This document shows positions 1 to 64,000 of a stretch of DNA of 64,000 bases, piece after piece. The position numbers were made by a program, and so were the translations under genes. Source of the DNA: Candidatus Yanofskybacteria bacterium RIFCSPHIGHO2_01_FULL_44_24. GTDB taxonomy: Bacteria > Patescibacteriota > Minisyncoccia > 2-02-FULL-40-12 > GWA2-44-9. The notes below the pieces were generated by a model. The model did no database searches, was not told where the DNA came from, and was given only the letters and a program-made list of their open reading frames with translations. The stretch's first letter is position 1, and every line of letters starts with the position of its first letter. The DNA lies in assembly GCA_001794215.1 (NCBI GenBank), contig MGJK01000011.1, positions 3,170 to 67,169 on the forward strand, read 5' to 3'.

Positions 1-210
1 TTTCCTCTGGTTACTAAGATGTTTCACTTCACCAGGTATACTTCTCGCTTGCGCGAGATAATCATGGTTCACATGATTGGGTTTCCCCATTCGGTTATCT
101 CCGGATCAATGGTTGCTAGTCGCCTCCCCGAAGCTTATCGCAGACACGCCACGACCTTCATCGCCTTTTAGTGTCAAGGCATCCTCCGTACGCCCTTATG
201 AGTAATATCC
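1..210 (-). rRNA. rrl: 23S rRNA, 5' terminal part (gene continues beyond window start)
   Basis: Reverse complement of 1-200 matches conserved 23S 5' domain (GGATGCC...GGCGATGAAGG[A/T]CGTG...GATAAGC...GAAACATCTTAGTAACC). A GACCTCCCGCTGGAGGTC processing-stem-like hairpin lies at about 216-233. Confidence 0.8.
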
Positions 211-298
211 ACACAATTTCCTATTTTGACCTCCCGCTGGAGGTCGATTGTGTAGTTTTTCTTTATCTTACTGATGATTATATGCAATTTCTTACTTG

Positions 299-346
299 TC
301 CCGTTAGAAGTAGGTCGTTCTTAAACGACCGGTAGTTCTAATGGGA
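299..346. repeat. H-family hairpin element copy 1 (TIR TCCCGTTAGAAGTAG / degenerate TAGTTCTAATGGGA), about 80 nt upstream of the 23S 5' end
   Basis: Shares terminal inverted repeats with elements at 2906-3023 and 5944-6058. Inner GTCGTT-CTTAAA-CGAC hairpin. Confidence 0.55.
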
Positions 347-447
347 TTATTTACCCGCTATCTATTTACTATTGTTAAAATACTTTCCTCGGTAACCAGT
401 GTCTAAATCCTTAAAGATTCAATCATCGGTTACAGAAAATACCCACG

Positions 448-553
448 CCCCATCTGGGGTCAAGCTACATACTATATACTTTATTAATTTTTGCAAATCC
501 GCCTTCGGCTTTTTACCTGCTACTATCTGAATTATCGCCCAGATGAAGCGGGG
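448..553. ncRNA. X-family structured element copy 1 (CCCCATCTGG ... GCCTTCGGC ... GCCCAGATGAAGCGGGG)
   Basis: Three copies (448-553, 8758-8862, 16400-16499) with conserved outer stem CCAUCUGG/CCAGAUGG, central C(UUCG)G hairpin and 3' AGCGGG tail. Copy 2 carries a compensatory change (CUAUCUGG/CCAGAUAG). Confidence 0.5.
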
Positions 554-1147
554 TTCTATTGTTAGCAGCCACTCATTACATTCGTGGGCTAACAATGAAA
601 AAACCGCTCTCAAGCGGCATTAGTGAATACGCACAAAAAATGGACGTTATCAGCCGCTTTTAGTAAGTAATTGTAAGAATATATTCATCAGTTTTGTGCT
701 TATAAGTATATCAGATGGGCTATCCACAAGTCAACCCCTCACTTGAGGAGGATAGGTTCTGTCAGGCAAGGCTTCGGAACAGGACATAAGTAGTATTTCG
801 ATATATAAATTGCGGTTTGTTTATTTTGAGAACAGTTGCCTTGCTGATCCTCTTCAAGTGCAGGGGTCAATACCGTACCATAGGATAAGCGCTCACCCGG
901 GAAAAGACCTCGAAAACTACCCCTTCCTTTCAATTTCCCTGTCTCTTTTCTGAAGGTAAAAGACGATACTATATAATACCGCGATCAAGACATGAAGCGC
1001 CAAGTGTTTTAAGAATTTATGCTCTGATAATTTCTTATGAATCGCCGGCAGATTGTGAGATCCGCGAGCTATACGAGATTCGGTTGTTTTAGATTTATCC
1101 TCCATACTTTAATACATGATACCACATTTAGAAAAACTATTTATGCC

Positions 1148-1183
1148 CTTGACAAAAACCTGAGTGTTGGTTATCATATAAAA
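1148..1183 (+). promoter_or_regulatory. sigma70-like promoter (TTGACA-17-TATCAT) for the small membrane-protein gene
   Basis: CCCTTGACAaaaacctgagtgttggtTATCATataaaa, about 30 nt upstream of an AGGAG Shine-Dalgarno and the ATG at 1211. Confidence 0.5.
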
Positions 1184-1210
1184 ACTTGGGCCAATCAGAC
1201 AGGAGTCGTG

Positions 1211-1399
1211 ATGGATCAGGTCTTACTGGTACTGGATGTGATCTTTAATATTGTAGGCTACTTTCTTGGAGCGCTCGGTTTGATATTCGGGGTTGTTACA
1301 TCATGCCAGAGCGCATTCGTCAAAGAAGATAAGTTGGCCGATTTAGCGGAGTACACTTTTCTGATTCTTGCTGGATATGTTTTAATCCACTTACTGTAG
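1211..1399 (+). CDS. small hydrophobic membrane protein (62 aa)
   Basis: ATG at 1211 is preceded by AGGAG. Two predicted TM segments (LLVLDVIFNIVGYFLGALGLIFGVV; FLILAGYVLIHLL). Compact unit with promoter and terminator. Confidence 0.5.
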   Translation: MDQVLLVLDVIFNIVGYFLGALGLIFGVVTSCQSAFVKEDKLADLAEYTFLILAGYVLIHLL

Positions 1400-1425
1400 T
1401 CGATCTTCGGATCGACTTTTTAATT
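1400..1425 (+). terminator. rho-independent terminator hairpin GTCGATC-TTCG-GATCGAC + TTTTTA
   Basis: Perfect 7-bp stem with UUCG loop followed by a T-run, directly after the stop at 1399. Confidence 0.6.
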
Positions 1426-1437
1426 TACCGCTATGGT

Positions 1438-2211
1438 CTAACCGGTCAATACAGCCGGTTCCTTCTCCGTTATCGCCACAGTATGTTCAAAATGGGCGGC
1501 TAAACCGCCGTCTTTAGTTGTAAAAACAAATCCGTCATCGCCGTCTTTAATTTTCCAACTGCCCGTAACAACCATGGGTTCGATAGCAATGACCATGCCG
1601 GGAACAAGCTTTTCGCCCGCTCCCTCTTTTCCATAATTAGGCACCTGCGGAGATTCGTGAAGCTCCTTGCCTATGCCGTGACCTACAAGATCACGGACAA
1701 CGCCAAATCCCGCTTTCTCAACAAACTTCTGTATTGCCGCCCCTATATCCCCCAACCTGTTACCGACAACAGCCTTAGCTATTCCTATCTCCAAAGATTT
1801 TTTAGTTACGGAAATTAATTTTTTCTCAAGAGAGTACTTTCGGTTAAAAACCCTTGAGAGCTTACCGCCCTTCGTAACTAAAACCGTAACCGCAGAATCG
1901 GTATGAAATCCTTTATAGAGAACCCCGAAGTCCAACTTGCATAGATCGCCTTCTTTAAGCTTTCTTTCGGAAGGTACGCCGTGAACGATTTCATCATTTA
2001 CGGACACGCAAAGAACGGCAGGAAAATCACCGTACCCCAAAAACGACGGCTTAGCTCCGTATTTTAAAATAAGCTCGTTGGCGAGCTTATTTAAACTTCC
2101 GGTAGTAACCCCCGGCACAGTCTTCTTCTTTAATTCTTCGAGGATGGATTTCAGTATCCTACCGCCTTCTCTCATGGCCTCTATCTCTTTTTTCGTTTTA
2201 AGATTAATCAT
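1438..2211 (-). CDS. map: methionine aminopeptidase type I
   Basis: 257 aa with the pita-bread metal-ligand pattern (FHTD..., HGIGKELHE). Position after adk as in the spc/alpha cluster. Confidence 0.9.
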   Translation of the reverse strand: MINLKTKKEIEAMREGGRILKSILEELKKKTVPGVTTGSLNKLANELILKYGAKPSFLGYGDFPAVLCVSVNDEIVHGVPSERKLKEGDLCKLDFGVLYKGFHTDSAVTVLVTKGGKLSRVFNRKYSLEKKLISVTKKSLEIGIAKAVVGNRLGDIGAAIQKFVEKAGFGVVRDLVGHGIGKELHESPQVPNYGKEGAGEKLVPGMVIAIEPMVVTGSWKIKDGDDGFVFTTKDGGLAAHFEHTVAITEKEPAVLTG

Positions 2212-2905
2212 TCAAAGTATATTTGGACAATTCCTTCCAAACGTCATCGGCAACGCCCTGAATACTATTCTCTCCCGGAATATTTATCGACTCGATGCCT
2301 CTTTTTTCGACATATTCAATGGCAGGAACTGTTCTTTGCTCAAATTCACCAAGACGAACCTTAATAACGTCCGGGTTATCCAAGGTTCTTCTTATGACCT
2401 TGCCTCCGTCTTCGGGACAAATGGACGGATTGGTCTTGGCAACTTCCGGATCGATAGGATGGCTGTTTTTCTGACAAAAAAGTCTTAGACTGTTTCTCTT
2501 CATCGATTCGCCTCCCGATACATGAAGCTTGAAAAGCACTATAGCATCTTTACCGCCGAAGGATTCAAGCTTAGGAATCTCCTGTTCAGCTTCGGGAAGA
2601 GTTCTCGGAGATCCGCTGAATATTATTCCTTTGACTCCGGAGTCAACAAGCTTTTGAACCGCTTCATTTACGACTCCGGCTACCCAATGCGGAGTTAACA
2701 GGATGCCATTATCCCACATATTCTTTTCTTTGATCATATCTTCGTAATCAGGATCTTCCGGCTTAGTATTCCTGAACTTTTCTTCAAGCGCCTGAGTGCT
2801 TTTGAAAATAGTATATCCGATCTTCGGAGCAAGAATGGCAGCCTGGGTATCTTTCCCGGATCCGATCGGCCCCATAAAAATAATAAATTTCTTTCGTAAA
2901 TTCAT
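2204..2905 (-). CDS. adk: adenylate kinase (long form with Cys-containing LID insertion)
   Basis: P-loop GPIGSGKDTQA and the GIIFSGSPRTLPEAE motif (compare GFPRT). Position secY-adk-map. Confidence 0.85.
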   Translation of the reverse strand: MNLRKKFIIFMGPIGSGKDTQAAILAPKIGYTIFKSTQALEEKFRNTKPEDPDYEDMIKEKNMWDNGILLTPHWVAGVVNEAVQKLVDSGVKGIIFSGSPRTLPEAEQEIPKLESFGGKDAIVLFKLHVSGGESMKRNSLRLFCQKNSHPIDPEVAKTNPSICPEDGGKVIRRTLDNPDVIKVRLGEFEQRTVPAIEYVEKRGIESINIPGENSIQGVADDVWKELSKYTLND

Positions 2906-3023
2906 CCAGTTAGAAGTAGCCCCGCCGAGGTCCTTTCGCGGAGTGGTCTCCTGGCCGTGCTTTAGCCGGCCGAGGAACTCCGTCGGACTCGCGACTTCGT
3001 CGCGAGCGAGACTTCTAACGGGA
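2906..3023. repeat. H-family hairpin element copy 2, directly 5' of the adk start codon
   Basis: Terminal inverted repeats CCAGTTAGAAGT ... ACTTCTAACGGGA around a GC-rich inner structure (CTCGCGAC-TTC-GTCGCGAG, GGAG-TGGT-CTCC). The 3' arm ends at the base before ATG. Confidence 0.55.
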
Positions 3024-3091
3024 TCAATAAATTCATATTATCAGATCATCCATAAAAAGCCAGATACTAACCGAAAATAAAAGCCCCCAAA

Positions 3092-3448
3092 TTATAGGAG
3101 CTTTACGATAGCAGGAGAGGAGGGAAGGAAGTGCTTACCTTCTTGTTTATACAGCTCAAGAGACCATGCCTGAATTTGACCAGTAATAAAGCGTTCTAAT
3201 TCTTCAGGATTTTCAGCCCGAAAAGATGCGGACATCATCTGGCTGTGAGCTTGCAGGTTGTCCAGCGGTCCAGAGATTGAAGTAAAAATTACATAGATAA
3301 AGAACATGATCCCGCCCCTCGCCTCGATAACCCACGCTCGGATATTACTACAAACTATATTTGGGGTAAAGTACATAGGATTTTTGATCATCTCTTTTTG
3401 CCTAAAATAAAATGCCCTACGAAATGGGCACTTTAAATATACGGCCAA
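3092..3448 (-). CDS. hypothetical protein (doubtful ORF in the secY-adk spacer)
   Basis: 118-aa ORF only. Overlaps the predicted secY terminator hairpin (GCCC-TACGAAAT-GGGC at about 3400-3430). Composition partly typical of AT-rich non-coding DNA. Confidence 0.2.
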   Translation of the reverse strand: MAVYLKCPFRRAFYFRQKEMIKNPMYFTPNIVCSNIRAWVIEARGGIMFFIYVIFTSISGPLDNLQAHSQMMSASFRAENPEELERFITGQIQAWSLELYKQEGKHFLPSSPAIVKLL

Positions 3449-3454
3449 AAAGCA

Positions 3455-4717
3455 CTAGTACTCGTACATAGAGAGCTGGGCATCCACCTGCTTCATGGTT
3501 TCCAAAGCCACTGAAACAACGATTAATATCGAGGTGCCTCCAACCTGAAGAGCCGTAATACCGGTGAAGCCCTGAACAATATTCGGTAATACCGCTATCA
3601 CTCCCAAAAATATAGCTCCGACCAAGGTAACTCGATTCAATAAGTGATTAAGAAATTGAGCCGTCATCGGTCCGGGCCTGATACCGGGGATATATCCGCC
3701 TTGTTTCTGAATGTTTTCTGAAATAGATTTAGGATCAAAGGTAATCGCGGTGTAGAAATACGTAAATAGGACGACTAAGAGGAAGTAAAACATGGAATAC
3801 CAGACTTGGGATTGCAAAAAACCGTTAACTATCTGAGAAATTCTTGAAATTACGGCGATATTTGTTCCGGCCAAAAAATTAGCAATCATGCCCGGAAAAA
3901 GCAGAATGGATAAGGCGAATATGATCGGGATAACGCCGGCATTATTGACCCTCATCGGTAAATAAGTAGATACCCCGCCATAAACCTTGAATCCCCTGAC
4001 TCTTCGAGCATAGTTAACCGGAATGTTCCTTTGGGCCTCGGATATATAAACTACACCGACAACAACTATAAGGGCGACTATGATAAAGCCGGCGTAAGAG
4101 AACAGATCTTGGCCCGATGTGTAAGAAAAGAGAGCCTGTTGAACGCTTCCCGGGAAACCAGCCACTATGCCGGCTAAAATCAAAAGGGATGTTCCATTTC
4201 CAAGATTTTTTTCGGTGATCAATTCACCAAGCCACATAAAGAATATGCTACCAGCAGTAATCACGAGCAGTGTTGAAGCCCATTCTACCATGCTTAAGCT
4301 GTCGATAACTCCTTGCCGGGATAAAAGAACCAGAAAACCATATCCCTGAAGAATAGCCAAAGGAACGGTCAACACCCTTGAATACTGATTAAATCTCGCC
4401 CGACCGGCTTCTCCTTCGTATTTATACATCTGCTCCATGGCCGGGAATATCATCGTTAAGAGCTGCATGATAATTGAGCTGGTGATATAGGGACCCAAAC
4501 CGAGCATGCCTATCGAAAGGGCGGAAAATGACCCTCCTGTGAAGGCGCTGATCAGGCCGAAAAATTGATTCTGGCTCAAAAAATCCTGAAGCCTCGAAGC
4601 ATCTATCGCCGGAATAGGAATATTCGAGATAATCCTGAAAACAACCAAAAGTCCGAAGATAAATAAAACCTTATTTCTTAATTCCGGTCTTTTAAAAATT
4701 TGAAGAATACGCTGCAT
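3455..4717 (-). CDS. secY: preprotein translocase subunit SecY
   Basis: 420 aa with 10 TM segments and typical SecY motifs (GLGPYITSSIIMQLL). Position after rplO. Confidence 0.95.
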   Translation of the reverse strand: MQRILQIFKRPELRNKVLFIFGLLVVFRIISNIPIPAIDASRLQDFLSQNQFFGLISAFTGGSFSALSIGMLGLGPYITSSIIMQLLTMIFPAMEQMYKYEGEAGRARFNQYSRVLTVPLAILQGYGFLVLLSRQGVIDSLSMVEWASTLLVITAGSIFFMWLGELITEKNLGNGTSLLILAGIVAGFPGSVQQALFSYTSGQDLFSYAGFIIVALIVVVGVVYISEAQRNIPVNYARRVRGFKVYGGVSTYLPMRVNNAGVIPIIFALSILLFPGMIANFLAGTNIAVISRISQIVNGFLQSQVWYSMFYFLLVVLFTYFYTAITFDPKSISENIQKQGGYIPGIRPGPMTAQFLNHLLNRVTLVGAIFLGVIAVLPNIVQGFTGITALQVGGTSILIVVSVALETMKQVDAQLSMYEY

Positions 4718-4820
4718 TCGAGTTTATAAAGTTTGTAAAGTTATAATGTTTATAAAGTTTTAGTGAATCTGAGCCTTACTTATTAACTTTATTAACTTTA
4801 AGAACTTGATGAACTTTTAA

Positions 4821-5291
4821 CTATTTGATTGTCCCTCCGGCTTTCAGAACTTTGTTTTTGGCTGATTTGGAGAACTGAAAACCTTCGAACTGCATTTTTT
4901 TCTTAAGCTCTCCCCCGCCAAGTATCTTTACCCCGTTTGCAATCTTATCGATCAATCCTTTTTCTTTAAGCAGACCGGGCGTAACGACATCTACGTCAAA
5001 TTGATTGAAAAATCCTAAATTTAAAACTCCGGGCTTTGTATGCCTGAGCTGAAAATACCGGTGCTTTGGATGGGGATTGGAACCTCCGGGCTTTTTTGAG
5101 GCTCCTCTTTGCTTGGGAAACAGCTGCCAAAGCCTGCTATCGCCGCCCCTGAAACCTGGCTTGACTCCTGCGCCGGCCCGGGATTTTTGACCTTTCATAC
5201 CTTTGCCGGAGTATGTCCCGCGTTTACCGCCACGGCCGACTCTTTTTCGGTTTTTTCGAAGCGTTTTAGATTTTAATTGTGATAAATCCAT
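4821..5291 (-). CDS. rplO: 50S ribosomal protein L15
   Basis: N-terminus KNRKRVGRGGKRGTYSGKGMKGQKSRAG typical of L15. Confidence 0.9.
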   Translation of the reverse strand: MDLSQLKSKTLRKNRKRVGRGGKRGTYSGKGMKGQKSRAGAGVKPGFRGGDSRLWQLFPKQRGASKKPGGSNPHPKHRYFQLRHTKPGVLNLGFFNQFDVDVVTPGLLKEKGLIDKIANGVKILGGGELKKKMQFEGFQFSKSAKNKVLKAGGTIK

Positions 5292-5374
5292 AGTCGTTTA
5301 ACTAAAGTTAAAATTTAAAAATCAAAATGCAAAATTCCTGTAACTCATTAAAATCTTTGATTTTAATGAGCATC

Positions 5375-5944
5375 CTAAACTTTTAACTTTTCGCTTTTAA
5401 TTTTTAATTTCTTTAAGGCTTCTATCGTAGCCATGGCAATATTGATCTTATTATTTGTTCTTTCGATGAGCTTTCCGGTCAATGCAGTTATGCCTAAAAG
5501 CTTAGCGACAACTCGAACGGGTCCGCCGGCTTTTACTCCACCGATCGTCGGCTTTAATAAAACTACGGCACTATTGTATTTGGCTTCAACTTGATAAGGA
5601 ATGGTACCCTTAACAATCGGGATTGTTATAAGATTTTTCTTAGCCCTGTTGAAAGCTTTTTGGACTGACTGAGCGACGTCTCTTCCTTTATTAATACCTA
5701 TGCCAACCCTTCCTTTGCCGTCTCCGATGACAATAGTCGCTCGAAAACTAAATCTCTTGCCGCCCTTAGTAACCCTTGTTACCCTGGCAATATCAATGAC
5801 TTTCTGTTCAAACTCCGATTTAGCATCGCCGGAATGCCCTCCTCTGCGAGGTCCGCGTCCACCCCTGCCTCCTCTTCCGCCCATTCTGTTCCTATTGTCA
5901 CCCCTGGGGACATTGCCTATATTATTTTGTTTAATTGGTTCCAT
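5375..5944 (-). CDS. rpsE: 30S ribosomal protein S5 with N-terminal Gly/Arg-rich extension
   Basis: S5 dsRBD and C-terminal domain (VTRVTKGGKRFSF..GDGKGRVG..). Start moved to the internal Met (MEPIKQ) because the upstream 8 codons lie inside the H3 repeat. RGGRGGRGPRRGG extension. Confidence 0.85.
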   Translation of the reverse strand: MEPIKQNNIGNVPRGDNRNRMGGRGGRGGRGPRRGGHSGDAKSEFEQKVIDIARVTRVTKGGKRFSFRATIVIGDGKGRVGIGINKGRDVAQSVQKAFNRAKKNLITIPIVKGTIPYQVEAKYNSAVVLLKPTIGGVKAGGPVRVVAKLLGITALTGKLIERTNNKINIAMATIEALKKLKIKSEKLKV

Positions 5945-6058
5945 CCCGTTAGAAGTAGTGCAAAGCACCCACTACCACCGTGCGGTGCGATACATTTCTT
6001 ATTATTGTTTTACCGATATTCATGTTATTCAACCACGTTAGGGGTACTTCTAACGGGA
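5944..6058. repeat. H-family hairpin element copy 3, filling the entire rplR-rpsE spacer
   Basis: TCCCGTTAGAAGTAG ... TACTTCTAACGGGA terminal inverted repeats (14/15 complementary). About 85 nt variable interior. Confidence 0.55.
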
Positions 6059-6062
6059 TTAA

Positions 6063-6422
6063 TTAAATTTTAAGCCCTCCCGCTCTCAATCCTTCAACTA
6101 AAGCCTTTATCCGACCATGATATTTAGATCCTCCCCGGTCAAGCACGGCTTCTTTGATTCCCATTTCTTTGGCTTTTTCAGATAACGCCTTAGCAATCGA
6201 GGAGGCCTTCTCGGTCTTAGTACCCTTTGCTTTATTGCTTTTTGAAACTGAACCCTTGATACTCAAGATTGTCTTACCGGTCTGATCATCAATAAATTGA
6301 ACTAAAAGATTTCTGTTACTCTTAAAAACAGATATCCGGGGACGCGCCTTGGTGCCGGCTACCTTGGCTCTTACTCTCTTATGGCGCCTCATTCTATTTA
6401 ATTTTTTATTTTCCGGTTTCAA
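6063..6422 (-). CDS. rplR: 50S ribosomal protein L18
   Basis: 119 aa. Conserved L18 core (RLSVFKSNRNLLVQFIDD..). TTG start. Confidence 0.85.
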   Translation of the reverse strand: MKPENKKLNRMRRHKRVRAKVAGTKARPRISVFKSNRNLLVQFIDDQTGKTILSIKGSVSKSNKAKGTKTEKASSIAKALSEKAKEMGIKEAVLDRGGSKYHGRIKALVEGLRAGGLKI

Positions 6423-6458
6423 TTTATTTTTAATTGATGTCCCTAATCGAACTCTTTA

Positions 6459-7004
6459 TTATCCGGCAGCTACCGCTTTCTTGCCGGCCTTTTTCTTTAT
6501 AACCTCCCCCTGATATCTGATTCCGCTGCCCTTGTAAGGTTCCGGCTCTCTCTTGGACCTTATCCCGGCGGCCACGTGGCCTATAAGCTCATTATCGATG
6601 CCGGATATCTTTATAACGCTCTTTTCAACTTTAAAAGTAACCCCCTCCGGCGCTTTAACCATGATTGGATGTGAATACCCAAGGTTTAGTTCCAGATCAT
6701 TGCCCTTTACATTAGCCTTGTAACCGATGCCTTCGAATTCAAGAACTTTTTCAAAACCGTCGGTAACTCCCTTGATCATGTTCTGAATAAGGGCTCTAAA
6801 CAATCCCCAGGAAGCATTGTCAATTACGGCCTGACCGCTCACCGGTTTAATCATAACTGATCCGTTAGAAACGCTTGCAGATACCGAACCGGAAATCTTC
6901 TTCTTTAATTCACCCTTGGGGCCCTTAACCGAAATCAGACCATCGTTAATCTGGACATCTACTCCTTTTGGTACTGGTATTGGTTTTTTGCCGATTTTCG
7001 ACAT
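6459..7004 (-). CDS. rplF: 50S ribosomal protein L6
   Basis: 181 aa with two L6 repeats (PIPVPKGVDV...GPKGEL). Confidence 0.9.
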   Translation of the reverse strand: MSKIGKKPIPVPKGVDVQINDGLISVKGPKGELKKKISGSVSASVSNGSVMIKPVSGQAVIDNASWGLFRALIQNMIKGVTDGFEKVLEFEGIGYKANVKGNDLELNLGYSHPIMVKAPEGVTFKVEKSVIKISGIDNELIGHVAAGIRSKREPEPYKGSGIRYQGEVIKKKAGKKAVAAG

Positions 7005-7126
7005 AAGCTTCGCTAAATTAAAAACGTAAAACTAAAAATTTAAAACTCTGGAAATCCAAAATTTTCCTTGGAGAAATTTTGGATAACATTAATTTTGCAC
7101 TTTTCGCTTTGCATTTTGAATTTTTA
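7005..7126. repeat. A-type AT-rich intergenic repeat (rpsH-rplF spacer)
   Basis: GCTTCGCTAAATTAAAA...CAAAATTTTCCTTGGAGAAATTTTG...TTTGCATTTTGA module shared with 7529-7645, 10653-10768, 11408-11529, 13410-13527 and 14630-14745. Confidence 0.7.
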
Positions 7127-7528
7127 TTACCACACCTCAAACAGCATTTCTCCTCCTATTTTATTCTTCATGGCTTCCTTGGAACTCATCATACCTTTAG
7201 GAGTCGAGATAACCGCTATTCCATATCCTGATCTTACCGGTTTTATCTCACTTGATTTAACATATAAATGGCGGGATGGACGGCTTATCACCTTGAATCC
7301 GCTTATAGCACCTTGGCCATCTTCGTATTTTAAAGTGATTTCTATATATTCATGTTCGGCCTTAACGGCTTTTTCCTTTTTTCTTTCTACTCCGCTTATG
7401 AATCCGTTTTCCTGCAAAATCGAGGCAATCTTGAACTTAGGTCCGGAAAAAGGAACCGAAACCTGCTCATGCTTAACCGCTTGAGCGTTCTTAATTCTTA
7501 CTAACATGTCTCCTATTGGATATGACAT
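7127..7528 (-). CDS. rpsH: 30S ribosomal protein S8
   Basis: 133 aa. MSYPIGDMLVRIKNA... typical S8 N-terminus. Confidence 0.9.
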   Translation of the reverse strand: MSYPIGDMLVRIKNAQAVKHEQVSVPFSGPKFKIASILQENGFISGVERKKEKAVKAEHEYIEITLKYEDGQGAISGFKVISRPSRHLYVKSSEIKPVRSGYGIAVISTPKGMMSSKEAMKNKIGGEMLFEVW

Positions 7529-7645
7529 AGCTTTACTAAATTAAAAGTTAAAAATGAAAAGTTTAAAATTCTGGTTATTAACTTCTCCGAACCATTCGGA
7601 AAAGTTAATCTCATTAATTTTGATTTTTGATTTTTGCATTTTGAT
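7529..7645. repeat. A-type AT-rich intergenic repeat (rpsN-rpsH spacer)
   Basis: Same module family, with a TCTCCGAACCATTCGGAAAAG inner hairpin variant. Confidence 0.65.
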
Positions 7646-7831
7646 TTACCAAGATGACTTCTTAACTCCGGGTAAAAGGCCTTGGCTGGCTAATTCTCTA
7701 AAATGTATCCGGCACAAACCGAATTTCCTCATGTATCCGCCTTTTCTCCCGCATAGAAAACATCTCCGAACTATCCGTGTTGAAAATTTAGGTTTCTTAT
7801 CTGATCTTGCAATTGTTGATTTCTTTGCCAT
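7646..7831 (-). CDS. rpsN: 30S ribosomal protein S14, zinc-binding type (61 aa)
   Basis: [23 protein letters not shown] zinc-ribbon S14 (type Z) signature. Confidence 0.9.
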
Positions 7832-7913
7832 GTTTGTCTATGAAGCGTAGCTGAATAGCTACAAACATGAGCACCTCGCCGAAGTTCCAAGGGAACGAAG
7901 GCGGGTAGCCCAT

Positions 7914-8459
7914 TTATTTATCTTTTTTTATCGGAAATCCCATTAATTTTAACAATTCAATGCCCCTCTCCCTATTCTTTGCCGTAGTAACAACCGTTAC
8001 CTCTAATCCAAATATATCTTTCAAGCTTTCGTAGGTGATCTCCGGGAATATGCTGTGTTCTTTGATGCCTAAGTTTAAATTGCCCGAGCTGTCAAAATTT
8101 TTCGAATCAATCCCTCTGAAATCTTTGGATCGAGGAAGAGCGACATGGATCAATCGATCTATGAAATCATACATCCTCTTACCGCGCAAGGTAACCACCA
8201 GTCCTATCCTCATCCCCTGCCTAGTCTTAAAACCTGATATAGACTGCTTAGCTGTCCTGAAAACCGCTTTCTGGCCGGAAAGAAGAGCTAAATCTTTCTG
8301 AGCTTTCTCTAAAAACTTTTCATCCTTCGCAACCTTGCCTATACCTACATTTATGACCACCTTTTCAACCCGCGGGACGGCCATCACGTTTTCTATATCA
8401 AAAGCCTTCTGCATTGCAGGTACTATTTTCTTTCTGTATTGTTCTAATAAACTTGACAT
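7914..8459 (-). CDS. rplE: 50S ribosomal protein L5
   Basis: 181 aa with L5 motifs (PRVEKVVINVGIG, RGKRMYDFIDRL). Confidence 0.9.
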   Translation of the reverse strand: MSSLLEQYRKKIVPAMQKAFDIENVMAVPRVEKVVINVGIGKVAKDEKFLEKAQKDLALLSGQKAVFRTAKQSISGFKTRQGMRIGLVVTLRGKRMYDFIDRLIHVALPRSKDFRGIDSKNFDSSGNLNLGIKEHSIFPEITYESLKDIFGLEVTVVTTAKNRERGIELLKLMGFPIKKDK

Positions 8460-8679
8460 ATATTAACGGATTGTTATGCTATCACTAAATTTGCTTTTTG
8501 AAAAGGGATTATCCATATGGAACAGTTTCTTACTCGCGGAAGATTCTTTATCGTTAGCTGGCTTGGACTTACATTTTTGGTCACTTATTTACTCCCTCAA
8601 GCATCACTTGCCGTACTTCTGCTCGTTTCCGGAATACCAGCTTGGTTACTGTCTGGCTGGCTATCCAAGCCCCGTACCG

Positions 8680-8705
8680 CCAAATAAGGCGGTTTTTTAT
8701 TGGGG
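8680..8705 (+). terminator. plus-strand rho-independent terminator (ACCGCC-AAATAA-GGCGGT + TTTTTTA) inside the minus-strand r-protein cluster
   Basis: Perfect 6-bp GC stem followed by a T-run on the plus strand only. On the minus strand the same hairpin is preceded, not followed, by the U-run. Confidence 0.45.
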
Positions 8706-8757
8706 CTCCATCCCCCACCAATTTCGTCCGCCAATCGTATCGCAAGTCGCTCCGTCC

Positions 8758-8862
8758 CGCCCTATCTGGATCCAAATTAACTTTTGGCACACTATCATCT
8801 TACAAATCGCCTTCGGCTTTTCTTCCTGTTAATACCCTTCTTTGTGCCCAGATAGAGCGGGG
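8758..8862. ncRNA. X-family structured element copy 2, inside a 412-bp non-coding insertion between rplX and rplE
   Basis: CCCUAUCUGG ... CGCCUUCGGCU ... GCCCAGAUAGAGCGGGG. The stem carries a compensated C-to-U / G-to-A change relative to copies 1 and 3. Confidence 0.5.
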
Positions 8863-8872
8863 TTCCGCTTCG

Positions 8873-9178
8873 TCAAACCTCCGCTTCACATTTCTTGCAA
8901 ATTCTGGTCTTGTTTACACCTTCCACTTTGTAACCGACTCTCGTCGGCTTACCGCATGACTTACATATCAAAGCAACGCTAGATACGCTGATGGCCCTTT
9001 CTTTATTCACAATCTGTCCTTTCTGGCCTTGCTTGCGCGGTCGAAGATGTCTCTTTACCAAGTTTAATCCTTCGACAACCAAGGTGCCGCTCTCAGGAGA
9101 AACTAAAACAACCTTCCCCTTTTTCCCGCGGTCTTTACCGCCCAGCATTATTACATTGTCACCGCGTTTTAATTTCAT
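8873..9178 (-). CDS. rplX: 50S ribosomal protein L24 with C-terminal C4 zinc-ribbon extension
   Basis: KOW motif (GDNVIMLGGKDRGKKGKV) plus C-terminal CKSCGK...CKKCEAEV. Confidence 0.85.
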   Translation of the reverse strand: MKLKRGDNVIMLGGKDRGKKGKVVLVSPESGTLVVEGLNLVKRHLRPRKQGQKGQIVNKERAISVSSVALICKSCGKPTRVGYKVEGVNKTRICKKCEAEV

Positions 9179-9257
9179 TAAAACAGTTAAAAGTTCGTCA
9201 AGTTCTTAAAGTTTTTAAAGTACTTTATGAACTTTACAAACCTTATAAACTTTAAAC

Positions 9258-9623
9258 TCATACTACTTCTTCCGCTAATGATGCTATCGTAGCAAATCCC
9301 CTCTCTTTTATCTCTCTGGGTATGGGTCCGAATATTCTACCGCCCTTGGGCTCTTTGCCGTCTAATATGACCACCGCATTATCATCAAAACGGATATAAG
9401 TTCCGTCTTTTCTCCTGAAAGCCTTTCTCTGTCTTACTACAACCGCTCTTAGGACATCCTTCTTCTTAACCGCCTTTCTCGGCTCAGCCACTTTAACTGA
9501 AACGACTACAATGTCGCCAAGTTCGGCATACCTTCTCTTTGATCCTCCAAGCACCTTAAAGACCCCCACTTTCTTGGCTCCTGTATTATCTGCGACATTT
9601 ACTATTGAACGTAATTGCAGCAA
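9258..9623 (-). CDS. rplN: 50S ribosomal protein L14
   Basis: [18 protein letters not shown]... canonical L14. Confidence 0.95.
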
Positions 9624-9713
9624 TTCAACTTACAACTGACAACTTACAACTTACAACAATTCTAATTCTATATTCTTTGTCGTTAGTAGTTGGTCGTTAG
9701 TCGTTGGTTAATA

Positions 9714-9968
9714 TTATTCCGCCTTGCTGATTATCACCCATCTCTTATCCTTGGACATCGGCTTGGTCTCGCTCATAAAAACCTGATCGCCGGTATGATA
9801 AGTATTCTCGGGGTTATGAGCTTTGAATCTCCTTGAAACTTTAAAATACTTCTTGTACTTGGGGTGTTTTTTCAAACGCAAGACTTCCACAACGGCTGTC
9901 TTCTGCATCTTATCTGATACGACCGTCCCCTTAAGCACTCTCGGTTTTGAATTAGTATTTTGATCCAT
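9714..9968 (-). CDS. rpsQ: 30S ribosomal protein S17
   Basis: 84 aa. VLKGTVVSDKMQKTAVV... HNPENTYHTGDQV, an S17 OB-fold. Confidence 0.85.
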   Translation of the reverse strand: MDQNTNSKPRVLKGTVVSDKMQKTAVVEVLRLKKHPKYKKYFKVSRRFKAHNPENTYHTGDQVFMSETKPMSKDKRWVIISKAE

Positions 9969-9980
9969 TTAGATTTTTGA

Positions 9981-10187
9981 TTAAGATTTTAATTGCTTAA
10001 AAGCAGTTAAAATTCTGGCTATATCTTTTTTTGTCTTATTTACAACGCTGAAATCCTTAAGTTTTTTGTCGGCCAATTCGAACCTGAACTTCAAAAGCTT
10101 AGCTCTTAATTCATTCAACAACTTTGATAACTCTTCGCCTGTTTTTTGTTTTAATTCATCTGCTTTCATTATATGCTTAAAGCTCAA
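9981..10187 (-). CDS. rpmC: 50S ribosomal protein L29
   Basis: 68 aa helical protein (ELKQKTGEELSKLLNELRAKL) between rplP and rpsQ. Confidence 0.8.
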   Translation of the reverse strand: MSFKHIMKADELKQKTGEELSKLLNELRAKLLKFRFELADKKLKDFSVVNKTKKDIARILTAFKQLKS

Positions 10188-10247
10188 TGACTAATGTGAC
10201 TAAGGCTATAACCGATCTGGCTTTAGTCTTTAGACTTTTAGCCGTGG

Positions 10248-10652
10248 CTATCGTTTCACGATTCTTGTTTTTAGGGGCAATTTATGGGAACCCAACCGCA
10301 AAGCCTCTTTAGCGTCGGCCTCAGAAACGCCGTCGATCTCGAATATTATCTTACCAGCCTCAACCGGTACAATAAAGTGCGAAAGGCCTCCCTTGCCTCC
10401 ACCCATACCCACCTCGGCGCTCTTAGCGGTCCTGGGCTTATCCGGAAATACTCTGGTCCATATTTTACCGCCCCTTTGAACAAATCGAGCCATAACCTTT
10501 CTGGCGGATTCTAACTGATTGGCCTTAACCCAAGATGATTCCCCCGCTTTAAGACCAAACGTACCGAAGCTTAACTCAACGCCTCTTGTGGCGCGCGCTT
10601 TCAACTTGCCTCGATGCACCTTCGGATGTTGTATTCTGGCTGGCTGTAGCAT
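10248..10652 (-). CDS. rplP: 50S ribosomal protein L16
   Basis: 134 aa. MLQPARIQHPKVHRGKLKARATRGVELSFGTFGLKA. Confidence 0.95.
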   Translation of the reverse strand: MLQPARIQHPKVHRGKLKARATRGVELSFGTFGLKAGESSWVKANQLESARKVMARFVQRGGKIWTRVFPDKPRTAKSAEVGMGGGKGGLSHFIVPVEAGKIIFEIDGVSEADAKEALRLGSHKLPLKTRIVKR

Positions 10653-10768
10653 GGCTTCGCTAAATTAAAAGTTAAAAGTTAAAAATGAAAAATTCAGGAA
10701 ATTCAAAATTTTCCTTGGGGAAATTTTGAATAACATTAATTTTGATTTTTGATCTTTGCATTTTGATA
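10653..10768. repeat. A-type AT-rich intergenic repeat (rpsC-rplP spacer)
   Basis: Over 90% identical to the copies at 13410-13527 and 14630-14745. Contains the perfect palindrome CAAAATTTTCC-TTGG-GGAAATTTTG and ends with GCTTCGCTAAATT abutting the start codon. Confidence 0.75.
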
Positions 10769-11407
10769 TTACTTATCAAAGACTTCACCTTTATATATCC
10801 AAACCTTAACGCCTACCGTGCCATATGTAGTATGGGCGGTAGCTTTAGCAAAATCGATATTAGCCCTAAGCGTCTGCAGCGGTAAATTCCCCTCTTCAAG
10901 ATGCTCCGATCTTGCTATTTCTGAACCGTCAAGACGGCCGCCCATCTGAAGCTTGGCTCCCTTGGCTTGCTTATTAGACAATATCTTCGCAAGGGTCTGC
11001 TTAAGAATTCGCCGATAGGGAATCCTCTTCTCCACCTGGTCAACCATAGATTCGGCCATTATCTGAGCTGATAACTCTGGGCTTTTTATCTCTTGAATCT
11101 CTATCCTTACCGAAACTTTATCTTTAAGAAGTCGCTGAACGGCTTTTTTAATATCTTCCACTCCTCCACCGCCTCGTCCTATCAAAAGACCGGGCCTGGC
11201 AGTATGAATAATTATACTTAAGGCATCACTGCCCCTTTCAATCTCTATCTTATCAATACTCATGTTCCTGAGCTTTGATTCTAAAAAGGTTCGGACTTTC
11301 AAATCGTCTTTAAGATAAGGGACGTATTTTCGCCCACCAAACCATCGGGACAGCCAGTCCTTATTAATGCCGAGTCGTAATGATGTTGGTGATATTTTTT
11401 GTCCCAT
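10769..11407 (-). CDS. rpsC: 30S ribosomal protein S3
   Basis: 212 aa with KH domain and S3 C-terminal domain (MGQKISPTSLRLGINKDW). Confidence 0.95.
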   Translation of the reverse strand: MGQKISPTSLRLGINKDWLSRWFGGRKYVPYLKDDLKVRTFLESKLRNMSIDKIEIERGSDALSIIIHTARPGLLIGRGGGGVEDIKKAVQRLLKDKVSVRIEIQEIKSPELSAQIMAESMVDQVEKRIPYRRILKQTLAKILSNKQAKGAKLQMGGRLDGSEIARSEHLEEGNLPLQTLRANIDFAKATAHTTYGTVGVKVWIYKGEVFDK

Positions 11408-11529
11408 AATCGCTTCGCTAAATTTAAAATTTAAAAATCATAGTTAAAAATTATTGAAATTCAAAACTTTGTTAACAAAGTTTTGAGTAACCTGAATTTT
11501 ACATTTTGACATTTGCATTTTGATATTCT
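11408..11529. repeat. A-type AT-rich intergenic repeat, divergent copy (rplV-rpsC spacer)
   Basis: ATCGCTTCGCTAAATTTAAAA...CAAAACTTTGTTAACAAAGTTTTG...TTTGCATTTTGAT. Confidence 0.65.
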
Positions 11530-12036
11530 TTACACCGACTTTCTCTGAAATAATTTTCTACCCATATTAAATACTCCCTTCTTCGATCCTATTTCCCTTT
11601 TAATTTCGTGCTTTTTCTCTTCAGCGTGATGAGCCTCAGTACTCAATTCTTCTTTATGCTTAGCGTCCTGCTCCTTAGTTTTACTGCGCTTGAGACCGGG
11701 AACCCTCTCATCCAAAACTATCGTAACATGGCTTGTCTTTTTCTGGATCGGCTCAGCTCTTCCGAAGCCCTTGGCTCTGAATCGTTTCAACTTTATACCT
11801 TCATTAACAAAGAATTTCTTAACGTAAAGATTATCTCTTACCATCCCGAAACTGTTCTCGGCATTAGCAATAGCGGAGTTAAGAAGTTTTCTAAGATTAT
11901 CGGCCGGTTTCCTAATGAATACCTCGAGCTGATTCAGGGCGTCAACGGCACTCTTTCCTTTGACCAAATTAACCACCGCCCTGACTTTTCTGGGCGCTAT
12001 CCTTAATCTGTTTAATTTTGCGGTGACTTCGGTCAT
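11530..12036 (-). CDS. rplV: 50S ribosomal protein L22 with about 55-aa basic/acidic C-terminal extension
   Basis: L22 core (RIAPRKVRAVVNLVKGKSAVDALNQLE) followed by a Lys/Glu-rich tail. Confidence 0.85.
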   Translation of the reverse strand: MTEVTAKLNRLRIAPRKVRAVVNLVKGKSAVDALNQLEVFIRKPADNLRKLLNSAIANAENSFGMVRDNLYVKKFFVNEGIKLKRFRAKGFGRAEPIQKKTSHVTIVLDERVPGLKRSKTKEQDAKHKEELSTEAHHAEEKKHEIKREIGSKKGVFNMGRKLFQRKSV

Positions 12037-12125
12037 AAATAAACTATCACTTAATCAAGGAACAATGAACATACAGCCCCCCTAATCAATTGTTTTTATG
12101 TTCAAATGTTTCCTGTTTGTATGTT

Positions 12126-12482
12126 TTACTTTTTCGGCGCCGCTGCCTCCGCCGCCGGCGCCGCTTTAGCCGCCTGGGCCGTTTCTATCTCTTTTTGCTT
12201 CTGGGCGGCCTCAAGCTCTCTTTGCATTCTTCCTCCATGCCTTAAGAATTTACGGGTATGGGAAAACTCTCCAAGCTTATGTCCGACCATATCTTCGGTG
12301 ATTAATACCGGGATATGAAATCTCCCGTTGTGCACGCCGAACGTATAGCCTATCATTTCAGGAACGATTGTACAGGCTCTGGACCAGGTCTTAATAACCG
12401 TTTTATCTCCGGCTCTAAGCTTGCTTATCTTCTTAAGCAATTTCTCATCAACGTATGGCCCTTTTTTGAGTGATCGTGACAA
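12126..12482 (-). CDS. rpsS: 30S ribosomal protein S19 with Ala-rich C-terminal extension
   Basis: [19 protein letters not shown]...HNGRFHIPV, a canonical S19, plus [18 protein letters not shown] tail. Confidence 0.9.
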
Positions 12483-12584
12483 CTCGGTTTATAAAGTTTG
12501 TAAAGTTATAAAGTTTATAAAGTTTTGTAAATCTGAACTTTTACCTCTCACTTTATGAACGTTATGAACTTGATGAACTTTTAA
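12483..12584. repeat. B-type AT-rich repeat with 9-10 bp periodic AAGTTTATAA units (rplB-rpsS spacer)
   Basis: GTTTATAAAGTTTGTAAAGTTATAAAGTTTATAAAG... Related copies at 4718-4820, 9179-9257, 21970-22050 and 37886-37986. Confidence 0.65.
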
Positions 12585-13409
12585 CTATTTAATCCGTCTT
12601 CGTATAATGAACTTATTCGACTTATTCTTCCTGTTTCTGGTTTTTACTCCACCCGTTATTCTGCCCTGAGCGGTCTTCGGTCTTCTAGTTCCCCTACCCT
12701 GTCTTCCTTCACCGCCTCCATAAGGATGATCTACCGGATTCATCGCCGTACCCCTAACCTTCGGTCTTATACCGAGCCAGCGCGACCTCCCGGCTTTTCC
12801 TGAAACAACGGAACTGTGCTCCATATTTGAAACATTGCCTATCGATGCGTAGCATTCCTCCGAAATCATTCTTGTTTCTGAAGAAGGCATGACCAATTGA
12901 ACATATCCTCCTTCGCTTGCCAAAACCGTAGCGCCGTTCCCGGCCGATCTCACCATTTTCCCGCCGCTACCAGGAAATGGTTCTATATTATGAACTATAG
13001 AGCCTTGGGGAATATTTTTGAGCTTCATCCTATTCCCGGGCTTAAGCGGTGCTTTTTCAGATGTAATGATTTTATCTCCCGGTTTAAGATCCTGGGGTGC
13101 AATGATGTATCTCTTTTCGCCATCGGCGAAGTGAAGACGGGCAATTCGGGCATTTCTGTTTGGATCATATTCTAAGGAAAAAACGGTAGCCGGAATATTA
13201 AATTTATCCTGCTTGAAATCAACGAGACGATATTGTTTCTTGGCTCCTCCGCCACGATGACCGGCGGTAATTCTTCCCTGGTTATTCCTTCCCCCGGTTC
13301 TTTTAAGATGCTCCTTCAAAAACCTTAAAGGCTCAGTCTTGGTTAATTGAGAAAAGTCCGGTCCTATCATGTGTCGCCTTGAAGGCGTTGTCGGCTTGTA
13401 ATACTTCAT
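12585..13409 (-). CDS. rplB: 50S ribosomal protein L2
   Basis: 274 aa. GRNNQGRITAGHRGGG ... HPYGGGEGR motifs. Confidence 0.95.
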   Translation of the reverse strand: MKYYKPTTPSRRHMIGPDFSQLTKTEPLRFLKEHLKRTGGRNNQGRITAGHRGGGAKKQYRLVDFKQDKFNIPATVFSLEYDPNRNARIARLHFADGEKRYIIAPQDLKPGDKIITSEKAPLKPGNRMKLKNIPQGSIVHNIEPFPGSGGKMVRSAGNGATVLASEGGYVQLVMPSSETRMISEECYASIGNVSNMEHSSVVSGKAGRSRWLGIRPKVRGTAMNPVDHPYGGGEGRQGRGTRRPKTAQGRITGGVKTRNRKNKSNKFIIRRRIK

Positions 13410-13527
13410 CGCTTCGCTGAATTAAAAATTAAAAGTTAAAAATGAAAAATTCAGGAAATTCAAAATTTTCTTTGGGGAAATTTTGAATAACATTAATTTT
13501 GATTTTTGATATTTGCATTTTGATCTT
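13410..13527. repeat. A-type AT-rich intergenic repeat (rplW-rplB spacer)
   Basis: Near-identical to 10653-10768 and 14630-14745. Confidence 0.75.
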
Positions 13528-13926
13528 TTAGGCCTTTGCCTGTTCTATTGTATAACCCTTTTTTAAAACTACGATTGCTTTCTTAAATCCTGATCTGAAT
13601 CCCGGATGCCTGCCCAAATCTTTTCGTTTCTGGGGCATATTTAAAATCTTAACGTCCTTCACCTTAACATTGAATAATTTTTCAACCTTTTCTCTGATCT
13701 GGGTTTTATTCGCATCAGGAAAAACTTTGAAAATATACTGATTATACGGAGCAATCAATGCCGATTTCTCGCTTATATAAATACTCTTGATAACACGGTA
13801 AGCATCGGAGTTGTCGGCTGAAATATGATCCGATAAGCTTCCCCCGGATGCAGATTCTTCCTGATTTTTTAATTCAGTTTCCTCGGATTGATCCTTTTTG
13901 GGTTTTTTGCTGAATAAGGCGGACAT
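13528..13926 (-). CDS. rplW: 50S ribosomal protein L23 with N-terminal extension
   Basis: L23 core (VIKSIYISEKS...FKV) preceded by a roughly 40-aa acidic/Ser-rich extension. Confidence 0.8.
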   Translation of the reverse strand: MSALFSKKPKKDQSEETELKNQEESASGGSLSDHISADNSDAYRVIKSIYISEKSALIAPYNQYIFKVFPDANKTQIREKVEKLFNVKVKDVKILNMPQKRKDLGRHPGFRSGFKKAIVVLKKGYTIEQAKA

Positions 13927-13993
13927 TTGTCTATGGCTTCAGGTCTAAGGCTTAAAGCAATGGGGCTTTAGTCTTTAGACTTTTAGCTATTAG

Positions 13994-14629
13994 CTATTTA
14001 CTAAAGTATGTCAATGAATCTTTCGTCATTAAAAGATATCTGCTGCCAAGAACGGCGGCTGCATTCAAATTCCTTGCCTCATAAACATCGGTTCGGGGAA
14101 TATTCCTTGAGGCTATCTTAATATCATTTTTGCTGTCGCTTGGAACAACTATCATCATGGATTGGTTCTTTTTTTCGACAAACAAATTTAAAACTGCCCT
14201 GGTAACCGCCGCCATTTCTCTTGTCTTCCTGTTCTCAAGCTTAATATCATCCAAAACTATAATCTGGCCGTCTCGAGCTTTAGCTGACAACGCAGTAAAC
14301 AAAGCTTTTTTGGCCATTTTCTTATTTATTTTTTTCTTAAAAATCCTCTCTTTAGTCGGACCGCCGGTAACTCCTCCGCCCTTCCAGATCGGAGATCGTA
14401 TAGAACCGTGACGGGCCCTACCGGTTCCTTTCTGTCTCCAGGGCTTCTTTCCACCGCCACGCACCTCTCCCCTTCCTTTGGTATGGGCGATCGTCTGTCT
14501 TTGGTTGGCTATCTGAGAAGTTACAACCTGATGCAGTAAATCTTTATTCATCTCCAAATTAAAAACCTGATCTACGAGATCAATCTGTCCGACTTTCTCT
14601 GCTTTTTGATTATACAGCGGCAATTTCAT
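13994..14629 (-). CDS. rplD: 50S ribosomal protein L4
   Basis: 211 aa. KGRGEVRGGGKKPWRQKGTGRARHGS, a canonical L4. Confidence 0.95.
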   Translation of the reverse strand: MKLPLYNQKAEKVGQIDLVDQVFNLEMNKDLLHQVVTSQIANQRQTIAHTKGRGEVRGGGKKPWRQKGTGRARHGSIRSPIWKGGGVTGGPTKERIFKKKINKKMAKKALFTALSAKARDGQIIVLDDIKLENRKTREMAAVTRAVLNLFVEKKNQSMMIVVPSDSKNDIKIASRNIPRTDVYEARNLNAAAVLGSRYLLMTKDSLTYFSK

Positions 14630-14745
14630 CGCTTCGCTAAATTAAAAATTAAAAGTTAAAAATGAAAAATTCAGGAAATTCAAAATTTTCCTTGGGAAAA
14701 TTTTGAATTTCATTAATTTTGATTTTTGATCTTTGCATTTTGATC
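14630..14745. repeat. A-type AT-rich intergenic repeat (rplC-rplD spacer)
   Basis: Near-identical to 10653-10768 and 13410-13527. Confidence 0.75.
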
Positions 14746-15354
14746 TTATTGTGTTTGGACCATAACTACTCCCCCATTATTACCGGGAACCGCTCCCTTT
14801 ACCGCTAAAAGTCCTTTTTCCTCATCTATCGCCACAACTCGAAGACCTCTGACGGTAAATTTATCATTTCCCATCCTACCGGGCATCCTCATACCTTTTA
14901 AAGTATGCTGAGGAAATCTTTGTCCGATTGAACCGGCATGACGCATTACAGAATGATGGCCGTGACTGGCAGGCATACCGGAGAATCCATGTCTTTTTAC
15001 CACGCCCTGAAAACCTTTTCCTTTAGTCATCCCCGTAACCTTCACCAAATCGCCGACGGCGAAGAGAGAAACATTGAGCTTATCTCCGCGCTTTAGCTCT
15101 CCGGGAGTAGTTCTGAATTCTTTTAAGACTTTGAAAGTTCCCAAGTCCTTGGTATGTCCTTTCTGAGCCTTGGTCACGTTTTTTTCCTTTCTTTTTCCGA
15201 ATCCAACCTGAACACCTTCGTATTTATCTTTTTCCTTCGTTCTAATCTGAACCACAGTATTCGTTTCCGCCTCAATAACCGTCACCGGAGTGACGTCACC
15301 TTTATCATCATATATCTGGGACATGCCCATTTTTTTACCTAATATGAACTTCAT
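14746..15354 (-). CDS. rplC: 50S ribosomal protein L3
   Basis: 202 aa. GMTKGKGFQGVVKRHGF... canonical L3. Confidence 0.95.
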   Translation of the reverse strand: MKFILGKKMGMSQIYDDKGDVTPVTVIEAETNTVVQIRTKEKDKYEGVQVGFGKRKEKNVTKAQKGHTKDLGTFKVLKEFRTTPGELKRGDKLNVSLFAVGDLVKVTGMTKGKGFQGVVKRHGFSGMPASHGHHSVMRHAGSIGQRFPQHTLKGMRMPGRMGNDKFTVRGLRVVAIDEEKGLLAVKGAVPGNNGGVVMVQTQ

Positions 15355-15363
15355 AGCTAAAAC

Positions 15364-15627
15364 TTATAATCCTCTTTCTAAAATACTATTGTAAATCTTT
15401 AATAACTCTTCTTTATCATCCGATCTTTCTATTAATTCATGAACTACTTGAATAGTCCTGCTTGGAACCATAAAAACTCCTCTTCCAAAACTCCGTATAG
15501 CGCTCCTTTCTTCATCATTAACGGCTAAATCCGACAGCCTTTTAGTCAGCTTGTCTCTTTCGGACTTTGTTTTATCTACTAGTTCTCTTTCCATTTTCCA
15601 CAAAAAACACCGGACTAGCCGGTGCAA
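15364..15627 (-). CDS. hypothetical small protein inserted between rpsJ and rplC (probably 76 aa from MERELV)
   Basis: ORF ends 10 nt before the rplC start. No recognisable family. Charged helical N-terminus, GRGVFMVPSRTIQVVHELIE core. Confidence 0.4.
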   Translation of the reverse strand: MHRLVRCFLWKMERELVDKTKSERDKLTKRLSDLAVNDEERSAIRSFGRGVFMVPSRTIQVVHELIERSDDKEELLKIYNSILERGL

Positions 15628-15840
15628 CCTAAGCTAATCTTAACAACTTATCTATTAAATGGTTCTATATTGATTTAAAACCAATCTTGATTATTTAAGG
15701 CATCATACCAATAATGAATTTTTAGTAAACCACTGGGCGCGGGAGGATTCCTCCTCCGGCCTTTCGTGGATAAATTCTACTATCGATTACTACCTTATTC
15801 TCTCGTCCCGTTCTTTGAGGCGAGAAGTAAGGGAATAATT

Positions 15841-16185
15841 TTAAAGTCTTTCTTTCAATTTTCCCAGCTTGTACTCAATGGTGTCCAAGGCGTCACGTTG
15901 TTCCAAGAATCTGTCCTGCAAATCGGTTCCCAGAACTTCCTCAGCCTTTAAATCGTTTAAGATCCTACTAATGCTATCCAAGGTCTCTGTCATTTGGCCT
16001 ATAACTTTTTCCGTATCAGTTTGTCCTTCAATTTTTGGTTCTTGGGGTTCTGAGGTTTTATCCGGAATATCTTCCCCTAAATTTCTCACTCTCAATTCTT
16101 CTTCATGCTGTTCAACTGATTCTTCGGGAGTATTTGGTTTTTTAAATTCTTTTGACATATCATTACTTATTGATTTTATACTCAT
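15841..16185 (-). CDS. hypothetical acidic coiled-coil protein (114 aa) inserted in the S10 operon
   Basis: Glu/Asp-rich, predicted helical (LNDLKAEEVLGTDLQDRFLEQRDALDTIEYKLGKLKERL). No family recognised. Confidence 0.4.
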   Translation of the reverse strand: MSIKSISNDMSKEFKKPNTPEESVEQHEEELRVRNLGEDIPDKTSEPQEPKIEGQTDTEKVIGQMTETLDSISRILNDLKAEEVLGTDLQDRFLEQRDALDTIEYKLGKLKERL

Positions 16186-16209
16186 GCCGCCCCAGCACCA
16201 ATCTTTTCT

Positions 16210-16377
16210 TTACTTGTTTTCTTTCAGTTTTTCTGTGTCGCCAAACAATTCATGTCTTGACGTTTTGTGAGGACCTCCGCATGTATCACACACAGGATTT
16301 GTTTTCATTTCTTCTCTTAATTCTTCCTCGGTCTCTGTTTCGGTGGGGTGCTTTTGTTTTGGTTCTTGGAGTTCCAT
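16210..16377 (-). CDS. hypothetical 55-aa ORF with CxxC motif (below the ORF-track length cut-off)
   Basis: Hand-translated as MELQEPKQKHPTETETEEELREEMKTNPVCDTCGGPHKTSRHELFGDTEKLKENK. Its stop lies 25 nt upstream of the start of the 114-aa ORF. Not in the ORF track. Confidence 0.25.
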   Translation of the reverse strand: MELQEPKQKHPTETETEEELREEMKTNPVCDTCGGPHKTSRHELFGDTEKLKENK

Positions 16378-16399
16378 GTTATTTATCCACGAATCCCGG

Positions 16400-16499
16400 C
16401 CCCATCTGGAGCGACACTCGTAATATTACTTGGTTTATTTTGCAAAACGCCTTCGGCTCTATCTGGTCTTTACTGTCATTCTTGCCCAGATGGAGCGGG
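16400..16499. ncRNA. X-family structured element copy 3, in the insertion between rpsJ and rplC
   Basis: CCCCAUCUGGAG ... ACGCCUUCGGCUCU ... GCCCAGAUGGAGCGGGA. Confidence 0.5.
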
Positions 16500-16554
16500 A
16501 TAAATTCCGGCAACCAATCGTCCTTCGCTACTGCTCGGACTCTTGGGCCGTCAT

Positions 16555-16908
16555 TTACATCTTTACCTCTATATCAACTCCGGCCGGTAAGTTTAAATTC
16601 ATTAAAGAATCGATTATTTTGGGTGTCGGCGCAGGAACATCAATTATTCTCTTATGGGTTCGCATTTCAAACTGCTCTCGTGAATTCTTATCAATGAAGG
16701 ACGAGCGATTTACGGTGTATTTATTTATTTCCGTAGGCAAGGGAACTGGTCCGGTCGGCTTACCGCCGTTTCTCTCTATCGTCTCGACAATCTGCTGAGC
16801 TGACTTATCGATAATTTTATTATCATAAGCCCGCAGTTTGATGCGTATTCTTTGACTAACCTCTTTTTCTTTTTCTTTTTTCGCCATACCCAGTATATCA
16901 ACTTCCAA
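16555..16908 (-). CDS. rpsJ: 30S ribosomal protein S10 (with short N-terminal extension)
   Basis: [39 protein letters not shown], a canonical S10. Confidence 0.9.
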
Positions 16909-17073
16909 TTGCCCTTAGGTTTCTTTTGGAAACCAAGTAATTGAAAACTAAATTAGTTAACATTTTATATACGTTATATTGCTTGCTATCGGCTGGAAAC
17001 CATTTGGAAGTTGTATGACTGGGCATATTCCTAAAGAACTACTCGAGCCCCGCTATAGCGGGGCTCGGTTTAT

Positions 17074-18276
17074 TTATACGTGAATCTTCGTTACAACTCC
17101 TGCTCCTACTGTTTTACCGCCTTCTCGAATGGCAAATCTCTGTTTCTCTTCCATGGCAATGGGGGCGATAAGTTTAACTTTCAAATTAGCCGTATCTCCG
17201 GGCATGACCATCTCAGTTCCCTCGGGAAGGATAACCTCTCCGGTAACATCCGTGGTTCTGAAATAAAACTGAGGTTTGTATCCCTTAAAGAATGGGGTGT
17301 GCCGTCCTCCCTCTTCCTTAGTCAATACATATATTTCCGCATCAAATTCAGTATGAGGAGTGATGGTTCCCGGCTTTGCCAATACCTGGCCTCTTTCGAT
17401 TTCTTCTTTCTTCGTACCTCGCAAAAGTATACCGGCATTATCGCCAGCCATACCTTCGTCTAACTGCTTATTGAACATTTCGATACCGGTAACAACGGTT
17501 TTAGCGGTCGGCTTCAAACCTACAATCTCGATTTCTTCGTTAAGTTTAACCATGCCTCGCTCAATTCTGCCGGTAACAACGGTTCCTCGGCCTTCGATAG
17601 AGAAAATGTCCTCTACCGGCATCAGGAACGGCTTGTCGGTTTCTCGGACAGGATTAGGAACATACGAATCAAGGCTATCGATCAATTCCTTAACTTTTTT
17701 GACCCACTCATCGTCTTTTGTTTTGCCTTCGAGAGCTTTCAAGCCGGAACCTCTTATAATCGGGGTTTTGTCTCCGGGGAACTGGTATTTATTCAAGAGC
17801 TCTCTGATTTCGGTTTCGACTAAGTCGATCATCTCGGGATCATCAACCTGGTCAACCTTGTTCAAAAATACCAAAAGATAAGGCACGCCAACCTGTCGAG
17901 CAAGAAGAATGTGTTCTCGGGTCTGAGGCATTGGACCGTCAGAAGCAGCAACAACCAAGACAGCCGCATCCATCTGAGCAGCTCCGGTAATCATGTTTTT
18001 AATGTAGTCCTGGTGGCCCGGGGCATCAACATGGGCATAATGCCTCTTCGGAGTTTCATACTCTGAGTGGTGTAAAGCGATTGTAATACCTCGGGCTTTT
18101 TCTTCCGGAGCATTATCAATCTGATCGACTGCTTCGACGCGGGCTCCATAACCTTCGTCTTTGTAAAGATTAAGTGTATGCAAAATAGCCGCGGTAAGAG
18201 TAGTTTTACCGTGGTCAACATGACCGATAGTGCCGACATTCAAGTGCGGCTTAGATCTTTCAAATTTTCCTGCCAT
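17074..18276 (-). CDS. tuf: elongation factor Tu
   Basis: 400 aa. [27 protein letters not shown]-motifs. Confidence 0.97.
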
Positions 18277-18397
18277 CTGTGTCCCTTACAACTTACAACT
18301 AATGACTTATCCTACTGTATGGCGGATCAGCCGTCGGTTGTTGGTTATTGGTTAAATAGTTAAAACAGCAATATTTATTGTAATCTAAGTATCAAAA

Positions 18398-18712
18398 CTA
18401 GTCAATCCCCGCCGTTCCGGATAATCCCCTCTCTTCGGTTTCTATCTGATTTTTCAACGCTGATATCTCCCGGTTCAATTTCTCCAGCAATTCAGTCTCC
18501 TTAGCGTGAATTCCGTTGCCCAGATGATGCATCTGTTCATTCGTAGCACCATTAGATGTCGAGCTGTTAATTTTAATATCCCTTTCTTCCTTTTCGGAAA
18601 CTAAGTCTCTATAGGTCTTATAATCTATAATAACCATCGAAGGATCGCCATTGTCCAAAACCAAAACAGAGGCGGATTTTTTTATTAGATTCTTAAGTTC
18701 GCTGATGTCCAA
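18398..18712 (-). CDS. hypothetical protein with YefM/Phd-like antitoxin-type N-terminal region and coiled-coil C-terminus
   Basis: N-terminus SASVLVLDNGDPSMVIIDYKTYRDLV resembles Phd/YefM beta-strand plus helix. No toxin partner nearby. Sits between fusA and tuf. Confidence 0.35.
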   Translation of the reverse strand: MDISELKNLIKKSASVLVLDNGDPSMVIIDYKTYRDLVSEKEERDIKINSSTSNGATNEQMHHLGNGIHAKETELLEKLNREISALKNQIETEERGLSGTAGID

Positions 18713-18790
18713 CGAATGTCTAAAGTCTAAAGACTAAAGTCTAAAGCCAGAAATTTAAGCCTTAATCCTTGGTCTTTTTGCCTTAAGCTA

Positions 18791-20926
18791 TCATTTCTTC
18801 CCCTCAACTATCAACTGGGCGATATTGTTCGGAACGGGCTCATAATGATCGAACTCCATATTAAACGTCCCCCGGCCCTCTGTCAACGACCTCAGGGCCG
18901 TAGCATATCCGAACATTTCAGATAGCGGAACACGCGATTCGATAACCTTAAGATTAAGGGGGCTTCGGTCATTAATGCTCAATATCTGTCCCCTTCTTGA
19001 AGCTAAATCTCCGGTTGATTCGCCCAAGCATTTTTCAGGAGTTATTATCTCAACTTTCATAATAGGTTCAAGTAAAATAGGCTTAGCTCTTTTGGCGGCC
19101 TCCTGCAGGGCGGTCGAGGCGGCAATCTTGAAGGCCACCTCTGAAGAATCGACTTCGTGGTATGAACCGTCATAAAGAGTCACCATCATATCAACCAAAG
19201 GAAAACCGGCAACAACTCCCTTATCCATAGCTTCACGAACTCCTTTTTCGGAAGGCGTGACAAACTCCTGAGGAATAGATCCTCCTTTTATGGCATTAAC
19301 GAATTCGTAGCCCTGTCCCCTTTCCTTGGGTTCGACTCTCAACCAAACATGGCCATACTGACCGCGACCGCCGGACTGTCTGATGTATTTACCCTCCGCT
19401 TCGGCCGTGCCGGAAATTGTTTCTTTATAAGCAACCTGAGGACGTCCGACGTTCAATCCAACGCCGAATTCCCTTTTCATCCGATCAACGATTATTTCTA
19501 AATGAAGCTCTCCCATACCCGATATGATAGTTTCTGCAGTTTCTTCATCGCTTCTTATCCTGAAAGTAGGATCCTCATCGGAAAGTTTTCTGAGCGCAAG
19601 ACTCATTTTTTCCTGATCAGCCTTGGTCTTGGGTTCCGCCCTCAAAGATATGACGGGTTCAGGAACATCTATACCCTCTAAAACTACGGGAACAGAGGGA
19701 TCGCAGAGAGTATCGCCTGTCTTAGTGGCTTTCAGACCAACCGTCGCCGCTATATTACCGGCGTATATCTCCTTTATTTCTTCTCTTTCATTGGCGTGCA
19801 ATCTGACAATACGGCTTATGCGCTCCTGCTGGCCGGTTCGGGTATTTAAAACATAAGAGCCGGAAGCAAGCTTTCCGGAATAAACACGAAAGAAAGTAAG
19901 AGATCCGACGAAAGGATCGGTAGCCGTTTTGAAAGCTAATGCGGCAAACGGAGCATTGTCATCAGGCGAAATAGTCATATCCTTTCCGGTCTTCTGATCA
20001 ACGGCATTGGTCGCTGAAATATCAACTGGGGAGGGCAAATAATACGCTACTGCATCTAAAACAAGCTGGACGCCCTTATTCTTTAGCGCTGATCCGCAAA
20101 GAACGGGGAAAATTTTATTTTCGATAGTCGCCCTACGAATAATTTTCCTCAATCTTTCGACAGAGATCTCCTTTCCATCGAGGTATTCAGCCATAGCTTC
20201 ATCGTCCTGCTCGACAATCCTTTCAATAGCAGCAGCTCTTTCTTGCTTAGCCTTATCAGCTAAATCGGCCGGAATAGCACCTTTGACTATCTTCTCACCC
20301 TTATCGCCCTCAAATGTGTAATATTCCATTGTCAAGAGATCGACGATTCCCTTGAACTGATCCTCGTGACCGTCGGGAATCTGAAGCTTCACCGCATGAG
20401 GTGATAACCTTTCTAAAATTGATTGAAATGAACGGTCGAAAGATGCACCAAGACGATCAAGCTTATTGATAAAACAAACCCGGGGAACCTTATAATCATC
20501 CGCGTACCTCCAGTTAGTTTCAGATTGGGGTTCAACTCCGGCGACACCGTCAAAAACGACAACCGCACCGTCGAGGACCCGCAAAGAACGCTTAACTTCA
20601 ATTGTAAAATCGATATGCCCGGGAGTATCTATAATGTTCAGCTTGACCTTCTCGTCTTCCCGCCCTTGGCGAGGCTCGCCTTCAGCGGCCTTGTTCTTGG
20701 CATCCGTTGGAGACCAATAGGCAGTCGTGGCAGCAGCAGTAATAGTAATTCCCCTCTCCCGCTCCTGTTCCATCCAATCCATTACCGTATCACCCTCGTG
20801 AACTTCTCCTATCTTATGCGAAATTCCTGTATAAAAAAGAATCCTCTCCGAGGTTGTGGTTTTGCCCGCATCAATATGGGCAATGACGCCGAAGTTTCTA
20901 ATTTTATTTATTGGATAATCCGCCAT
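18791..20926 (-). CDS. fusA: elongation factor G
   Basis: 711 aa. AHIDAGKTTTSERIL, DTPGHIDF, five-domain EF-G architecture. Confidence 0.97.
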   Translation of the reverse strand: MADYPINKIRNFGVIAHIDAGKTTTSERILFYTGISHKIGEVHEGDTVMDWMEQERERGITITAAATTAYWSPTDAKNKAAEGEPRQGREDEKVKLNIIDTPGHIDFTIEVKRSLRVLDGAVVVFDGVAGVEPQSETNWRYADDYKVPRVCFINKLDRLGASFDRSFQSILERLSPHAVKLQIPDGHEDQFKGIVDLLTMEYYTFEGDKGEKIVKGAIPADLADKAKQERAAAIERIVEQDDEAMAEYLDGKEISVERLRKIIRRATIENKIFPVLCGSALKNKGVQLVLDAVAYYLPSPVDISATNAVDQKTGKDMTISPDDNAPFAALAFKTATDPFVGSLTFFRVYSGKLASGSYVLNTRTGQQERISRIVRLHANEREEIKEIYAGNIAATVGLKATKTGDTLCDPSVPVVLEGIDVPEPVISLRAEPKTKADQEKMSLALRKLSDEDPTFRIRSDEETAETIISGMGELHLEIIVDRMKREFGVGLNVGRPQVAYKETISGTAEAEGKYIRQSGGRGQYGHVWLRVEPKERGQGYEFVNAIKGGSIPQEFVTPSEKGVREAMDKGVVAGFPLVDMMVTLYDGSYHEVDSSEVAFKIAASTALQEAAKRAKPILLEPIMKVEIITPEKCLGESTGDLASRRGQILSINDRSPLNLKVIESRVPLSEMFGYATALRSLTEGRGTFNMEFDHYEPVPNNIAQLIVEGKK

Positions 20927-21092
20927 AATTATAACTTGCTGACCGCTCTGCTGAGCTTCGCCCTAAAGCAGTGCGCTCTTGGTCAACTTCTTCGTTAAAA
21001 GCTCCGATCCTCCCTCGTCATACTATGGGTATGCCTCGTTTCGGTCCTCGCTTTTGCCTTGAATTTGGCCAAGCCAGCTACGTTCTAAAAAA

Positions 21093-21296
21093 CTAATACT
21101 TTTTTAACAAATGATTCAGAATTTTTAAAAGTGGCTTCCTCCAATCCTTTTCAAGCTGTGTTCGAATAAGATTAACAGTTTTTTTATCCTCTGATGACAG
21201 TTTATATTTTTCCAACTTATAAATCTTCGCTGATATTTGGTAATCTCGTTTTTCTCCTAAAACATATCTTTTTTGATCTTTTAAACTAACCTTCAT
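21093..21296 (-). CDS. hypothetical small basic protein in the rpsG-fusA spacer (doubtful)
   Basis: 67-aa ORF. AAGGAG present but 19 nt from the ATG. The 575-bp spacer also holds GC-rich hairpins. Confidence 0.2.
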   Translation of the reverse strand: MKVSLKDQKRYVLGEKRDYQISAKIYKLEKYKLSSEDKKTVNLIRTQLEKDWRKPLLKILNHLLKKY

Positions 21297-21501
21297 TTAT
21301 TTAAATCTTTAATGACTCCTTACGCTTACTTAAAAAATTAATCTGTTTATGCCAAGTTCGAGGCAAAATCGAGTATTGATTCGAGGCGTAGTTAGCCTAC
21401 GGCGAGAATCAAACGGAGATTTTAACGAAGGAATTGGCTAAACCCAAAGGGCATGTCGTCGGCCTAAAGATTCTTATCAGGCCAGACATGCAGATAATTT
21501 T

Positions 21502-21969
21502 TTACCAAGCAAAGTGAGCGAAAGCCTTGTTGGCTTCTGCCATTCTATGCACATCCATCTTCTTCTTGATTGCATTTCCGGTATTATTGAAGGCATTGAT
21601 CAATTCCTCGGCGAGTTTTTCCTCCATCGGTTTGCCTTTCTGAGACTGAGCAGATTCTATGATCCAGCGCATCGCAAGAGCGACTCTTCTCTCGGGCCTT
21701 ACTTCTACAGGAACCTGATAGTTGGCTCCGCCTATTCTTCGCGATCTTAATTCCATATTGGGCCCGGTATTTTCAAGAGCTTTATCGAAAACCTCTAAGG
21801 GCGGTTTTTGTGTCTTCTGCTCTATAATATCTAAAGCGCCGTAGACTATTTTAGTAGCTATCGCCTTTTTACCGGACTTCATGATTTTATTGATGAGCTT
21901 GGAAATCAAAACATTCGAATACTTTATATCCGGTTTTGCTATATTTCTTTTTTTAACTGGTCTGCGCAT
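21502..21969 (-). CDS. rpsG: 30S ribosomal protein S7
   Basis: 155 aa. Canonical S7 C-terminus ([13 protein letters not shown]...). Confidence 0.9.
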
Positions 21970-22162
21970 TCGCGGGTTAAAAGTCCATCAAGTTCTTAAA
22001 GTTAATAAAGTACTTTACAAACTTTATAACTTTACAAACTTTATAAACTATTTCTTAGGTCTCTTCGCTCCGTATTTGCTCCTCTGTTGTCCCGATTTTG
22101 TTCATCGGAACGATGACTACAAAATCGTGGATCCACGATTTGCCCTGCAAATCGGGACATTC

Positions 22163-22588
22163 TTACTTCGGACGCTTTGCACCATATTTCGATCTCTGTT
22201 GTTTACGGCCTTCAACTCCTGAAGCATCGAGCATGCCTCTCACTATATGATACCTGATTCCGGGCAAATCCTTTACCCTTCCTCCCCGGATTACAACCAC
22301 CGAGTGTTCCTGCAGGTTATGCCCTATGCCAGGAATATATGCCGTAACCTCCATACCATTGGTCAACCGGACTCGGGCTATTTTTCTTAAGGCCGAGTTA
22401 GGCTTCTTCGGAGTGGTGGTCTTTACCTGAAGGCATACCCCCCTTTTAAACGAGGCTGGGTAGTAGATGGGTTTGTTTTGCAGGGTATTAAAGCCAAACG
22501 TCAAAGCCGGCGACTTGGTTTTCGCTCGCGTAATATTTCGAGGTTTTTTCAATAGTTGTCGAAAGGTTGGCAATGGCTTAAGGCTCAA
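22163..22588 (-). CDS. rpsL: 30S ribosomal protein S12
   Basis: [11 protein letters not shown] ... [10 protein letters not shown] ... canonical S12. Confidence 0.95.
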
Positions 22589-22722
22589 CGACTAATAGCT
22601 AAGGCCGAATAAAATAATCTTCTCTTCTGGCTTTAAGCTTTAGACATTGGCTTTTTGGTTCATCAATCAAAAAGACCGATCAGGTCCTTGAGATTATAGC
22701 AAAAGATATTATCCCATGTCAA

Positions 22723-23361
22723 TCAAAAGCCTACTCCCGTTATAAACTTAAAGGCGAGGAAAACCAGCGGGAATATGAGCGGGAATATAAAGAACAGAAA
22801 AAATATAAATATAAACATGCTATAGCGATACATGAAATTCCTTAAACCGACCATCCTGCTCGGAAGAAAAGTCATCAGCAACCAGTGGCCGTCTAACGGC
22901 GGAATAGGAAAAAGATTAAATAAAGCCAAGACAAGGTTCAGGCTTACTATGAAAGAAAGCAGTTGAGGAATAAGAGAAGAAGAAAAAACGTCCGGAAGAA
23001 ACCTGAGAGTCAGGCCGAATAAAACAGCAAGGATAAGGTTGGTAATCGGCCCGGCAATGGCTACTTTGGCCGGTCCGTACTTTCGATCAGAGAGATTGTC
23101 GGGATTGTATGGCACCGGTTTGGCATATCCGAATATAAACGGGGCATTTACTAAAAACAAAAACAGCGGGAGAACGATGGATCCGAAAATATCCAAATGC
23201 TTAATGGGGTTAAGGGTTAGTCTCCCTAAATTTTTAGCCGTGGGGTCGCCTAATGCATTGGCAATCGCGCCATGGGCTACTTCGTGGATCACTACCGAGT
23301 AAAGAAGCACTAAAACCTGAAAGATGGCTAACAAAATATCCATACCTTGAAATGTTAGCAA
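22723..23361 (-). CDS. site-2 protease family (peptidase M50) zinc metalloprotease, membrane
   Basis: HEVAHG (HExxH) in a TM helix and the LFNLFPIPPLDGH motif. Six predicted TM segments. Confidence 0.75.
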   Translation of the reverse strand: MLTFQGMDILLAIFQVLVLLYSVVIHEVAHGAIANALGDPTAKNLGRLTLNPIKHLDIFGSIVLPLFLFLVNAPFIFGYAKPVPYNPDNLSDRKYGPAKVAIAGPITNLILAVLFGLTLRFLPDVFSSSLIPQLLSFIVSLNLVLALFNLFPIPPLDGHWLLMTFLPSRMVGLRNFMYRYSMFIFIFFLFFIFPLIFPLVFLAFKFITGVGF

Positions 23362-23362
23362 G

Positions 23363-23391
23363 TTTGGGGTATACTGACAAGCAAAATCCTA
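23363..23391 (+). promoter_or_regulatory. candidate promoter TTGAAA-17-TATACT upstream of rpmB
   Basis: CCTTGAAatgttagcaagtttggggTATACT on the plus strand in the divergent spacer. Confidence 0.3.
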
Positions 23392-23514
23392 AGCACGAAA
23401 TCCTAAATCCTAAACAAGGCTTGGAAATCTTAAATTCAAAATAATAAAAACTTTGAATTTTGGAAATTTGAGCTTAGATATTGTTTCGAATTTAGATATT
23501 CGAATTTCGAATTT

Positions 23515-23724
23515 ATGGCAACCAGATGTCCAAATTGCGGCAAAAAACCGATCATGGTCACTACTCGAAAGCTCCTTCGAGGTCATTATAATCCGACCAA
23601 CCGATCCAAGAGCTACCCAAACCTCCAATGGGCCAAGATCCAGGACAAAACAGCTCCTACTGGCTGGCGACGGGTAAAAATCTGTACTGACTGCATCAAG
23701 ACCCTCAATAAAGCCACCAAGTAA
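23515..23724 (+). CDS. rpmB: 50S ribosomal protein L28 (zinc-ribbon type)
   Basis: CPNCGKK...YNPTNRSKSYPNLQ...CTDC. L28 fold with C4 motif. Confidence 0.8.
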   Translation: MATRCPNCGKKPIMVTTRKLLRGHYNPTNRSKSYPNLQWAKIQDKTAPTGWRRVKICTDCIKTLNKATK

Positions 23725-23725
23725 A

Positions 23726-24673
23726 TTGATCAGGGAATCTATTAAGACGCAACGCGATCCTTCCATTATCTCTGAAGCCGAAGAGAGGACCTTTGGGTTA
23801 CTCGTCGAACGGCACAGAACGAACGCCATAAGGATGGAGGATTTTATAGGTAGAGAGGGTTACAGCCGAGAAGGCATAGAGCGCGACCACCTAAGCGTAG
23901 AGTCGAAAAAAGCCCGCATTAAAGAACAGGGGACAGAACCTACGAAAAGAGCCCAGATACTTGAGGCTCTGCTTGCTGAACAGATTGAACTTAGCGACTG
24001 GTTCGGGCCAAGCGCATTAACAATCCTCCCCTCCGAATATGACGACTTGTACAACGGGGTTGATACGGCTATCGAATTTGAAGACAAAGACGGTTTTCAA
24101 TATTTAGCGGCGGGAGTAGATATTACATCCTCGGCTCAAGCTGTTCAGGAAAAAATAGCTAAAATCAAAAAACGAATCGCCGAGGGGAAGTTAACAAGAA
24201 TTAAATATTTTGAGTCCGAAAGAAATAAAGATCGTAAGCCTGGCCCCTTAGAACAGGTCCCCTTGCTGATAATAGGAACTGAGGGCCGAACAATCAGAGA
24301 ACTGTCCGAACTGTGGCTTACTATCCATAGGACTAAATTGGCCAAAAAAGACGGCGGTACTGTCTTATCGGAAGAATCTCAAGCGAACCAAAGACAGATA
24401 ACTAAAGAAGCTCAGAAAAAAATAGCCGAACACCGAATTCAGATCATGCTCTTAGAGCAGATAGAAAAGCAACTGACGGTTTTCATGGAATACGCTAAAA
24501 AGATCAAGAAAAACGAAATAGCCAAGAAATATGAAGACCTGCTTGAATTAATAAGGGAGATACTCAAAGAAAAAGAGATAACTGACGAGGATCAGGAAAA
24601 AAACGAAGAAGACGCAGTAAACGCAGCGATAGAAGAGACCTTGATGCAATTTGATTCATTGCCCATAGATTAA
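23726..24673 (+). CDS. hypothetical protein (315 aa, TTG start), charged/coiled-coil C-terminal half
   Basis: Long ORF immediately after rpmB. No recognisable catalytic motif. Confidence 0.45.
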   Translation: MIRESIKTQRDPSIISEAEERTFGLLVERHRTNAIRMEDFIGREGYSREGIERDHLSVESKKARIKEQGTEPTKRAQILEALLAEQIELSDWFGPSALTILPSEYDDLYNGVDTAIEFEDKDGFQYLAAGVDITSSAQAVQEKIAKIKKRIAEGKLTRIKYFESERNKDRKPGPLEQVPLLIIGTEGRTIRELSELWLTIHRTKLAKKDGGTVLSEESQANQRQITKEAQKKIAEHRIQIMLLEQIEKQLTVFMEYAKKIKKNEIAKKYEDLLELIREILKEKEITDEDQEKNEEDAVNAAIEETLMQFDSLPID

Positions 24674-24816
24674 CCAATTCGGGCCCTCACACCCACTAAC
24701 CACCTGCTGCTTTTATTTCCACGTAAAGATAAATTGGTCCCTGATATATTTTACTTCTGAATGGGATCATGTTGCATGGCAGCTACTAAGAAACATGTGG
24801 TTAGTAGGTGTCAGGG

Positions 24817-24887
24817 CGGGCTGTCGGATAATGGTAGTCCGTACCCTTGGGGTGGGTATAGCCCGAGTTCGATTCTCGGCAGCCCGA
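24817..24887 (+). tRNA. tRNA-Pro (anticodon GGG)
   Basis: Hand-folded cloverleaf. Acceptor CGGGCTG/CAGCCCG, D-arm GGAT-AATGGTA-GTCC, anticodon arm TACCC-TTGGGGT-GGGTA, T-arm CCGAG-TTCGATT-CTCGG, discriminator A. No encoded CCA. Confidence 0.8.
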
Positions 24888-24978
24888 CTGAACGAAGTGA
24901 AGGAGGTCTCGAGCCGATTATTAAGGCGAGAGACAAGACATATTCAAAAACAGGTTCGATGCCTGTTTTTGAATTGGG
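24883..24978 (+). repeat. direct repeat copy 1: tRNA-Pro 3' end plus about 80 nt with terminator-like hairpin
   Basis: CCGACTGAACGAAGTGAAGGAGGTCTCGAGCCGATTATTAAGGCGAGAGACAAGACATATTCAAAAACAGGTTCGATGCCTGTTTTTGAAT. About 90% identical to 25723-25808. Confidence 0.7.
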
Positions 24979-25022
24979 CGGCATGGTTTACTTTGGAACT
25001 TTTTGGTGATTAAATTAAGATT

Positions 25023-25697
25023 ATGCCAGACGAATGGTCAGATCAACAATTTGCAGAAGATTGGGATAGTGGAGGTGCGACAAAACATCCTGTAAGAAAA
25101 GAGCACTTAGACATTCTCCTATCTATTATTTCGAGTAATTATTCTTCGGGTAAATATATCCTTGATTTAGGTTATGGTTCTGGCCAGGTAGAAGAAATGA
25201 TCTATCAACGGATACCAGATGCCCGAATAGTCGGAACCGACAATTCAGATGTTATGATAAGACTGTCAAAAAAGAGATTGGGCGATAAATTTTCTAAACT
25301 AACTGTTATAAATCATGGCCTAGAAAATGTAGAATCTCTCAAATTACCAAAAGTAAATTATCAATATGTAATCAGCGTCCAAGCCCTGCATCACCTGAAG
25401 CACGATCAACAGAAAGATATTTTTAAATTTGCTTATAATACCTTAGAAATAGGCGGAAGCTTTATATTTATAGATAGGATTGCCCTTGATATTAAAACAT
25501 TTGAAAAACCATATAAGGCTATCTATGAGAATATGTTCGGCAAAGCTTTTGAAGAATATGTTAAGGACATCGCGCAGAAAGAAGATTATCCAGCGAGCCC
25601 AGAAGAGCATATCGCTTGGCTAGAAAGAATCGGTTTTAAGGCTACCTGTCTAAATAAGAAATTCGACAGGGCATTCATAGTTGGCATCAAGGCTTAG
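25023..25697 (+). CDS. class I SAM-dependent methyltransferase
   Basis: Motif I ILDLGYGSGQ and post-I D (IVGTDNSD). Rossmann MTase fold spacing. Confidence 0.75.
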   Translation: MPDEWSDQQFAEDWDSGGATKHPVRKEHLDILLSIISSNYSSGKYILDLGYGSGQVEEMIYQRIPDARIVGTDNSDVMIRLSKKRLGDKFSKLTVINHGLENVESLKLPKVNYQYVISVQALHHLKHDQQKDIFKFAYNTLEIGGSFIFIDRIALDIKTFEKPYKAIYENMFGKAFEEYVKDIAQKEDYPASPEEHIAWLERIGFKATCLNKKFDRAFIVGIKA

Positions 25698-25722
25698 TTC
25701 CGTTCCAACTTCCTCCCACAAA

Positions 25723-25808
25723 GCCGACTGAAGTGAAGGAGGTCTCGAGCCGATTAAGGCGAGAGACAAGACATATTCATAAATAGGCTCGATGCCTATT
25801 TATGAATC
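25723..25808 (+). repeat. direct repeat copy 2 (att-like), without a tRNA
   Basis: CCGACTGAAGTGAAGGAGGTCTCGAGCCGATTAAGGCGAGAGACAAGACATATTCATAAATAGGCTCGATGCCTATTTATGAAT. Confidence 0.7.
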
Positions 25809-25810
25809 TA

Positions 25811-25900
25811 TATCCACCTAAAAACCGCCTTCCAGGCGAAGTTTCTTATAAGCGTGCTTTAGCCGCTTATAGAATCGCCTCCGGCGGTTTTTAGGTGGAC
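25811..25900. repeat. long imperfect hairpin (16-bp outer stem CCACCTAAAAACCGCC/GGCGGTTTTTAGGTGG)
   Basis: About 90-nt palindromic structure immediately after direct repeat copy 2. Confidence 0.5.
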
Positions 25901-26291
25901 CCATCCTTTGTCTCAAGTCTTCAGCTTTGTTTTTGAACCCGTTCTAAAGCTCTCCATTCTACTGCAATTTTAATATTTGGATTACGACTTCAAGAAAATT
26001 TTTCGACGTAGTTACCACTATGCCTTAAAATTTTCTTTTCGTCTCTTCTCAAATCTTAAAATTTCGTAACGAATAAGAACTTCAGAACGGGTTCACAGTG
26101 GGTGTCCGCAGAATAATCCCTCGGAATCCCCAAACATGAGGCTTCACCGGAATTATAGAATATAAGACTCCCCGATAAGACAATTTGTTCTAAAGCTTGG
26201 AAACAAAAGAAGAGCCTAACTTAATTATAGCAGTCCAACCGAAACTAAAAAGTGGATATCTCTACCCACTTTTTAGTAAATTAGGAGAATC

Positions 26292-26768
26292 CTACTCTCC
26301 CCTTTCAACGTCATAGTAGAAGTGAGCGTCTGGCTTATCGTAACCAAAGATCTCAGTTGTTTTAAAATAAAGTTTTATCTCCCTATAGGCGGCTTTTTCA
26401 TCTTCAGATGCATGAATTATATTCCTCGATATGGCACCACTATAGTCGCCCCTTATTGTTCCGGGAGGAGCATTCCTTCCATCAGTCGGGCCACACATAG
26501 TACGCACAACCCTTACCACCTCCAAGCCCTCCAATACAACCAGGACTACCGGCAACATTTGCATGTATTTCTTGGTCGGTTCAAAGAAATGTTTTCCCTT
26601 GTGTTGGGCATAATGCTTATCAAGCAGTAAATCAGACAGCTTAGCCATCTTCATTCCCACTATCTTTATCCCTTTCTGTTCAAACCTATCTATTATTTCA
26701 CCTACAATGCCTCGATGAATCGCATCGGGTTTTAATATAATCAACGTCCGCTGTAACTTATCTGACAT
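26292..26768 (-). CDS. ndk: nucleoside diphosphate kinase
   Basis: TLIILKPDAIHRGIVGEII... NDK fold. Confidence 0.9.
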   Translation of the reverse strand: MSDKLQRTLIILKPDAIHRGIVGEIIDRFEQKGIKIVGMKMAKLSDLLLDKHYAQHKGKHFFEPTKKYMQMLPVVLVVLEGLEVVRVVRTMCGPTDGRNAPPGTIRGDYSGAISRNIIHASEDEKAAYREIKLYFKTTEIFGYDKPDAHFYYDVERGE

Positions 26769-26770
26769 AA

Positions 26771-27637
26771 TTATTTTTCGGATGATATTAAATAATCAGT
26801 ACCATCGCTAATTAATTTAATATCGCCATTTAAATCATTCCTATAGACTTTTATATCATAATTTCCCAGCCTTTCCAATACTTCAGCTGAAGGATGGCCG
26901 TATTTGTTTTCGGCTCCAACCTGAATAATTCCGACCTGAGGTGTAACTTTATTCAAAAAATCTTCCGTAGTAGAAGTTTTTGATCCATGGTGAGCGACTT
27001 TCAAAACATCTGCATCCAAATCTACTCCGGCCAAAATAAGCTTATTCTCAACCCTTGCTTCCATATCCCCAGTCAATAAAACCCGCAGAGAACCGTACCA
27101 TAGCATCATGACGACCACATCGTTATGAGGATTGGATTCTTCTGTGCCGGCGACGGATTGAAATGGGTGAAGAAGATAAAGAACCACCCCATCGTCAAAA
27201 TTGATTTGCTTACCTATCACCGGTTCGGTTTCTTTTGCACTCTCCCCGGCTACGGCCTCTTGCCAGGCTAAGAATTGGGGCGAGTCATAAGATTCTTTGG
27301 CCTCAACAATGTTTTCCACCCGATAACGATCTAAAACGCCCATGAGTCCGGTAATATGGTCGGAATGGGGATGAGATGCCACCACCATATCAATATCCCG
27401 GTCATAAAACGGCATAACGCTTCCTATGGCCGAAAGAACCTTATTATCCGGCCCGCCATCAATCAAAATCTGATACCCGCTCGGAGTTTCGATAAATATA
27501 GAATCCCCTTGGCCGATGTCGAAGAAGTGGATTTTAAGAAGACCATCTTTTTGGGAGGCGACAGAATAGGTTGAGGATGCGAAGACGAAGAGACAGAGAA
27601 GGATGACGAAATGTATCAATTTAAGCTGTTTCGGCAT
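26771..27637 (-). CDS. secreted metallo-beta-lactamase-fold hydrolase (ComEC C-terminal-domain-like)
   Basis: Signal peptide. ASHPHSDHITGL (HxHxDH) motif. Confidence 0.7.
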   Translation of the reverse strand: MPKQLKLIHFVILLCLFVFASSTYSVASQKDGLLKIHFFDIGQGDSIFIETPSGYQILIDGGPDNKVLSAIGSVMPFYDRDIDMVVASHPHSDHITGLMGVLDRYRVENIVEAKESYDSPQFLAWQEAVAGESAKETEPVIGKQINFDDGVVLYLLHPFQSVAGTEESNPHNDVVVMMLWYGSLRVLLTGDMEARVENKLILAGVDLDADVLKVAHHGSKTSTTEDFLNKVTPQVGIIQVGAENKYGHPSAEVLERLGNYDIKVYRNDLNGDIKLISDGTDYLISSEK

Positions 27638-27696
27638 GAAAATTTAATACCATGAATTTAAATAAAAATAAAAGGACTCTTTCAAGTCCCAAGGAA

Positions 27697-28014
27697 TTAA
27701 TGTCCAGAATAGCGACTTGCTATCTTCTGGGCAGTCTTTTTGATTAGTTCTTTTTCTTCGGGAGTAGCATTCAAATCTTCCGAATTTGCAATAGCGACAA
27801 CGAGCTCAGCGGCATTTGGAGTATCCATCATAAGTCCAGTATACCCGGCACCTACAGTACCAACAACATAAATACCGTTTGGCAAGGTAACCTTTACATA
27901 CGTCACTTCTTTCTCCAAGGAACTGCATAACAACCGATTGGATATTACTACAAGTACTCCCAATTTGTCAATCATTTCACGAAGATATAAGGGTAGGTCG
28001 TCTTCTTTCCCCAC
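27697..28014 (-). CDS. hypothetical protein (105 aa)
   Basis: ORF only. Weak resemblance to roadblock/LC7-type folds, not reliable. Confidence 0.3.
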   Translation of the reverse strand: MGKEDDLPLYLREMIDKLGVLVVISNRLLCSSLEKEVTYVKVTLPNGIYVVGTVGAGYTGLMMDTPNAAELVVAIANSEDLNATPEEKELIKKTAQKIASRYSGH

Positions 28015-28098
28015 CCCGTCAGGTTGTCTGGAATTTCAAATACAAATACATGTTTAACTGCGGCTGATTGAGAAACTCAGACAAAATAAAATCCGACA

Positions 28099-28317
28099 CT
28101 ATCTGTCGGAATATAGCCACAGGATAAAGCGTCTTGGCATAAAATAGCCCAGAATAATTGAACCAACAATAACAGAACTAAAGGTCAACCAACTTATTAA
28201 CTCTGAAGGTCCGAATATTCGATTAACCTTGAAAGATAATACTAAGGCTATCATCACGCCCCATACTCCGAAGAGTGTCGTGGCACAAAGTATTCGATTC
28301 TGCCTTTCCCTGGTCAT
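28099..28317 (-). CDS. small membrane protein (72 aa, 2 TM)
   Basis: Hydrophobicity only. Confidence 0.3.
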   Translation of the reverse strand: MTRERQNRILCATTLFGVWGVMIALVLSFKVNRIFGPSELISWLTFSSVIVGSIILGYFMPRRFILWLYSDR

Positions 28318-28425
28318 AGCTACCTTCTTTCTAAAGTACCCGGGATATTTTTATCATAACCCTAAATGAAGTCAAGGGCTTTTTCCTATGCCTGCGCCAT
28401 AAATTCGGGCAAAAAGAAAACCACC

Positions 28426-28863
28426 TCAATTGGTGGCGCGAAATGACTTGAGAATTTTTTCTAATAATTTTTTCTTATTTTTATCTAAGTCAAACTCCCA
28501 GATACTCAGAGTAATCCGATAACCATCGAAACAGGCTCGCTTACGAAGAAAAGACGGTCCTTTTCCATCCTCTACTAAGTAAACTCTCAAGAAATCCTCT
28601 GACGGCTCCATACAAGCACCTTTTACAACTGATATCTCCATCGTTCCCGCTGGAGGGAGTCCCCCGTTGGCATATTTTTCTAAAGAAATACTGGAGACAT
28701 TGAGAACTCCCCTGTCCTTATCCTCATAGACGATAGACCATTCGGAAGGATACTCCATCCGAAAACCAGTAACACGATTTTTGTATAAAGACCAATTACT
28801 CGATGCGCAACCGATTGTTAAAACGGCACAAAGAACTAATACGATAGAGCCAGTCCGCCTCAT
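28426..28863 (-). CDS. putative lipoprotein (signal peptide with LTIGC lipobox)
   Basis: N-terminal signal peptide and Cys lipobox. No family. Confidence 0.45.
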   Translation of the reverse strand: MRRTGSIVLVLCAVLTIGCASSNWSLYKNRVTGFRMEYPSEWSIVYEDKDRGVLNVSSISLEKYANGGLPPAGTMEISVVKGACMEPSEDFLRVYLVEDGKGPSFLRKRACFDGYRITLSIWEFDLDKNKKKLLEKILKSFRATN

Positions 28864-29009
28864 TGAGCCACTCCCCGAAAGTATATAAGTACGCGCTACA
28901 ATGATACTGCTCTTATAGCGCCTGTCAATTCTTCTAAGCGTTGGGTTGACAGATCTGATATTTTCTATTAAAATCTCGAACGAAGCCTACCGGACTCACG
29001 AGGAAAAAT

Positions 29010-29882
29010 ATGGCAGGAAACTTCGTTACCGGTTCACCTATAAAATACCGAAAGAAGGGCAATTGGGAAGAATTTCCGATGAAATTCAGGTGGCAGACCG
29101 GCCTATGGTTCGAGCTCTTTGAAAAACACCTTGATTTGATAGTTGAAGACATCAAAAGGGCCCAAGCCGAGGATAGATTGATAACTTACTTAAGCTGTCC
29201 GATCAGCGGCCGAGAAGGAAGTCATAGTCTAACCAATATCGAGATAACCCGGCATGTCGCCCGACAGCTTGAAACAAAATGGGGCAGCCGATTCTGGGTG
29301 CTTAACCCGGCTCTTTACCAAATGGAGTCGAGTTCCGGAACAGGATTAATTAAGCGGCATGCTCACCTGCTAAGCGCCGAAAAGGGATTGATGCCGGAAA
29401 TCGACATAGAACAACTGCATAAGGAATCCCCTCTCACCGGCGGAGATTATCTGCGTATGTGGACCAAGGTGCTCGTAGGGGACGACGCCGACAATCTTGG
29501 GAATCGATTTGACGCTTTTTACTTTATCGGCCCAGTTGATGTCTGGAATTTTTTCACCAACTCAGGAAACACAGACCTGACCCGGGGAGTCGAAGATTAC
29601 TTCGCAAGAAAAATTGCAACAAACGCTGAATTCCGATCCTGCTTCGGAGAAGCAAGAAAGATTGATGATGCGGAAAGAGAATTCTTTAAATTCTATACCC
29701 TGAAAGCAGGAGCTCACTTCAGTCTTGGCTCTCACGACGAATATAATATTTGGCAAATTCTCAACGTCCTCCGCAGACGAGAGATACGGCCATTAGCCTC
29801 CATTCCCGGCTACTTCGACGGCAGACAGATCGGCCTCGGAGCGGCCGAAACAGAACTTTCTCCTGGCTATGCTATAAACTAA
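29010..29882 (+). CDS. hypothetical protein (290 aa), orphan on the opposite strand
   Basis: Long clean ORF flanked by terminators. N-terminal strand-loop ITYLSCPISGREGS faintly resembles nucleoside 2-deoxyribosyltransferase/SLOG-type P-loop-less nucleotide-binding folds. Confidence 0.45.
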   Translation: MAGNFVTGSPIKYRKKGNWEEFPMKFRWQTGLWFELFEKHLDLIVEDIKRAQAEDRLITYLSCPISGREGSHSLTNIEITRHVARQLETKWGSRFWVLNPALYQMESSSGTGLIKRHAHLLSAEKGLMPEIDIEQLHKESPLTGGDYLRMWTKVLVGDDADNLGNRFDAFYFIGPVDVWNFFTNSGNTDLTRGVEDYFARKIATNAEFRSCFGEARKIDDAEREFFKFYTLKAGAHFSLGSHDEYNIWQILNVLRRREIRPLASIPGYFDGRQIGLGAAETELSPGYAIN

Positions 29883-29953
29883 GAGGCGACGCATTGTCGT
29901 CTTTTTAATTTTAGGAAGTAAAAAACCGAGCTTAGCTCGGCTTTACTCTACTA

Positions 29954-30256
29954 TTACGACTTTTTATCAAAAATCTTATCGTAAATCTGTCCTAACGAAT
30001 TGCGTAAAAGACAAAAAATAGAAATTGCCGCAATCAACCCGACAGATAGATACGCCAGGACGCAAACGAACCAATCGACCATGGGCTCGCCGGACCAATA
30101 ATTCACTGCCAGCATAGCAGAAGATATAAGCATCCAAAACACCGCCCCTACCACCGTAAAGGAAAAAAGTTCAAAACCGAATATAAACGGCCAGGCAAAA
30201 ATTATAGAGAAGAAGAATCCGATGAAGAAAAGGACCTTCGAACCTCGAATAGCCAC
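29954..30256 (-). CDS. small membrane protein (100 aa, 3 TM)
   Basis: Hydrophobicity. Immediately downstream of comEC. Confidence 0.4.
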   Translation of the reverse strand: MAIRGSKVLFFIGFFFSIIFAWPFIFGFELFSFTVVGAVFWMLISSAMLAVNYWSGEPMVDWFVCVLAYLSVGLIAAISIFCLLRNSLGQIYDKIFDKKS

Positions 30257-30269
30257 CGCCTGTCTCCTT

Positions 30270-31886
30270 TCAAAGATCTGTAGTGCTGATTCTATATTTG
30301 TTTTCGGTTTTATGCAATAGGAAAAATATGGCCGAATAAACTACCGCCAATACGGGCAGATTGATAGACACGGGAATAGAGGCAAAGTTTAGCGAGGCAA
30401 AAAATTCTACGGCCCTTATTTGATATATGCCGATTGCCCAAACAATAAAACCGAAAGTCTGACCCAAGAAAGGAGCAATCATGCCCCCTACCCCGGCAAT
30501 AAAACCCGCTAACATGGCATAGGGAACAAAGGGCAGGATCAAAATGTTAGTCGGCAAAGAAACTAAAGAGATGGTTTTAAAATAATAAATTAAAAGAGGC
30601 AAAACCATCATTTGCGCCGATACGGTCATAAGGGCAATCTCCTTCAAGCCTCCTAATTTAGGGAGCCTCTTCAACTTATAGTTCAGCAACGGGTAAAGAT
30701 AGACTAATCCTAAAACGGCTAAAAAGGACAGCTGAAAACCTATATCAAAACTCAGAACAAACGGATTGATGTATATCATAATTGCCCCGGCCAGAATGAT
30801 CGAATTCTTAACGTCGTAGAGCTTGCCATAGCCATGAGCAAATAAAATTAAAAGGCCCATAACCGCTGCCCGGACTACCGAAGACGAGGCCCCCGTTAAA
30901 ATAGTAAATAGCACGATCACCGCCACCGAAATCCAAAAAGCCGCCCTTCTCCTTACAAAAAAAGTTAGGATAATCAGAATAGCTTCCGAAATAATCATTA
31001 TGTTAAATCCTGAAATGGCAAGAATGTGGGTAGTGCTTGTTTTATTGAAAGCTTCCTTAAGCTCTGCGGGTATATTCTGGCGGCTGCCTAACAATATACC
31101 GCTTGCGTAAGACGCAACCGGCTCCGAGACGGATTTATTTATCGCATCTTGGAAGATCTTTTTAACATTGAAAATGCCGCGATAAAGATTAATTTTTACT
31201 TTTTCGAACCGGCCGTAATCTATCTTCCCCGTATCATCCGCAATCAGCGGAAAAGACATGGTTGTCCTGACTCCTTCCTTCTTAAGATAGGTGACGTAAT
31301 CAAATTCATCGAAATTTTGAGGCTCTTTCAGCACTCCTATCAAGAGCAGTTGATCGCCGAATTTATAAACCGGAAAAGAATCGGTTGTTACCAGAGTTCT
31401 CTCTTTTAAATCAAAGGTTCGATTACCGATAATGACCCTCCTTGCGTTAAAAACAAACTTGGTTCTACTGCCCGCCGTTTCCGGCTCTCCGCCAACATAA
31501 CCCTGCAAATGTATCTGGGTTCCCGTTTCCCGACCCTTTGAGTCTTTCAAAAAACTCTTGCTTATACCGCTTAAAATACTATTTTCATAGTTAAAACCAT
31601 TGAAATGCACGATACCGAAAGTAAAAGATACGATTATAAATCCGATTAAAATGCCTATTTTTCTATTTAAAGCTGCATTTTTAGATTTAGATAAAGTCTT
31701 GCGGTAAGAAAAAACTGCCATAATCGAAATACCGCCGATCAGTAATGCCAGGATTTGAGAATAAGATATAATCCAAAAAGACCCGGTAAAAACTCCTACT
31801 ATAAAGGCGAGGAGCAGATAAAACAGCATCTGGGATTTGTGCATATCAGAAAATTTCATAAACAGTCGATAGGGAAATCGTAACAA
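30270..31886 (-). CDS. comEC: DNA internalization competence protein ComEC/Rec2 (membrane core, no fused MBL domain)
   Basis: DUF4131-like N-terminal TM region, and competence domain with THILAISGFNIMII motif. Confidence 0.8.
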   Translation of the reverse strand: MLRFPYRLFMKFSDMHKSQMLFYLLLAFIVGVFTGSFWIISYSQILALLIGGISIMAVFSYRKTLSKSKNAALNRKIGILIGFIIVSFTFGIVHFNGFNYENSILSGISKSFLKDSKGRETGTQIHLQGYVGGEPETAGSRTKFVFNARRVIIGNRTFDLKERTLVTTDSFPVYKFGDQLLLIGVLKEPQNFDEFDYVTYLKKEGVRTTMSFPLIADDTGKIDYGRFEKVKINLYRGIFNVKKIFQDAINKSVSEPVASYASGILLGSRQNIPAELKEAFNKTSTTHILAISGFNIMIISEAILIILTFFVRRRAAFWISVAVIVLFTILTGASSSVVRAAVMGLLILFAHGYGKLYDVKNSIILAGAIMIYINPFVLSFDIGFQLSFLAVLGLVYLYPLLNYKLKRLPKLGGLKEIALMTVSAQMMVLPLLIYYFKTISLVSLPTNILILPFVPYAMLAGFIAGVGGMIAPFLGQTFGFIVWAIGIYQIRAVEFFASLNFASIPVSINLPVLAVVYSAIFFLLHKTENKYRISTTDL

Positions 31887-32045
31887 AATTTACATAAACA
31901 AAAAAGATTAACGTTCTCCGCCAATTGGCGGATCGCTGCCTCCCATTCGGTTTAGTGTGACCAAGCAAAAAGGAGGATCACCTCCTTTTTGCTTGATCTT
32001 TTTCATATTTGTTCTGTTAATTTTAACCGAACAAATTAAAATAGC

Positions 32046-34961
32046 TTAGTTGCAGACCCCCGTTGTGGCAAAACAGTTCGGACAAGAATAGCATGATCCC
32101 GCTTTTATCATCATGGTTCCGCAGCTGACGCATGGCGGAGCGGTACTCTCGTGGAATGCACCGACAGAATAATCATTCTGAGACTGGGTTTCTGCGGCAG
32201 CTAACGTGGCTTCTGCTTCCGTTTCGCTCGAAGAATTTATCTTGGACTCTCCAATAACCATTTCTGAGTCTCCGTAGGCCTGTGCCGATCCGAATATTTC
32301 CTCCCTATCCTTCGGATTTAAGTACTTCATGCCTAAATACCTGAATATATAATCGATAACGGATTTAGCCGTAGGAACTTGCGGATTATTGGTGAATCCG
32401 GACGGATCAAAGCGCATATCTTTGAATTTCTTAACAAGGGTTTTAAGAGGTACGCCGGACTGCAGGCACATGGAAATAAGAGTGGCGATAGTATCGAACA
32501 GGCCCGAAATAGTACTCCCCTCCTTGGCGGTGGTGATAAACGTTTCTCCGGGCTTTCCCGTGTCAGGATATAATCCGACAGTGAGATAACTCTCATATCC
32601 TCCTATGGAAAACTTATGAGTGACCGAAGGCCTTTCATCAGGCAGTTTGACCCGGGTATAACCGTTAACCTTTTCCACCAACTGCGGCTTAGCAACCGGA
32701 TCATTAATATCGGAAGCTAAGTTAACTTTGGCTTGAGGCTTAGCCGCGTCATTTGTAAAATCATCCTTTTTGTCTTTGGATGTATTGAGAGGCTGAATTG
32801 ATTTTGATCCGTCCCGATATATGGCTATGGCCTTCAGCCCTAATTTCCAGCCCTGTATAAAAACGTCCTTGACGTCTTCAACTGTGGCATCATTCGGCAA
32901 ATTAACCGTCTTTGATATTGCTCCGGAGATAAAAGGCTGAGCCGCGGACATCATTCTTATATGACCCATGTGGCCGATGCTCCTCTTGCCGTTCATGGCC
33001 TTGAAAGAACAGTCGAATACCGGAAGATCGTCCTGAAGAAGATGGGGGGCGCCTTCAATTGTTTCTTTCACGAGCAGATAGTCGGAAATTTCTTTGACCT
33101 GATCATCTGAATATCCCAACCTCCTGAGAGCAGTCGGAACTTGATTATTAACTAACTTCAAAACTCCTCCGCCGACTAATTTTTTATACTTAACCAAAGC
33201 AAGCTCCGGTTCAATGCCGGTAGTATCGCAATCCATCAGAAAAGCGATGGTTCCGGTTGGAGCCAAGACTGTAACTTGCGAATTTCTGATTCCATGTTTT
33301 TTACCGAGAGCAAGGGCGTCATTCCACACAAGTCTTGAATGGCTTAAAAGATAATCGTCGTAAACTCCATGTTCGACTGATTGGCGATAAAGCTTTTCTG
33401 ATTCATCAAGATGTTTTGATAAAACTCCCAGCATCGGCGACCGATTGGTTTCAAAACCGTTGAACGGCCCTTTTATATCAGAAATCAGAGCGGACATTCT
33501 ATAAGCTTCCCCGCACATAAGGGAAGTGATCTGACCGGCCATCAAACGTCCGCCATCTGAGTCGTAGGGCAAGCCCAAAAACATCAAAAGCGATCCGAGA
33601 TTGGCATAACCCAATCCAAGCTCCCGGTAATCTTTCGCATTTTGATCTATTTTCTCGGTAGGGTAGGAAGAATTATCAACTAAAATATCCTGAGCCAGAA
33701 TCATCGTATCTACAATTTTCCTGAATAAATCCGTATCGAAAGTGCCGTTATCCCGGGCTAACTTAAGCAAGTTGATGGAGGCAAGATTACAGGCGCTATT
33801 GTCCAAATGCATATACTCGGAGCATGGGTTAGAAGCATTAATTCTGCCCGTATTGGGACAAGTATGCCATTCGTTAATGGTTGTGTCGTACTGCATCCCG
33901 GGATCAGCACTATGCCAAGCCGCATCAGCAATCCAGTTCAAGACTTCGCGCGCCGGCAGTTCTTCGATTATCTTGCCGTTTACAACTCCTTTTAGTTGCC
34001 AAAGGCCGTCGCTTTCTACGGCTCTCATAAACTCGTCGGTAACTCTGACCGAATTATTGGCGTTTTGATAAGGAAGAAGCGTGTAGGGGTTAAACAGATC
34101 CGCTTCAATTGAATCCTTAATTCCGCTCAGTTCAAGAGCCTTGGTCATATCCTCAATAATCTTTTTGCAGTAAATAAAATTCTTAACATCAGGATGATCA
34201 ACATTTAGAATAACCATCTTGGCCGCCCTGCGGGTTGTACCGCCGGAACGGATTGCATTAGCAACGCCATCGGCACCCTTCATGAACGAAACCGGACCGG
34301 AGGAAAACCCGCCCTTAGAAAGAGGCTCCCTGGATGACCGAAGTTTTGAAAGATTAGTTCCTGAACCGGAACCGTATTTAAAAATCCATCCTTCATCTCT
34401 GTACCAATCCAGGATGGACTGCATGGTATCTTCAACTGAAAGTATGAAACAAGCTGAACACTGAGGCTTTTCATAAACACCGACATTAAACCAAACCGGA
34501 CTATTGAATGCGGCAAATTGGTTGACTAAAATCCACCTTAAATCGTTTGTAAAATTAAGTGAATCCTCTTCTGAAGCAAAGTAACCGTCTTTAAGTCCCC
34601 ATTTTCCTATAGCAAGGGCGACCCGATCAATCATTTGGCGAGCGCTGTATTCTCTTTCCGGAGTATCGAACTGTCCCCTGAAATATTTTGAAGCTACGAT
34701 ATCAGTCGCTGTCTGAGTCCAAAAACTCGGCACTTCAACATTATTTTGTTCAAAAACAACCGTTCCGTCGCTCTTGGTGATCCGAGCGGTTCTTCTCTCC
34801 CATTCAATTTGATCGTACGGATTGGTTTCCGAAAACAAAGAGTTCCAAATAAATCCGCTTTTTAATATCCTGCTCCCTAAAGAATGGTCTTTCCCATTGC
34901 CGTGAGCATGCGAGTTATTTATCAGATCAGAGTATTCAACTGTGTTTAGTTTTCTATACAT
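32046..34961 (-). CDS. nrdJ: ribonucleoside-triphosphate/diphosphate reductase, class II (adenosylcobalamin-dependent), with C-terminal zinc ribbon
   Basis: 971 aa. Active-site NPCSEYMHLDNSACNLASINL. C-terminal CVSCG...CYSCPNC. Confidence 0.9.
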   Translation of the reverse strand: MYRKLNTVEYSDLINNSHAHGNGKDHSLGSRILKSGFIWNSLFSETNPYDQIEWERRTARITKSDGTVVFEQNNVEVPSFWTQTATDIVASKYFRGQFDTPEREYSARQMIDRVALAIGKWGLKDGYFASEEDSLNFTNDLRWILVNQFAAFNSPVWFNVGVYEKPQCSACFILSVEDTMQSILDWYRDEGWIFKYGSGSGTNLSKLRSSREPLSKGGFSSGPVSFMKGADGVANAIRSGGTTRRAAKMVILNVDHPDVKNFIYCKKIIEDMTKALELSGIKDSIEADLFNPYTLLPYQNANNSVRVTDEFMRAVESDGLWQLKGVVNGKIIEELPAREVLNWIADAAWHSADPGMQYDTTINEWHTCPNTGRINASNPCSEYMHLDNSACNLASINLLKLARDNGTFDTDLFRKIVDTMILAQDILVDNSSYPTEKIDQNAKDYRELGLGYANLGSLLMFLGLPYDSDGGRLMAGQITSLMCGEAYRMSALISDIKGPFNGFETNRSPMLGVLSKHLDESEKLYRQSVEHGVYDDYLLSHSRLVWNDALALGKKHGIRNSQVTVLAPTGTIAFLMDCDTTGIEPELALVKYKKLVGGGVLKLVNNQVPTALRRLGYSDDQVKEISDYLLVKETIEGAPHLLQDDLPVFDCSFKAMNGKRSIGHMGHIRMMSAAQPFISGAISKTVNLPNDATVEDVKDVFIQGWKLGLKAIAIYRDGSKSIQPLNTSKDKKDDFTNDAAKPQAKVNLASDINDPVAKPQLVEKVNGYTRVKLPDERPSVTHKFSIGGYESYLTVGLYPDTGKPGETFITTAKEGSTISGLFDTIATLISMCLQSGVPLKTLVKKFKDMRFDPSGFTNNPQVPTAKSVIDYIFRYLGMKYLNPKDREEIFGSAQAYGDSEMVIGESKINSSSETEAEATLAAAETQSQNDYSVGAFHESTAPPCVSCGTMMIKAGSCYSCPNCFATTGVCN

Positions 34962-35268
34962 TGAGATATTTTTTTAAAAAATTACCGCACAAGGCGGTCG
35001 TTATTGCCTTATCAAGAAGTTTTAAGCCCGCTCTTTTTGGGCGAGGCTCGCTTCCAGAGAAGAAGCGGCCCGCTTTAAGGCGGGGTTAATTCAATAGCAT
35101 CTACTTTTTAAAACTAAACTCATCAATTTAATTTTAGCCCTTTCAAAAAAATATTTCAAGAATAAAATTGTTGATAACCCCGATATTTTAACAACCAAAA
35201 ACGGACCGAAGTCCGCTTTTGGTTGTTAAAATCAAAAAATGAACTTATTTTTAAAATAAGCTGTCCCG

Positions 35269-36453
35269 TTACTTCATCTTCCTTCGAATAAAGGCGGGGA
35301 TATCGAACTCCTCCTCGCTGACAGACGAATCAACAAACTCTCTTACTTCTCTTGAAGACGCCGATCCGTTTCCGACACCACCTCCGTTGCCGTTAGTGTG
35401 GCCATTGGCCATTTTTCTGGAATCAAAATTAGCATCAAATAAGTTGGGTCTCTGCGGAACCGCCGCGGCCAAACCCGGTCTTGCCGAAGATTGGTGTCCA
35501 TTCGTAAATCCGGTCGCCACTACTGTTATCTTGATCTCTCCCTTCTTAAGCTTATCATCGAGCACCGCTCCAAAAATTACTTTGGCATCCTGATCAATAT
35601 GTTCGGTGATTATGCGGGCCGCTTCGCTGATTTCAGCCATTGCAAGATCAGTTCCTCCGGAAACATTGAATAGTACTCCCTTGGCACCATCAATTGAAAC
35701 CTCCAACAAAGGAGAGTTGATAGCCGTCTTAGCGGCCTCTATCGCCCTATCTTCTCCGCTGGCTCTGCCTATACCCATCAAAGCTGATCCTGAATTAGCC
35801 ATAACCGCTTTGACATCGGCAAAGTCAACGTTAATTATTCCCGGAACTGTTATTAAATCAGAGATACCCTGAACGCCCTGCCTCAAAACATCATCCACGA
35901 TCGCGAAAGACTCTAAGAGGGGTGTCTTCCGGTCTATTATGGACAGCAAACGGTCATTAGGAATAGTGATCAGGGCGTCTACTTTTTCTCTTAAAATATG
36001 CCAGGCATCTTCAGAGATTCTCATACGCTGAGCGCCTTCAAAACTGAATGGCTTGGTAACTACGGCAACAGTCAGCGCGCCTAAGTCGCGGGATATGTCA
36101 GCAACAATCGGGGCAGCTCCGCTTCCCGTACCTCCGCCCAAGCCGCAAGTAATAAAAACCATATCAGCGCCCTTTAAGGCATTTTGAATTTCTTCTTTGG
36201 TATCTTCGGCGGCTTGCCGGCCGATTTCCGGATTCATGCCCGCACCCAAGCCCTTGGTCAGGCTCTTGCCGATATGGACTTTGGTCGGAGCATTTGTATT
36301 ATGCAAAGCCTGAGCGTCGGTATTGACGGCTATAAACTCGACGCCATGAATCCTGGCCTCGATCATCCGAGCTAAAGCATTATTGCCGGAACCTCCGCAC
36401 CCAATGACCTTTATCCTGGCAAAAGTTTCAAATGCCGGTTTTATTTGAGCCAT
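35269..36453 (-). CDS. ftsZ: cell division protein FtsZ
   Basis: GGGTGSG tubulin signature (CGLGGGTGSGAAP). Confidence 0.97.
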   Translation of the reverse strand: MAQIKPAFETFARIKVIGCGGSGNNALARMIEARIHGVEFIAVNTDAQALHNTNAPTKVHIGKSLTKGLGAGMNPEIGRQAAEDTKEEIQNALKGADMVFITCGLGGGTGSGAAPIVADISRDLGALTVAVVTKPFSFEGAQRMRISEDAWHILREKVDALITIPNDRLLSIIDRKTPLLESFAIVDDVLRQGVQGISDLITVPGIINVDFADVKAVMANSGSALMGIGRASGEDRAIEAAKTAINSPLLEVSIDGAKGVLFNVSGGTDLAMAEISEAARIITEHIDQDAKVIFGAVLDDKLKKGEIKITVVATGFTNGHQSSARPGLAAAVPQRPNLFDANFDSRKMANGHTNGNGGGVGNGSASSREVREFVDSSVSEEEFDIPAFIRRKMK

Positions 36454-36640
36454 AGTCGATTCTCTAAATTAAAAACTTAAAACGAAAAATTAAAAATTGG
36501 ATCTATCCAAGGCCAAACCGCCTTAATTTTGCGCTTTTCGCTTTAAATTTTAAACTATCTTCTAACTTGTATTATCACAAAAGGAAATAGAGCACAAGGA
36601 ACACCCCCTGTGGATAAAATGTGTACAAGAATCCCCTACG

Positions 36641-37885
36641 CTATGGGAGAAAATTCTTAAACCATTCCTTCAGTTTTTTAAACGATTCGCCGTTATCGGA
36701 GGAAAATCCTCCTTTTGACTTGGGTCCCTCCGACTCGCTTTGAATCCCCCACATTACCAGGCCGATGGCTACAGCAAAAGACGGATCATCCACTATATCC
36801 GCAATACCGTCGACATGCAAAGCTCGAGCTATTCTTACAGGAAGCTTAAACCTTTCTTTAGCTAAGAGAGCGATGCCCGGAAGATTGGCCCCTCCCCCGC
36901 TGAGCACTATTCCAGCCGGCAACAATCCTCCGCGCGGTATCTTTTTCAACTCATTACCGACTACATCAAATAGTTCATGAACACGTGCGTCTATAGCCCT
37001 GACTAACTGCTTCTTGGGCAGTCTGAAATTATCTTCTCCTAACAATTTAGAAAGATCAACCTCGCTTTTCTTTCTTAAGTCTTCCGCATCGGATGTTGCA
37101 CCATGCTCAAGCTTCACGCGTTCCGCCACATCAATAGAGGTTCTCAATAAAACAGCCAAGTCGTTGGTGATATGCCTCGATCCGATCGGCAAAACGGAAC
37201 TGTACAGCATGTCCGACTCTTCAAAAACCGCCAGGCTGGAAGTTCCGCCTCCAAAATCAAGATTAATTACTCCATATTCTTTTTGATTCTTATCTAAAAC
37301 AGCAAGGGATGAGGCTAAGGGGGCATAAACTAAGCCGGACACCTCAATGCCGACAGCGTTGACGCACTTTGCCATATTTCTCAAATAAGGCGACAGGCCA
37401 TCGATGATAAGCACTTCGGCTTCAAGCCTTACACCCTTCATGCCGATCGGATTTTTTACATATTCAACGCCGTCAACGATATAGTTACGAGGGACTACGT
37501 GAATAATTTCCCTATTGGCAGGCATACTGATCACAGAAGCCGCTTGAATAACCCGATCAATATCGCTTTGGGAAATTTCATTATCGGCTCTTGATACGGC
37601 TATTACGCCCCGAGAAATTTGAGTCCTTATGTGCAAACCGTTTACGGCAAGATAGGCTCTCTTGATCTGATTGCCGGACATAGCTTCGGCTCTTTGGACC
37701 GCGGTACGTATGTTCTCTACGGTCTCTTCCATATCCACCACCGCTCCCTTTCTCAAACCGTTAGAGGGCGCACTTCCGGCTCCTAATATTTCGGGGGTTA
37801 AATTGTCAGTATTAAAACGGGCAATAATTGCCTTTACTTGAGAATTGCCTATATCGATTCCGCTGATGATGTGCTGCTTTGCCAT
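36641..37885 (-). CDS. ftsA: cell division protein FtsA
   Basis: Actin-like ATPase fold (DIGNSQVKAI..., GGGTS). Confidence 0.9.
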   Translation of the reverse strand: MAKQHIISGIDIGNSQVKAIIARFNTDNLTPEILGAGSAPSNGLRKGAVVDMEETVENIRTAVQRAEAMSGNQIKRAYLAVNGLHIRTQISRGVIAVSRADNEISQSDIDRVIQAASVISMPANREIIHVVPRNYIVDGVEYVKNPIGMKGVRLEAEVLIIDGLSPYLRNMAKCVNAVGIEVSGLVYAPLASSLAVLDKNQKEYGVINLDFGGGTSSLAVFEESDMLYSSVLPIGSRHITNDLAVLLRTSIDVAERVKLEHGATSDAEDLRKKSEVDLSKLLGEDNFRLPKKQLVRAIDARVHELFDVVGNELKKIPRGGLLPAGIVLSGGGANLPGIALLAKERFKLPVRIARALHVDGIADIVDDPSFAVAIGLVMWGIQSESEGPKSKGGFSSDNGESFKKLKEWFKNFLP

Positions 37886-37986
37886 TCAGTTCATCAAGTT
37901 TCTAAAGTTATAAAGTTCTTAAAGTTAAAACTTTATAAACCTTATAAACTTTCGACTTTTTACTGAAAATTATGCCACAAAAAAAT

Positions 37987-38454
37987 CTATAAACTTAATC
38001 TATCTAAAATAACTTGCTCTAATCTCTCCATTTCTCTTGCTTCCGCGGCATGATTTTCATGATCATATCCGGCTAAATGCAAAAACCCATGGACGACCAG
38101 CCGGGCAAGTTCGGTTTCTACAGCTATATTCTCTCTTTTTGCGGCCTTTTTGGCAAATGAAGGGTAAATAAAGATATCCCCAAGGTCGGTAGCATGCAGT
38201 AAGTAGTTAGTAGTGAGTAGTTTCTGGAGAGCGCCGATAGACATCGGAAAGGACAATACGTCGGTGACTTTATTCTTATGACGATACTTATTATTAAGCT
38301 CCTTTATTTTAGACTCCCCTACTAAATTAACACTTATCCCCACGTGCTTACCCTCCATATTTAATTCCCGCATACCGGCTTTGATAATATTTTCGAAAAA
38401 ATCCTTCTTCAAGGTTTTATCGGCGGTTAAATTTCGGAAAGTAAGGTCCAACAT
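37987..38454 (-). CDS. ybeY: rRNA maturation endoribonuclease YbeY
   Basis: HGFLHLAGYDHE zinc-binding motif. Confidence 0.9.
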   Translation of the reverse strand: MLDLTFRNLTADKTLKKDFFENIIKAGMRELNMEGKHVGISVNLVGESKIKELNNKYRHKNKVTDVLSFPMSIGALQKLLTTNYLLHATDLGDIFIYPSFAKKAAKRENIAVETELARLVVHGFLHLAGYDHENHAAEAREMERLEQVILDRLSL

Positions 38455-38527
38455 TAGAAAGATCTTATCACGGATTTAATTTTTTTGGTATTACCAATCA
38501 AAAATCGGCTCTTGGGCCGATTTTTGA

Positions 38528-39019
38528 TTACTTTGAGAGCTCTTCTTTGACTACCTTACTTACGAAAGTGCCGTCAGCTTTACCTTTGACCCTGGCCATA
38601 ACGGCGCCGATGACTTTGCCCATATCTTTGATTCCACCCGCCCCAACCGTTGCAATTACCCTTTTAACTTCTTCTCTGACGGCTTCTTCCGACATCTGCT
38701 CCGGCATATAAACCATGAGTATTTCCATTTCTTTCTTCTCTTTTTCGGCTAAATCTGAGCGATTGCCCTTCTCGTATTGCTCGATTGAATCTTTTCTCTT
38801 TTTTATCTCAGACGAAAGAACCTCAATAATCTCCTCCTCGCTCAGCTGACTTGCCTCTTCGAGTCTTGCACCATCAGATTCTGACTTGCTAAGCTTGGCT
38901 CTTTTTTCCAGCTCTCTCGATTTAACGGAACTCAAAACCAGTCCCAAAACCATCCGCTTATTGGCATTGCCAGATTTAAGAGCTTCTTTAATATCCTGAT
39001 GAAGCTTCGCTTTCAACAT
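38528..39019 (-). CDS. GatB/YqeY domain protein
   Basis: YqeY-like N-terminus (KEALKSGNANKRMVLGLVLSSVK). Confidence 0.7.
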   Translation of the reverse strand: MLKAKLHQDIKEALKSGNANKRMVLGLVLSSVKSRELEKRAKLSKSESDGARLEEASQLSEEEIIEVLSSEIKKRKDSIEQYEKGNRSDLAEKEKKEMEILMVYMPEQMSEEAVREEVKRVIATVGAGGIKDMGKVIGAVMARVKGKADGTFVSKVVKEELSK

Positions 39020-39112
39020 GGTGAATTAACCCAATTACCCTCATTGACCTAATTTCTAAAAAATTCCCAAGTCCCAAATTTAGATCAATTAGAAATTAGG
39101 ATAATGAGAAAT

Positions 39113-39379
39113 TTAAAGATCCAACTCCTGCTTAAGTTTTCTCTTCTGTTCCTCAAATGTATCTTCGTCGTATTTGCCAAGTTTTTCTAATTTTCTCCTT
39201 AATGCGCTTAGATGAAGCCCCATGATAGCGGCGTTCTTCTCCTTTCTCTCGGTTAATTTCTTCTGGCGGTATCGAGAGCTTTTTGCCTTAAGCAAAACTC
39301 CGCTTCTTTGCACGAAACGGTTAAAGCGCCTCATCAGGCTTCCGATGCTTTCGTTTTGTTTTCTTTTGACTTCAACCAT
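39113..39379 (-). CDS. rpsU: 30S ribosomal protein S21
   Basis: MVEVKRKQNESIGSLMRRFNRFVQRSGVL... S21 pattern. Confidence 0.75.
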   Translation of the reverse strand: MVEVKRKQNESIGSLMRRFNRFVQRSGVLLKAKSSRYRQKKLTERKEKNAAIMGLHLSALRRKLEKLGKYDEDTFEEQKRKLKQELDL

Positions 39380-39526
39380 AATGAACCTCCTCTCTCAAAT
39401 AAGAATATCGAATATCGAAATTCTAAACAAATTTCAAATCCGAATTCTCAAAACTTCAAACATTGATATATTTAGAATTTTGAATTTTCGGGCTTTATTT
39501 AGAATTTGGGGTTTAGTATTTCAGAT

Positions 39527-39874
39527 TTACTTTACTATCTTCGGTCCCAGCTTTTTCCCGCCCAATAAATGAATGTGAAAATGGGGCACTAATTTGCCGC
39601 CATCTTCTCCTTCATTAATTATCAGCCTATATCCCTTATCGCCTAAATCAAGATCATGAGCAACCTTGTCGGCAACCATCAAGCCGCGCCCCAACAAACT
39701 TGCATCCTTGTCGGTAACCTCATGAATACTTTCAAAATGCTTTACCGGAATAATAAGCAAATGAACCGGGGCTTGCGGATTAATATCTTTAATAACCCAA
39801 AATTCGGCATCTTTATATACGGCCTCGGCTTTCAGTTCGCCTTTTATAATTTTGCAGAAAATATCGTCAATCAC
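39527..39874 (-). CDS. HIT family (histidine triad) nucleotide hydrolase
   Basis: HFHIHLLGG histidine triad. Confidence 0.85.
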   Translation of the reverse strand: MIDDIFCKIIKGELKAEAVYKDAEFWVIKDINPQAPVHLLIIPVKHFESIHEVTDKDASLLGRGLMVADKVAHDLDLGDKGYRLIINEGEDGGKLVPHFHIHLLGGKKLGPKIVK

Positions 39875-39966
39875 AGAAATTAACCTAAGTACCCTAATTG
39901 ACCTAATGTCTAAAAAAACTCCAAGCCTCGAATTCAGATCAATTAGAAATTAGAATAATTAGAAAT

Positions 39967-41250
39967 TTACTTTTTAAGCCTCTTCTTCATCTCATCCACC
40001 ACCTTAGTCAGCAACAAGGTTTCCTGAATGCCGGTATCCATTTCTCTGAGAATAATGGTTCCCTCCAGCGCTTCTTTTTGTCCAAATATAAGGGTGTATT
40101 TTACTCCGAGCCTATGGGCAATTCGCAATTGGGATTTTATGCTGTCCCGGCCGAAAGAAGATTTGACTTCAATACCGGCTTTTCTTAAATTCTCAAACAA
40201 AGCTAAGCTTTTTTTCTTGGCCGCTTCCCCAAGCTGAGCCAAAAAAACCCTGGGCTTAATGCCGATCTCGGGAACCGAAATACCCTTGGCTTTTACTTCC
40301 GAAACAACCCGGTCGATACCCATAGCCCAGCCGGCAGCCGGCGTCTTTGATCCTCCCAGCATATCAATCAATCTATCATAGCGACCGCCGGAAATAACGG
40401 CAGATTGAGCGGTAATGTTTTCTTCAGGCAAAAATTCAAAAACAGTTCTTGTATAGTAGTCGAGCCCTCTGACCAAAGAGGAATCTAATATATACGGCAC
40501 CTTGGTTTCGTCCAAGAACTCAAGAACTCTTTTGAAATGCGTCTTGCAGGTATCGTCCAGAAAATCAATTATCGGCGGGGCTTCCTTATTTACCTCTCTG
40601 CATCCTTCTTCTTTGCAGTCAAGCATTCTAAGAACGTTCTTCTTGAATCTGATCCGGCATTGAGGGCACACTTTTTTTATCTTGTTTTTATAAAAGTCCT
40701 TCAACGCCCTGAGATAAGCGGGGCGACAGCTTTGATCGCCGATACTGTTGATATGCACATTGTATCCGTGAAGACCGACGCTATCCAAAATCTTATAGCC
40801 TAAAAATATCAATTCTGCGTCAACAACTTCCGAAGCGTCTCCTATAGTTTCCAGGCCCAGCTGATAAAACTGGCGGTATCTCCCCTGTTGCGGCTGATCA
40901 TGTCTGAACATCGGACCGATGTAATAAAGCTTGACCGGATGAGGCCTGACATTCATCCCGTTTTCCAGATAAGCCCTTACCGTTGAGGCCGTCCCTTCGG
41001 GACGCAAAGAGATATCATCGCCGCCTTTGGTTTTAAAATTATATATCTCCTTTTCGGCAATATCCGAAGAACTTCCGACGGAACGCAAAAATAATTCCGT
41101 CGGTTCCACTATCGGAGTATCAATTCTTTCAAAACTGTAATCCTCAATCAGAGATTGAGATTTTTTCATCACATGGCGCCAGTATTTTTGATCCTCGGGC
41201 AGAATATCATGCATACCCTTGGGCGCCTGAATTGTTTTCTGTTTTGCCAT
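39967..41250 (-). CDS. hisS: histidine--tRNA ligase
   Basis: 427 aa class II aaRS with HisRS motifs and anticodon-binding domain. Confidence 0.9.
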   Translation of the reverse strand: MAKQKTIQAPKGMHDILPEDQKYWRHVMKKSQSLIEDYSFERIDTPIVEPTELFLRSVGSSSDIAEKEIYNFKTKGGDDISLRPEGTASTVRAYLENGMNVRPHPVKLYYIGPMFRHDQPQQGRYRQFYQLGLETIGDASEVVDAELIFLGYKILDSVGLHGYNVHINSIGDQSCRPAYLRALKDFYKNKIKKVCPQCRIRFKKNVLRMLDCKEEGCREVNKEAPPIIDFLDDTCKTHFKRVLEFLDETKVPYILDSSLVRGLDYYTRTVFEFLPEENITAQSAVISGGRYDRLIDMLGGSKTPAAGWAMGIDRVVSEVKAKGISVPEIGIKPRVFLAQLGEAAKKKSLALFENLRKAGIEVKSSFGRDSIKSQLRIAHRLGVKYTLIFGQKEALEGTIILREMDTGIQETLLLTKVVDEMKKRLKK

Positions 41251-41367
41251 AAATTAACTAAATACTAATATCCCTACCTGCTCGCCTCGCTGAAGCTCCG
41301 GCGAAGCGAGCCGGCAGGCAAGTAAACTCTAAACTTTTAAAACCGCAGATTGTTTTTGATTTTAAAT

Positions 41368-41976
41368 TTAGTAGGAATATTCGACCTCAGAAATCGCTGT
41401 AAACCTCGAGAACGGCCAAGCTCTTAAAAACGCCCGTCCGGTTATAAAATGTTCAGCTAACGGACCCCACCTTCTTGAATCGGAGCTTTGCAGGCGATTA
41501 TCCCCTAAAACATAAAATTCCTTATCCCCTAATTTAACCTTGGAACTGCCCAGGGTTCTTTGATGGCCGTCCAAATAATCCTCTTTCAGATAAAAACCGT
41601 CGGGATACCGCTCGTTATAAATTTTAACTTTGTCGTTAAGAATCTCCACGCTTTCTCCGGGCAAGCCTATGATTCTCTTTATGAAAAATTGAGAGGGATC
41701 CTCGGGGTATCTGAATATTATCACGTCGCCCCTCGCCGGATCTTTGAACCGATAGCTTATCTCGTCAATCAGCAGGTAATCTCCGTCATCAAAACTCGAC
41801 TCCATTGATGCTCCTTTTACAAAAAAAGGCTGTACCAGATAATACCTGATTGGCAGAATTATAGCAAGCGAAATGATCACGACTTTCAGGGCCTCCCAAA
41901 CAACCAAAAAAATGTTATTTTTCGGTTTCATCGGCGTATCTTCTGAATGGTTATCATGGAAATCCTGCTCAGCCAT
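41368..41976 (-). CDS. lepB: signal peptidase I
   Basis: Catalytic Ser (GASMESS) and Lys box. GDNRLQSSDSR motif. Confidence 0.85.
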   Translation of the reverse strand: MAEQDFHDNHSEDTPMKPKNNIFLVVWEALKVVIISLAIILPIRYYLVQPFFVKGASMESSFDDGDYLLIDEISYRFKDPARGDVIIFRYPEDPSQFFIKRIIGLPGESVEILNDKVKIYNERYPDGFYLKEDYLDGHQRTLGSSKVKLGDKEFYVLGDNRLQSSDSRRWGPLAEHFITGRAFLRAWPFSRFTAISEVEYSY

Positions 41977-41989
41977 CTATGCATGATAA

Positions 41990-42265
41990 CACGATTTTTA
42001 GCTCATTTCAACCAAAAATGATTCTCCCCGGCTACCCGCCTCGCTCGCCTTGGCGTAGCCACGCTACAGCGAAGCCAGGCCGAAGACGTCGAGTCGAGGT
42101 AAGCAGCCGGGGTATCCTATCGGATACCATGAGTCGCATAGCCATTCGGCTATATTTGATTGCGACTCGGAGATACTGTTAGCCCCTCCGTCCCGTTAAG
42201 GCGGGACTACGGGCTTAGCTTCATCCGCGGGCTTACGCCCGCGGTATTCGCCTAAGGGCTAATAA
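41990..42265. ncRNA. GC-rich multi-hairpin region, candidate structured ncRNA (possibly SRP RNA-like). Strand undetermined
   Basis: About 58% GC in a roughly 40% GC genome. At least five perfect hairpins (GGTATCC-TATC-GGATACC, GAGTCGCA...TGCGACTC, CCGCGGGC-TTAC-GCCCGCGG, GGCTAC...GTAGCC). GTCGAGTCGAGGTAAGCAGCC resembles the SRP domain IV GUCAGGUCCGGAAGGAAGCAGCC. Confidence 0.3.
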
Positions 42266-42291
42266 AAAGCCTCCTACGAAGGAGACTGCTA

Positions 42292-42567
42292 TTACAATAG
42301 ATACTCTTCCAAAAATACTTTCCAGACAGACACCATCCATACAAAAAAATAGATCATTAATACGGCCTGTAACCCTCCCAAAAACAAGACCCCTAATTTA
42401 AGCGCAATTATATTTATACCCTGCCAGAAGCCTTCGTGCTTGGCTATCGCCTTGGCGACAAGGAATAACCATATCGGAGTCATAGCTAAAACCAAGCAAG
42501 TTAAACTTATCAATAAAAGAATTAAAGATGCCCAAAGCTTATTAATCCAAACCACGAGCTTATCCAT
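42292..42567 (-). CDS. small membrane protein (91 aa)
   Basis: Three hydrophobic segments. A terminator hairpin (CTCCT-TCGT-AGGAG plus U-run) lies downstream. Confidence 0.4.
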   Translation of the reverse strand: MDKLVVWINKLWASLILLLISLTCLVLAMTPIWLFLVAKAIAKHEGFWQGINIIALKLGVLFLGGLQAVLMIYFFVWMVSVWKVFLEEYLL

Positions 42568-42669
42568 TTACCACCCCTTTTTTTAATTGTAAAAAAGCTT
42601 AGTAGCGGTTAATTTACTAAAAACCTTTCAATTAGTCAATTAATCCTGTAGTATATCCTTACGCCTACG

Positions 42670-43233
42670 ATGAAATTGATAATCGGAATCGGAAACCCGG
42701 ATAAAGAATACCAGAACACCCGCCACAATGTCGGGTTTATGCTGTTGGATTACATGACCAAGAAAAGCGACCTTGGAGATTTCAAGCTCGATAAAAAATC
42801 AGATTCTCTTATCGTGAAGGGTAGGCTCGGCAAGTCTTCGGTCGTACTTGCAAAACCGCAGAATTACGTGAATAAATCGGGCGAGGCTGTCTCAAAATTA
42901 ATTAAAAATTTAAAATTGAAAATTGAAAATTTAGCCGTTATCCATGATGATCTCGATATTCCTTTCGGCAATACGAAACTTTCATTGGGGAAAAATTCTG
43001 GAGGACACAAGGGAGTGGAATCAATTATGAGAGCGGTCAAAACGAAAGACTTCTACCGTCTCAGAATCGGTACGGCCAAAAGAGCTCTCGATAACGCCCG
43101 CGACCAATCAGACAAGAAACGCGATGAATTTGTCAGAAACTTCGTCCTCTCAAAGTTCTCCCCTTCCGAACAGGATGAGCTTAAGAAAATCTTCAAAGAA
43201 GGGTACGAGAAACTATTGGGAATTATAAATTAG
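42670..43233 (+). CDS. pth: peptidyl-tRNA hydrolase
   Basis: MKLIIGIGNPDKEYQNTRHNVGF, a canonical Pth N-terminus. Confidence 0.9.
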   Translation: MKLIIGIGNPDKEYQNTRHNVGFMLLDYMTKKSDLGDFKLDKKSDSLIVKGRLGKSSVVLAKPQNYVNKSGEAVSKLIKNLKLKIENLAVIHDDLDIPFGNTKLSLGKNSGGHKGVESIMRAVKTKDFYRLRIGTAKRALDNARDQSDKKRDEFVRNFVLSKFSPSEQDELKKIFKEGYEKLLGIIN

Positions 43234-43289
43234 GCTTGCCCTAAACAAAAATCGCCCTATCGGGGGCGATTTTTGTTTGGGACAATTAC

Positions 43290-43979
43290 TTACTCCCCTA
43301 TTTTCTTTCGAAGATTGGCTACCAATTCTTCCGCATGCTTGACTCCGCCGAGGCCAAAGGCCAAACCAAAGGCCAAAGCGCTTCCGGCCACACCTCCGAT
43401 AATCACTATTCTGATTACGTCGTCGGCAACCTTAAGCTGAGACAGGGCGATCAGTAAAGCAAAGACGAAGATAGACCATTTGGTAATAGCACCAAGCAAG
43501 TTAGCCGAAACTAAACCTGCCGCCTTTACCGAACCTTTAACTAATCCTTCCAAGAACTTGGCGACTAAAATACCGATCAGTAGGATAACTGCGGCAATTA
43601 TCACATTCGGTATATATAGAACGACAGTCCTCAGAAACTCGCTCACCTGGTTAAGCCCTAAAATATTACTGGCGGCCATCAGAAAGACCACGATAAAAAA
43701 CCATTTGATCAGTTCGTTGAAAAATTTAGCGCTATCTAATCTTAAGCCGCTCCTTTCCCAGGCTCGCCTGAAGCCTACTCGAGCAAGTGCATTGTCAATA
43801 TGGAGGACTCTCACTACATGGCCGGCAACCTGTCCAAGAACGATGGCTATAAGCCAGCCAACGAGAAAAACAACTAAAGCCGCGATAAGGCGCGGGGCAA
43901 AACCTGCCACATTTGACCACATGGTCAAAAGCGAAGAGCCCACGATATCCGAAGCGGCTGTTACCTCAAAAAACATCAT
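43290..43979 (-). CDS. membrane protein with repeated conserved-TM-helix motifs (MscS-associated TM_helix-like)
   Basis: Three similar helices (LIAALVVFLVGWLIAIVLGQVAG / IIAAVILLIGILVAKFLEGLVKG / IVIIGGVAGSALAFGLAFGLGG). Confidence 0.4.
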   Translation of the reverse strand: MMFFEVTAASDIVGSSLLTMWSNVAGFAPRLIAALVVFLVGWLIAIVLGQVAGHVVRVLHIDNALARVGFRRAWERSGLRLDSAKFFNELIKWFFIVVFLMAASNILGLNQVSEFLRTVVLYIPNVIIAAVILLIGILVAKFLEGLVKGSVKAAGLVSANLLGAITKWSIFVFALLIALSQLKVADDVIRIVIIGGVAGSALAFGLAFGLGGVKHAEELVANLRKKIGE

Positions 43980-44055
43980 AAAAGCACCTCCGTTCCATGA
44001 ATATATCTTAACATCTATCGGTAGGGTATGCAGAAGGCGTGTGGATAATTAAAAA

Positions 44056-46080
44056 CTAAACGAGAAATTGAGCTATGAGCAAAGCAACAATATTAGCTAC
44101 TTTAATCATCGGATTAATTGCCGGACCGGCGGTATCTTTGTACGGATCCCCTACCGTATCTCCTGTAACAGCCGCTTTATGGGCATCTGATCCTTTTCCG
44201 CCATAATTCCCTTCTTCAATGTATTTCTTCGCATTATCCCAAGCCGCACCGCCGGATGTCATGGAAATCGCGACAAACAATCCGGTGATAATCACTCCGA
44301 CAAGAAGACCGCCAAGCGCTTCAGGACCCAAGATAAATCCAACCGCTACGGGAAAGGCTATCGGAATCAAGGCCGGAAGTATCATCTCTTTTATAGCCGC
44401 CTTGGTGACTATATCAACTGCTCTTCCGTAATCGGGCTTTCCGGTACCTGCCATAATTCCGGGAATTTCCCGAAACTGCCTTCGAACTTCGTCAACGATG
44501 GCCGATCCGGCTCGGCTTACCGCCTGCATCGCCATTGATCCGAAGAGGTAAGGCATCATTCCTCCGACAAACAGACCGAGTAAAACTCTCACGTCCTGCA
44601 GTTCAAAGAATACATTTCTTCCAAGATCAGCTAATTCTTGAGTATAAGCGGCAAAAAGAACCATGGCCGCCAATCCGGCAGACGCAATCGCGTATCCCTT
44701 GGTTACGGCTTTGGTCGTGTTGCCGACGGCATCTAAGGCATCCGTAGATTCCCTGACCGAGTCAGAAAGTCCGGCCATTTCAGCGATTCCTCCGGCATTA
44801 TCGGTGATCGGACCAAAGGCATCGATGGCAACGATAATCCCCGTCAAAGAAAGCATGCTCATCGTCGCTAATGCAATACCGTATAAGCCCATGAACCAGT
44901 AGGCTCCGAACATTGCCGCTCCGATCACCACGACAGGCAAGGCGGTCGACTGCATGGATACGGCCAGTCCCATAATTATATTCGTGCCATGACCGGTCGT
45001 TGAGGATTTAGCGATTGATTTTACGGGACCGAATTTTTTGGAAGTATAGTAATCAGTAATCAATACCATCAAACCGGTGACCCCTAACCCGATCAATAAA
45101 GCCCACAAAACATTCCACGAAGAGACAAGTCCTCCGGACAGTTCGGCTAAATTTTTTACATAATCAACTTTTTGGGTAATAAGCAGGAATAATCCGGCCG
45201 ATATTGCGCCGGTAATTCCCAAGCCCTTATAAAGAGCGCCCATGATTCCGCCCTTGCCCAATCTTACAAAAAACGATCCAGCTATTGATGCGAGTATCGA
45301 TACGGCTCCGATCAAAAGTGGAAGCTCAACGAATCCGGGAACGGACGGAATTAGAAGATGGCCCAAAAGCATTACCGAAATCGCCGAAACGACATAAGTT
45401 TCAAACAAATCCGCGGCCATACCGGCATCATCTCCGACATTGTCCCCGACAAGATCCGCTATCACTGCCGGATTTCGAGGATCATCTTCGGGAATACCGG
45501 CCTCAACCTTTCCGACTAAATCTGCACCAACATCCGCTCCCTTAGTAAATATGCCTCCGCCCAAACGGGCAAACACAGATATTAAAGAAGCTCCGAATCC
45601 AAGACCGATGAGGGCTTTTATGTCGTTAGTAAGCCAATAAAATACAGTAACAGATAAAAGGGCAAGTCCTACTACAAAAAATCCGGTAACCGCTCCGCCC
45701 TTATAGCCGAGACTGAAAGCCGGCGCCAAGCCGTTCTTGGCCTCTTCGGCAACCCGCGCATTAGCTCTGACGGATACGATCATACCGGCATATCCGGCTA
45801 AGGCCGAAGCAACCGCTCCCACCACAAATCCCATAGAAACGAACCTTCCCAACCAAAGAGACAAAATAACCGCCACCACCAAGCCCACCCCGAAAACAGT
45901 TTTATTCTGTCTCTTAAGATAGGCCTCTGCACCCTCTTGGATTGCCTTCTGGATGGACTGCATCTTGTCATCGCCGGCGCTCTTTTTTAAAATTTCCCAA
46001 ATCAAAAACGCTCCATATCCCAATGAGGCCAATGAGGCCGCTAAGGCAAGCCATAGAGTATTCATTGCGAGAGTAACCAA
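44056..46080 (-). CDS. hppA: membrane-bound proton-translocating pyrophosphatase
   Basis: 674 aa. Signature [22 protein letters not shown], multiple TM helices, GDNVGD motif. Confidence 0.95.
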
Positions 46081-46249
46081 TTTTCATTTTTCAATTTTCA
46101 AAATTTTTTTGAAAATCAATAACTGAAAATCGGGTAAAAATTAACTTAGAAATTATATCGGATTTATGAAATAAGTTCAAGGAAAGCTCTAACTCTTATA
46201 TGGGCCCGGTCTAAGACAAATTAAAAGCCCCGCATAGGGGCCGATTAAC

Positions 46250-47233
46250 TTACTTCTTCACCACCGGAGCGCCGGGCTTGGTCACATCCATCGTACCGAC
46301 GATGGGAACGCCCATCGGGCCTACGGGAATGTAGACGACCGTGTTGTTGGGTGAATTCACCATCAGCTTCTGGGCCTCGATGGCTTCATGCTGGAGATAC
46401 TGACCGGTCAGCTGCTGCTGGATGATAGCCATAGCCTGAGCAATGCCCTGAGCCTGAATTACACGCTTTTCTTTGTCTTTTTTCTCGATCTCGATTTCCG
46501 TAGTTTTCCTCTCAAGAAGCTGGGTGGTAGCTAACTTATTGGCCACGGCATCAGAGACCTCCTGGGGATATTGGATATTCCCCACAACAACGCTCGAAAG
46601 CTCAAATGGAGTCTTGTCGGTAATCGCCCTGATTCGCTTCTCAATCGCCTGGCCGATGGAGGTAATGTTATCCTTTACCTCGAGACCATTATGCTTCTGA
46701 ACTTCATCTCGCGAGAAAGTCCTAAGAGGTTCCTTGATAAAGTTGCCGTAGGCAACCCTTACGATTTCATCGGGATGTTCCGGATCTCCCTGGCCGTTTC
46801 CGAGATAAGAAAAGTTATCCATAAAATCCTGAACCCGATCGGGTCTCATTTTGAAAACGGTATGCACCCGGAAGGAAAGTTTCAGATTGTCTTTGGAAAG
46901 AACCGAATCTTCCTTCATGAAGTCTTCCGTGTAGGTATAGGGGGTTACGCTGACGTTGGTAACATCAAGGAGCCATCCCCGGCCGGTTGAAGTCGGTCCG
47001 GTCTGAAGTTTGACAAATTGAGCCTTGCCGAAAACAGCTCCTCGAGTAACATATCCAACATAGCCTGCCGGGGTATGAGGATTTGAAGAACCGACCAGCC
47101 AGACAACGACTGAAAGAACTACCAGTCCGCCCAAAACACCTGCAACAATTCTTGCTGTCCAGTTGCGTTCCATTTCCACTCTCCTTTTTTCAAAGAAAGG
47201 CTGATTGTCCAGCCTGGATATGATTATACACAA
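46250..47233 (-). CDS. SPFH/band-7 (prohibitin/stomatin-like) membrane protein
   Basis: N-terminal TM plus SPFH domain and C-terminal coiled coil (AQGIAQAMAIIQQQL). Confidence 0.8.
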   Translation of the reverse strand: MCIIISRLDNQPFFEKRRVEMERNWTARIVAGVLGGLVVLSVVVWLVGSSNPHTPAGYVGYVTRGAVFGKAQFVKLQTGPTSTGRGWLLDVTNVSVTPYTYTEDFMKEDSVLSKDNLKLSFRVHTVFKMRPDRVQDFMDNFSYLGNGQGDPEHPDEIVRVAYGNFIKEPLRTFSRDEVQKHNGLEVKDNITSIGQAIEKRIRAITDKTPFELSSVVVGNIQYPQEVSDAVANKLATTQLLERKTTEIEIEKKDKEKRVIQAQGIAQAMAIIQQQLTGQYLQHEAIEAQKLMVNSPNNTVVYIPVGPMGVPIVGTMDVTKPGAPVVKK

Positions 47234-47294
47234 AAAATCCTAATTGTCAAAACAAAAACCCCTTGCGGGGCGTCTGAAAGAGGTGGGGGGTCGG

Positions 47295-47879
47295 TTACTT
47301 TTTATCGTCGTTTTTTTTGTATTCTTCTCCCCGCACCACAATCAATCGCTCCAGATACAGTAACCCCTTTACTTTTTTATCGCCTTCTAATTTTTCGACG
47401 GCCGTTCTGAGTTTATCTATGTCAAAAGTAAATGAATCGGGCGTATCTACGTATACTAAATTGCCGCTCTGATCATACATAAAGTTATTAAAAAAACCGT
47501 CTAAGTTGGCGCCTGTTTCTGCATATATTTTATACCGTAGACCGTGGATCTCGGCATCCTTCTCTTTACCATCCTTAAAATATTCATTTTTTCTTCCCCG
47601 AACACCCGCCCTAACTCTTTTATTGATAGTGGCATTCGGATCTGAAAATGATCCGTGAATATCCCTTATATTATCCGGATATAAAAGATGCAGGATTTTA
47701 GACAGGTAGAACCGGCCTCGAGCTTGATTTGCTAAATATCTTTTGTCGTCATCTGTCTCTCCCTGGTATTCAAAAGCTCCGATGACTCTTTCGGGATTAT
47801 CTTTATCTTCGTATACTTTGCGCTCTCCCCCTTCTCCTAATTTCCTTCCTGTCTTGATTTTGAGCTTATCAATGCCCAT
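47295..47879 (-). CDS. hypothetical protein with kinase-like motifs (Gly-rich loop LGEGGERKVY; HGSFSDPN catalytic-loop-like)
   Basis: Resembles the APH/Kdo-kinase HGDxxxxN loop, but with Ser in place of Asp. Only 194 aa. Confidence 0.35.
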   Translation of the reverse strand: MGIDKLKIKTGRKLGEGGERKVYEDKDNPERVIGAFEYQGETDDDKRYLANQARGRFYLSKILHLLYPDNIRDIHGSFSDPNATINKRVRAGVRGRKNEYFKDGKEKDAEIHGLRYKIYAETGANLDGFFNNFMYDQSGNLVYVDTPDSFTFDIDKLRTAVEKLEGDKKVKGLLYLERLIVVRGEEYKKNDDKK

Positions 47880-47883
47880 TAGA

Positions 47884-48909
47884 TTAAATCTTAGGCGATT
47901 CTATTTTCCCGGCATCGGCGCTGTCGCCTATCTCAACGACATTCTTCACCCTATCCACCATAAGAGAAAGGCGTTTTTCTGAGTCATCATAAGCTGATTT
48001 GGAATCTGAGATATGCTTGCCGAGTTTTCTAAAGTTTTCCGATAATTTCTCTCCGTCAGTAGAAATCTGGGCTAAGCGCTTGATAATATCCTTGGTCTGC
48101 TTGCTGAACTGAACGTCTTTGAACCAATGCATAATGGCTGATATAGAAAGAGCAAAAGTATTGGGTGAAACCATGAAAACCTTCTTACTGCGGGCATAGT
48201 TGGGTATGTCGGCGTCCTTCACATTATTAATCAGCTCGTAATACACTGTCTCGGCCGGTATATACATAAGGGCCAGATCAGCCGTTCCTTCTGACGGCAG
48301 GATATACTTGGATGATATTTCATCGACTTTCTTTTTGACATCCGAGAAGAAGGCCTTACGAAAAACCTCTTTGTTTATTTCATTATCCGCGTTAACCATT
48401 TTCTCAAAATTTTCCCAGTTAAACTTGGCATCTATCGGTAAAATAATTCCATTCGGCAGTTTCAAAATTGCATCTACCGCCTCGCCCGATTTGAAATAAT
48501 ATTGTATTTCATATAAATCCTTCGCAAAGTACTGAGACAGCGCCGCCTCAAGAGACATTTCACCCCATATACCCCGAAGCTTGGGCGATTTAAAAATATT
48601 CTGAAAAGAGGAAACATCTCTGACGGATTCGTGAACACGCTTTAAATTTTCCTGAAGCATGGTGATCCCCTGAGTAAAACCGTGCACTTGCTGATGTACG
48701 CTCAGGGTGGCCCTTTCGGCCGCCTGGCGGTTTCTCTCAAGCTGTTCGTTGATAAGATTGGAGAATGAGTCGAGTCTTTGATGCAGGACGGCGTATTCAT
48801 TCACGTTTTCCTTTTTTCTCGATTTTAAAAGATAGTAGAGATTGATTACGAGAGTAACCAAAACCGCTCCGGAAACGATAATGGATAGGATTACGATGGG
48901 GTTAGTCAT
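47884..48909 (-). CDS. rmuC: DNA recombination protein RmuC
   Basis: N-terminal TM, coiled coil, and C-terminal PKLRGIWGE...LPNG..ILPIDAKF motifs of the RmuC family. Confidence 0.8.
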   Translation of the reverse strand: MTNPIVILSIIVSGAVLVTLVINLYYLLKSRKKENVNEYAVLHQRLDSFSNLINEQLERNRQAAERATLSVHQQVHGFTQGITMLQENLKRVHESVRDVSSFQNIFKSPKLRGIWGEMSLEAALSQYFAKDLYEIQYYFKSGEAVDAILKLPNGIILPIDAKFNWENFEKMVNADNEINKEVFRKAFFSDVKKKVDEISSKYILPSEGTADLALMYIPAETVYYELINNVKDADIPNYARSKKVFMVSPNTFALSISAIMHWFKDVQFSKQTKDIIKRLAQISTDGEKLSENFRKLGKHISDSKSAYDDSEKRLSLMVDRVKNVVEIGDSADAGKIESPKI

Positions 48910-49093
48910 GATTAGAGTATATAATATTATGTTGTTGCGGTTAAGGCAACCTGTCCGTTCGTTCGAAATTTGGGAACGGAGAGCTCATATCGCTACGATC
49001 GACAGGACCGCCCATTCCAAGCCTGTGGATTATATAAATAGACAGATCCCAATTAATATAGTAGAATTTAATCAAATAAACTAATTAACTAAC

Positions 49094-49465
49094 ATGTATA
49101 AATATATACGCGATCGTTTCGGTGTTGTACCCCTAATGGCCATCGGCTTAGTCATCGCCGTAGGTGGAGTCTTGATCCTCCAGAACAGTGTATCGGTTAG
49201 AGTTAATCTGGGCTCGGCCGAGTATGAATACTACGAAGGCGATGGCGCTCCTTGCGCAAAATTTTCCGATAATCCGTATTACTGTGGAGGTCAAAACATA
49301 GGCGATAAATGTACGTATGAGAGCGGGTGGCTTTGGTGGAAAAAGACTAACAGTGGTACCTGTCAGCAAGAGGACGGTAAACAAAATACTGACAGACAGC
49401 CAATTTGTTATTGCAAAACCGGTACGGAAGAAGATTCAGATTCAGGATACGATCTGTACGAATAG
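49094..49465 (+). CDS. membrane-anchored Cys-rich small protein (123 aa)
   Basis: N-terminal TM anchor followed by a domain with 8 Cys (CAKF..YYCGG..CTYE..CQQE..CYCK). Confidence 0.45.
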   Translation: MYKYIRDRFGVVPLMAIGLVIAVGGVLILQNSVSVRVNLGSAEYEYYEGDGAPCAKFSDNPYYCGGQNIGDKCTYESGWLWWKKTNSGTCQQEDGKQNTDRQPICYCKTGTEEDSDSGYDLYE

Positions 49466-49574
49466 CAGTCTCCTCTTATCAATTTAAAACACCCCTCGCG
49501 GGGTGTTTTAAATTGATTTTCCATCATCAATGTTTTAAAATATCGCAAGCACATTTATAACTGCGGGGTAATGA

Positions 49575-50192
49575 GTGAGGAGCGGTCGGACAGACAAAGA
49601 CCGCTTCTGGGCGGTCTTTGTAATCAATCTGATTATCTTCATAGCTGAACTGCTCGTCGGTCTTTATTCGGGAAGCCTGACGATGCTATCGGACAGCTTC
49701 CATCTTTCCATTCACGTCATAGCGTCGATAGTCGCCCTGATATCGGAGTATGGCTTTCTTGGCCTTCCGCAGGAGAAAACTAAGAAATGGTCAGCGGCAG
49801 TTAATATTTTTCTATTCTTCATTCTTGCCCTTGTTATCGGCAATGAGGCATGGGAAAGACTTCTCAACCCTAAGGCAGTCAACATAACAATAGTTTTCTT
49901 TTTGGTCGGTATCGCCGGATTATTGGCTAACTGGTATACAGTTAAGGTCTTAGAGAGCAGTCCCGATGAAGAATTCTCAGAAAATAGAGATATCCTATTT
50001 TGGGAAATGATTTATGACTACGTAAGCTCGATCATACTGATAGCCTGCGCCGTGATCATATATTTCACCGGCTGGTACATACTCGACCCGATCTTATCGA
50101 TCGTCCTCGCTCTGACGATGGTCTTTAAAGCAGTGCAGATGTCTTTGAGATTCCGCAGTATCCATCATGGACACGGTCCTCACCGCCACTGA
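49575..50192 (+). CDS. cation diffusion facilitator family transporter, short form (TM domain only)
   Basis: SLTMLSDSFHLSIHVIASI (HxxxD-type motif in TM2/TM5 pattern). Lacks the usual cytoplasmic C-terminal domain. Confidence 0.6.
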   Translation: MRSGRTDKDRFWAVFVINLIIFIAELLVGLYSGSLTMLSDSFHLSIHVIASIVALISEYGFLGLPQEKTKKWSAAVNIFLFFILALVIGNEAWERLLNPKAVNITIVFFLVGIAGLLANWYTVKVLESSPDEEFSENRDILFWEMIYDYVSSIILIACAVIIYFTGWYILDPILSIVLALTMVFKAVQMSLRFRSIHHGHGPHRH

Positions 50193-50218
50193 CAAAAACC
50201 TCGCAATCGCGAGGTTTT

Positions 50219-51562
50219 TTATCGGAGGCCGTTCACTATTTTTACAAATTGATCGTTCCGGTCGTACTCGTTACGGAAAAGCCTGCCGAAAGAAGCAAAG
50301 GCCGGACTGAAAAGAATGATATCCCCTCTTTCAGCCATGCCTATCGCCGATTTTATGCAATCTTTCAAATCCCGGCTCCGATGAACGGCTATATTTTTTA
50401 TTTTTAATACTTGGGGTTTTATTTTTTCCGTACCGCTGCCTTCAATCAATACTACGGCCCGGCATCTCTTTTTAACCTCGCTCAAAAGACCGGCCATGTT
50501 CAGCCCTTTATCGGATCCGCCCATGATTAAAACTATGTTCCTCGACCCTGTCAGGTCGAGAGCTTTGAGACCGGCGATAGTCGCCTCTGGAGTAGTGGAA
50601 TTATTATCATTGTATATCTTTATTCCGCGAACTGTATTCAGATATTCAAGCCGACCCGGGACACCCCGGAAATTTTCAACGGCTTTCCTGATTACTGCTT
50701 CTTTTATCCTTAAGGCTCTTCCGACTCCTATGGCTAAGGCGGCATTATCCCTGTTGTGCTCGCCCGGAATTTTTAACTTATAACTTTTCGGGGGATCTTG
50801 AGATGAAACGGCGATAATCCGGCTTTTAATCTTTCGCTTATAGAATTTTCTGATGACCGGTAGGAATTTTCTTTGGGTTACCAAAAAATCCTCCTTATCC
50901 TGATACTTAAAAACATTTGCCTTATCATTAAAGTACTTTTGCATACTGCCCCCGTAGTAATTGAGGTGATCCGGGAAAAAAGTGGTAAAAACTCCGACAT
51001 GGGGGCTGAGCTTCGAATCTCCGAATCCTTGAAGCTGCCAAGAATCCAATTCCAGGACGGCATAATCGCCGGGCTTAGCCTTCTTCAGCAACGGCAAGCT
51101 TGATCCACCTCGTATATTTCCGCCCACAAGCACCGGCCGGCCGGCCTGTTTTAATATACGGGATACGAGAAAGGTTACCGTGGACTTGCCTCTTGTTCCG
51201 GTAATGCCTATTACTTTGGCTCCCGACAGCTTAGCGAACAATGAGGCGTCCATTTCCACGGGAATCTTGTTTTTATGCGCTTCTTTTATATACGGTGAAT
51301 CAAGGGGCACTCCTGCCGCCTTTATAACCATGTCGCAATCTTTGAAATCCTTGAGATCGTGCCGGCCGAGAACATAACGGATGTTTTTGTATCTCTTTAG
51401 CTCCTGAAGACTTTGTTTTAATTCTCTATGGCTTTTAAGATCCGTAACCGTAAGTACGGCTCCGCAATCAGCCAAAAACTTAGCCACGCCGACTCCCCTG
51501 CCAAGAACTCCAAGACCCATCAGGGTTATTTTTTTATTTTTGAAATAAGACTTGTAACTCAT
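50219..51562 (-). CDS. murD: UDP-N-acetylmuramoylalanine--D-glutamate ligase
   Basis: N-terminal Rossmann (ITLMGLGVLGRGVG), Mur ligase P-loop GITGTRGKSTVT, C-terminal domain. Confidence 0.8.
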   Translation of the reverse strand: MSYKSYFKNKKITLMGLGVLGRGVGVAKFLADCGAVLTVTDLKSHRELKQSLQELKRYKNIRYVLGRHDLKDFKDCDMVIKAAGVPLDSPYIKEAHKNKIPVEMDASLFAKLSGAKVIGITGTRGKSTVTFLVSRILKQAGRPVLVGGNIRGGSSLPLLKKAKPGDYAVLELDSWQLQGFGDSKLSPHVGVFTTFFPDHLNYYGGSMQKYFNDKANVFKYQDKEDFLVTQRKFLPVIRKFYKRKIKSRIIAVSSQDPPKSYKLKIPGEHNRDNAALAIGVGRALRIKEAVIRKAVENFRGVPGRLEYLNTVRGIKIYNDNNSTTPEATIAGLKALDLTGSRNIVLIMGGSDKGLNMAGLLSEVKKRCRAVVLIEGSGTEKIKPQVLKIKNIAVHRSRDLKDCIKSAIGMAERGDIILFSPAFASFGRLFRNEYDRNDQFVKIVNGLR

Positions 51563-51590
51563 AGCTATTGGCGGAAATTAAAAGGCCGGA

Positions 51591-52199
51591 TTATTCCGGC
51601 ATAGCAAAAAATATATCCATATTTTGAGAGCGCATCTCTTTACCCATTAGAAATTGATGAATACGCATTTTAGTCAACTGACCCCTGTCATCAGTAAAGA
51701 AATCGCAAACTACTTTAATGTAATCGGGTAAATCCAATACTGTTATTGCATTACATTCTCCGGATCCTTCTGCCGGCAATGGCTGAATACTTTCTGCCCA
51801 CATAAGAGCAAGTCGAGGATCGTTGAATAGATATTTAGTGAATATCCCCAATCCATCATCATTATCTCCCTCGTATGGCTTATCACCTGTCAGTGTTTTA
51901 TAGTGTCTATTATCAAGATAGAAATCGATGGTTTTAAAATCTAAAAAGTCTTCTGCGTACTGAACTACTATCCTTTCTTCCCCTGGACTCCAAGGACTTT
52001 TATGTCGTAGTTCCATCTTAGCCGGAAAATAAGACATCCGATAGTACGCCGTACCAGAGCCTCTCGGATAATATTTTCCTGCTCCTTCACCGGTGAATTT
52101 TTTAATCATTAGATCTCTCAAAACATCGCCAAGCCTTACCCCCATCATACTCCTCCGCTTTTTAAGTTTGCTGAGATCAGTTAAACATAGCTGGCCCAA
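51591..52199 (-). CDS. hypothetical protein (202 aa)
   Basis: ORF only. No family recognised. Confidence 0.4.
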   Translation of the reverse strand: MGQLCLTDLSKLKKRRSMMGVRLGDVLRDLMIKKFTGEGAGKYYPRGSGTAYYRMSYFPAKMELRHKSPWSPGEERIVVQYAEDFLDFKTIDFYLDNRHYKTLTGDKPYEGDNDDGLGIFTKYLFNDPRLALMWAESIQPLPAEGSGECNAITVLDLPDYIKVVCDFFTDDRGQLTKMRIHQFLMGKEMRSQNMDIFFAMPE

Positions 52200-52212
52200 T
52201 TCCGCAAGACTA

Positions 52213-52494
52213 TTATCTTAACCTCAACGATCGTAGCCACCGAATAAAATAAGTAATACCAGAAACCACGATAAATGCTCCGAATAGATCTACGGCAAAG
52301 TTAGCTATGGAAAAAGACCGGCAAACTCCCCCATCAGGACAAAGTCCTCCATAAAAATAGAAGCCGAGAGGAAATCCCATGACCTGCGATCCATCATAAG
52401 CCGGGGCATCCGCAGTCATAAAATATGAGACAAATGAAGCGGTTAGAAAAAGTAAAACCGATAAAACAATATCTATTAAAACTTTTTTACTCAT
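52213..52494 (-). CDS. small membrane protein (93 aa)
   Basis: Two TM segments. Confidence 0.35.
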   Translation of the reverse strand: MSKKVLIDIVLSVLLFLTASFVSYFMTADAPAYDGSQVMGFPLGFYFYGGLCPDGGVCRSFSIANFAVDLFGAFIVVSGITYFIRWLRSLRLR

Positions 52495-52570
52495 TAGCTA
52501 TTCAAATAAATCTTAGTGGGTTCCGTCGATGCTAATTAGAACCAAGTTGTGCAGAAATTACTGAATTGGG

Positions 52571-52888
52571 CTATTCATTCTCTGAGCCAGCCCCACCTTT
52601 TTCCAACCGTTTTTCGTATTTAGCTAAAACTTTGTCAATTACTTCTTCCAAATCAACATTCAATGAATTTGCAATAGTAACCACAGAATATAGCAAATCA
52701 CCAAGTTCCGATTTCATCTCATCTTTAAATTCTGCCCTCTTTTTCCCATAATCCGTCATTTTAAGCATTTCTTTTGCAACTTCTCCAAGTTCTGATATGG
52801 CATCGAGAATTTTATACTCTGGAGCCGAATCAAGATTATGCTCTTTTGAAAATTCTTTTATTCTTTTTTGCAATTCTTGGATTGTCAT
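52571..52888 (-). CDS. MazG-like nucleotide pyrophosphohydrolase (small all-alpha NTP-PPase)
   Basis: EExxE/D-type motifs (ELGEVAKEM...ELGDLLYSVV). Confidence 0.75.
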   Translation of the reverse strand: MTIQELQKRIKEFSKEHNLDSAPEYKILDAISELGEVAKEMLKMTDYGKKRAEFKDEMKSELGDLLYSVVTIANSLNVDLEEVIDKVLAKYEKRLEKGGAGSENE

Positions 52889-52905
52889 AAATTATATATT
52901 TTATG

Positions 52906-52923
52906 GTAGATTTGGTGGACCCA
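52906..52923. repeat. 18-bp direct repeat of the tRNA-Ala 3' end (att-like left boundary)
   Basis: GTGGACCCAAGCGGACTC, identical to 55782-55799 inside tRNA-Ala. Confidence 0.7.
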
Positions 52924-53177
52924 AGCGGACTCCCTCCAAAGACGGACAAGCGAACCGCTCTGTCAATAAATAATGACGGGCCGCTTGTGGACCGTACCAG
53001 ATTCGAACCGCTGTCACAACTCTCGCAATCTTCCGATTGCTCGGTCGCGACCCCGTCTCATGGTATCACTCACCAAAAGCTCGTGATACATCATTACGAC
53101 TCTCAATTCTCTCAGAAAGCAAAGCAGTTTGCTTTCTTTCGTGGAATTGAGCCTCCTCATTGTCCCGATAGCAAGGG

Positions 53178-53273
53178 TGGTCTATTCTTGAAATAGTTCG
53201 GACGGTTTTCGCCGCCGCAGGCGGCGAAGAAAGCCCCCCGCGAAATTCCGAAATTGCGGCTCTGCCGCGCCGA
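53178..53273. repeat. IR-A left arm (96 bp, perfect inverted repeat of 54086-54180)
   Basis: Verified by hand reverse-complementation: GGTCTATTCTTGAAATAGTTCGGACGG...GCTCTGCCGCGCCGAT. Confidence 0.85.
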
Positions 53274-53372
53274 TGACAATTTCAAGTTTTTCTTTGGCGG
53301 CACAAATTCAATATGAATTTTAATCTAAAAACGCAAAAAATACAAAAAGAAAAAACTCCAGCAACAAGCAGG

Positions 53373-54008
53373 CTACTGGAGTGGGTGTCGGCGAATTTTT
53401 TCCGCCGCGGAAAGAACGTCGTTGGGAATTTCTACTTTTACAATATCGCCTTTCTTGGCGTACTCATTGAGTCTTTCAAGTTCACCGAGAAGTCGACTGA
53501 TTCGACGAGAAGTGAACCACTCTTTGGGCATTGGAAACGCACTACCGTAGACAGTAATTTCAGGAAATTGCTTTCGGAAAGTGGCGCACGACCTTCTCAA
53601 CAGAGGGGGCATGGCGCACAGGATTACCGATTTTGGATTTACTCCGGCATTGCGGCACGCAGACATTCCCAAAAGAACATTTTCGAGAGAGTTTGTAGAT
53701 TCTTTCTCAAGTATCAGGGCTTTTTTAGGAACACCATCGGATTCAATCAACGAAGCGTAAAATTCTGCTTCCGTTGCAAATCCATCTGGAATGGCATCTC
53801 TGCCTCTACCAGAGATGACAATGCGCGGTGCCTTACCTTTTTTCCAAAGTTCTGCGGCATGGTGTGCTACCTGCGGTTCGTAATGACCAAAAACAAAAAT
53901 GGTGTCAGATTGCGGCAAGTCTTTGGTTGGGACGCTTTCGGTCAGAAACTCGGTTACTGTGTCAACGAACGGCTGAATAGTTTTCAAGTCGGCCTCCTTT
54001 GTTTCCAT
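53373..54008 (-). CDS. DUF218 (YdcF/SanA-like) domain protein
   Basis: LILEKESTNSLENV matches the DUF218 LEdrSrnTyENa core. Flanked by the IR-A arms. Confidence 0.6.
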   Translation of the reverse strand: METKEADLKTIQPFVDTVTEFLTESVPTKDLPQSDTIFVFGHYEPQVAHHAAELWKKGKAPRIVISGRGRDAIPDGFATEAEFYASLIESDGVPKKALILEKESTNSLENVLLGMSACRNAGVNPKSVILCAMPPLLRRSCATFRKQFPEITVYGSAFPMPKEWFTSRRISRLLGELERLNEYAKKGDIVKVEIPNDVLSAAEKIRRHPLQ

Positions 54009-54085
54009 AGGATTAAAAATTTTCTTTTCCCAAAATTAAAATACAGTTCGAGCCGATATTTTTACAGGTTCTTTGGCAATTTTTA

Positions 54086-54180
54086 TCGGCGCGGCAGAGC
54101 CGCAATTTCGGAATTTCGCGGGGGGCTTTCTTCGCCGCCTGCGGCGGCGAAAACCGTCCGAACTATTTCAAGAATAGACC
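54086..54180. repeat. IR-A right arm
   Basis: Reverse complement is identical to 53178-53273. Confidence 0.85.
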
Positions 54181-54275
54181 ACATTTTAGAAAACCGCAAG
54201 TCATTGGAAGCCGCCTCGCTTTGCTCGGCGGCCAATTCGTATTGAATTTTGGGCGAAAAAATCAGTTGGCGATTA
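54179..54275. repeat. IR-B left arm (97 bp, perfect inverted repeat of 55689-55785), abutting IR-A
   Basis: CCACATTTTAGAAAACCGCAAGTCATTGGAAGCCGCCTCGCTTTGCTCGGCGGCCAATTCGTATTGAATTTTGGGCGAAAAAATCAGTTGGCGATT. Confidence 0.85.
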
Positions 54276-54312
54276 TGTATTTTTGGGAAAGAAAATTTTT
54301 AATCAAAACCAC

Positions 54313-55809
54313 ATGAAATACATACTTTACGCTCGCAAGAGCACCGAGGATGAAGACAGACAAATTTTAAGCATTGAGGCCCAAGTCTTTGAGTTAAAAG
54401 AATTTGCCGCCAAAGAAAAACTTGAAATTGTCGCCTCTTTTCAAGAGGCAAAAACTGCCAAAGAACCTGGGCGAATTAAATTCGCAGAAATGTTGTCATT
54501 GATTGAAAAGGGTAAGGCCGAGGGCATACTTTCATGGAATCCAGACAGATTGGCAAGAAACAGCGTTGACGGCGGAAGGATAATTCACATGATTGATCGC
54601 GGCTTGATTAAGTCATTGAAATTTCCAACGTTTTGGTTTGAACCGACACCACAGGGTCTATTTATGCTCCAAATTGCTTTTGGCCAAAGTAAATATTACG
54701 TGGATGCTTTACGCGAGAATGTAACGCGTGGAATGAGGCAAAAAGTGAGAAACGGCGTATGGCCAAGCAAAGCTCCGCTCGGCTATCTCAATAATCCGAA
54801 AACCAGAGGAATTGATATTGACAGAGAAAAAGCCCAGAAAGTTAAAAAGATTTTTGAACTTTACGCCACCGGAAGCTACAACTTGCGAGAATTGGCCGAG
54901 TGGTGCAAGCGAATAAATCTTAAAAGCAATTTGGAGTGGAACATCGCCATCTCTCAAGTCCATAAAATACTCCAAAATGTTTTCTACATTGGCTTAATGA
55001 AATACAAAGGTGAAATCTACGAAGCAACCCACGAGCCGTTAATTTTAAAGAAACTTTTTGATAAAGTGCAGGAAATTATGCGAGAGAAAGGAAAACCGCA
55101 AAAAGTGAAGAAACATAATTTTGCTTTTCTTGGCTTAATGAAATGTCCGTGTTCTGCTACGATAACCGCTGAAAAGAAAATCAAGCCAAGTGGCAAAGAA
55201 TATATTTACTATCGTTGCACAAAAAAGAAAGGACCTTGCCAAGAAAAGCACTTTTTGCGGCAGGAAGAACTATACACCCAAATCAAATCTTTTCTTCAAA
55301 AAGTTTCTTTGTCGAGCCACGACACCAAGAAGGTTTTATCTGAATTAGACAAAGAGGAATCACAAGCAAAAGAACAATCAAAAATCACTGTTCAAAATCT
55401 CAAGGCCAGTTTTTCTGAAATTGAAAAGAAGCTTGAAAAACTTCTCGATGTCTATTTGGCCGAAACTATTACCGCCGAAGAATACGTTTCGCGCAAAGAA
55501 AAATTGGTCAAACAAAAGGTCGGTCTGCAAGAGCAAATCCGAGATTTTGAACAGAAAGGCCTGTCGTGGCTCGAACCGGCTCGTGAGTTCGTTTTATCCT
55601 TAAATCAAGCCTCAAAACTGCTTGAATCAGAAAACAAAACAGAAATGACAACATTTCTCAAAAATATCGGCTCGAACTGCATTTTACAGAATCGCCAACT
55701 GATTTTTTCGCCCAAAATTCAATACGAATTGGCCGCCGAGCAAAGCGAGGCGGCTTCCAATGACTTGCGGTTTTCTAAAATGTGGACCCAAGCGGACTCG
55801 AACCGCTGA
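54313..55809 (+). CDS. large serine recombinase (resolvase/invertase catalytic domain, recombinase domain, zinc ribbon and coiled coil)
   Basis: N-terminal YARKSTEDEDRQ...SIEAQ catalytic region. CPCS...C..C zinc ribbon at about aa 290-320. Start set at MKYILY. The last 36 codons lie within the IR-B right arm. Confidence 0.8.
   Translation: MKYILYARKSTEDEDRQILSIEAQVFELKEFAAKEKLEIVASFQEAKTAKEPGRIKFAEMLSLIEKGKAEGILSWNPDRLARNSVDGGRIIHMIDRGLIKSLKFPTFWFEPTPQGLFMLQIAFGQSKYYVDALRENVTRGMRQKVRNGVWPSKAPLGYLNNPKTRGIDIDREKAQKVKKIFELYATGSYNLRELAEWCKRINLKSNLEWNIAISQVHKILQNVFYIGLMKYKGEIYEATHEPLILKKLFDKVQEIMREKGKPQKVKKHNFAFLGLMKCPCSATITAEKKIKPSGKEYIYYRCTKKKGPCQEKHFLRQEELYTQIKSFLQKVSLSSHDTKKVLSELDKEESQAKEQSKITVQNLKASFSEIEKKLEKLLDVYLAETITAEEYVSRKEKLVKQKVGLQEQIRDFEQKGLSWLEPAREFVLSLNQASKLLESENKTEMTTFLKNIGSNCILQNRQLIFSPKIQYELAAEQSEAASNDLRFSKMWTQADSNR
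55689..55785. repeat. IR-B right arm (overlaps the recombinase C-terminus and 3 nt of tRNA-Ala)
   Basis: Reverse complement is identical to 54179-54275. Confidence 0.85.
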
Positions 55810-55855
55810 CCCCCTCATTGCAAATGAGGTGCTCTACCAGCTGAGCTATGGGCCC
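55783..55855 (-). tRNA. tRNA-Ala (anticodon TGC)
   Basis: Minus strand GGGCCCATAGCTCAGCTGGTAGAGCACCTCATTTGCAATGAGGGGGTCAGCGGTTCGAGTCCGCTTGGGTCCA. Cloverleaf folds by hand. Confidence 0.9.
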
Positions 55856-55884
55856 ACCCTTGCTATCGAGGATCCTCGATTTCA
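55856..55884. repeat. direct repeat 1 containing the perfect 16-bp palindrome ATCGAGGATCCTCGAT
   Basis: GGCCCACCCTTGCTATCGAGGATCCTCGAT (including the tRNA 5' end). Repeated at 56243-56278. Confidence 0.7.
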
Positions 55885-55920
55885 CTATTATATTAAAATT
55901 GTAAATCGGGACAAACAAGG

Positions 55921-55948
55921 CGCTCTACCAGCTAAGCTAACGGCCCCT
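55921..55948 (-). pseudogene. tRNA 5'-half fragment (tRNA-Ala-like acceptor and D-arm only)
   Basis: Minus strand GGGGCCGTTAGCTTAGCTGGTAGAGCGC matches the tRNA-Ala 5' half, then diverges. Confidence 0.5.
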
Positions 55949-55960
55949 GCACCCAGAAAG

Positions 55961-56215
55961 CTATGCCAAAGAGTTTTTAATTCTTCGCTTTAGCTGGGTA
56001 TGTGCCTGCGAAAACCTTTTTAAGTTTTCTTCCCGATATTTGGCATCTTTCTCGGATTTATAATACTCGCAATATATCAACTCGTATGGACCCTTATTCT
56101 TGGTGGCTGTACTTTGGTTTTTATTATGTTCTGCTAATCTTCTCTCCAGGTTGGCAGTATAGCCTATATACAACGAGTTATCTTTGAGGCTTTTGATTAA
56201 ATATATACAGAACAT
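55961..56215 (-). CDS. GIY-YIG nuclease domain protein (84 aa)
   Basis: IYLIKSLKDNSLYIGYTANLERRLAEHN: GIY...YIG, R, E/H/N spacing. Confidence 0.75.
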   Translation of the reverse strand: MFCIYLIKSLKDNSLYIGYTANLERRLAEHNKNQSTATKNKGPYELIYCEYYKSEKDAKYREENLKRFSQAHTQLKRRIKNSLA

Positions 56216-56242
56216 AATATTAGCTTCCTGGGTGAGGGGCTA

Positions 56243-56278
56243 ACGGCCCATCATTATTTATCGAGGATCCTCGATCTG
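56243..56278. repeat. direct repeat 2 with the same 16-bp palindrome
   Basis: GGCCCATCATTATTTATCGAGGATCCTCGAT. Confidence 0.7.
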
Positions 56279-56362
56279 ACTACTGCAGTCGGTGTGTTTT
56301 ACAAAAAATGTAAAATCGTTTATATTTTATCACAGATTTTTAACATTTAAAAGCGGGGCTCC

Positions 56363-56719
56363 GTGAGCGAAAATCAGAAAGATTCACCCATTACAATCAC
56401 TGAAAAAGCGGCTGAAAAACTTCTCAAGCTGATAAAGGATAAGGATTTAACTCCCGATAAAGCATTCCTCAGAGTTTTCATACACGGAGGCGGATGCTCC
56501 GGATTCCAGTATGGCCTGATGCTCGAAGGCAGTCCTTCGGAAAACGATAAAATTTTTGAATCGAACGGAGCAAAAATCGTAATTGATCCTATCAGCCTCA
56601 GATATCTCAAGGGTGCGGAAGTAGATTTATCAAATGACCTGATGGAAAGTTTCACGATAAAGAATCCTAATGCCAAGTCAACTTGCGGCTGCGGACAGTC
56701 ATTCCAGCCCGAAAATTAA
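56363..56719 (+). CDS. erpA: iron-sulfur cluster insertion protein (HesB/IscA/ErpA family)
   Basis: GGGCSGFQY ... CGCGQSF conserved Cys triad. Confidence 0.85.
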   Translation: MSENQKDSPITITEKAAEKLLKLIKDKDLTPDKAFLRVFIHGGGCSGFQYGLMLEGSPSENDKIFESNGAKIVIDPISLRYLKGAEVDLSNDLMESFTIKNPNAKSTCGCGQSFQPEN

Positions 56720-56727
56720 GCAACTCA

Positions 56728-57705
56728 TTAAGAGTTGCTTTTTAAATACCCGAGAACCAATGCCTTTGCTTCGTCGATACTTTTGCTGTCCATCAATTGA
56801 GCCCGCAAATCCTTAGCTCCCGGCCAATCATTGATGTATATTTTGAAAAACCTCTTGAGCGTATCGAAGTTTTTGACGGTGGTCTTATCCTCTCCCTTCC
56901 ATAGTTTTGAAAAATTGTCGCAATGCTGAAGCATCAACTTAATCTTATCTTTCGGCCTGATTGAGTCCGGTTTGATATTTTCGTTGAAAAACCACGGATT
57001 GTTAAATATACCGCGCCCGATCATAATCCCGTCCAATTTATACTCGGATGCTTTTTGTCTTGCTTCCGCCATATCCTTTATATCGCCATTACCGACAACT
57101 AAAGTACCAACGGGCTTGGCCATTTCGGCTATCTTTCCCATCTCATCCCAATGAGCAGGGACAGAGGACATCTCTTTACGGGTCCGCCCATGAACTACAA
57201 GCGCGGCGATCCCCTCTTCGACAAGATGGGGTATCCACGATTCAGTTTCAATTTTATTGTAACCGAGCCGAGTCTTCACCGATATCGGCAAAGAGCCGGC
57301 AACTTGTTTTGCCGCCTTAATTAACGCGCGAGCCAATTTAGGATTTTTTATAAGCGCAGCCCCCGCTCCTTGTTTCTCGATAGACCTGTCCGGGCATCCC
57401 ATATTTATATCAACCCCGTCAAAACCCATTTTTACAGCCATCTCAACGCATCTTTTAAGTTTCTCCGGATCAGCAGTGAAGAACTGAGCAACGATAGGCC
57501 TTTCATTTTTTTCAAAATAAAGCTCGCCCCTGAATTTTTCCGGACCTAAAGCACAGATACCGTCGCATGAAACAAATTCAGTATAGAATACGTCCGGTCT
57601 TCCGGTCTGAATAATTATCTGCCTGAAAGCCCAATCGGTAACATTAGCCATCGGTGCCAGAACCGTAAAAGGCTTATTCAATTTTCCCCAGAAACCATAG
57701 TTCAT
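56728..57705 (-). CDS. dus: tRNA-dihydrouridine synthase
   Basis: TIM-barrel Dus motifs (LAPMANVTD, catalytic Cys in GCP). Confidence 0.85.
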   Translation of the reverse strand: MNYGFWGKLNKPFTVLAPMANVTDWAFRQIIIQTGRPDVFYTEFVSCDGICALGPEKFRGELYFEKNERPIVAQFFTADPEKLKRCVEMAVKMGFDGVDINMGCPDRSIEKQGAGAALIKNPKLARALIKAAKQVAGSLPISVKTRLGYNKIETESWIPHLVEEGIAALVVHGRTRKEMSSVPAHWDEMGKIAEMAKPVGTLVVGNGDIKDMAEARQKASEYKLDGIMIGRGIFNNPWFFNENIKPDSIRPKDKIKLMLQHCDNFSKLWKGEDKTTVKNFDTLKRFFKIYINDWPGAKDLRAQLMDSKSIDEAKALVLGYLKSNS

Positions 57706-57761
57706 AAAAGCACATTAGTATAGAAAAACCCTCCGCCGAGGATTTTTCTATACTACTAATG

Positions 57762-57835
57762 TGCGCATGCCTGGATTTGAACCAGGGACCTCGTCATTAT
57801 CAGTGACGCGCTCTAACCAGCTGAGCTACATGCGC
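57762..57835 (-). tRNA. tRNA-Ile (anticodon GAT)
   Basis: Minus strand GCGCATGTAGCTCAGCTGGTTAGAGCGCGTCACTGATAATGACGAGGTCCCTGGTTCAAATCCAGGCATGCGCA. Confidence 0.9.
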
Positions 57836-58506
57836 ATTATTGAATCAAGATAGGCCTTTATACCCATCATAATTTCCCTCTTAACTGAACTGCTCGAAAC
57901 CTTTATCGAACAAGTGCCATGCCTAAACGATTCTTTGTATAAAAAACTAGATTTTTTTAGTTTTGAAACATAGGTCTTATAAAACTGCCCTCTTTTAAGG
58001 CATAGCTCATTTTTCCAGAATTCTTTCTCTTTTTCAAGCTCCATGTTCTCGTAGAGATGAAGCTGAGCCCTGAGCTTTGATCTCGGTAGTTTAAAAAAAT
58101 AAATTAACCATTTTATAAAAAATCTAAGGATTCTCGGGTCGGTATTGGCCAAAGACACATTATAATAATCTGTCTTAGATCCTTCAGCTAAGTACAAAGT
58201 CAGCCCGGAAATTAAAAACGATATTTTTGAAAATTTTCCAAGTCTTTTTAAATACCGCCCATATATCTTCTCATCTTTCTTCTGTCTTATTGCTCTCATG
58301 GTATTACGGAACTTTTCACGACTCGCCTCTCCTTTTGACCAAGCCGATCTTCTTAACTCCAAGATTCGCTCCTCGCTCAAAGGAAATTGCCTTAACCAAG
58401 CACTTAAAGTGCTCTTGGCAACAGGAATTTGAGCTTTAATTGACCCATAGCCCAACTGCTGTCCTATTCTCATCTGGATAGCTTTTTCTTTTAGTTCTTG
58501 ATGCAT
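57826..58506 (-). CDS. hypothetical HTH protein with a LAGLIDADG-like motif. 3' end overlaps tRNA-Ile by about 10 nt
   Basis: N-terminal HTH (SIKAQIPVAKSTLSAWLRQ). GLTLYLAEGSKTD resembles a single LAGLIDADG motif. Confidence 0.35.
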   Translation of the reverse strand: MHQELKEKAIQMRIGQQLGYGSIKAQIPVAKSTLSAWLRQFPLSEERILELRRSAWSKGEASREKFRNTMRAIRQKKDEKIYGRYLKRLGKFSKISFLISGLTLYLAEGSKTDYYNVSLANTDPRILRFFIKWLIYFFKLPRSKLRAQLHLYENMELEKEKEFWKNELCLKRGQFYKTYVSKLKKSSFLYKESFRHGTCSIKVSSSSVKREIMMGIKAYLDSIMRM

Positions 58507-58631
58507 TTAATTCGAACCTTTGTTATTAGATTGCTCAGTAATATATCTTAACAAAGAAAAATATAGCAATCAACTATTTGCTATATCACGAGCAGTTCTT
58601 CGCACAAGAAATTAAAACTAAAAGAGGGCTA

Positions 58632-60353
58632 TTAAGCCCCCAGCAACAAAGCGGTAACTTTGTCGCTTAAATTCTCTTTATTGCCCGGACTGAACTTTAA
58701 CAGCCGGCGCAGAATAGACATCTGGGTTCTCTGGGTGTCGCCCTCCGAACACATGACCACGATTTCCCGCGTCAGCCTTTCTAATTCAAAAAGGTTGTCG
58801 TTAAAAATCAACCCCGTCAAAAGACTTTCTTTCTCCGTTCTATTTTTGGCGAATGCAGCCAAAACGCTTTCCAGAACATATATTTTAATCAGGCAATCCG
58901 CTAAACTGCTCAAAACAACCTGATGTTTTTCGAGTTCGAGTCCGAATTTTTCGTAAGCCGATCCGGCTGCCATCAAAACGGCTTTTTTGGCATTATTCAG
59001 GTAGATCTTAAGGCGTTCGACGTAATCTTCCGGCTCCGTCTGAATCGAAGGGGTCATTGATTCGTTGATTACTTTTTGAATCGCATCCTTGACCGGAAGA
59101 CTTCCGGTCATTGCTTTCTTAAACAGCATGCCCGCCAAGAGCAATCTGTTTATTTCATTGGTACCTTCGAAGATTCGGTTGATTCGAGAATCACGATAAT
59201 GCCTTTCGGGATGGCCCTCGCAGAATCCGGAACCGCCATGAACCTGAACATTCTCATCGACAACAAAATCAAGGGCTTCACTGCAGAATACTTTGACAAT
59301 AGAGCATTCTATGGCGCATTCTTCGATGGCCTTCAAAATAGCCTTGGAATCTTTCGCGTCGACACCATGGATGACTTCATCGAGCATTCCGGCAGTTCTG
59401 TAAACAACGGACTCCATCGCATAGTTCAAGGCCGCCATTTGGGCAAGCTTGTGACGGATAACTCCGAAATTGCCGATTTGCCGGCCGAACTGTTTCCGCT
59501 CTTTCGAATACTGCAAGGCCTCATCCACGCATACCCTGCCCGCTCCCAAACAAGCCGCACCCAATTTAAATCTGCCAAGGTTCAAAATATTGACCGCAAT
59601 CTTGAAGCCATTGCCCTGCTCGCCAAGCATATTCTCAACCGGTACTTTTACCGAATCGAGAATCAACGTCGCCGTAGAAGAGCCCTGAATACCCATCTTA
59701 TGCTCTTCTTCTCCAACTCTTAAGCCTTCAAAAGTTTTTTCAACGATAAAGGCCGTCGGGTCCTTGCCGTTTACTTTGGCAAAAATAATGAACAGGTCGG
59801 CAAAACCTCCGTTTGTAACGAATATTTTCTCGCCGTTCAATATAAGGCACTTTCCATCTTCGGATTTTACCGCAGTCGCCCGAATACTGTTGGCATCGGA
59901 TCCGGCCACCCCTTCCGTCAAAGAATAAGCCGCCACCCACTCCCCTGAAACAAGCTTGGGCAGATACTTTTTCTTCTGTTCTTCGGTTCCGAAAAACCTG
60001 ATCGGAAGAGTGCCAATCCCCGTATGCGCCAAAAACGTACAGGCAAAGGAACCCTGCTTGGAAACATGCTCGGCTACGATAGCGGCGACTACCGCTCCAA
60101 GATCAGTCCCCCCATACTCTTCGGGAACTTCAACTCCCAAGAAACCAACCTCGGCCAGCTCACGGATAAGCTCTCTCGAAAATCCGAAGTCCTTGGATTC
60201 AATTCTCCTAATAGCTTCATCGGTAATCAGTTTTTGATCAACCACCTCCGCTATCGTTTCCTTGATTAGCCGCTGTTCGTCGGTCAGATTATTGACCGTG
60301 AGTATATCGGGAATTTTATCGCTCGGAAGAATGAATTCTCCGCCCTTCGGCAC
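58632..60353 (-). CDS. acyl-CoA dehydrogenase family protein (long form)
   Basis: 573 aa. ACAD N-terminal, middle beta-barrel and C-terminal helical domains. Confidence 0.75.
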   Translation of the reverse strand: MPKGGEFILPSDKIPDILTVNNLTDEQRLIKETIAEVVDQKLITDEAIRRIESKDFGFSRELIRELAEVGFLGVEVPEEYGGTDLGAVVAAIVAEHVSKQGSFACTFLAHTGIGTLPIRFFGTEEQKKKYLPKLVSGEWVAAYSLTEGVAGSDANSIRATAVKSEDGKCLILNGEKIFVTNGGFADLFIIFAKVNGKDPTAFIVEKTFEGLRVGEEEHKMGIQGSSTATLILDSVKVPVENMLGEQGNGFKIAVNILNLGRFKLGAACLGAGRVCVDEALQYSKERKQFGRQIGNFGVIRHKLAQMAALNYAMESVVYRTAGMLDEVIHGVDAKDSKAILKAIEECAIECSIVKVFCSEALDFVVDENVQVHGGSGFCEGHPERHYRDSRINRIFEGTNEINRLLLAGMLFKKAMTGSLPVKDAIQKVINESMTPSIQTEPEDYVERLKIYLNNAKKAVLMAAGSAYEKFGLELEKHQVVLSSLADCLIKIYVLESVLAAFAKNRTEKESLLTGLIFNDNLFELERLTREIVVMCSEGDTQRTQMSILRRLLKFSPGNKENLSDKVTALLLGA

Positions 60354-60446
60354 TCGCCGCCTCGCCTGTTTTTAAAAGTTCAGGTACGCAGACTATCTAT
60401 GCCATAATCGATTTAAAGAGTAAATACTTGTCAAATTTGGCCTCTT

Positions 60447-61019
60447 GTGGTAGGATCTTATATGCCTTTAATGACCCCTGACCCAAAAATGAAGGGTGTC
60501 CATGACGCCCTGAAAAGGAAATTTAAAGGCCGGCAACTATTATTCGGCCAGGGTTTTATTGACGCAAAAGTCGTATTTGTGGCCGAAAACCCCATATCCG
60601 AAAACGGGTCCAAGGACCTGACAAGATGGACTCCTCAATCAGAAAAGCTCCTTAATCAGCTTATCCGATCAGCCGGAATCAATAAAAACAAAACTTACTT
60701 CACTACCGTATTAAAGCACTGCCCTCAGCCGAACAAAGTACCTACATCCAAAGAGATAAAATCTTACGTTCCCTTCTTAAGGGAGGAGCTTAAAACCATA
60801 GGACCGGCCATCGTGGTCACTCTGGGCAACTTAGCCCTTAATGGAATCGGCTTGCGCCAGCCATTGGCTAATATACACGGAAGGAGCTTCAATTTCGGAA
60901 GCTATGAACTGTTCCCTACCTTCCACCCGGAAACCGCATTAAAAAGCACAGAAATAAAAACGCTCTTAGAGGGCGACTTTATAAAGCTCAAGCAAATGAT
61001 AGACAGCAAGAAGACCTAA
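60447..61019 (+). CDS. uracil-DNA glycosylase superfamily protein (family 4/5-like)
   Basis: GQGFIDAKVVFVAENP (compare GEGPxxAxxMxVGEAPG) and the ...GNLALN...H-P-E C-terminal motif. Confidence 0.6.
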   Translation: MVGSYMPLMTPDPKMKGVHDALKRKFKGRQLLFGQGFIDAKVVFVAENPISENGSKDLTRWTPQSEKLLNQLIRSAGINKNKTYFTTVLKHCPQPNKVPTSKEIKSYVPFLREELKTIGPAIVVTLGNLALNGIGLRQPLANIHGRSFNFGSYELFPTFHPETALKSTEIKTLLEGDFIKLKQMIDSKKT

Positions 61020-61043
61020 AAAATCCACCAGACGGTGGATTTT

Positions 61044-62042
61044 TTAGGGGGTTAAAGCTTTTCTTCTAAGAACTCGCTTAGCGGCTTCTTTTATAGATCC
61101 AATCCCCATTCCGAAAGATTCTATCAGCTCTAAGTGCTCGCCCGATTCTCCGAATCTATTGGCAACTCCGATATACTCCTGCGGAACAGGGTAATTTCTT
61201 GACAGAACTTCGGCCACAGCTGAACCTAATCCCCCGTTGATTTGATGCTCCTCGACCGAGACAATAGCACCTGTTTTTTTAGCTGCCTCGATTATTGTTT
61301 TTTCATCGATAGGATCCACCGTATGAGAATTGATAACCATACACTCGATTCCTTCTTTTGATAATTCTTCTGCCGCTACCAGCACATTGTGTAAAAGAAT
61401 TCCGCAACCGACAATCGCAACATCTTTGCCCTCACGAAATACCTCTGCTTTTCCAATCTCAAAAGGGGTGTCCTTAGTTGTGAAAACAGGAGACTTTTCC
61501 CTTCCCAGCCTGATATATGTCGGCTTCCCGTTGAAAGCCGCCGCCACGGTCGCCTTTTGAGCTTCCAGGGCATCGCAAGGAACGAGCACGACCATGTTGG
61601 GCTGAACTCGCATCAGGGCGATATCCTCCAACTGCTGATGAGTTGCTCCATCCGGCCCTACCGAAATACCGGCATGAGCTCCGGCTATTTTAACCGGCAC
61701 ATTATTTAAAGCAATGGTCGTTCTGATCTGTTCATTATTTCTTCCCGGACTGAAAGCCGCATAAGAAGAAATAAAAGGGATCTTGCCGTAGTTGGCCATG
61801 CCCGAAGCGACCGTTGCCATATTCTGTTCGGCAACTCCTATTTCAACGAATCTATCCGGAAATTTTTCCTTAAACCAGTGGCTCATGGTTGATTCCGTTA
61901 AATCAGCGCAAAGCACAACAACTCTTTTGTCTTTTTCTCCGGCCTCAACCAAACCTTTTCCATAACCTTGCCGAGTAGGGGCCATCTCAACCTTGGCTTT
62001 ATCAAATAAGTTTTCGACTAAGTGAGCGTTTTTATTAAGCAT
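61044..62042 (-). CDS. transketolase, C-terminal section (pyrimidine-binding and C-terminal domains)
   Basis: Split transketolase subunit B pattern (GYGKGLVEAGEKDKRVVVLCADL...). Confidence 0.85.
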   Translation of the reverse strand: MLNKNAHLVENLFDKAKVEMAPTRQGYGKGLVEAGEKDKRVVVLCADLTESTMSHWFKEKFPDRFVEIGVAEQNMATVASGMANYGKIPFISSYAAFSPGRNNEQIRTTIALNNVPVKIAGAHAGISVGPDGATHQQLEDIALMRVQPNMVVLVPCDALEAQKATVAAAFNGKPTYIRLGREKSPVFTTKDTPFEIGKAEVFREGKDVAIVGCGILLHNVLVAAEELSKEGIECMVINSHTVDPIDEKTIIEAAKKTGAIVSVEEHQINGGLGSAVAEVLSRNYPVPQEYIGVANRFGESGEHLELIESFGMGIGSIKEAAKRVLRRKALTP

Positions 62043-62191
62043 AATAAGGTTAAATTTGACTCAAAATCCGAATTTCGAAATCCGAAATAAAATCCGAAAA
62101 TCTTAAATATCAAATCCTAAATAGTTTGGAATTTGAAATTTATAATTTTGATATTATTTCGAATTTCGTATTTCGTGCTTCGAATTTTCTG

Positions 62192-62485
62192 CTATTTGCA
62201 TCTTCCGCAATCTCCGCATCTGCAGGTCATTCCGTGACTGCACGTATCCGCATTGCCCGTACCAGCAGCCATGCCCTTCCAATGTCTACCGCAACAGCCG
62301 CAGGCTTTAGCGCCAAAAGCTAAGAGCGTTAAGACGACAACGGACCAGGCATACTGACTTTCTTCAAATCCGAATACCAAAAACCCTTCCCACGTACTCC
62401 AGAAAAACAAAACGCCGGCTAAGCAAGCCAAAAGATGAAGAACTTTAACCACCCAATGATGAAAACATCTACAATCTCCTGACAT
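62192..62485 (-). CDS. Cys-rich small membrane protein (97 aa)
   Basis: Two TM segments plus C-terminal CGCCGRHW...CSHGMTCRCGDCGRC. Confidence 0.35.
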   Translation of the reverse strand: MSGDCRCFHHWVVKVLHLLACLAGVLFFWSTWEGFLVFGFEESQYAWSVVVLTLLAFGAKACGCCGRHWKGMAAGTGNADTCSHGMTCRCGDCGRCK

Positions 62486-62585
62486 AAAGCACCTCCCTTC
62501 CTGATTAGCTTAGGGTCAAGAGATCAAAGCTGAAAGCAAGAAAATATTCCGCTTTAGACTTTAAGCCTCATGCCGAAAGCCGGAT

Positions 62586-63272
62586 TTAATACCTGTTTAA
62601 AAACGAGAAGAGGATCCAAAATACGATACCGATGATTCCGGCTATTATCGTTGCCCTAAACCAGAGGTCAAGACTTGCCCTATCTTGGTTCGTCCCCTCT
62701 TTATTGACGACTCCGTCAACCCCTACTCTTTCTAATCTCTGCAGAATACCGCTATGATCCGTATCTCCTATAATTTTCCGGAAATACTGTTCGTTGAAAA
62801 ACTTGATAAGGTCATAACGGCTGACTATCCCCAAGAGCCTCTTTTGATCGTCGACCACCGGAATAGGATTAACTCTGTGATGCTGAGCAAACTCTTTGGC
62901 TAAATCTTCGACTTTCACGTCGGGACCGACCACTAAAGGATCGACATTCATTACCTCCCTAATCTTTATTTCTCTTAACTTCTTGAAATGGTCATCGAGG
63001 GTTTTATTATCTACCTTGCTTTGAGAAGCCTGCTTCATAATATTCAGTATCGTAGGCAGATGCATTCCCGAACCCTGAAGAATCATATCGTAACCGGTGA
63101 CGATACCGACTAATTTTCGGCTATGGTCAATCACCGGAAACCCGTCATAATTATACTTTTCAAAAAGCTCTGCGGCGTATTCTAAGCTGTCCTCGGGTTT
63201 AACCGAGATAACTCCGACCCGCATTATATCGCTAACGCGCGCGATCGCTTCCTGCTCTTGTTTGTTTTCCAT
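62586..63272 (-). CDS. CBS domain pair protein with C-terminal TM anchor
   Basis: Two CBS motifs (GFPVIDHSRKLVGIVTGYD; PIPVVDDQKRLLGIVSRYDL). Confidence 0.75.
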   Translation of the reverse strand: MENKQEQEAIARVSDIMRVGVISVKPEDSLEYAAELFEKYNYDGFPVIDHSRKLVGIVTGYDMILQGSGMHLPTILNIMKQASQSKVDNKTLDDHFKKLREIKIREVMNVDPLVVGPDVKVEDLAKEFAQHHRVNPIPVVDDQKRLLGIVSRYDLIKFFNEQYFRKIIGDTDHSGILQRLERVGVDGVVNKEGTNQDRASLDLWFRATIIAGIIGIVFWILFSFLNRY

Positions 63273-63327
63273 GGTTGTTTAGTAAGGTTTATATTATTTA
63301 TAATTATACAATAACTGCTTAATTTGA

Positions 63328-63969
63328 CTATTGATGCTCAGATCTGATTTTACCCCCCAAGGTTCTTAGTTCATCTAACATCTTCTTGGCCTGCTCCCCT
63401 TTCGGCCAAACATCATCCGGACCTTTTCCCGGAGGATTACCGTGCCAGCGATAATCAAATTCTATTTCTTTTATTCCTTTGCCCGGAATAGTGTGGGCGA
63501 TGATGACGGTTGGTTTCTCATATATAGTTTTGGCTTCTTCGGTAGCATCGACGAACTGTTCTAAATTGTGGCCATCCACCTCAAGGACGTGCCAGTTAAA
63601 AGATTCGTATTTCGCCCTCAATGACTCAAGGGGCATTATGTCTTCGGTCATCCCGTCAATCTGAATATTATTGCGGTCAATTATACCGACTAAATTATTC
63701 AGCCTATATTTCCCGGCGAACATAATTGATTCCCAGGTATTACCCGCATCGTGCTCGCCATCAGACATGATGCAATACACACGATTTTTCTTTTTATCCA
63801 TGCGCATGGCATAGGCAATTCCGGCCGCCTGGCCAAGCCCCGAACCTAAAGGCCCGGACGTGGTCTCAACGCCGGGTAATCTCTCCCTCTCCGGATGACC
63901 CTGCAAACGAGATCCGAATTTTCGTAAAGTTTTTAATTCTTCAACAGGAAAATACCCCGCCTGAGCCAT
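63328..63969 (-). CDS. transketolase, N-terminal (thiamine-diphosphate-binding) section, probably 5'-truncated by the window edge
   Basis: GHPERERLPGVETTSGPLGSGLGQAAGIA TPP-binding region. Confidence 0.8.
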   Translation of the reverse strand: MAQAGYFPVEELKTLRKFGSRLQGHPERERLPGVETTSGPLGSGLGQAAGIAYAMRMDKKKNRVYCIMSDGEHDAGNTWESIMFAGKYRLNNLVGIIDRNNIQIDGMTEDIMPLESLRAKYESFNWHVLEVDGHNLEQFVDATEEAKTIYEKPTVIIAHTIPGKGIKEIEFDYRWHGNPPGKGPDDVWPKGEQAKKMLDELRTLGGKIRSEHQ

Positions 63970-64000
63970 TGATACATATCTGATCGGAGTAATATGTCCG

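What the first reader, a model, noticed from the sequence alone, without database searches (positions are those of the whole stretch)
8460..8872. 412-bp non-coding insertion between rplX and rplE with a plus-strand (antisense) terminator
rplX and rplE are normally contiguous. The gap holds the X2 element and, at 8680-8705, a textbook rho-independent terminator that reads correctly only on the plus strand (ACCGCC-AAATAA-GGCGGT-TTTTTTA), which is antisense to the operon. This implies a plus-strand transcript of about 200 nt (roughly 8470-8700) ending there. It could be a cis-antisense RNA against the spc operon, or an independently transcribed ncRNA.
Basis: seen in the sequence. Interest (0 to 1): 0.55.

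Follow-up and report, generated by a model that had tools for sequence, protein, structure and literature searches.

The report
Small antisense gene splits ribosomal operon
The gap between two ribosomal-protein genes in this groundwater CPR bacterium is not empty: it holds a small membrane-protein gene read in the opposite direction, with its own promoter and terminator, plus a structured RNA hairpin, and ten related species share the layout.

Summary
rplX (8873-9178, minus) and rplE (7914-8459, minus) are 413 bp apart. A hairpin (8676-8693) with a T-run reads as an intrinsic terminator only on the plus strand.

The "non-coding RNA" interpretation is only partly right. The terminator ends a roughly 210-nt plus-strand unit that looks like an mRNA:
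- promoter TTGACA-16-TGtTATGCT (8453-8480);
- SD-like AAGGGA;
- a 56-codon hydrophobic ORF (8517-8687) whose stop codon lies in the hairpin loop.

Ten distinct Candidatus Yanofskybacteria species carry the same module at the same site. Each has a 45-56 aa ORF that is the only frame free of stops in every locus, and the most hydrophobic frame. The protein sequences diverge fast and match no database entry.

The -10 hexamer is shared, as the symmetric 7-mer TATGCTA (8475-8481), with an operon-strand promoter (TTTTCA-17-TGaTAGCAT) in front of rplE. This is a bidirectional promoter with a predicted 18-bp spacing between start sites.

No operon-strand terminator exists in any of the ten loci, so operon read-through would be antisense to the small mRNA (a noncontiguous-operon-like layout).

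The GC-rich part of the gap (8753-8865, minus) is one copy of a repeated hairpin RNA element ("X"). It appears to have inserted into the old rplX 3' end.

The protein's function is unknown, and there is no expression evidence.

The parts
8873..9178 (-). rplX (L24, 101 aa, C-terminal CxxC...CxxC tail). It forms the upstream border of the gap.
   Evidence: ORF. Pfam ribosomal_L24/KOW on the identical public contigs.
8753..8865 (-). 'X' element, copy A. A GC-rich hairpin RNA element of about 110 nt directly after the rplX stop codon. Its basal stem is 15-16 bp (CCCCGCUCUAUCUGG / CCAGAUAGGGCGGG) and it has an invariant inner hairpin GCC-GAA-GGC.
   Evidence: GC 0.5-0.55 against 0.25-0.3 in other spacers. 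Two more copies lie in the window at 441-556 (-) and 16393-16503 (-). There are syntenic copies in L094 and copies in L092 and L010. Two stem columns show compensatory changes, and there are 14 G-U cells against 1 A-C cell, so it pairs only as operon-strand RNA. No Rfam match.
8700..8752 (-). Spacer between X and the terminator. Probably a relic of the former 3' end of rplX (GAUGGAG...AAUAA next to the hairpin).
   Evidence: In five X-less relatives rplX ends ...E-T-stop (GAAACATAA / GAGACATAA / GAAACGTAA) directly against the hairpin. X-bearing loci keep GATGGAGACATAA (L009), GAGCGGAAACATAA (L092) or GATGGAGCCCCAATAA (window) at that place, and rplX has a new end upstream of X. This is an inference.
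8676..8698 (+). Intrinsic terminator of the plus-strand gene: hairpin 8676-8693 plus T-run 8694-8698. The ORF's TAA (8685-8687) is in the loop.
   Evidence: dG -10.2 kcal/mol. A plus-sense terminator is present at the same place in 10 of 10 species, and no operon-strand terminator was found in the loci scanned for one.
8517..8687 (+). Small ORF of 56 aa: MEQFLTRGRFFIVSWLGLTFLVTYLLPQASLAVLLLVSGIPAWLLSGWLSKPRTAK. It is hydrophobic, with a predicted membrane helix or helices.
   Evidence: ORF. ORFs of 45-56 aa sit at the same place in 9 other species. Open-frame shuffle test. Frame-specific hydrophobicity and absence of stops. Protein similarity window-L092 z = 6.1, dN/dS 0.38. AF2 predicts helix 2-38 and helix 43-49 at pLDDT 79.
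8503..8508 (+). SD-like AAGGGA, 8 nt before the ATG.
   Evidence: GG(A/G) lies 6-12 nt before the ATG in 10 of 10 loci. The same AAGGGA precedes tuf, whereas most internal r-protein genes have none.
8453..8480 (+). Plus-strand promoter: -35 TTGACA (8453-8458, overlapping the rplE start codon at 8457-8459), 16-nt spacer, extended -10 TGtTATGCT (8472-8480). Predicted TSS about 8487.
   Evidence: 10 of 12 matches plus TG. Conserved in 10 of 10 loci.
8476..8504 (-). Operon-strand promoter in front of rplE: -35 TTTTCA (8504->8499), 17-nt spacer, extended -10 TGaTAGCAT (8484->8476). Predicted TSS about 8469. Its -10 overlaps the plus-strand -10 by 5 nt (7-mer TATGCTA, 8475-8481).
   Evidence: TT[G/T]TCA-17-TGnTAnnAT with a 5-nt -10 overlap in 10 of 10 loci. 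The geometry matches the shared -10 bidirectional promoters described in PMC12825309.
7914..8459 (-). rplE (L5, 181 aa). It forms the downstream border of the gap.

Best explanation
The rplX-rplE gap is a conserved, composite insert made of four parts.

1. A plus-strand gene for a 56-aa hydrophobic (membrane) protein. It is transcribed from a sigma70-type promoter at 8453-8480 and translated from the ATG at 8517 behind an AAGGGA Shine-Dalgarno-like site. Transcription is stopped by the intrinsic terminator at 8676-8698, which keeps this transcript from running antisense into X and rplX.

2. A second promoter on the operon strand that uses the same -10 region (7-mer TATGCTA, 8475-8481). The two form one bidirectional promoter with predicted start sites 18 bp apart. 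It re-initiates transcription of rplE and the distal spc genes with a leader of about 10 nt.

3. A hairpin RNA element ('X', 8753-8865) of about 110 nt in the rplX 3' UTR. It belongs to a repeated family of spacer hairpins.

4. A relic of the old rplX 3' end, displaced by X.

The hairpin terminates only plus-strand transcription. RNA polymerase coming from rplX should therefore read through, antisense to the small mRNA. The small gene and the operon would then be coupled as in a noncontiguous operon: convergent transcription, plus competition for one -10 element.

Shown by sequence and comparison: the parts and their conservation.
Inferred: transcription, translation, read-through and coupling.
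The biochemical role of the small protein is unknown. My best guess is a small membrane protein (regulatory or toxin-like) expressed reciprocally to ribosomal-protein transcription.
For: Anatomy in the window.

Relatives:
- The same module lies between rplX and rplE in ten distinct Yanofskybacteria species: the window, L009/L094, L010, L090, L092, L095, L096, L097, L104 and L113.
- The 5'-UTR pattern scan of metagenomes returned the module only at this locus; its other hits lacked the module's ORF and terminator and look like chance matches.
- 10 of 10 have a plus-sense promoter, a GG-containing SD-like site, an ORF of 45-56 aa, a stop codon within -11 to +16 nt of the hairpin start, and a hairpin of -8.4 to -16.6 kcal/mol with a T-rich tail.
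- In L095 a gene caller independently called the 48-aa ORF.

Coding evidence:
- The open frame from the conserved ATG has per-locus shuffle p of 0.04-0.15, jointly about 1.6e-8 over 7 loci.
- The ORF frame is the only one with zero stops in all ten loci and has the highest hydropathy (mean KD 0.79-1.85, best 19-residue window 1.86-3.06).
- Some pairs keep protein similarity: window-L092 z = 6.1, L010-L113 z = 5.8.
- Substitutions run position 2 < position 1 < position 3 in all three alignable pairs, with dN/dS 0.36-0.38 in the two where dS could be estimated.
- The SD-like AAGGGA equals the one before tuf.

Bidirectional promoter: operon-strand TT[G/T]TCA-17-TGnTAnnAT with a 5-nt -10 overlap in 10 of 10 loci. 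This matches the published shared -10, 18-bp class (PMC12825309).

Monophyly: module-bearing taxa fall in one L5 clade.

X as operon-strand RNA.
Against: - There are no expression data of any kind.
- The small proteins are so divergent that most pairs show no detectable similarity. The window protein has no credible homologue among 1.84 billion representative proteins, no Pfam, NCBIfam or PADLOC match, and was never called as a gene on its own contigs.
- Part of the hydrophobicity follows from T-rich composition.
- The dN/dS alignments were chosen by protein similarity, which biases them downwards, and dS is saturated.
- Promoter-like hexamers are not enriched over shuffles in this region (4 found against 4.7 expected). 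The promoter calls rest on conservation, and part of that conservation is forced: the -35 TTGACA overlaps the rplE start codon.
- The window's operon-strand promoter is weak (TTTTCA / TAGCAT).
- Four taxa inside the clade (L011-L014) lack the module, so it is dispensable.
Confidence: 0.7

Rival explanations
1. One reading: the plus-strand product is a non-coding RNA of about 200 nt (a cis-antisense or independent sRNA), and the ORF is incidental.
For: - The promoter and terminator are real-looking and conserved.
- The ORF sequence is very poorly conserved, and the flanks are better conserved than the body.
- There are no protein homologues.
Against: - The frame is open from a positionally conserved ATG to the terminator in 10 of 10 species.
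- Only that frame lacks stops everywhere and is strongly hydrophobic.
- An SD-like site is conserved.
- Substitutions follow a codon-position pattern.
- The plus strand of the gap does not fold better than shuffles (z = -1.1).
- No Rfam match reaches threshold: no gathering-level hit in the gap, and the E-value scan gave only a chance-level fluoride hit.
- The transcript overlaps no ribosomal-protein CDS.
Confidence: 0.1
2. The act of transcription matters, not the protein. Under this view the module is an insulator or interference device that splits the S10-spc super-operon. Translation of an arbitrary ORF would only keep the antisense transcript from premature (Rho-type) termination.
For: - Extreme protein divergence together with strict conservation of position, length, promoter geometry and terminator.
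- A shared -10 with the rplE promoter.
- No operon-strand terminator.
Against: - Consistent membrane-helix-like hydrophobicity specific to the ORF frame.
- Retained protein similarity with dN/dS below 1 in sub-lineages.
- The module is absent from four taxa in the clade with a contiguous rplX-rplE, so the operon does not need it.
Confidence: 0.1
3. The small ORF is a type I toxin-like peptide, and operon read-through RNA acts as its antisense antitoxin.
For: - Size of 45-56 aa, a hydrophobic helix or helices, its own promoter and terminator.
- It would be fully overlapped by antisense operon transcription, because no operon-strand terminator is present.
- Fast sequence turnover.
- Related CPR operons do host toxin-antitoxin insertions: a RelB/YafQ pair lies between rpsJ and rplC in L095.
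Against: - No dedicated antisense sRNA promoter faces the ORF. The only operon-strand promoter points away from it.
- The 5' UTR is short (about 30 nt) and shows no sequestered SD.
- The gene is single-copy and syntenic, with no paralogues in the held sequence.
- No match to any known toxin family.
- Toxicity is untested.
Confidence: 0.08
4. The gap is a neutral remnant of mobile-element insertions with no function, and the terminator is fortuitous.
For: - X behaves like a repeated, MITE-like hairpin with conserved ends and a variable interior.
- The junction is also variably filled in other lineages (L015, L018, L023).
- The module has been lost in some taxa.
Against: All module parts are kept intact in ten species whose L5 proteins differ by 14-21 % or more and whose ORF bodies are saturated with substitutions. 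A neutral remnant would have lost the frame, the promoter or the terminator.
Confidence: 0.02

Closest known systems
Noncontiguous operons / excludons (for example the S. aureus menE-menC operon with an oppositely oriented internal gene; PMC11034616, PMC7154746)
   Same: A gene in the opposite orientation is embedded between genes of one operon. There is no terminator on the operon strand, so the operon transcript would overlap the embedded gene's mRNA in full. Mutual repression is the expected outcome.
   Different: - Here the host is the universally conserved spc ribosomal-protein operon of a CPR bacterium.
- The embedded gene is an orphan small membrane protein.
- The distal half of the operon also has its own promoter, which shares the -10 with the embedded gene.
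- Read-through and mutual repression are not demonstrated. The authors state that such operons cannot be predicted without transcriptomes.
Bidirectional promoters with a shared, symmetric -10 element (Warman et al. 2021, as described in PMC12825309)
   Same: The 7-mer TAnnnTA serves as the -10 on both strands. The -35 elements lie 16-17 bp away on each side. The predicted divergent start sites are 18 bp apart, which is the most common published spacing.
   Different: Identified here by sequence and conservation only. One arm drives essential ribosomal genes. The organism is a Patescibacterium whose sigma factor specificity has not been studied.
Type I toxin-antitoxin toxins and other small hydrophobic proteins (Hok, TisB, Fst/Ldr, TxpA, BsrG; AcrZ- or MgtS-type regulators)
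   Same: A hydrophobic peptide of at most 60 aa, a monocistronic unit with an intrinsic terminator, and exposure to antisense transcription.
   Different: No sequence similarity to any family. No dedicated antitoxin sRNA. A short leader. A strictly syntenic single copy. Toxicity and binding partners are unknown.
SR7/S1136 of Bacillus subtilis, a dual-function antisense RNA that encodes a 39-aa protein (PMC7834092)
   Same: A small transcript that encodes a small protein and also has antisense potential. It is linked to the ribosome: the abstract reports that it reduces small ribosomal subunit levels under ethanol stress.
   Different: The transcript here overlaps only the spacer, and no ribosomal-protein CDS. 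There is no evidence for an RNA-level function, and no homology.
S8 translational operator at the rplX-rplE junction of the E. coli spc operon (from my own knowledge; not tested here)
   Same: The same junction in the same operon is used as a regulatory site.
   Different: The E. coli operator is a short mRNA structure on the operon strand that mimics the rRNA binding site of S8. Here the junction holds a separate gene, a promoter pair and a repeated hairpin element.
REP / ERIC / MITE-like intergenic hairpin repeats (for the X element only)
   Same: Repeated long hairpins with conserved ends and variable interiors, sitting in the spacers of highly expressed operons.
   Different: X copies are syntenic between species. 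All lie on the transcribed strand and tolerate G-U but not A-C, which points to selection on RNA. No transposase or target-site duplication was identified.

Membership tests
Intrinsic (Rho-independent) terminator | GC-rich stem-loop immediately followed by a U-tract on the transcribed strand | tested here: met
   6-bp stem with 5 GC pairs, 6-nt loop, tail TTTTTATT on the plus strand. dG -10.2 kcal/mol. Absent on the minus strand.
Intrinsic (Rho-independent) terminator | Lies at the 3' end of a transcription unit on the same strand, and is conserved there | tested here: met
   The ORF stop codon is in the hairpin loop. An equivalent terminator is present in 10 of 10 species.
Intrinsic (Rho-independent) terminator | RNA 3' ends map to the U-tract | not testable with these tools
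   Needs term-seq or 3' RACE.
Bidirectional promoter (shared -10) | Pseudo-symmetric -10 usable on both strands | tested here: met
   TATGCTA at 8475-8481 gives TATGCT (+) and TAGCAT (-). A 5-nt overlap is seen in 10 of 10 loci.
Bidirectional promoter (shared -10) | Divergent transcription start sites about 18 bp apart | not testable with these tools
   Predicted at 8487 (+) and 8469 (-), which is 18 bp, assuming 7 nt from the -10. Needs TSS mapping.
Protein-coding small gene | Open frame with a start signal, conserved across species beyond chance | tested here: met
   Joint shuffle p about 1.6e-8 over 7 loci. It is the only stop-free frame in 10 of 10 loci. SD-like site plus ATG are conserved.
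Protein-coding small gene | Purifying selection on the amino-acid sequence | tested here: inconclusive
   dN/dS is 0.36-0.38, and substitutions run position 2 < 1 < 3 in the alignable pairs. However, the alignments were chosen by protein similarity and dS is saturated. Most pairs cannot be aligned.
Protein-coding small gene | Detected translation or protein | not testable with these tools
   Needs Ribo-seq or proteomics.
Type I toxin-antitoxin system | Small hydrophobic toxin peptide | tested here: met
   45-56 aa. The best 19-residue hydropathy window is 1.86-3.06 in all ten. Only size and hydrophobicity are met, not toxicity.
Type I toxin-antitoxin system | Dedicated antisense RNA antitoxin with its own promoter overlapping the toxin mRNA | tested here: not met
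   No operon-strand promoter faces the ORF. The only one is divergent from it. Only operon read-through could supply antisense RNA.
Type I toxin-antitoxin system | Similarity to a described toxin family | tested here: not met
   No Pfam, NCBIfam or PADLOC hit.
Noncontiguous operon / excludon | Oppositely oriented gene lying between genes of one operon | tested here: met
   The plus-strand ORF lies between the minus-strand rplX and rplE inside the S10-spc gene string.
Noncontiguous operon / excludon | The operon transcript spans the embedded gene, and expression is mutually repressed | not testable with these tools
   Consistent with the absence of an operon-strand terminator. PMC11034616 states that a transcriptome is required.
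   A conserved ORF is present. The predicted transcript 8487-8698 overlaps neither CDS.
Any Rfam family (including the fluoride riboswitch) | Covariance-model score at or above the gathering threshold | tested here: not met
   No hit in the gap at gathering level. The only hit at E < 10 is the fluoride riboswitch, 13 bits against a 34-bit threshold, E = 0.82, covering the terminator hairpin.

The most novel reading that the evidence does not exclude
In a lineage of ultra-small CPR bacteria, a fast-evolving small membrane protein may be wired directly into the ribosomal-protein super-operon. It shares one symmetric -10 element with the rplE-secY transcription unit and is transcribed head-on against read-through from rplX. 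Its synthesis would then be reciprocally coupled to ribosome production. That would make it a built-in growth-rate or dormancy switch, toxin-like, with the ribosomal operon transcript acting as the antitoxin.
Probability: 0.12. Interest if true: 0.65.

Novelty: new variant of a known kind. Interest (0 to 1): 0.42.

Why it matters
The S10-spc gene string is among the most conserved gene orders in bacteria and is usually treated as uninterrupted. This case shows four things:
- A CPR lineage stably keeps an oppositely oriented orphan small-protein gene inside that string.
- The distal half (rplE to secY) probably has its own promoter, which is bidirectional.
- Standard annotation missed the gene and called a spurious 69-aa ORF on the other strand.
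- It gives a concrete, testable case of noncontiguous-operon logic acting on ribosomal genes, and adds a family of small membrane proteins that protein databases do not contain.

If the coupling is real, it links ribosome synthesis to a membrane function in organisms whose physiology is largely unknown.

Tried and rejected
- Exact-protein look-up of the 56-aa ORF: not on record.
- Full HMMER search of 1.84 billion representatives: only two marginal hits (E about 5e-4) to large proteins, probably compositional.
- Pfam, NCBIfam and PADLOC scans of the small proteins (seven module ORFs; Pfam also included the L023 ORF): nothing meaningful.
- AF2 single-sequence model: helices only, too generic for a fold search.
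- Rfam: no family. The fluoride-riboswitch hit (13 bits against 34) covers the terminator hairpin and lacks the 3' half of the aptamer, so I rejected it.
- Strain-level SNP analysis: contigs of the same organism are 100 % identical across the gap, so they are uninformative.
- The 69-aa minus-strand ORF 8581-8790 (annotated in GCA_001795655.1) and the 118-aa plus-strand ORF 8476-8832 are rejected. Both run across X and the terminator and are not kept in relatives.
- A bidirectional terminator is rejected: there is no U-tract on the operon strand in any locus.
- X as an operon-strand terminator is rejected: there is no consistent U-tract after its 3' arm.
- Target-site duplications around X: none convincing.
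- Literature searches for an antisense gene between rplX and rplE, or for small proteins in CPR ribosomal operons: nothing relevant.
- Paralogues of the small proteins in the window and in all held loci: none.
Full report
**Source and observation.** The window is identical to contig MGKL01000022.1 of the groundwater MAG GCA_001795655.1, and to many Rifle-aquifer metagenome contigs. Its nearest relatives are named Candidatus Yanofskybacteria, in the CPR/Parcubacteria. The S10-spc ribosomal-protein gene string runs on the minus strand. rplX is 8873-9178 and rplE is 7914-8459, so the gap 8460-8872 is 413 bp. In most of the 79 relatives where both genes were located, the two genes are about 3-50 nt apart. 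The hairpin ACCGCC-AAATAA-GGCGGT (8676-8693) followed by TTTTTATT is present and is terminator-like only on the plus strand. Only the word "non-coding" is wrong.

**Anatomy of the plus strand.**
- Promoter: TTGACA (8453-8458), a 16-nt spacer, then TGtTATGCT (8472-8480). It was the best promoter-like site in the region scanned (10 of 12 matches plus an extended -10). The predicted start site is near 8487.
- An SD-like AAGGGA (8503-8508) lies 8 nt before the ATG at 8517.
- The ORF 8517-8687 encodes the 56-aa hydrophobic protein MEQFLTRGRFFIVSWLGLTFLVTYLLPQASLAVLLLVSGIPAWLLSGWLSKPRTAK. Its TAA stop lies in the loop of the terminator hairpin.
- The same AAGGGA precedes tuf, while most internal ribosomal genes of this operon have no SD.
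- Promoter-like and terminator-like sites are not enriched over shuffles by themselves. The argument rests on comparison with relatives.

**Comparative evidence.**
- Among genome-collection relatives, L009, L010 and L023 also have long gaps with an antisense hydrophobic ORF followed by a terminator.
- Contigs looked up through L5 homologues at 81-86 % identity added L090, L092, L095 and L096. In L095 a gene caller had itself called the 48-aa antisense ORF.
- A metagenome scan with the conserved 5'-UTR pattern CACWARWTTYRYTTTTTGAMAANGG returned 19 loci. Twelve of them are this module and, wherever flanking sequence was readable, sit between rplX and rplE. They add three further species (L097, L104/L110, L113). 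The rest lacked the module's ORF and terminator and look like chance matches.
- This gives ten distinct species. All ten have a plus-sense sigma70-like promoter, a GG-containing SD-like site, an ORF of 45-56 aa, a stop codon within -11 to +16 nt of the hairpin start, and a hairpin of -8.4 to -16.6 kcal/mol with a T-rich tail. No operon-strand terminator was found in the seven loci scanned.
- On a rough L5 neighbour-joining tree the nine module-bearing taxa that could be placed (L097's L5 was too short) form one clade, in which four taxa (L011-L014) lack the module. This suggests a single origin with later losses.

**Is it coding?**
- The frame from the positionally conserved ATG stays open to the terminator, with per-locus shuffle probabilities of 0.04-0.15. 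The joint value is about 1.6e-8 for seven loci whose ORF bodies are saturated with substitutions.
- In all ten loci this is the only frame with no stop anywhere. It is also the most hydrophobic frame: mean hydropathy 0.79-1.85 and best 19-residue window 1.86-3.06, against at most 1.09 and 1.85 in other frames.
- Most protein pairs cannot be aligned. Window-L092 (z = 6.1), L010-L113 (z = 5.8) and L010-L104 (z = 3.2) do retain similarity.
- In those three pairs, substitutions run position 2 < position 1 < position 3. dN/dS is 0.38 and 0.36 in the two pairs where dS could be estimated. This estimate is biased by the way the alignments were chosen, and dS is saturated.
- AF2 predicts helices.
- There is no homologue in 1.84 billion representative proteins and no Pfam, NCBIfam or PADLOC family.
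- I conclude that this is a fast-evolving orphan small membrane-protein gene, not an ncRNA.

**The shared promoter.**
- On the operon strand, TTTTCA (8504->8499), a 17-nt spacer, then TGaTAGCAT (8484->8476) precede rplE.
- In all ten species the operon strand has TT[G/T]TCA-17-TGnTAnnAT, and its -10 overlaps the plus-strand -10 by 5 nt, giving the 7-mer TAnnnTA (TATGCTA at 8475-8481 in the window).
- The predicted start sites (8487 plus, 8469 minus) are 18 bp apart. This is the most common spacing of bacterial bidirectional promoters that share a symmetric -10 (PMC12825309).
- The rplE leader from this promoter would be only about 10 nt, in line with the SD-less starts of the neighbouring genes.
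- Caveats: part of the conservation is forced, because the plus-strand -35 overlaps the rplE start codon. The window's operon-strand hexamers are weak.

**The rest of the gap.**
- Segment 8753-8865 (minus strand) is GC-rich and folds into a long hairpin.
- It is one copy of a family. Two more copies lie in the window, both on the minus strand: 441-556 in the 23S rRNA leader, and 16393-16503 after rpsJ.
- The L009/L094 species has copies at the same three sites. L092 has one after rplX, and L010 has one between rpsH and rplF.
- The basal stem of 15-16 bp shows two columns with compensatory changes. It has 14 G-U cells against one A-C cell, so it pairs only as operon-strand RNA.
- A covariance model finds more distant members with the same ends (TTAYCCCGCCC ... 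GGGCGGGGT) and very different interiors in other ribosomal spacers.
- No Rfam family matches.
- In five X-less species rplX ends ...E-T-stop directly against the terminator. X-bearing species have a new rplX end upstream of X and keep a GATGGAG..ATAA relic next to the hairpin, at 8700-8752 in the window. X therefore appears to have inserted into the old rplX 3' end. This is an inference.

**Mechanism.**
- Shown by sequence and comparison: the parts listed above and their conservation.
- Inferred: the bidirectional promoter fires rightwards into the small gene and leftwards into rplE and the distal spc genes.
- Inferred: the plus-strand terminator stops the small mRNA before it becomes antisense to X and rplX.
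- Inferred: because nothing terminates the operon strand, polymerases from rplX read through. They would collide with polymerases on the small gene and make RNA fully complementary to its mRNA.
- This is the layout of a noncontiguous operon or excludon (PMC11034616, PMC7154746). It predicts reciprocal expression of the small protein and the upstream ribosomal genes. Membership cannot be established without a transcriptome.
- The type I toxin reading fits size and hydrophobicity. It fails on the dedicated antitoxin RNA and on family similarity, so I keep it only as a minority hypothesis.

**Novelty and verdict.** Each component is of a known kind: an intrinsic terminator, a bidirectional promoter, a small membrane protein, and an antisense-embedded gene. 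What is new is the combination inside the spc operon of a CPR lineage, the unannotated protein family, and the link to a repeated hairpin RNA family. I rate it a new variant of a known kind, with moderate interest (0.42). Confidence that the plus-strand unit is a small protein-coding gene with its own promoter and terminator is about 0.7.

**Dead ends.**
- Same-organism contigs carry no SNPs in the gap.
- The annotated 69-aa minus-strand ORF and a 118-aa plus-strand ORF are not conserved and cross X and the terminator.
- The fluoride-riboswitch hit is at chance level.
- Literature searches found no precedent.

Noticed in passing
window 441-556 (-), 8753-8865 (-), 16393-16503 (-); L094 1964-2076, 6665-6780, 9490-9603, 18298-18413; L092 1159-1271; L010 1919-2034; L095 7046-7172, 18879-18986; L035 933-1103, 2071-2114: This is the 'X' hairpin family: long hairpins with conserved ends (TTAYCCCGCCC...GGGCGGGGT) and variable interiors of 20-150 nt. 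All lie on the transcribed strand in ribosomal-operon spacers and the 23S leader. Three sites are syntenic between two species. At the rplV-rpsC spacer, L094 and L095 have completely different but perfectly complementary arms of 17-19 bp. It could be an RNA processing or stability element, or a MITE-like repeat. No Rfam match.
   Followed up: partly
window 7001-7123, 7527-7653, 10648-10770, 11409-11532, 13405-13527, 14625-14747, 5293-5410: AT-rich palindromic elements of about 120 nt fill most spacers of the S10/spc operon (repeat families D1-D9, I3-I8). Their 3' end, TTTAGCGAAGCG, abuts the start codon of the next gene. Almost every intergenic spacer is therefore one long hairpin, and these genes lack an SD.
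   Followed up: no
window 4721-4831, 9176-9258, 12487-12593, 21976-22052, 37888-37960: A second spacer repeat family built from 9-nt periodic units (GTTTATAAAGTTTGTAAAGTTATAAAG-like), in both orientations. It includes the rplN-rplX spacer next to this finding (families D4, D6, D13, I5-I16).
   Followed up: no
window 598-734 (-): The 23S rRNA leader has a sigma70-like promoter (TTGACT 734-729, 18-nt spacer, TATACT 710-705). It also has a terminator-like hairpin, CCGCU-UGAG-AGCGG (617-604), followed by UUUUUU, about 400 nt before the 23S 5' end. This could be a leader attenuator. The 23S gene follows map directly, with no 16S in between.
   Followed up: no
L095 1511-2040: A RelB/YafQ toxin-antitoxin pair and several small ORFs are inserted between rpsJ and rplC in a related species. 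The ribosomal operons of this clade tolerate foreign insertions.
   Followed up: no
window 16376 downstream (-); L094 2131-2316; L095 1184-1378: A conserved small ORF of about 61-64 aa with a Cys pair (MELQEPKQKH...CDTCGG...) follows rpsJ (after X copy C in the window) and precedes rplC. It has no Pfam hit in the relatives.
   Followed up: no
window 8581-8790 (-): The public annotation (GCA_001795655.1) calls a 69-aa hypothetical protein here. It spans half of X, the relic, the terminator and the antisense of the small ORF, and it is not conserved. It is probably a spurious call that masked the real plus-strand gene.
   Followed up: yes
L009 3001-3003 (= L094 about 9959): In the L009/L094 species, rplE appears to start with ATT (CCGTTAATT-ATT-TCC-AAT) where the window has ATG (CCGTTAATAT-ATG-TCA-AGT). 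The gene caller instead chose a downstream start, giving 167 aa.
   Followed up: no
window 53177-55785: Two pairs of inverted repeats of 101-105 nt, 98-99 % complementary (I1, I2), bracket roughly 0.8 and 1.4 kb segments next to tRNA genes. This could be a recent duplication or inversion, or a mobile element.
   Followed up: no
L023 2619-3001; L015 2798-3001; L018 2762-3001: Other lineages also fill the rplX-rplE junction. L023 has an 85-aa two-helix antisense ORF with a terminator and a diverged copy of the same 5' UTR (ACAAGAT...). L018 has a collapsed X remnant (CCCCGCCTCATTTCTGG-ATGGCGG). L015 contains an assembly gap.
   Followed up: partly

What the first reader, a model, noticed from the sequence alone, without database searches (positions are those of the whole stretch)
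15364..16554. 1.2-kb non-ribosomal insertion between rpsJ and rplC: three small acidic ORFs plus an X-element
rpsJ and rplC are normally adjacent. Here they are separated by the X3 element, a 55-aa CxxC ORF (16210-16377, not in the ORF track), a 114-aa acidic coiled-coil ORF (15841-16185) and a 76-87-aa ORF (15364-15627) that ends 10 nt before rplC. None resembles a known ribosomal or regulatory protein. The 213-bp gap 15628-15840 has GC hairpins (GGAGGATTCCTCC). Small proteins co-transcribed with r-proteins could be lineage-specific ribosome-associated factors.
Basis: partly seen in the sequence, partly recalled or inferred. Interest (0 to 1): 0.6.

Follow-up and report, generated by a model that had tools for sequence, protein, structure and literature searches.

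The report
Variable spacer between rpsJ and rplC
In this uncultured groundwater bacterium the ribosomal genes rpsJ and rplC are separated by 1.2 kb, but only a folded RNA stretch there is shared by relatives; the small proteins are specific to one or two species, so they are unlikely to be core ribosome parts.

Summary
rpsJ (16555-16908) and rplC (14746-15354), both on the minus strand, are 1200 nt apart. The spacer holds the X3 repeat, ORF A (55 aa), ORF B (114 aa), a 243-nt non-coding stretch and ORF C (76-87 aa). The genome is Candidatus Yanofskybacteria (CPR).

ORF A and ORF C have no detectable relative anywhere. ORF B is a real gene, with one homologue (42% identity) at the same position in one other species. 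Four closer relatives with enlarged spacers carry other small ORFs, and one has none.

It is a single-copy, roughly 245-nt structured RNA (here "CB"). Its first hairpin shows compensatory changes and starts 0-9 nt after an upstream stop codon. It ends in a terminator-like hairpin plus U-tract that sits 12-14 nt before rplC in the simplest relatives. In the window, ORF C occupies that slot.

X3 is one copy of a dispersed palindromic repeat of about 110 nt.

Best reading: this is a fast-turnover intercistronic spacer built around a candidate cis-regulatory RNA, with passenger small genes. Interest is modest.

The parts
16555..16908 (-). rpsJ (ribosomal protein S10), the upstream flank. The likely start is the ATG at 16887.
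   Evidence: Pfam Ribosomal_S10, E=4.5e-33. Gene calls of 110 or 117 aa in L001-L006.
16392..16510 (-). X3, one copy of a palindromic repeat of about 110 nt. A closing stem of 13-16 bp (CCCGCTCCATCTGG / CCAGATGGGGCCGGG) encloses a conserved GCC-GAA-GGC mini-hairpin.
   Evidence: Three copies in the window. Further copies at L009 1767-1877 (E=3e-14) and L011 4627-4737 (E=2e-6). A compensatory C-G to T-A change in X2. Folds at -34.9 kcal/mol, z=-2.9. An X-like hairpin with the same 5' flank, GGAATTTA, follows rpsJ in L167.
16210..16377 (-). ORF A, 55 aa, with a single CxxC. It is species-specific and its coding status is uncertain.
   Evidence: Only a self hit among 5.8 billion proteins and no tblastn hit in 160 related loci. 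The coding score is 4.2 bits/100 nt, between real genes (6.4-8.1) and spurious ORFs (-1.5 +/- 3.9). Its start context and its ELQEPKQK motif resemble those of ORF B and of the relatives' ORFs.
16186..16209 (-). Motif AAGATTGGTGCTGGGGCGGC immediately upstream of the ORF B ATG. It matches the 3' arm of the hairpin that follows rpsJ in L167, and the sequence directly after rpsJ in L008.
   Evidence: Read directly from the sequences. That it is a relic of an ancestral hairpin arm is my inference.
15841..16185 (-). ORF B, 114 aa, pI 4.6. The N-terminus (residues 1-56) is predicted disordered and acidic. Residues 57-113 form a conserved helical hairpin. This is a real protein-coding gene.
   Evidence: An exhaustive phmmer search found one homologue, P0005 (E=6e-7, 42% identity over residues 41-113). 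P0005 is encoded between rpsJ and rplC on L167. Of 24 conserved residues in 52 aligned codons, 14 use different codons. Coding score 6.4. AF2 pLDDT 72.7.
15599..15841 (-). CB, a single-copy conserved structured RNA element. P1 is 15786-15839 and carries the invariant AUAAGGUAGUAAU. P2 is 15736-15761 and is variable; it is the 'GC hairpin'. P3 is 15660-15683. P4, the terminator-like hairpin, is 15607-15625 and is followed by a U-tract.
   Evidence: nhmmer hits upstream of rplC in L007-L011 and L167. The two sequences not used to build the profile scored E=8e-46 (L011) and 7e-23 (L167). MFE -72 kcal/mol, z=-4.1. P1 is 90.7% paired, with 6 pairs changed on both sides and 0/500 shuffles reaching its covariation score. 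P3+P4 are 90% paired, with 3 pairs changed on both sides. No Rfam match. Its motifs are unique in the window. Coding score -13.
15364..15594 (-). ORF C, 76 aa from the ATG (or 79/87 aa from upstream TTG codons that overlap P4 and its U-tract). It is a species-specific four-helix protein. Its ATG lies 12 nt after P4, and its stop lies 9 nt before rplC.
   Evidence: Only a self hit in the word-indexed search and no tblastn hit in related loci. Coding score 8.6, as high as ribosomal protein genes. Single-sequence AF2 gives pLDDT 91.5 and pTM 0.79. No fold match with E<1. In L007 and L167 the rplC ATG sits 12-14 nt after the same hairpin.
14746..15354 (-). rplC (ribosomal protein L3), the downstream flank.
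   Evidence: Pfam Ribosomal_L3, E=3.3e-14.

Best explanation
**What it is.** The 1.2 kb is a composite, fast-evolving expansion of the rpsJ-rplC intercistronic spacer in a small clade of Candidatus Yanofskybacteria.

**The conserved core.** The core is a single-copy structured RNA of about 245 nt (CB).
- Hairpin P1 begins 0-9 nt after the stop codon of whatever ORF lies upstream.
- P2 is a variable hairpin.
- P3 is a conserved hairpin.
- P4 is a terminator-like hairpin followed by a U-tract.
- In the simplest relative, L007, CB is the entire spacer and ends about 12-14 nt before the rplC start codon.

**What this species carries around the core.**
- X3, a copy of a dispersed palindromic repeat.
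- ORF B, a real gene for a small acidic helical-hairpin protein, shared with one other species at the same position.
- ORF A, species-specific, with a weak coding signal. It looks like a local duplicate of the 5' region of ORF B.
- ORF C, a species-specific four-helix protein. It is wedged exactly between the P4 U-tract and rplC, so its ATG occupies the position that the rplC ATG has in relatives. rplC now follows 9 nt after its stop.

**How it works (inferred, not shown).**
- Everything is on the operon strand. In relatives there is no room for a promoter between P4 and rplC.
- The small ORFs and rplC are therefore expressed by read-through from tuf/rpsJ.
- CB acts in cis as a partial terminator or attenuator, or as a processing and stability element. 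It would set how much expression continues from rpsJ into rplC-rplD and beyond.
- The small proteins are passengers on a strongly expressed operon, not conserved ribosome components.
For: **Anatomy and identity:**

**Spacer size in the clade.** It is 88, 233, 260, 771, 1020, 1204 and 1404 nt in different species.

**CB is the shared part.**
- It is the only block shared at DNA level.
- It is found in all seven species, always upstream of rplC.
- Compensatory changes support P1 and P4 (CCGG changes to CCAG/CUGG in L007 and L167).
- Its fold has z=-4.1.
- Its motifs are single-copy in the window.
- An ORF ends 0-9 nt before P1 in 7 of 7 species.

**The P4-type hairpin is widespread in this group.** A hairpin plus U-run lies 7-22 nt before the rplC ATG in 13 further loci (L007, L012, L013, L014, L018, L022, L026, L035, L042, L055, L086, L089, L105). 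Those with informative record titles are Parcubacteria-type. It is found in none of the loci titled as Chloroflexota, Actinomycetota or Bacteroidota. Some spacers are only 59-88 nt in all.

**ORF C start.** Its ATG is 12 nt after P4.

**ORF B is real.**

**The ORF content turns over.**
- No hits for A, B or C in the closer relatives.
- Those relatives hold other small-ORF families. L008_81 and L010_51 are related (z=9). The 100-aa ORF of L010 matches an ORF on L087.

**Coding evidence:** coding statistics and AF2 models.

**Precedent from the literature.** Ribosomal-protein leaders repress through conditional Rho-independent terminators (PMC7247131). The E. coli S10 leader has five hairpins including an L4-responsive terminator (PMC3616713).
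Against: - There are no expression data of any kind. Read-through, co-transcription and translation are all inferred.
- P4 could be a full terminator with an unrecognised promoter inside CB. A weak TTTACT-16-TATGAT match exists at 15729-15702, but it is poorly conserved in the alignment.
- The RNA alignment has only seven sequences. P3 hardly varies.
- Hairpins followed by T-runs also lie between other ribosomal protein genes of this genome. P4 may therefore be generic.
- For ORF A and ORF C, 'no homologue' rests on a word-indexed search that missed the true ORF B homologue. Distant relatives may exist.
- A short shared N-terminal motif (SE-x-x-EPK-I/V-E) links ORF A, ORF B and the small ORFs of L008, L009 and L010 (z=2.6-5.6). 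The small proteins may therefore be more related than they look.
Confidence: 0.55

Rival explanations
1. One reading: ORFs A, B and C are lineage-specific ribosome-associated factors. They would be co-expressed with ribosomal proteins because they act on or in the ribosome.
For: - They share the strand and, presumably, the transcript with rpsJ and rplC.
- ORF B is under protein-level selection and keeps its position in two species.
- Small acidic helical ORFs occupy this spacer in at least 5 of 7 clade members, and they share a short N-terminal motif.
- ORF C is positioned to be translationally coupled to rplC.
Against: - ORF A and ORF C were found in no other species.
- ORF B was found in only one other species.
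- L007 has no ORF in the spacer, and L012 and L013 have short spacers.
- The ORFs of the relatives belong to different families.
- There is no similarity to any ribosomal protein or ribosome factor in Pfam, NCBIfam or the PDB.
- Other CPR lineages carry quite unrelated genes at the same junction.
Confidence: 0.1
2. CB is a stand-alone small RNA gene, or an sRNA derived from the 3' UTR of the rpsJ/ORF B transcript and ended by P4. It would act in trans rather than as a leader for rplC.
For: - It is a discrete element of about 245 nt ending in a hairpin plus U-tract.
- Single-stranded motifs are invariant: AUAAGGUAGUAAU, GAUUGGUUUUAAAU and UUAGC.
- In the window, L008, L009, L010 and L011 it is 92-240 nt away from rplC.
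Against: - It is always found between rpsJ and rplC and nowhere else in 1.3 Mb of related loci.
- In L007 and L167 it starts at the upstream stop codon and ends 12-14 nt before the rplC ATG. That leaves no room for its own promoter or for a promoter for rplC.
Confidence: 0.15
3. The spacer is the footprint of mobile DNA. X-type palindromic elements (MITE-like) or small gene cassettes inserted into a permissive intergenic site, and nothing in the spacer has a function tied to the operon.
For: - X is dispersed: 3 copies in 64 kb, and copies at different operon positions in L009 and L011.
- It has terminal inverted arms of 13-16 bp.
- Gene content differs between sister species.
- Many other palindromic repeats fill the spacers of this operon.
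Against: - No transposase or integrase lies in or next to the spacer.
- No target-site duplication is evident at the X flanks (by inspection).
- GC content (0.34-0.49) is close to that of the neighbours (0.40-0.46).
- Viral contigs hold no matches to X, ORF B or ORF C.
- CB is single-copy and syntenic, so at least that part is not mobile.
Confidence: 0.15
4. The ORFs are chance open frames, and the whole spacer is non-coding.
For: - ORF A has only an intermediate coding score (4.2) and no relatives.
- No Shine-Dalgarno sequence precedes any of the three.
- The spacer is AT-rich, and its acidic, helix-prone sequences can score well in AlphaFold.
Against: - ORF B has a homologue with 14 synonymous codon differences among 24 conserved residues.
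- The in-frame scores of ORF B and ORF C (6.4 and 8.6) equal those of real small ribosomal protein genes. They lie 2-2.6 sd above the mean for 110 spurious ORFs, and all other frames are strongly negative.
- ORF C gives pLDDT 91.5 from a single sequence.
Confidence: 0.05

Closest known systems
E. coli S10-operon leader (L4-interacting attenuator RNA)
   Same: A multi-hairpin RNA of 170-250 nt ending in a terminator hairpin plus U-run, just upstream of the first regulated ribosomal protein cistron. The regulated genes include rplC and rplD (PMC3616713).
   Different: - The E. coli leader precedes rpsJ and follows a promoter. CB follows rpsJ, or a small ORF, and starts at that ORF's stop codon.
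- There is no sequence or Rfam similarity.
- The E. coli RNA is confined to Gammaproteobacteria (PMC3616713).
- L4 binding and NusA dependence are untested here.
Candidate L4 ribosomal leader of Archaeoglobi (upstream of rplC, rplD, rplW, rplB)
   Same: A conserved RNA structure placed directly upstream of rplC-rplD and proposed as an autoregulatory leader (PMC7247131, Table 1).
   Different: It comes from a different domain of life. The Rfam scan returned no match to it or to any family. The ligand is unknown in both cases.
REP/BIME-type and MITE-like palindromic intergenic repeats
   Same: X is short (about 110 nt), has terminal inverted arms that form a long stem, occurs in several copies, and sits between co-transcribed genes.
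   Different: - All five X copies seen have the same orientation relative to transcription.
- X has a conserved internal GCC-GAA-GGC hairpin.
- No target-site duplication and no partner transposase was seen.
- The family is known only from this clade so far.
Orphan (taxonomically restricted) small protein genes embedded in conserved operons
   Same: ORFs A, B and C are short, have no family assignment, and are restricted to one or two species.
   Different: ORF C sits precisely in the start position of an essential gene and is confidently predicted to fold. ORF B has a positional orthologue despite only 42% identity.

Membership tests
E. coli-type S10 leader (L4 attenuator) | Located in the 5' UTR upstream of rpsJ, downstream of the operon promoter | tested here: not met
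   CB lies downstream of rpsJ and starts 0-9 nt after an upstream stop codon in 7 of 7 species.
E. coli-type S10 leader (L4 attenuator) | Several hairpins, followed by a terminator hairpin and U-run just before the first regulated cistron | tested here: met
   P1-P3 plus P4/U-tract. The distance to the rplC ATG is 12-14 nt in L007 and L167.
E. coli-type S10 leader (L4 attenuator) | Sequence and structure homology to the gammaproteobacterial RNA | tested here: not met
   No Rfam family matched at gathering score. At E<=10 only weak hits, taken as noise. Whether Rfam 15 holds this leader was not verified.
E. coli-type S10 leader (L4 attenuator) | Binds L4 and causes NusA-dependent termination | not testable with these tools
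   Needs in vitro transcription and binding assays.
Known Rfam RNA families (any) | Covariance-model score at or above the family threshold | tested here: not met
   Only tRNAs and the 5' end of 23S rRNA were found in the window.
MITE (miniature inverted-repeat transposable element), for X | Terminal inverted repeats and multiple dispersed copies | tested here: met
   Arms of 13-16 bp. Three copies in the window plus copies in L009 and L011.
MITE (miniature inverted-repeat transposable element), for X | Target-site duplication at the flanks | tested here: inconclusive
   No shared flank duplication was seen by eye in alignment A5. With only five copies, a 2-nt duplication cannot be excluded.
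MITE (miniature inverted-repeat transposable element), for X | A related autonomous element with a transposase and the same ends | not tested
   The whole genome was not available. None lies adjacent in the window.
Ribosomal proteins and known ribosome-associated factors, for ORFs A, B and C | Profile match to a ribosomal or ribosome-factor family | tested here: not met
   Pfam, NCBIfam and PHROGs gave nothing below E=0.04. The PDB sequence search and Foldseek gave nothing significant.
Ribosomal proteins and known ribosome-associated factors, for ORFs A, B and C | Conservation across the lineage that shares the ribosome | tested here: not met
   ORF A and ORF C occur in one species only, and ORF B in two of eight related species.
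Zinc-ribbon or zinc-finger small proteins, for ORF A | Two CxxC (or CxxC plus HxxH-type) ligand pairs at suitable spacing | tested here: not met
   There is a single CxxC (C30, C33), followed by H37 and H42. No profile match.
Type II toxin-antitoxin modules, for the spacer ORFs | Profile match to a toxin or antitoxin family, and a two-gene arrangement | tested here: not met
   No Pfam, NCBIfam or PADLOC hits for A, B or C, nor for the 69-aa/49-aa pair of L008 that looked TA-like by eye. Only the separate 104-aa ORF between fusA and tuf has a weak Phd/YefM hit (E=3e-4, below the cut-off).

The most novel reading that the evidence does not exclude
CB would be a new kind of translation-coupled attenuator, and the passengers would be ribosomal-protein chaperones.

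- The stop codon of the upstream cistron sits at the foot of P1 in all seven species.
- A terminating ribosome would therefore melt P1 and shift the choice between P4 and an alternative pairing. That pairing would be invariant UUAGC with the GCURR of the P4 loop.
- This would tie read-through into rplC-rplD to translation of rpsJ or of the small ORF, or to free uS10 or uL4.
- In addition, the acidic helical passengers (the ORF B family, ORF C) would be dedicated chaperones or antagonists of the very basic uL3, uL4 or uS10 encoded next to them. That would be analogous to the eukaryotic ribosomal-protein chaperones (comparison from my own knowledge, not tested here).
Probability: 0.08. Interest if true: 0.6.

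Novelty: new member of a known kind. Interest (0 to 1): 0.3.

Why it matters
**Limited wider reach.** The finding does not open a general question.

**What it offers.**
- A concrete candidate cis-regulatory RNA for the rplC-rplD operon in a CPR lineage. No ribosomal-protein autoregulation is known there, and the E. coli leaders do not reach it (PMC3616713).
- Evidence that the rpsJ-rplC junction, which is tight in most bacteria, is a recurrent site of gene gain in CPR genomes.
- A clean example of an orphan gene (ORF C) that has taken over the start position of an essential gene.

**What it warns against.** Reading co-location with ribosomal genes as evidence of ribosomal function. The small proteins turn over between sister species.

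Tried and rejected
**Family and structure searches**
- Pfam, NCBIfam, PHROGs, PADLOC and the PDB sequence search gave no usable hit for ORFs A, B and C.
- Foldseek of the ORF C and ORF B models against the PDB and BFVD gave nothing below E=0.5, only generic helical hairpins.

**Homologue searches**
- The three word-indexed homologue searches returned only self clusters. That search missed the true ORF B homologue, which exhaustive phmmer later found. Absence for A and C is therefore weaker than it looks.
The best was L087, a 1.2-kb contig.
- Viral-contig scans for X, ORF B and ORF C were empty.

**Selection and RNA models**
- A dN/dS test within the species was impossible, because six assemblies are identical.
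- The covariance model of CB P3-P4 found no members beyond the seven training sequences in 0.97 Mb.
- An HMM of ORF B plus P0005 did not reach the small ORFs of L008, L009 or L010.

**Ideas considered and dropped**
- CB as tmRNA, 6S, SRP or RNase P RNA. There was no Rfam or ARAGORN signal.
- A conserved sigma-70 promoter inside CB. The -10 region is not conserved in the alignment.
- The L008 69-aa/49-aa pair as a RelE-type toxin-antitoxin remnant. This was an impression by eye, with no profile support.
- Mimicry of a 16S or 23S rRNA site by AUAAGGUAGUAAU. It could not be tested, because only 209 nt of rRNA lie in the window.
- Horizontal origin judged by composition. GC content is unremarkable.
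Full report
**Where we are**

The window carries the str/S10/spc ribosomal superoperon on the minus strand. The order is:
- fusA, 18791-20926
- a 104-aa ORF, 18398-18712
- tuf, 17074-18276
- rpsJ, 16555-16908
- the 1200-nt spacer, 15355-16554
- rplC, 14746-15354, followed by rplD and onward

Pfam confirms S10 (E=4.5e-33) and L3 (E=3.3e-14). An exact-protein look-up places the locus on GenBank LCJR01000008.1 (GCA_000994085.1) and on 22 further metagenome contigs. The sources name it Candidatus Yanofskybacteria, from Rifle aquifer groundwater. Six independent assemblies are identical over the 2163 nt from rpsJ to rplC, so the spacer is not an assembly artefact.

**Checking the observation**

- ORF A (16210-16377) is 55 aa with a single CxxC.
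- ORF B (15841-16185) is 114 aa with pI 4.6.
- ORF C (15364-15627) is 87 aa from TTG, 79 aa from a second TTG (the GenBank call), or 76 aa from the ATG at 15594. It ends 9 nt before rplC.
- ORF C is not really acidic: 16 D+E against 15 K+R.

X3 (16392-16510) has two more copies in the window, at 443-558 in the 23S rRNA leader and at 8752-8868 in the rplX-rplE spacer.

Among 78 genome loci of other species with both genes, 68 have rpsJ-rplC gaps of 321 nt or less and only 8 exceed 700 nt. All 8 are CPR or Patescibacteria by record title. The gap is therefore unusual for bacteria, but it recurs in this radiation. There the inserted genes are unrelated from lineage to lineage. Examples are a tsaD-like gene in Saccharibacteria, a membrane protein in Ryanbacteria, and a 2xCxxC protein plus an acidic protein in L086.

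**The proteins: searches**

No family, defence-system, phage or PDB match exists for A, B or C. Word-indexed searches of 5.8 billion proteins return only each ORF's own cluster. tblastn finds none of them in 160 related loci.

An exhaustive phmmer search of 1.84 billion representatives with ORF B found one true homologue. This is P0005, 93 aa, E=6e-7, 42% identity over residues 41-113. P0005 lies on a 2-kb contig (L167) with this layout:
- rpsJ (89% identity)
- an X-like hairpin
- P0005
- the conserved RNA block
- rplC

In 52 aligned codons, 24 residues are identical and 14 of those use different codons. Differences by codon position are 22, 16 and 31. ORF B is therefore a translated gene under selection. 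Its conserved part is the C-terminal helical hairpin (AF2 helices 57-81 and 86-113). The N-terminal 56 residues are predicted disordered.

**The proteins: coding evidence for A and C**

I trained a three-periodic Markov model on 56 long ORFs of the window. In-frame scores, in bits per 100 nt:

| Sequence | Score |
|---|---|
| ORF C | 8.6 |
| ORF B | 6.4 |
| ORF A | 4.2 |
| Real small ribosomal protein genes | 6.4-8.1 |
| 110 spurious ORFs | -1.5 +/- 3.9 |

ORF C also gives a confident single-sequence AlphaFold model with four helices, pLDDT 91.5 and pTM 0.79. It has no fold match. I take B as real, C as probably real, and A as doubtful.

**What the relatives show**

A genome scan with L3 gave the close relatives below.

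| Locus | rpsJ-rplC spacer |
|---|---|
| L007 | 260 nt |
| L008 | 1020 nt |
| L009 | 771 nt |
| L010 | 1404 nt |
| L011 | contig starts inside the spacer |
| L012 | 233 nt |
| L013 | 88 nt |

- L007 has no ORF in the spacer.
- L008, L009 and L010 hold other small, mostly acidic helical ORFs. The ORF B/P0005 profile does not reach them.
- Some of those ORFs form families of their own. L008_81 and L010_51 are related (z=9.1). The 100-aa ORF of L010 matches an ORF after rpsJ on L087.
- A short motif near the N-terminus, SE-x-x-EPK-(I/V)-E, is encoded by GAACCAAAARTTGAR. It recurs in L008_81, L010_96, L010_51 and L009, and in ORF B (residues 45-55) and ORF A (residues 3-9). Pairwise scores are marginal, at z=2.6-5.6.
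- The start context GTAAATAAATAAAAA(A)C(C)ATGAGCGAA is shared by L010 and L167.
- The motif AAGATTGGTGYYGGGGYG precedes the first spacer ORF in L008 and L167, and precedes ORF B in the window.

My inference is that an old, very fast-evolving small gene sits after rpsJ in part of the clade. It has been duplicated, replaced or lost repeatedly. ORF A looks like a by-product of such a local duplication.

**The conserved part is RNA**

I call it CB, at window 15599-15841.

Distribution:
- A profile of CB finds it in L007, L008, L009, L010, L011 and L167, always upstream of rplC.
- The two sequences not used to build the profile scored E=8e-46 (L011) and E=7e-23 (L167).
- It occurs nowhere else in the window, and nowhere else in 0.97 Mb of other loci.
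- It has a negative coding score and no Rfam match.
- It folds well below shuffled controls, at -72 against -52.9 +/- 4.6 kcal/mol, z=-4.1.

Structure:
- **P1 (15786-15839).** It is 90.7% paired across seven species, against 66% or less when the partner columns are slid. Six pairs are changed on both sides, and 0/500 shuffles reach its covariation score. Its 3' strand, AUAAGGUAGUAAU, is invariant.
- **P2 (15736-15761).** It differs between species.
- **P3 (15660-15683).** UGGUUUU/AAAACCA, nearly invariant.
- **P4 (15607-15625).** GCACCGG-CUAGU-CCGGUGU followed by U6. Three of its pairs changed on both sides, with CCGG becoming CCAG/CUGG in L007 and L167.

**Two positional regularities**

First, an ORF ends 0-9 nt before the 5' strand of P1 in all seven species. 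That ORF is rpsJ itself in L007 and a small ORF elsewhere.

Second, in L007 and L167 the rplC ATG lies 12-14 nt after P4.
- A hairpin plus U-run 7-22 nt before rplC also occurs in 13 loci: L007, L012, L013, L014, L018, L022, L026, L035, L042, L055, L086, L089 and L105.
- Those with informative record titles are Parcubacteria-type, such as Giovannonibacteria, Nealsonbacteria, Ryanbacteria and Paceibacterota.
- Some of these spacers are only 59-88 nt in total.
- The feature appears in none of the loci titled as Chloroflexota, Actinomycetota or Bacteroidota.
- With so little room, rplC must be transcribed through the hairpin. It is therefore not a simple operon end.

In the window, the ATG of ORF C lies 12 nt after P4, exactly where rplC starts in the simpler relatives. 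rplC follows 9 nt after the ORF C stop. ORF C has thus been wedged into the initiation slot of rplC. In L009 an X copy occupies the same interval.

**How it most likely works**

Shown:
- the anatomy
- the conservation pattern
- the covariation
- the coding status of ORF B

Inferred:
- The spacer is transcribed from upstream, from tuf/rpsJ.
- CB acts in cis as a partial terminator or attenuator, or as a processing and stability element, between rpsJ and the rplC-rplD block.
- The small genes are passengers that gain expression from the operon.

The nearest precedents are these:
- The E. coli S10 leader has five hairpins, including an L4- and NusA-responsive terminator, but it lies upstream of rpsJ and is confined to Gammaproteobacteria (PMC3616713).
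- A candidate L4 leader lies upstream of rplC in Archaeoglobi (PMC7247131).

CB shares the architecture and the regulated genes. It shares neither the position relative to rpsJ, nor the sequence, nor any tested ligand.

One further point is suggestive but rests on invariant bases. The invariant UUAGC lies 12-13 nt upstream of P4 and can pair with the conserved GCURR of the P4 arm and loop in all seven species (by inspection). That pairing would be an alternative structure exclusive with P4. It has no covariation support.

**X3**

The five X copies share 13-16-bp terminal arms and an internal GCC-GAA-GGC hairpin. There is one clear compensatory change in X2. All five copies have the same orientation relative to transcription.

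L167 has a differently filled hairpin at the same place after rpsJ, with the same 5' flank GGAATTTA. A hairpin after rpsJ is therefore older than this particular repeat. No transposase, no obvious target duplication and no viral match were seen. I file X as a REP- or MITE-like palindromic repeat of unknown mobility.

**Verdict**

- The real conserved feature is an undescribed structured RNA upstream of rplC, restricted to a small clade.
- ORF B is a real orphan-family gene, ORF C is probably real and species-specific, and ORF A is doubtful.
- This is a new member of known kinds: a candidate ribosomal operon leader, a palindromic repeat, and orphan small genes. It is of modest interest.

The main caveats are three:
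- There are no expression data.
- The RNA alignment has only seven sequences.
- The searches for ORF A and ORF C were less sensitive than the one that found the ORF B homologue.

Noticed in passing
window 18398-18712 (-): A 104-aa ORF lies between fusA and tuf. Its N-terminus gives a weak Phd/YefM antitoxin match (Pfam E=3e-4, below the cut-off). Unlike ORFs A-C it is conserved at the same position in relatives: 48-51% identity in L007, L008 and L010, and 32% in L012. It is a better candidate for a clade-wide small protein of the str operon than the ORFs in the finding.
   Followed up: partly
window 7001-7123, 10648-10770, 13405-13527, 14625-14747; also 5293-5410, 7527-7653, 11409-11532, 36455-36554: AT-rich palindromic repeats of about 115-120 nt, with arms of about 54 nt, fill the spacers between many ribosomal protein genes (for example rplC-rplD and rplD-rplW). 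Copies are 76-95% identical (D1-D5, D8, I3-I10). Long hairpins inside an essential operon are odd.
   Followed up: no
window 4722-4830, 9177-9257, 12487-12593, 21976-22052, 37889-37960: A second repeat family has 9-nt periodicity (GTTTATAAAGTTTGTAAAG-like). It occurs in both orientations in intergenic spacers of the same operon and elsewhere (D6, D7, D14, I7-I16).
   Followed up: no
window 8460-8872 (-): The rplX-rplE spacer is 413 nt. It contains repeat X2 (8752-8868) plus about 290 nt of non-coding sequence with higher GC content and several hairpins, for example AAAAAACCGCCTTATTTGGCGGT. No Rfam match.
   Followed up: no
window 1-209 and 443-558 (-): The 5' end of 23S rRNA is at 209 and runs off the window. 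Repeat X1 sits about 235 nt upstream, in its leader. tRNA-Ile and tRNA-Ala, which usually lie in the 16S-23S spacer, are about 55 kb away (55782-57835). No 16S rRNA is in the window.
   Followed up: no
window 53177-53281/54078-54182 and 54179-54279/55685-55785: Two pairs of inverted repeats of about 100 nt, 98-99% complementary, lie next to tRNA-Ala (55782-55855). A partial tRNA-Ala copy is at 55912-55946 (I1, I2, D19).
   Followed up: no
window 24920-24974 and 25753-25807: Direct repeats of 55 nt (91% identical) lie 833 nt apart, immediately after tRNA-Pro (24817-24888). The arrangement resembles attachment sites (D15).
   Followed up: no
L007, L012, L013, L014, L018, L022, L026, L035, L042, L055, L086, L089, L105 (7-22 nt upstream of rplC): A GC-rich hairpin followed by a U-run sits 7-22 nt before the rplC start codon in many Parcubacteria-type genomes, some with spacers of only 59-88 nt. 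It is absent from the non-CPR loci fetched. It may be a radiation-wide feature of the rpsJ-rplC junction.
   Followed up: partly
L056 3184-6001, L058 3169-6001, L052 3912-6001, L022 2304-3571, L086 5017-6001: Other CPR lineages have unrelated insertions of 1-2.8 kb between rpsJ and rplC. Saccharibacteria carry a tsaD-like 353-aa gene plus membrane and TPR-like ORFs. Ryanbacteria carry a membrane protein and an ORF on the opposite strand. L086 carries a 70-aa 2xCxxC protein plus an 89-aa acidic protein.
   Followed up: partly
L008 5023-5365: Directly after rpsJ, L008 carries a 69-aa ORF overlapping a 49-aa ORF. By eye they look like an antitoxin and a truncated RelE/ParE toxin. Pfam, NCBIfam and PADLOC gave no hit, so this remains an impression only.
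   Followed up: yes

Follow-up and report, generated by a model that had tools for sequence, protein, structure and literature searches.

Ultra-small genomes of CPR bacteria are seen to carry few classical mobile elements, and their gain of single genes is poorly understood. In the 64,000-nt stretch of a Candidatus Yanofskybacteria genome analysed here (the window), a single methyltransferase gene lies directly downstream of a tRNA-Pro gene and is bracketed by two copies of the same repeat, termed R. This arrangement raises the question of how the gene arrived and whether it can still move. The initial annotation regarded the locus as an att-like footprint of integration at the tRNA. The locus is a concrete and testable case of small-scale gene gain, with a scar for which other CPR genomes could be screened. 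Our preferred reading is that of a fixed insertion scar with a duplicated, predicted two-hairpin terminator at a recurrent tRNA-flank cargo slot, and not of an active mobile element.

Organisation of the locus and structure of the repeat

The features of the locus, by position in the window, are as follows.

24683..24817, directly 5' of tRNA-Pro: 135-nt element with 30-nt imperfect inverted arms
24817-24887/8, + strand: tRNA-Pro(GGG), found by ARAGORN and Rfam, no CCA encoded; left border of the cargo slot
24882..24974, + strand: R1, the proximal repeat copy, 93 nt, made up of the final 6 nt of the tRNA, a trailer that includes hairpin 1, and the terminator-like hairpin 2
24906-24934 (R1) and 25742-25767 (R2), + strand: hairpin 1
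24942-24974 (R1) and 25775-25807 (R2), + strand: hairpin 2, 14 bp
25005..25697, + strand: cargo unit, consisting of the ribosome-binding site (RBS) GGTGAT and the methyltransferase ORF (25023-25697, 224 aa)
25723..25807, + strand: R2, the distal repeat copy, 85 nt, beginning 25 nt past the methyltransferase stop codon
25813..25899, strand not given: hairpin A, with 17-bp perfect arms
25898..26217, - strand: conserved structured ncRNA, rod-like and 6S-like; right border of the slot
26292..26768, - strand: ndk, nucleoside diphosphate kinase; syntenic anchor for locating sister loci
54283-55809, strand not given: large serine recombinase, 29 kb from the R locus, beside tRNA-Ala

The annotated order of tRNA-Pro(GGG) and direct repeats around one SAM methyltransferase gene was confirmed, 25023-25697 being the only ORF between R1 and R2 (Methyltransf_25/11). 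Also as annotated, no integrase was called within ~6 kb on either side by Pfam analysis of the neighbouring ORFs and precomputed Pfam matches of all called genes. A ComEC competence gene is located 5 kb from the locus; natural competence has been demonstrated in cultivated CPR bacteria, according to PMC10187176. The ncRNA is preceded by a conserved TATAAT at 26224-26229 on the minus strand and is interrupted by a 165-nt hairpin (25932-26097) in the window's species only. Neither R nor the adjoining ncRNA matched an Rfam family in gathering or E-value mode, in the window or in the sister loci. Species-specific hairpin insertions are seen at three places in this intergenic region, namely 24683-24817, the loop of 25813-25899, and 25932-26097.

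R1 and R2 are direct copies with 80 of 85 aligned bases identical (94%) and eight gap positions in three indels, which gives ~86% identity over the full length in a global alignment. The two copies reported initially are thus real, with their bounds now drawn at 24882-24974 and 25723-25807. They have in common exact blocks of 27 and 23 nt, each of which occurs exactly twice in the window and twice in none of 100 shuffles.

The part of the tRNA included in R is GCC(C)GA only, i.e. 5-6 nt with a 1-nt indel, and not the last 10 nt as had been stated. A decayed tRNA fragment upstream of R2 was considered and rejected, as the similarity of the 65 nt upstream of R2 to the tRNA is at chance level (scores reached by 998 and 859 of 2000 shuffles). 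The short overlap and the lack of tRNA likeness upstream of R2 therefore indicate, at the level of sequence, that the duplicated unit is the tRNA trailer with its putative terminator, and not the tRNA 3' end. Hence, of the proposed att-like integration at a tRNA, insertion into a tRNA-flank slot with duplication of the site holds, whereas the nature of the duplicated unit had to be revised.

Each copy of R contains two hairpins, with folding z-scores of -5.0 and -5.7. Both strands fold far better than shuffles, the plus strand best. The 14-bp hairpin 2 corresponds to the terminator-like hairpin of the initial annotation, in which the second conserved hairpin of each copy, hairpin 1, had been missed. 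Hairpin 1 has 11-nt imperfect inverted arms and a 6-9 nt spacer, the length of which differs by 3 nt between R1 and R2.

The five substitutions between R1 and R2 are all in the stem of hairpin 2, and every pair is kept: two compensatory double changes convert A-U to U-A and C-G to U-A, and a single change converts U.G to C-G. Both 3-nt indels are in unpaired stretches. A shuffle control for covariation (124/500) is uninformative with only two sequences, and a simulation of substitution placement was used instead; it gave p ~3e-5 for five random substitutions all falling in stems with every pair kept. Therefore, either selection or self-templated correction of the palindrome evidently keeps the hairpins intact.

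The role of the hairpins as terminators is predicted. In R1, the inner stem CAGGU/GCCUG of hairpin 2 is followed by UUUUUGAAUU, while in R2 the run after the inner stem is broken (UUUAUGAAU). A terminator scan assigned both hairpins solely to the minus strand, since the T run falls within the long stem. The loop of hairpin 2, TTCGATG closed by G-C, resembles a tRNA T-loop by inspection. Hairpin A probably terminates the convergent minus-strand ncRNA.

The tRNA-Pro slot and the methyltransferase in related genomes

The gene order MBL - ndk - ... - M50 peptidase - S12 - S7 - EF-G is kept in sister species, and orthologues of the window's tRNA-Pro are present in the sister-species loci L029, L032, and L034. 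In L029-31, ndk is 85% identical at the amino acid level and the upstream gene (hyp304) is orthologous at 44%. The order there is hyp304 - tRNA-Pro - 43 nt with one hairpin - ncRNA - ndk, and the slot contains neither the methyltransferase gene nor R. The 135-nt element upstream of tRNA-Pro is missing from L029, where the gap between the upstream gene and the tRNA is only 12 nt. Compared with the syntenic sister L029, the gene order thus supports an insertion of the methyltransferase gene in the 3' flank of tRNA-Pro. The search for an empty site proposed at the outset was therefore successful in that L029-31 provide a cargo-free site, but this site does not carry the single copy of R that had been anticipated.

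Other cargo was found at the same position in further species. L034 has three other genes between tRNA-Pro and the conserved ncRNA, and L032/L033 have an unrelated 256-aa gene. In L032/L033, an identical 36-nt terminator palindrome is present right after tRNA-Pro and right before the ncRNA, the two copies being 1302 nt apart. As judged by these arrangements, the space between tRNA-Pro and the ncRNA is a variable cargo slot in Yanofskybacteria. The palindrome pair of L032/L033 and the R pair of the window show that a duplicated-terminator bracket arose independently in two species whose cargo at this slot differs.

R was not found in L029, L032, or L034 with a covariance model and blastn, these loci being from different species with diverged intergenic DNA. 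Only the core type of hairpin 2 is common to R and the slots of L032 and L034: the core AAAACAGG..CCTGTTTT matches the tRNA-Pro trailer (proximal) hairpins of these two loci. The 51-nt segment with hairpin 1 has no counterpart in any other species compared, and the orthologous hairpins of L029, L032, and L034 lack the T-loop-like motif. Hairpin A is regarded as the counterpart of two hairpins, the lone one of L029 and the distal one of L034, because its arm core CCGCC/GGCGG and its 3' arm with flank resemble those of both. Together, the likeness of the hairpin 2 core to the proximal hairpins and that of hairpin A to the L029 and L034-distal hairpins suggest that two terminators flanking cargo were present ancestrally. 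In L029, the one hairpin combines a proximal-type left flank, CATCGGAAATTAAAA, identical to that of L034, with a distal-type core.

The domain matches of the cargo protein are to generic class I SAM methyltransferases, and its scores against the curated NCBIfam families all fall far below their cut-offs. Its nearest solved structures by both sequence and fold are CysG, BelI, and MM_2633, with CmoA close behind. A structural model (pLDDT 93.4) gave CysG, BelI, and 3dtn as the top PDB matches, with Foldseek TM-scores of 0.73-0.85 against CysG/BelI/MM_2633 and 0.79-0.83 against CmoA, although sequence identity to these proteins is only 16-26%. All of the 25 homologues compared have H123 and D188, and H124 is conserved in nearly all. 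A His-His-Asp metal triad of CysG and BelI has been described (PMC11408123), and by similar numbering H123, H124, and D188 of the cargo protein appear to be counterparts of CysG H121, H122, and D190. The model thus places the protein in the CysG/BelI/MM_2633-type class I fold with conserved His-His-Asp positions, which settles the family check called for initially as a CysG/BelI/MM_2633/CmoA-like class I fold. Given these nearest structures and the metal-triad positions, the protein is predicted to be a small-molecule methyltransferase and not a DNA methyltransferase. The GC content of the gene is ~35%, as compared with 39-47% in the flanks. A phage origin was considered and rejected, as no relative of the methyltransferase was found among viral contigs.

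Methyltransferase orthologues with 63-79% amino acid identity occur in at least five other gene contexts, including murE - small genes, frr - rseP, after secA, and after an AAA_18 kinase. The orthologue in L021 lies directly 3' of tRNA-Glu(CTC), in the murE - small genes context, and the species of L032 apparently has its own methyltransferase gene at murE - tRNA-Glu, as judged by accession proximity. Every orthologue is co-oriented with its upstream gene. DNA homology among these loci is confined to the ORF plus or minus ~20 nt, including the GGTGAT RBS, and R was found beside none of the orthologues. From these contexts, the methyltransferase gene is judged to be one that moves between gene neighbourhoods.

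Many Rifle groundwater metagenome contigs and two MAGs (GCA_001795655.1 and GCA_001794475.1) encode the methyltransferase and ndk proteins, the source name of the close homologues being Candidatus Yanofskybacteria. Twenty loci were fetched from contigs with the methyltransferase or ndk, and these are 99.9-100% identical over the stretch common with window positions 23001-28000. R1, the gene, and R2 are present in all fetched contigs spanning the locus; at this contig level, no empty or excised allele and no presence/absence polymorphism was found among them. A strain variant (L045), 99% identical at the protein level, has three SNPs, none of them in R.

The covariance model of R, run without filters on the 64-kb window, recovered R1 and R2 only, with 118 and 110 bits; the next match, at 27 bits, is a generic terminator hairpin. 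The same model found no R in ~68 kb of sister loci. In scans of three collections with the exact-core pattern GGTCTCGAGCCG-N(3-12)-GGCGAGAGAC, matches were obtained in no viral contig, three metagenome contigs, and two species-representative genomes. All five were unrelated chance matches, and as these collections do not include the source genome or its population, the scans say nothing about further copies in the same genome. Other intergenic modules are reused there: one family of ~120 nt has at least eight copies, and a 92-nt repeat pair brackets hinT and rpsU. Hence, a repeat bracket alone is no proof of mobility.

Comparison with known mobile systems

The locus resembles tRNA-gene genomic islands moved by tyrosine integrases in that the cargo is immediately 3' of the tRNA within a direct-repeat bracket, a related genome has a cargo-free site (L029-31), and the cargo differs by species. 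It is unlike them in having no integrase within ~6 kb and a single 0.7-kb gene as cargo. Where such an island would duplicate a substantial 3' segment of the tRNA, R covers 5-6 nt, the remainder being trailer and putative terminator. The empty site of L029, in diverged intergenic DNA, has no copy of R that could represent attB, and the contigs spanning the window locus show no population polymorphism.

There is some likeness to integron attC cassettes. A compact ORF with no obvious promoter has, 25 nt past its end, an imperfect palindrome of ~85 nt with secondary structure, a comparable site lies ahead of the ORF and is oriented alike, and no recombinase is encoded in the unit. In contrast to integrons, neither IntI, attI, nor Pc was found within ~6 kb of the window locus. 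R consists of two separate hairpins and not a single bulged stem, there is one cassette only, and the R''/R' core (RYYYAAC / GTTRRRY) is absent from R by inspection.

The pdif sites of Acinetobacter plasmids are 28 bp long, have a conserved XerC/XerD consensus, and usually surround their modules in inverted orientation. R lacks this consensus, is chromosomal, and is in direct orientation. The two systems are alike in that a small number of genes (one or a few), lacking a recombinase, lie between short recombination sites, putative ones in the case of R, and in the general layout of hairpin 1, with 11-nt inverted arms and a 6-9 nt spacer. The dif modules are Xer-dependent and mobilised in trans, as reported in PMC6449649 and PMC7399989.

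With REP/BIME and Correia-type repeats, R has in common that its copies are extragenic hairpins at gene 3' ends, probably terminating or stabilising transcripts, and true multi-copy intergenic families exist in the same genome. It differs in that there are two neighbouring copies in the available sequence, and hairpin 1 gives R a direction instead of the symmetry of a simple palindrome.

Mobilisation of the cassette by the serine recombinase at 54.3 kb had also been proposed. This recombinase is real (54283-55809), with tRNA-Ala and an orphan tRNA 5' half directly beside it. In large serine recombinases, strand exchange takes place at a 2-bp core, and the att sites share only a very short core; to our knowledge, these enzymes leave no long direct repeats of ~90 bp, whereas R is an 85-93 nt direct repeat 29 kb away. 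The orphan tRNA 5' half at tRNA-Ala is the footprint of the serine recombinase itself. On the grounds of its mechanism and its own footprint, the enzyme was rejected as the mobiliser, and mobilisation of the cassette by it is unlikely. No recombinase other than serine recombinases was found in the parts examined.

Origin of the bracketed methyltransferase gene

The account that we tentatively favour, as the most plausible one while somewhat short of probable, is a single-crossover insertion in the trailer/terminator module at the variable tRNA-Pro slot, with the copies retained afterwards as a fixed scar. A methyltransferase unit consisting of the RBS and ORF would have entered the slot by a single crossover within the tRNA-proximal module. 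In such a Campbell-type event, a circular intermediate would have integrated either through homologous recombination after DNA uptake or through a recombinase acting in trans. The crossover would leave one copy of the module on each side, i.e. R1 and R2, and both could then have been retained because each has work to do: R1 would end the tRNA-Pro precursor, and R2 would end the methyltransferase transcript and shield the convergent ncRNA. The arrangement would by now be fixed and immobile. Integration within the module is favoured by the A-B-A layout, in which A extends across both junctions, a cross between a resident A and a circular A+B being the simplest route. R1 looks native, as its hairpin 2 core and 3' flank resemble the tRNA-Pro trailers of L034 and L032. 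Further support comes from the cargo-free slot of the syntenic L029-31, the varying cargo of the slot, the bracket in L032/L033, the methyltransferase orthologues in other contexts, the pairing-preserving differences between R1 and R2, the restriction of R to two strong matches in 64 kb, the lower GC content of the cargo, and the nearby ComEC gene. In the sequences compared nothing shows current mobility.

Several observations run counter to this account. No donor molecule, circular form, or empty allele was seen, the contigs read across the locus being essentially identical there. The direction of change may also be the reverse, since the hairpin of L029 looks like a fusion product and its cargo-free site may derive from a deletion. 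R could postdate the insertion, since the empty site of the sister has no R and the hairpin 1 segment is without a counterpart elsewhere. Hairpin 2 of R1 would stop transcripts short of the methyltransferase gene, and no promoter-like site was found between the two. The perfect conservation of the 50-nt 5' part of R, with two indels in unpaired positions as the only exceptions, may indicate that it does more than terminate transcription.

In an explanation that is unlikely, albeit worth serious consideration, R is a functional RNA module, either a small RNA from the tRNA trailer or a two-hairpin processing/stability element, that was copied 3' of the methyltransferase gene after its arrival by local duplication or gene conversion, so that the bracket is regulatory. 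The strictly structure-preserving divergence fits this well, as do the fully identical 27-nt and 23-nt blocks around hairpin 1, the folding of both strands with the plus strand best, the T-loop-like loop, and the routine reuse of intergenic modules in this genome. However, R has no Rfam match, its hairpin 1 segment is conserved in no sister species, the T-loop-like motif is missing from the hairpins of L029, L032, and L034, and the plain-palindrome bracket of L032 would be left unexplained. A true attachment site of a small, site-specifically moving cassette appears distinctly unlikely. R1 and R2 would then be attL and attR, excision would still be possible, and a tyrosine/Xer-type or hairpin-recognising recombinase would act in trans. 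Trans-mobilised modules between recombination sites have the precedent of the dif modules, and such a cassette would account for the layout of one compact gene between direct repeats beside a tRNA, the same architecture with other cargo in L032, the methyltransferase directly 3' of tRNA-Glu in a sister species, and the resemblance of hairpin 1 to a recombinase core site. Yet only serine recombinases were seen in the parts examined, the locus-covering contigs include no empty or excised allele, and the orthologues in other contexts lack R. The 3-nt spacer difference would disturb a functional pair of core sites, and the viral, metagenome, and species-representative collections, in which the source genome is not included, contain no R.

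Membership of R in a dispersed, REP/MITE-like family of intergenic repeats with terminators, the two copies adjoining by coincidence, is very unlikely; a widespread repeat of this kind had been named in the initial annotation as the refuting case. Repeated intergenic hairpin modules are plentiful in the genome, the same intergenic region has received several hairpin insertions, and the eight-copy family has an outer stem resembling that of hairpin 2, ATTCAAAA..TTTTGAAT. Such a family would occupy many unrelated loci, however, and two copies of R were counted in the 64 kb of genome covered, with none in the sister loci and only chance matches in the three collections that lack the source genome. 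Moreover, the copies bracket the one gene that is inserted relative to L029, and the pattern is repeated in L032. An equally small probability is given to the methyltransferase being ancestral at the slot, with the gene lost from the sister by deletion between flanking terminators and R an old local duplication unrelated to gene gain. The 'empty' site of L029 may indeed be a deletion product, as its hairpin looks like a fusion of the proximal left flank CATCGGAAATTAAAA and the distal core, such as a deletion between two terminators would leave. Against this are the methyltransferase orthologues in at least five other contexts in relatives, the unrelated cargo in the slots of L032 and L034, and the GC content of the cargo below that of the flanks.

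For the favoured insertion scar, the meaning of the duplication depends on its origin. If it is mechanistic and not incidental, terminator hairpins would be insertion sites; if not, the locus would be an ordinary tRNA-flank islet. A broader proposal, which we consider highly doubtful, is that terminator hairpins beside tRNAs are recombination sites for integrase-less CPR cassettes. Promoter-less ORFs would be swapped between tRNA-flank slots by a trans-acting enzyme working on the folded or palindromic terminator, which would be duplicated on insertion. If true, an ultra-small genome would have its own counterpart of integron or dif-module exchange. Hints in this direction are the location of the methyltransferase gene at tRNA-Pro here versus tRNA-Glu in a sister species, and the occurrence of the same kind of bracket around other cargo in L032.

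Structured RNA and hairpin elements around the tRNA-Pro slot

The interval between tRNA-Pro(GGG) and ndk, the nucleoside diphosphate kinase gene, holds the methyltransferase gene in a cargo slot, and the slot is separated from ndk by a structured non-coding RNA (ncRNA). The features flanking the slot are:

24683-24817, 135-nt element with 30-nt inverted arms, directly 5' of tRNA-Pro
25898-26217, minus strand, structured ncRNA between the cargo slot and ndk
25932-26097, near-perfect, MITE-like hairpin of 165 nt within the ncRNA
26224-26229, minus strand, promoter-like TATAAT of the ncRNA

The structured ncRNA of ~155-165 nt is kept in four Yanofskybacteria species, among which compensatory changes occur at 14 of the 44 predicted pairs. 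Its closing stem is ~25 bp, and its rod shape is 6S-like. No Rfam family matched it, either at the gathering score or at E<10. The 165-nt hairpin interrupts the ncRNA in the source species only, being missing from the sister-species loci with the same gene order (L029, L032 and L034), and no further copy of it was found in the window. On the other side of the slot, the final base of the 135-nt element abuts tRNA-Pro, and merely 12 nt occupy the position of this element in L029, the locus without cargo.

Hairpin 2 and the methyltransferase at tRNA-Glu

The apices of hairpin 2, the second hairpin in each of the direct repeats around the methyltransferase gene, lie at 24951-24965 and 25784-25798 and read CAGG-TTCGATG-CCTG, with the loop CTCGATG in the downstream copy. 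With its G-C-closed TTCGA loop, the apex resembles a tRNA T-arm; this likeness may be due to chance, as orthologous hairpins from other species do not preserve it.

In one sister species (loci L021-L024), the orthologous methyltransferase gene begins 76 nt past tRNA-Glu(CTC) (coordinates 4849-5001 in L021), and the interval contains no terminator. Thus, the methyltransferase gene lies immediately 3' of a tRNA gene in two of its ~6 contexts.

Serine recombinases and rRNA-linked tRNAs

54283-55809, plus strand, large serine recombinase (Resolvase, Recombinase and Zn ribbon)
1-209, minus strand, 5' end of 23S rRNA at the window edge

The recombinase gene overlaps the 3' end of tRNA-Ala(TGC) (55782-55855, minus strand), and an orphan tRNA-Ala-like 5' half, broken at the anticodon loop, is located at 55912-55946; no 3' half corresponding to it was found in the window. 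The region 54283-55946 resembles the footprint left when an element has integrated in a tRNA gene. tRNA-Ile and tRNA-Ala are 1.9 kb apart (region 55782-57835) with a dus gene (56728-57705) in between, and no 16S rRNA was detected within the window, an arrangement that is atypical for rRNA-linked tRNAs.

Four source-population loci (L003, L005, L014 and L016) carry another large serine recombinase of 598 aa, which shares 21% identity with that in the window. It is inserted in the metallo-beta-lactamase-fold gene adjoining ndk (26771-27637) at a point corresponding to ~27410, shortening the protein from 288 to 214 aa in some source-population strains, and an AbiEii gene lies further along. L034, from another species, includes a recombinase at the equivalent position.

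Other repeat modules

5293, 7001, 7527, 10648, 11409, 13405, 14625 and 36455, repeated intergenic modules of ~120 nt each
39024-39115 and 39878-39969, second pair of hairpin-containing 92-nt direct repeats, 86% identical

The intergenic modules form a family of at least eight copies in the window that are 72-95% identical. In each, a terminator-like hairpin is accompanied by a conserved leader, which stops at the start codon of a gene on the minus strand. The 92-nt pair encloses the housekeeping genes hinT (39527-39874) and rpsU/S21 (39113-39379); hence repeat brackets in the source genome are not limited to foreign cargo.
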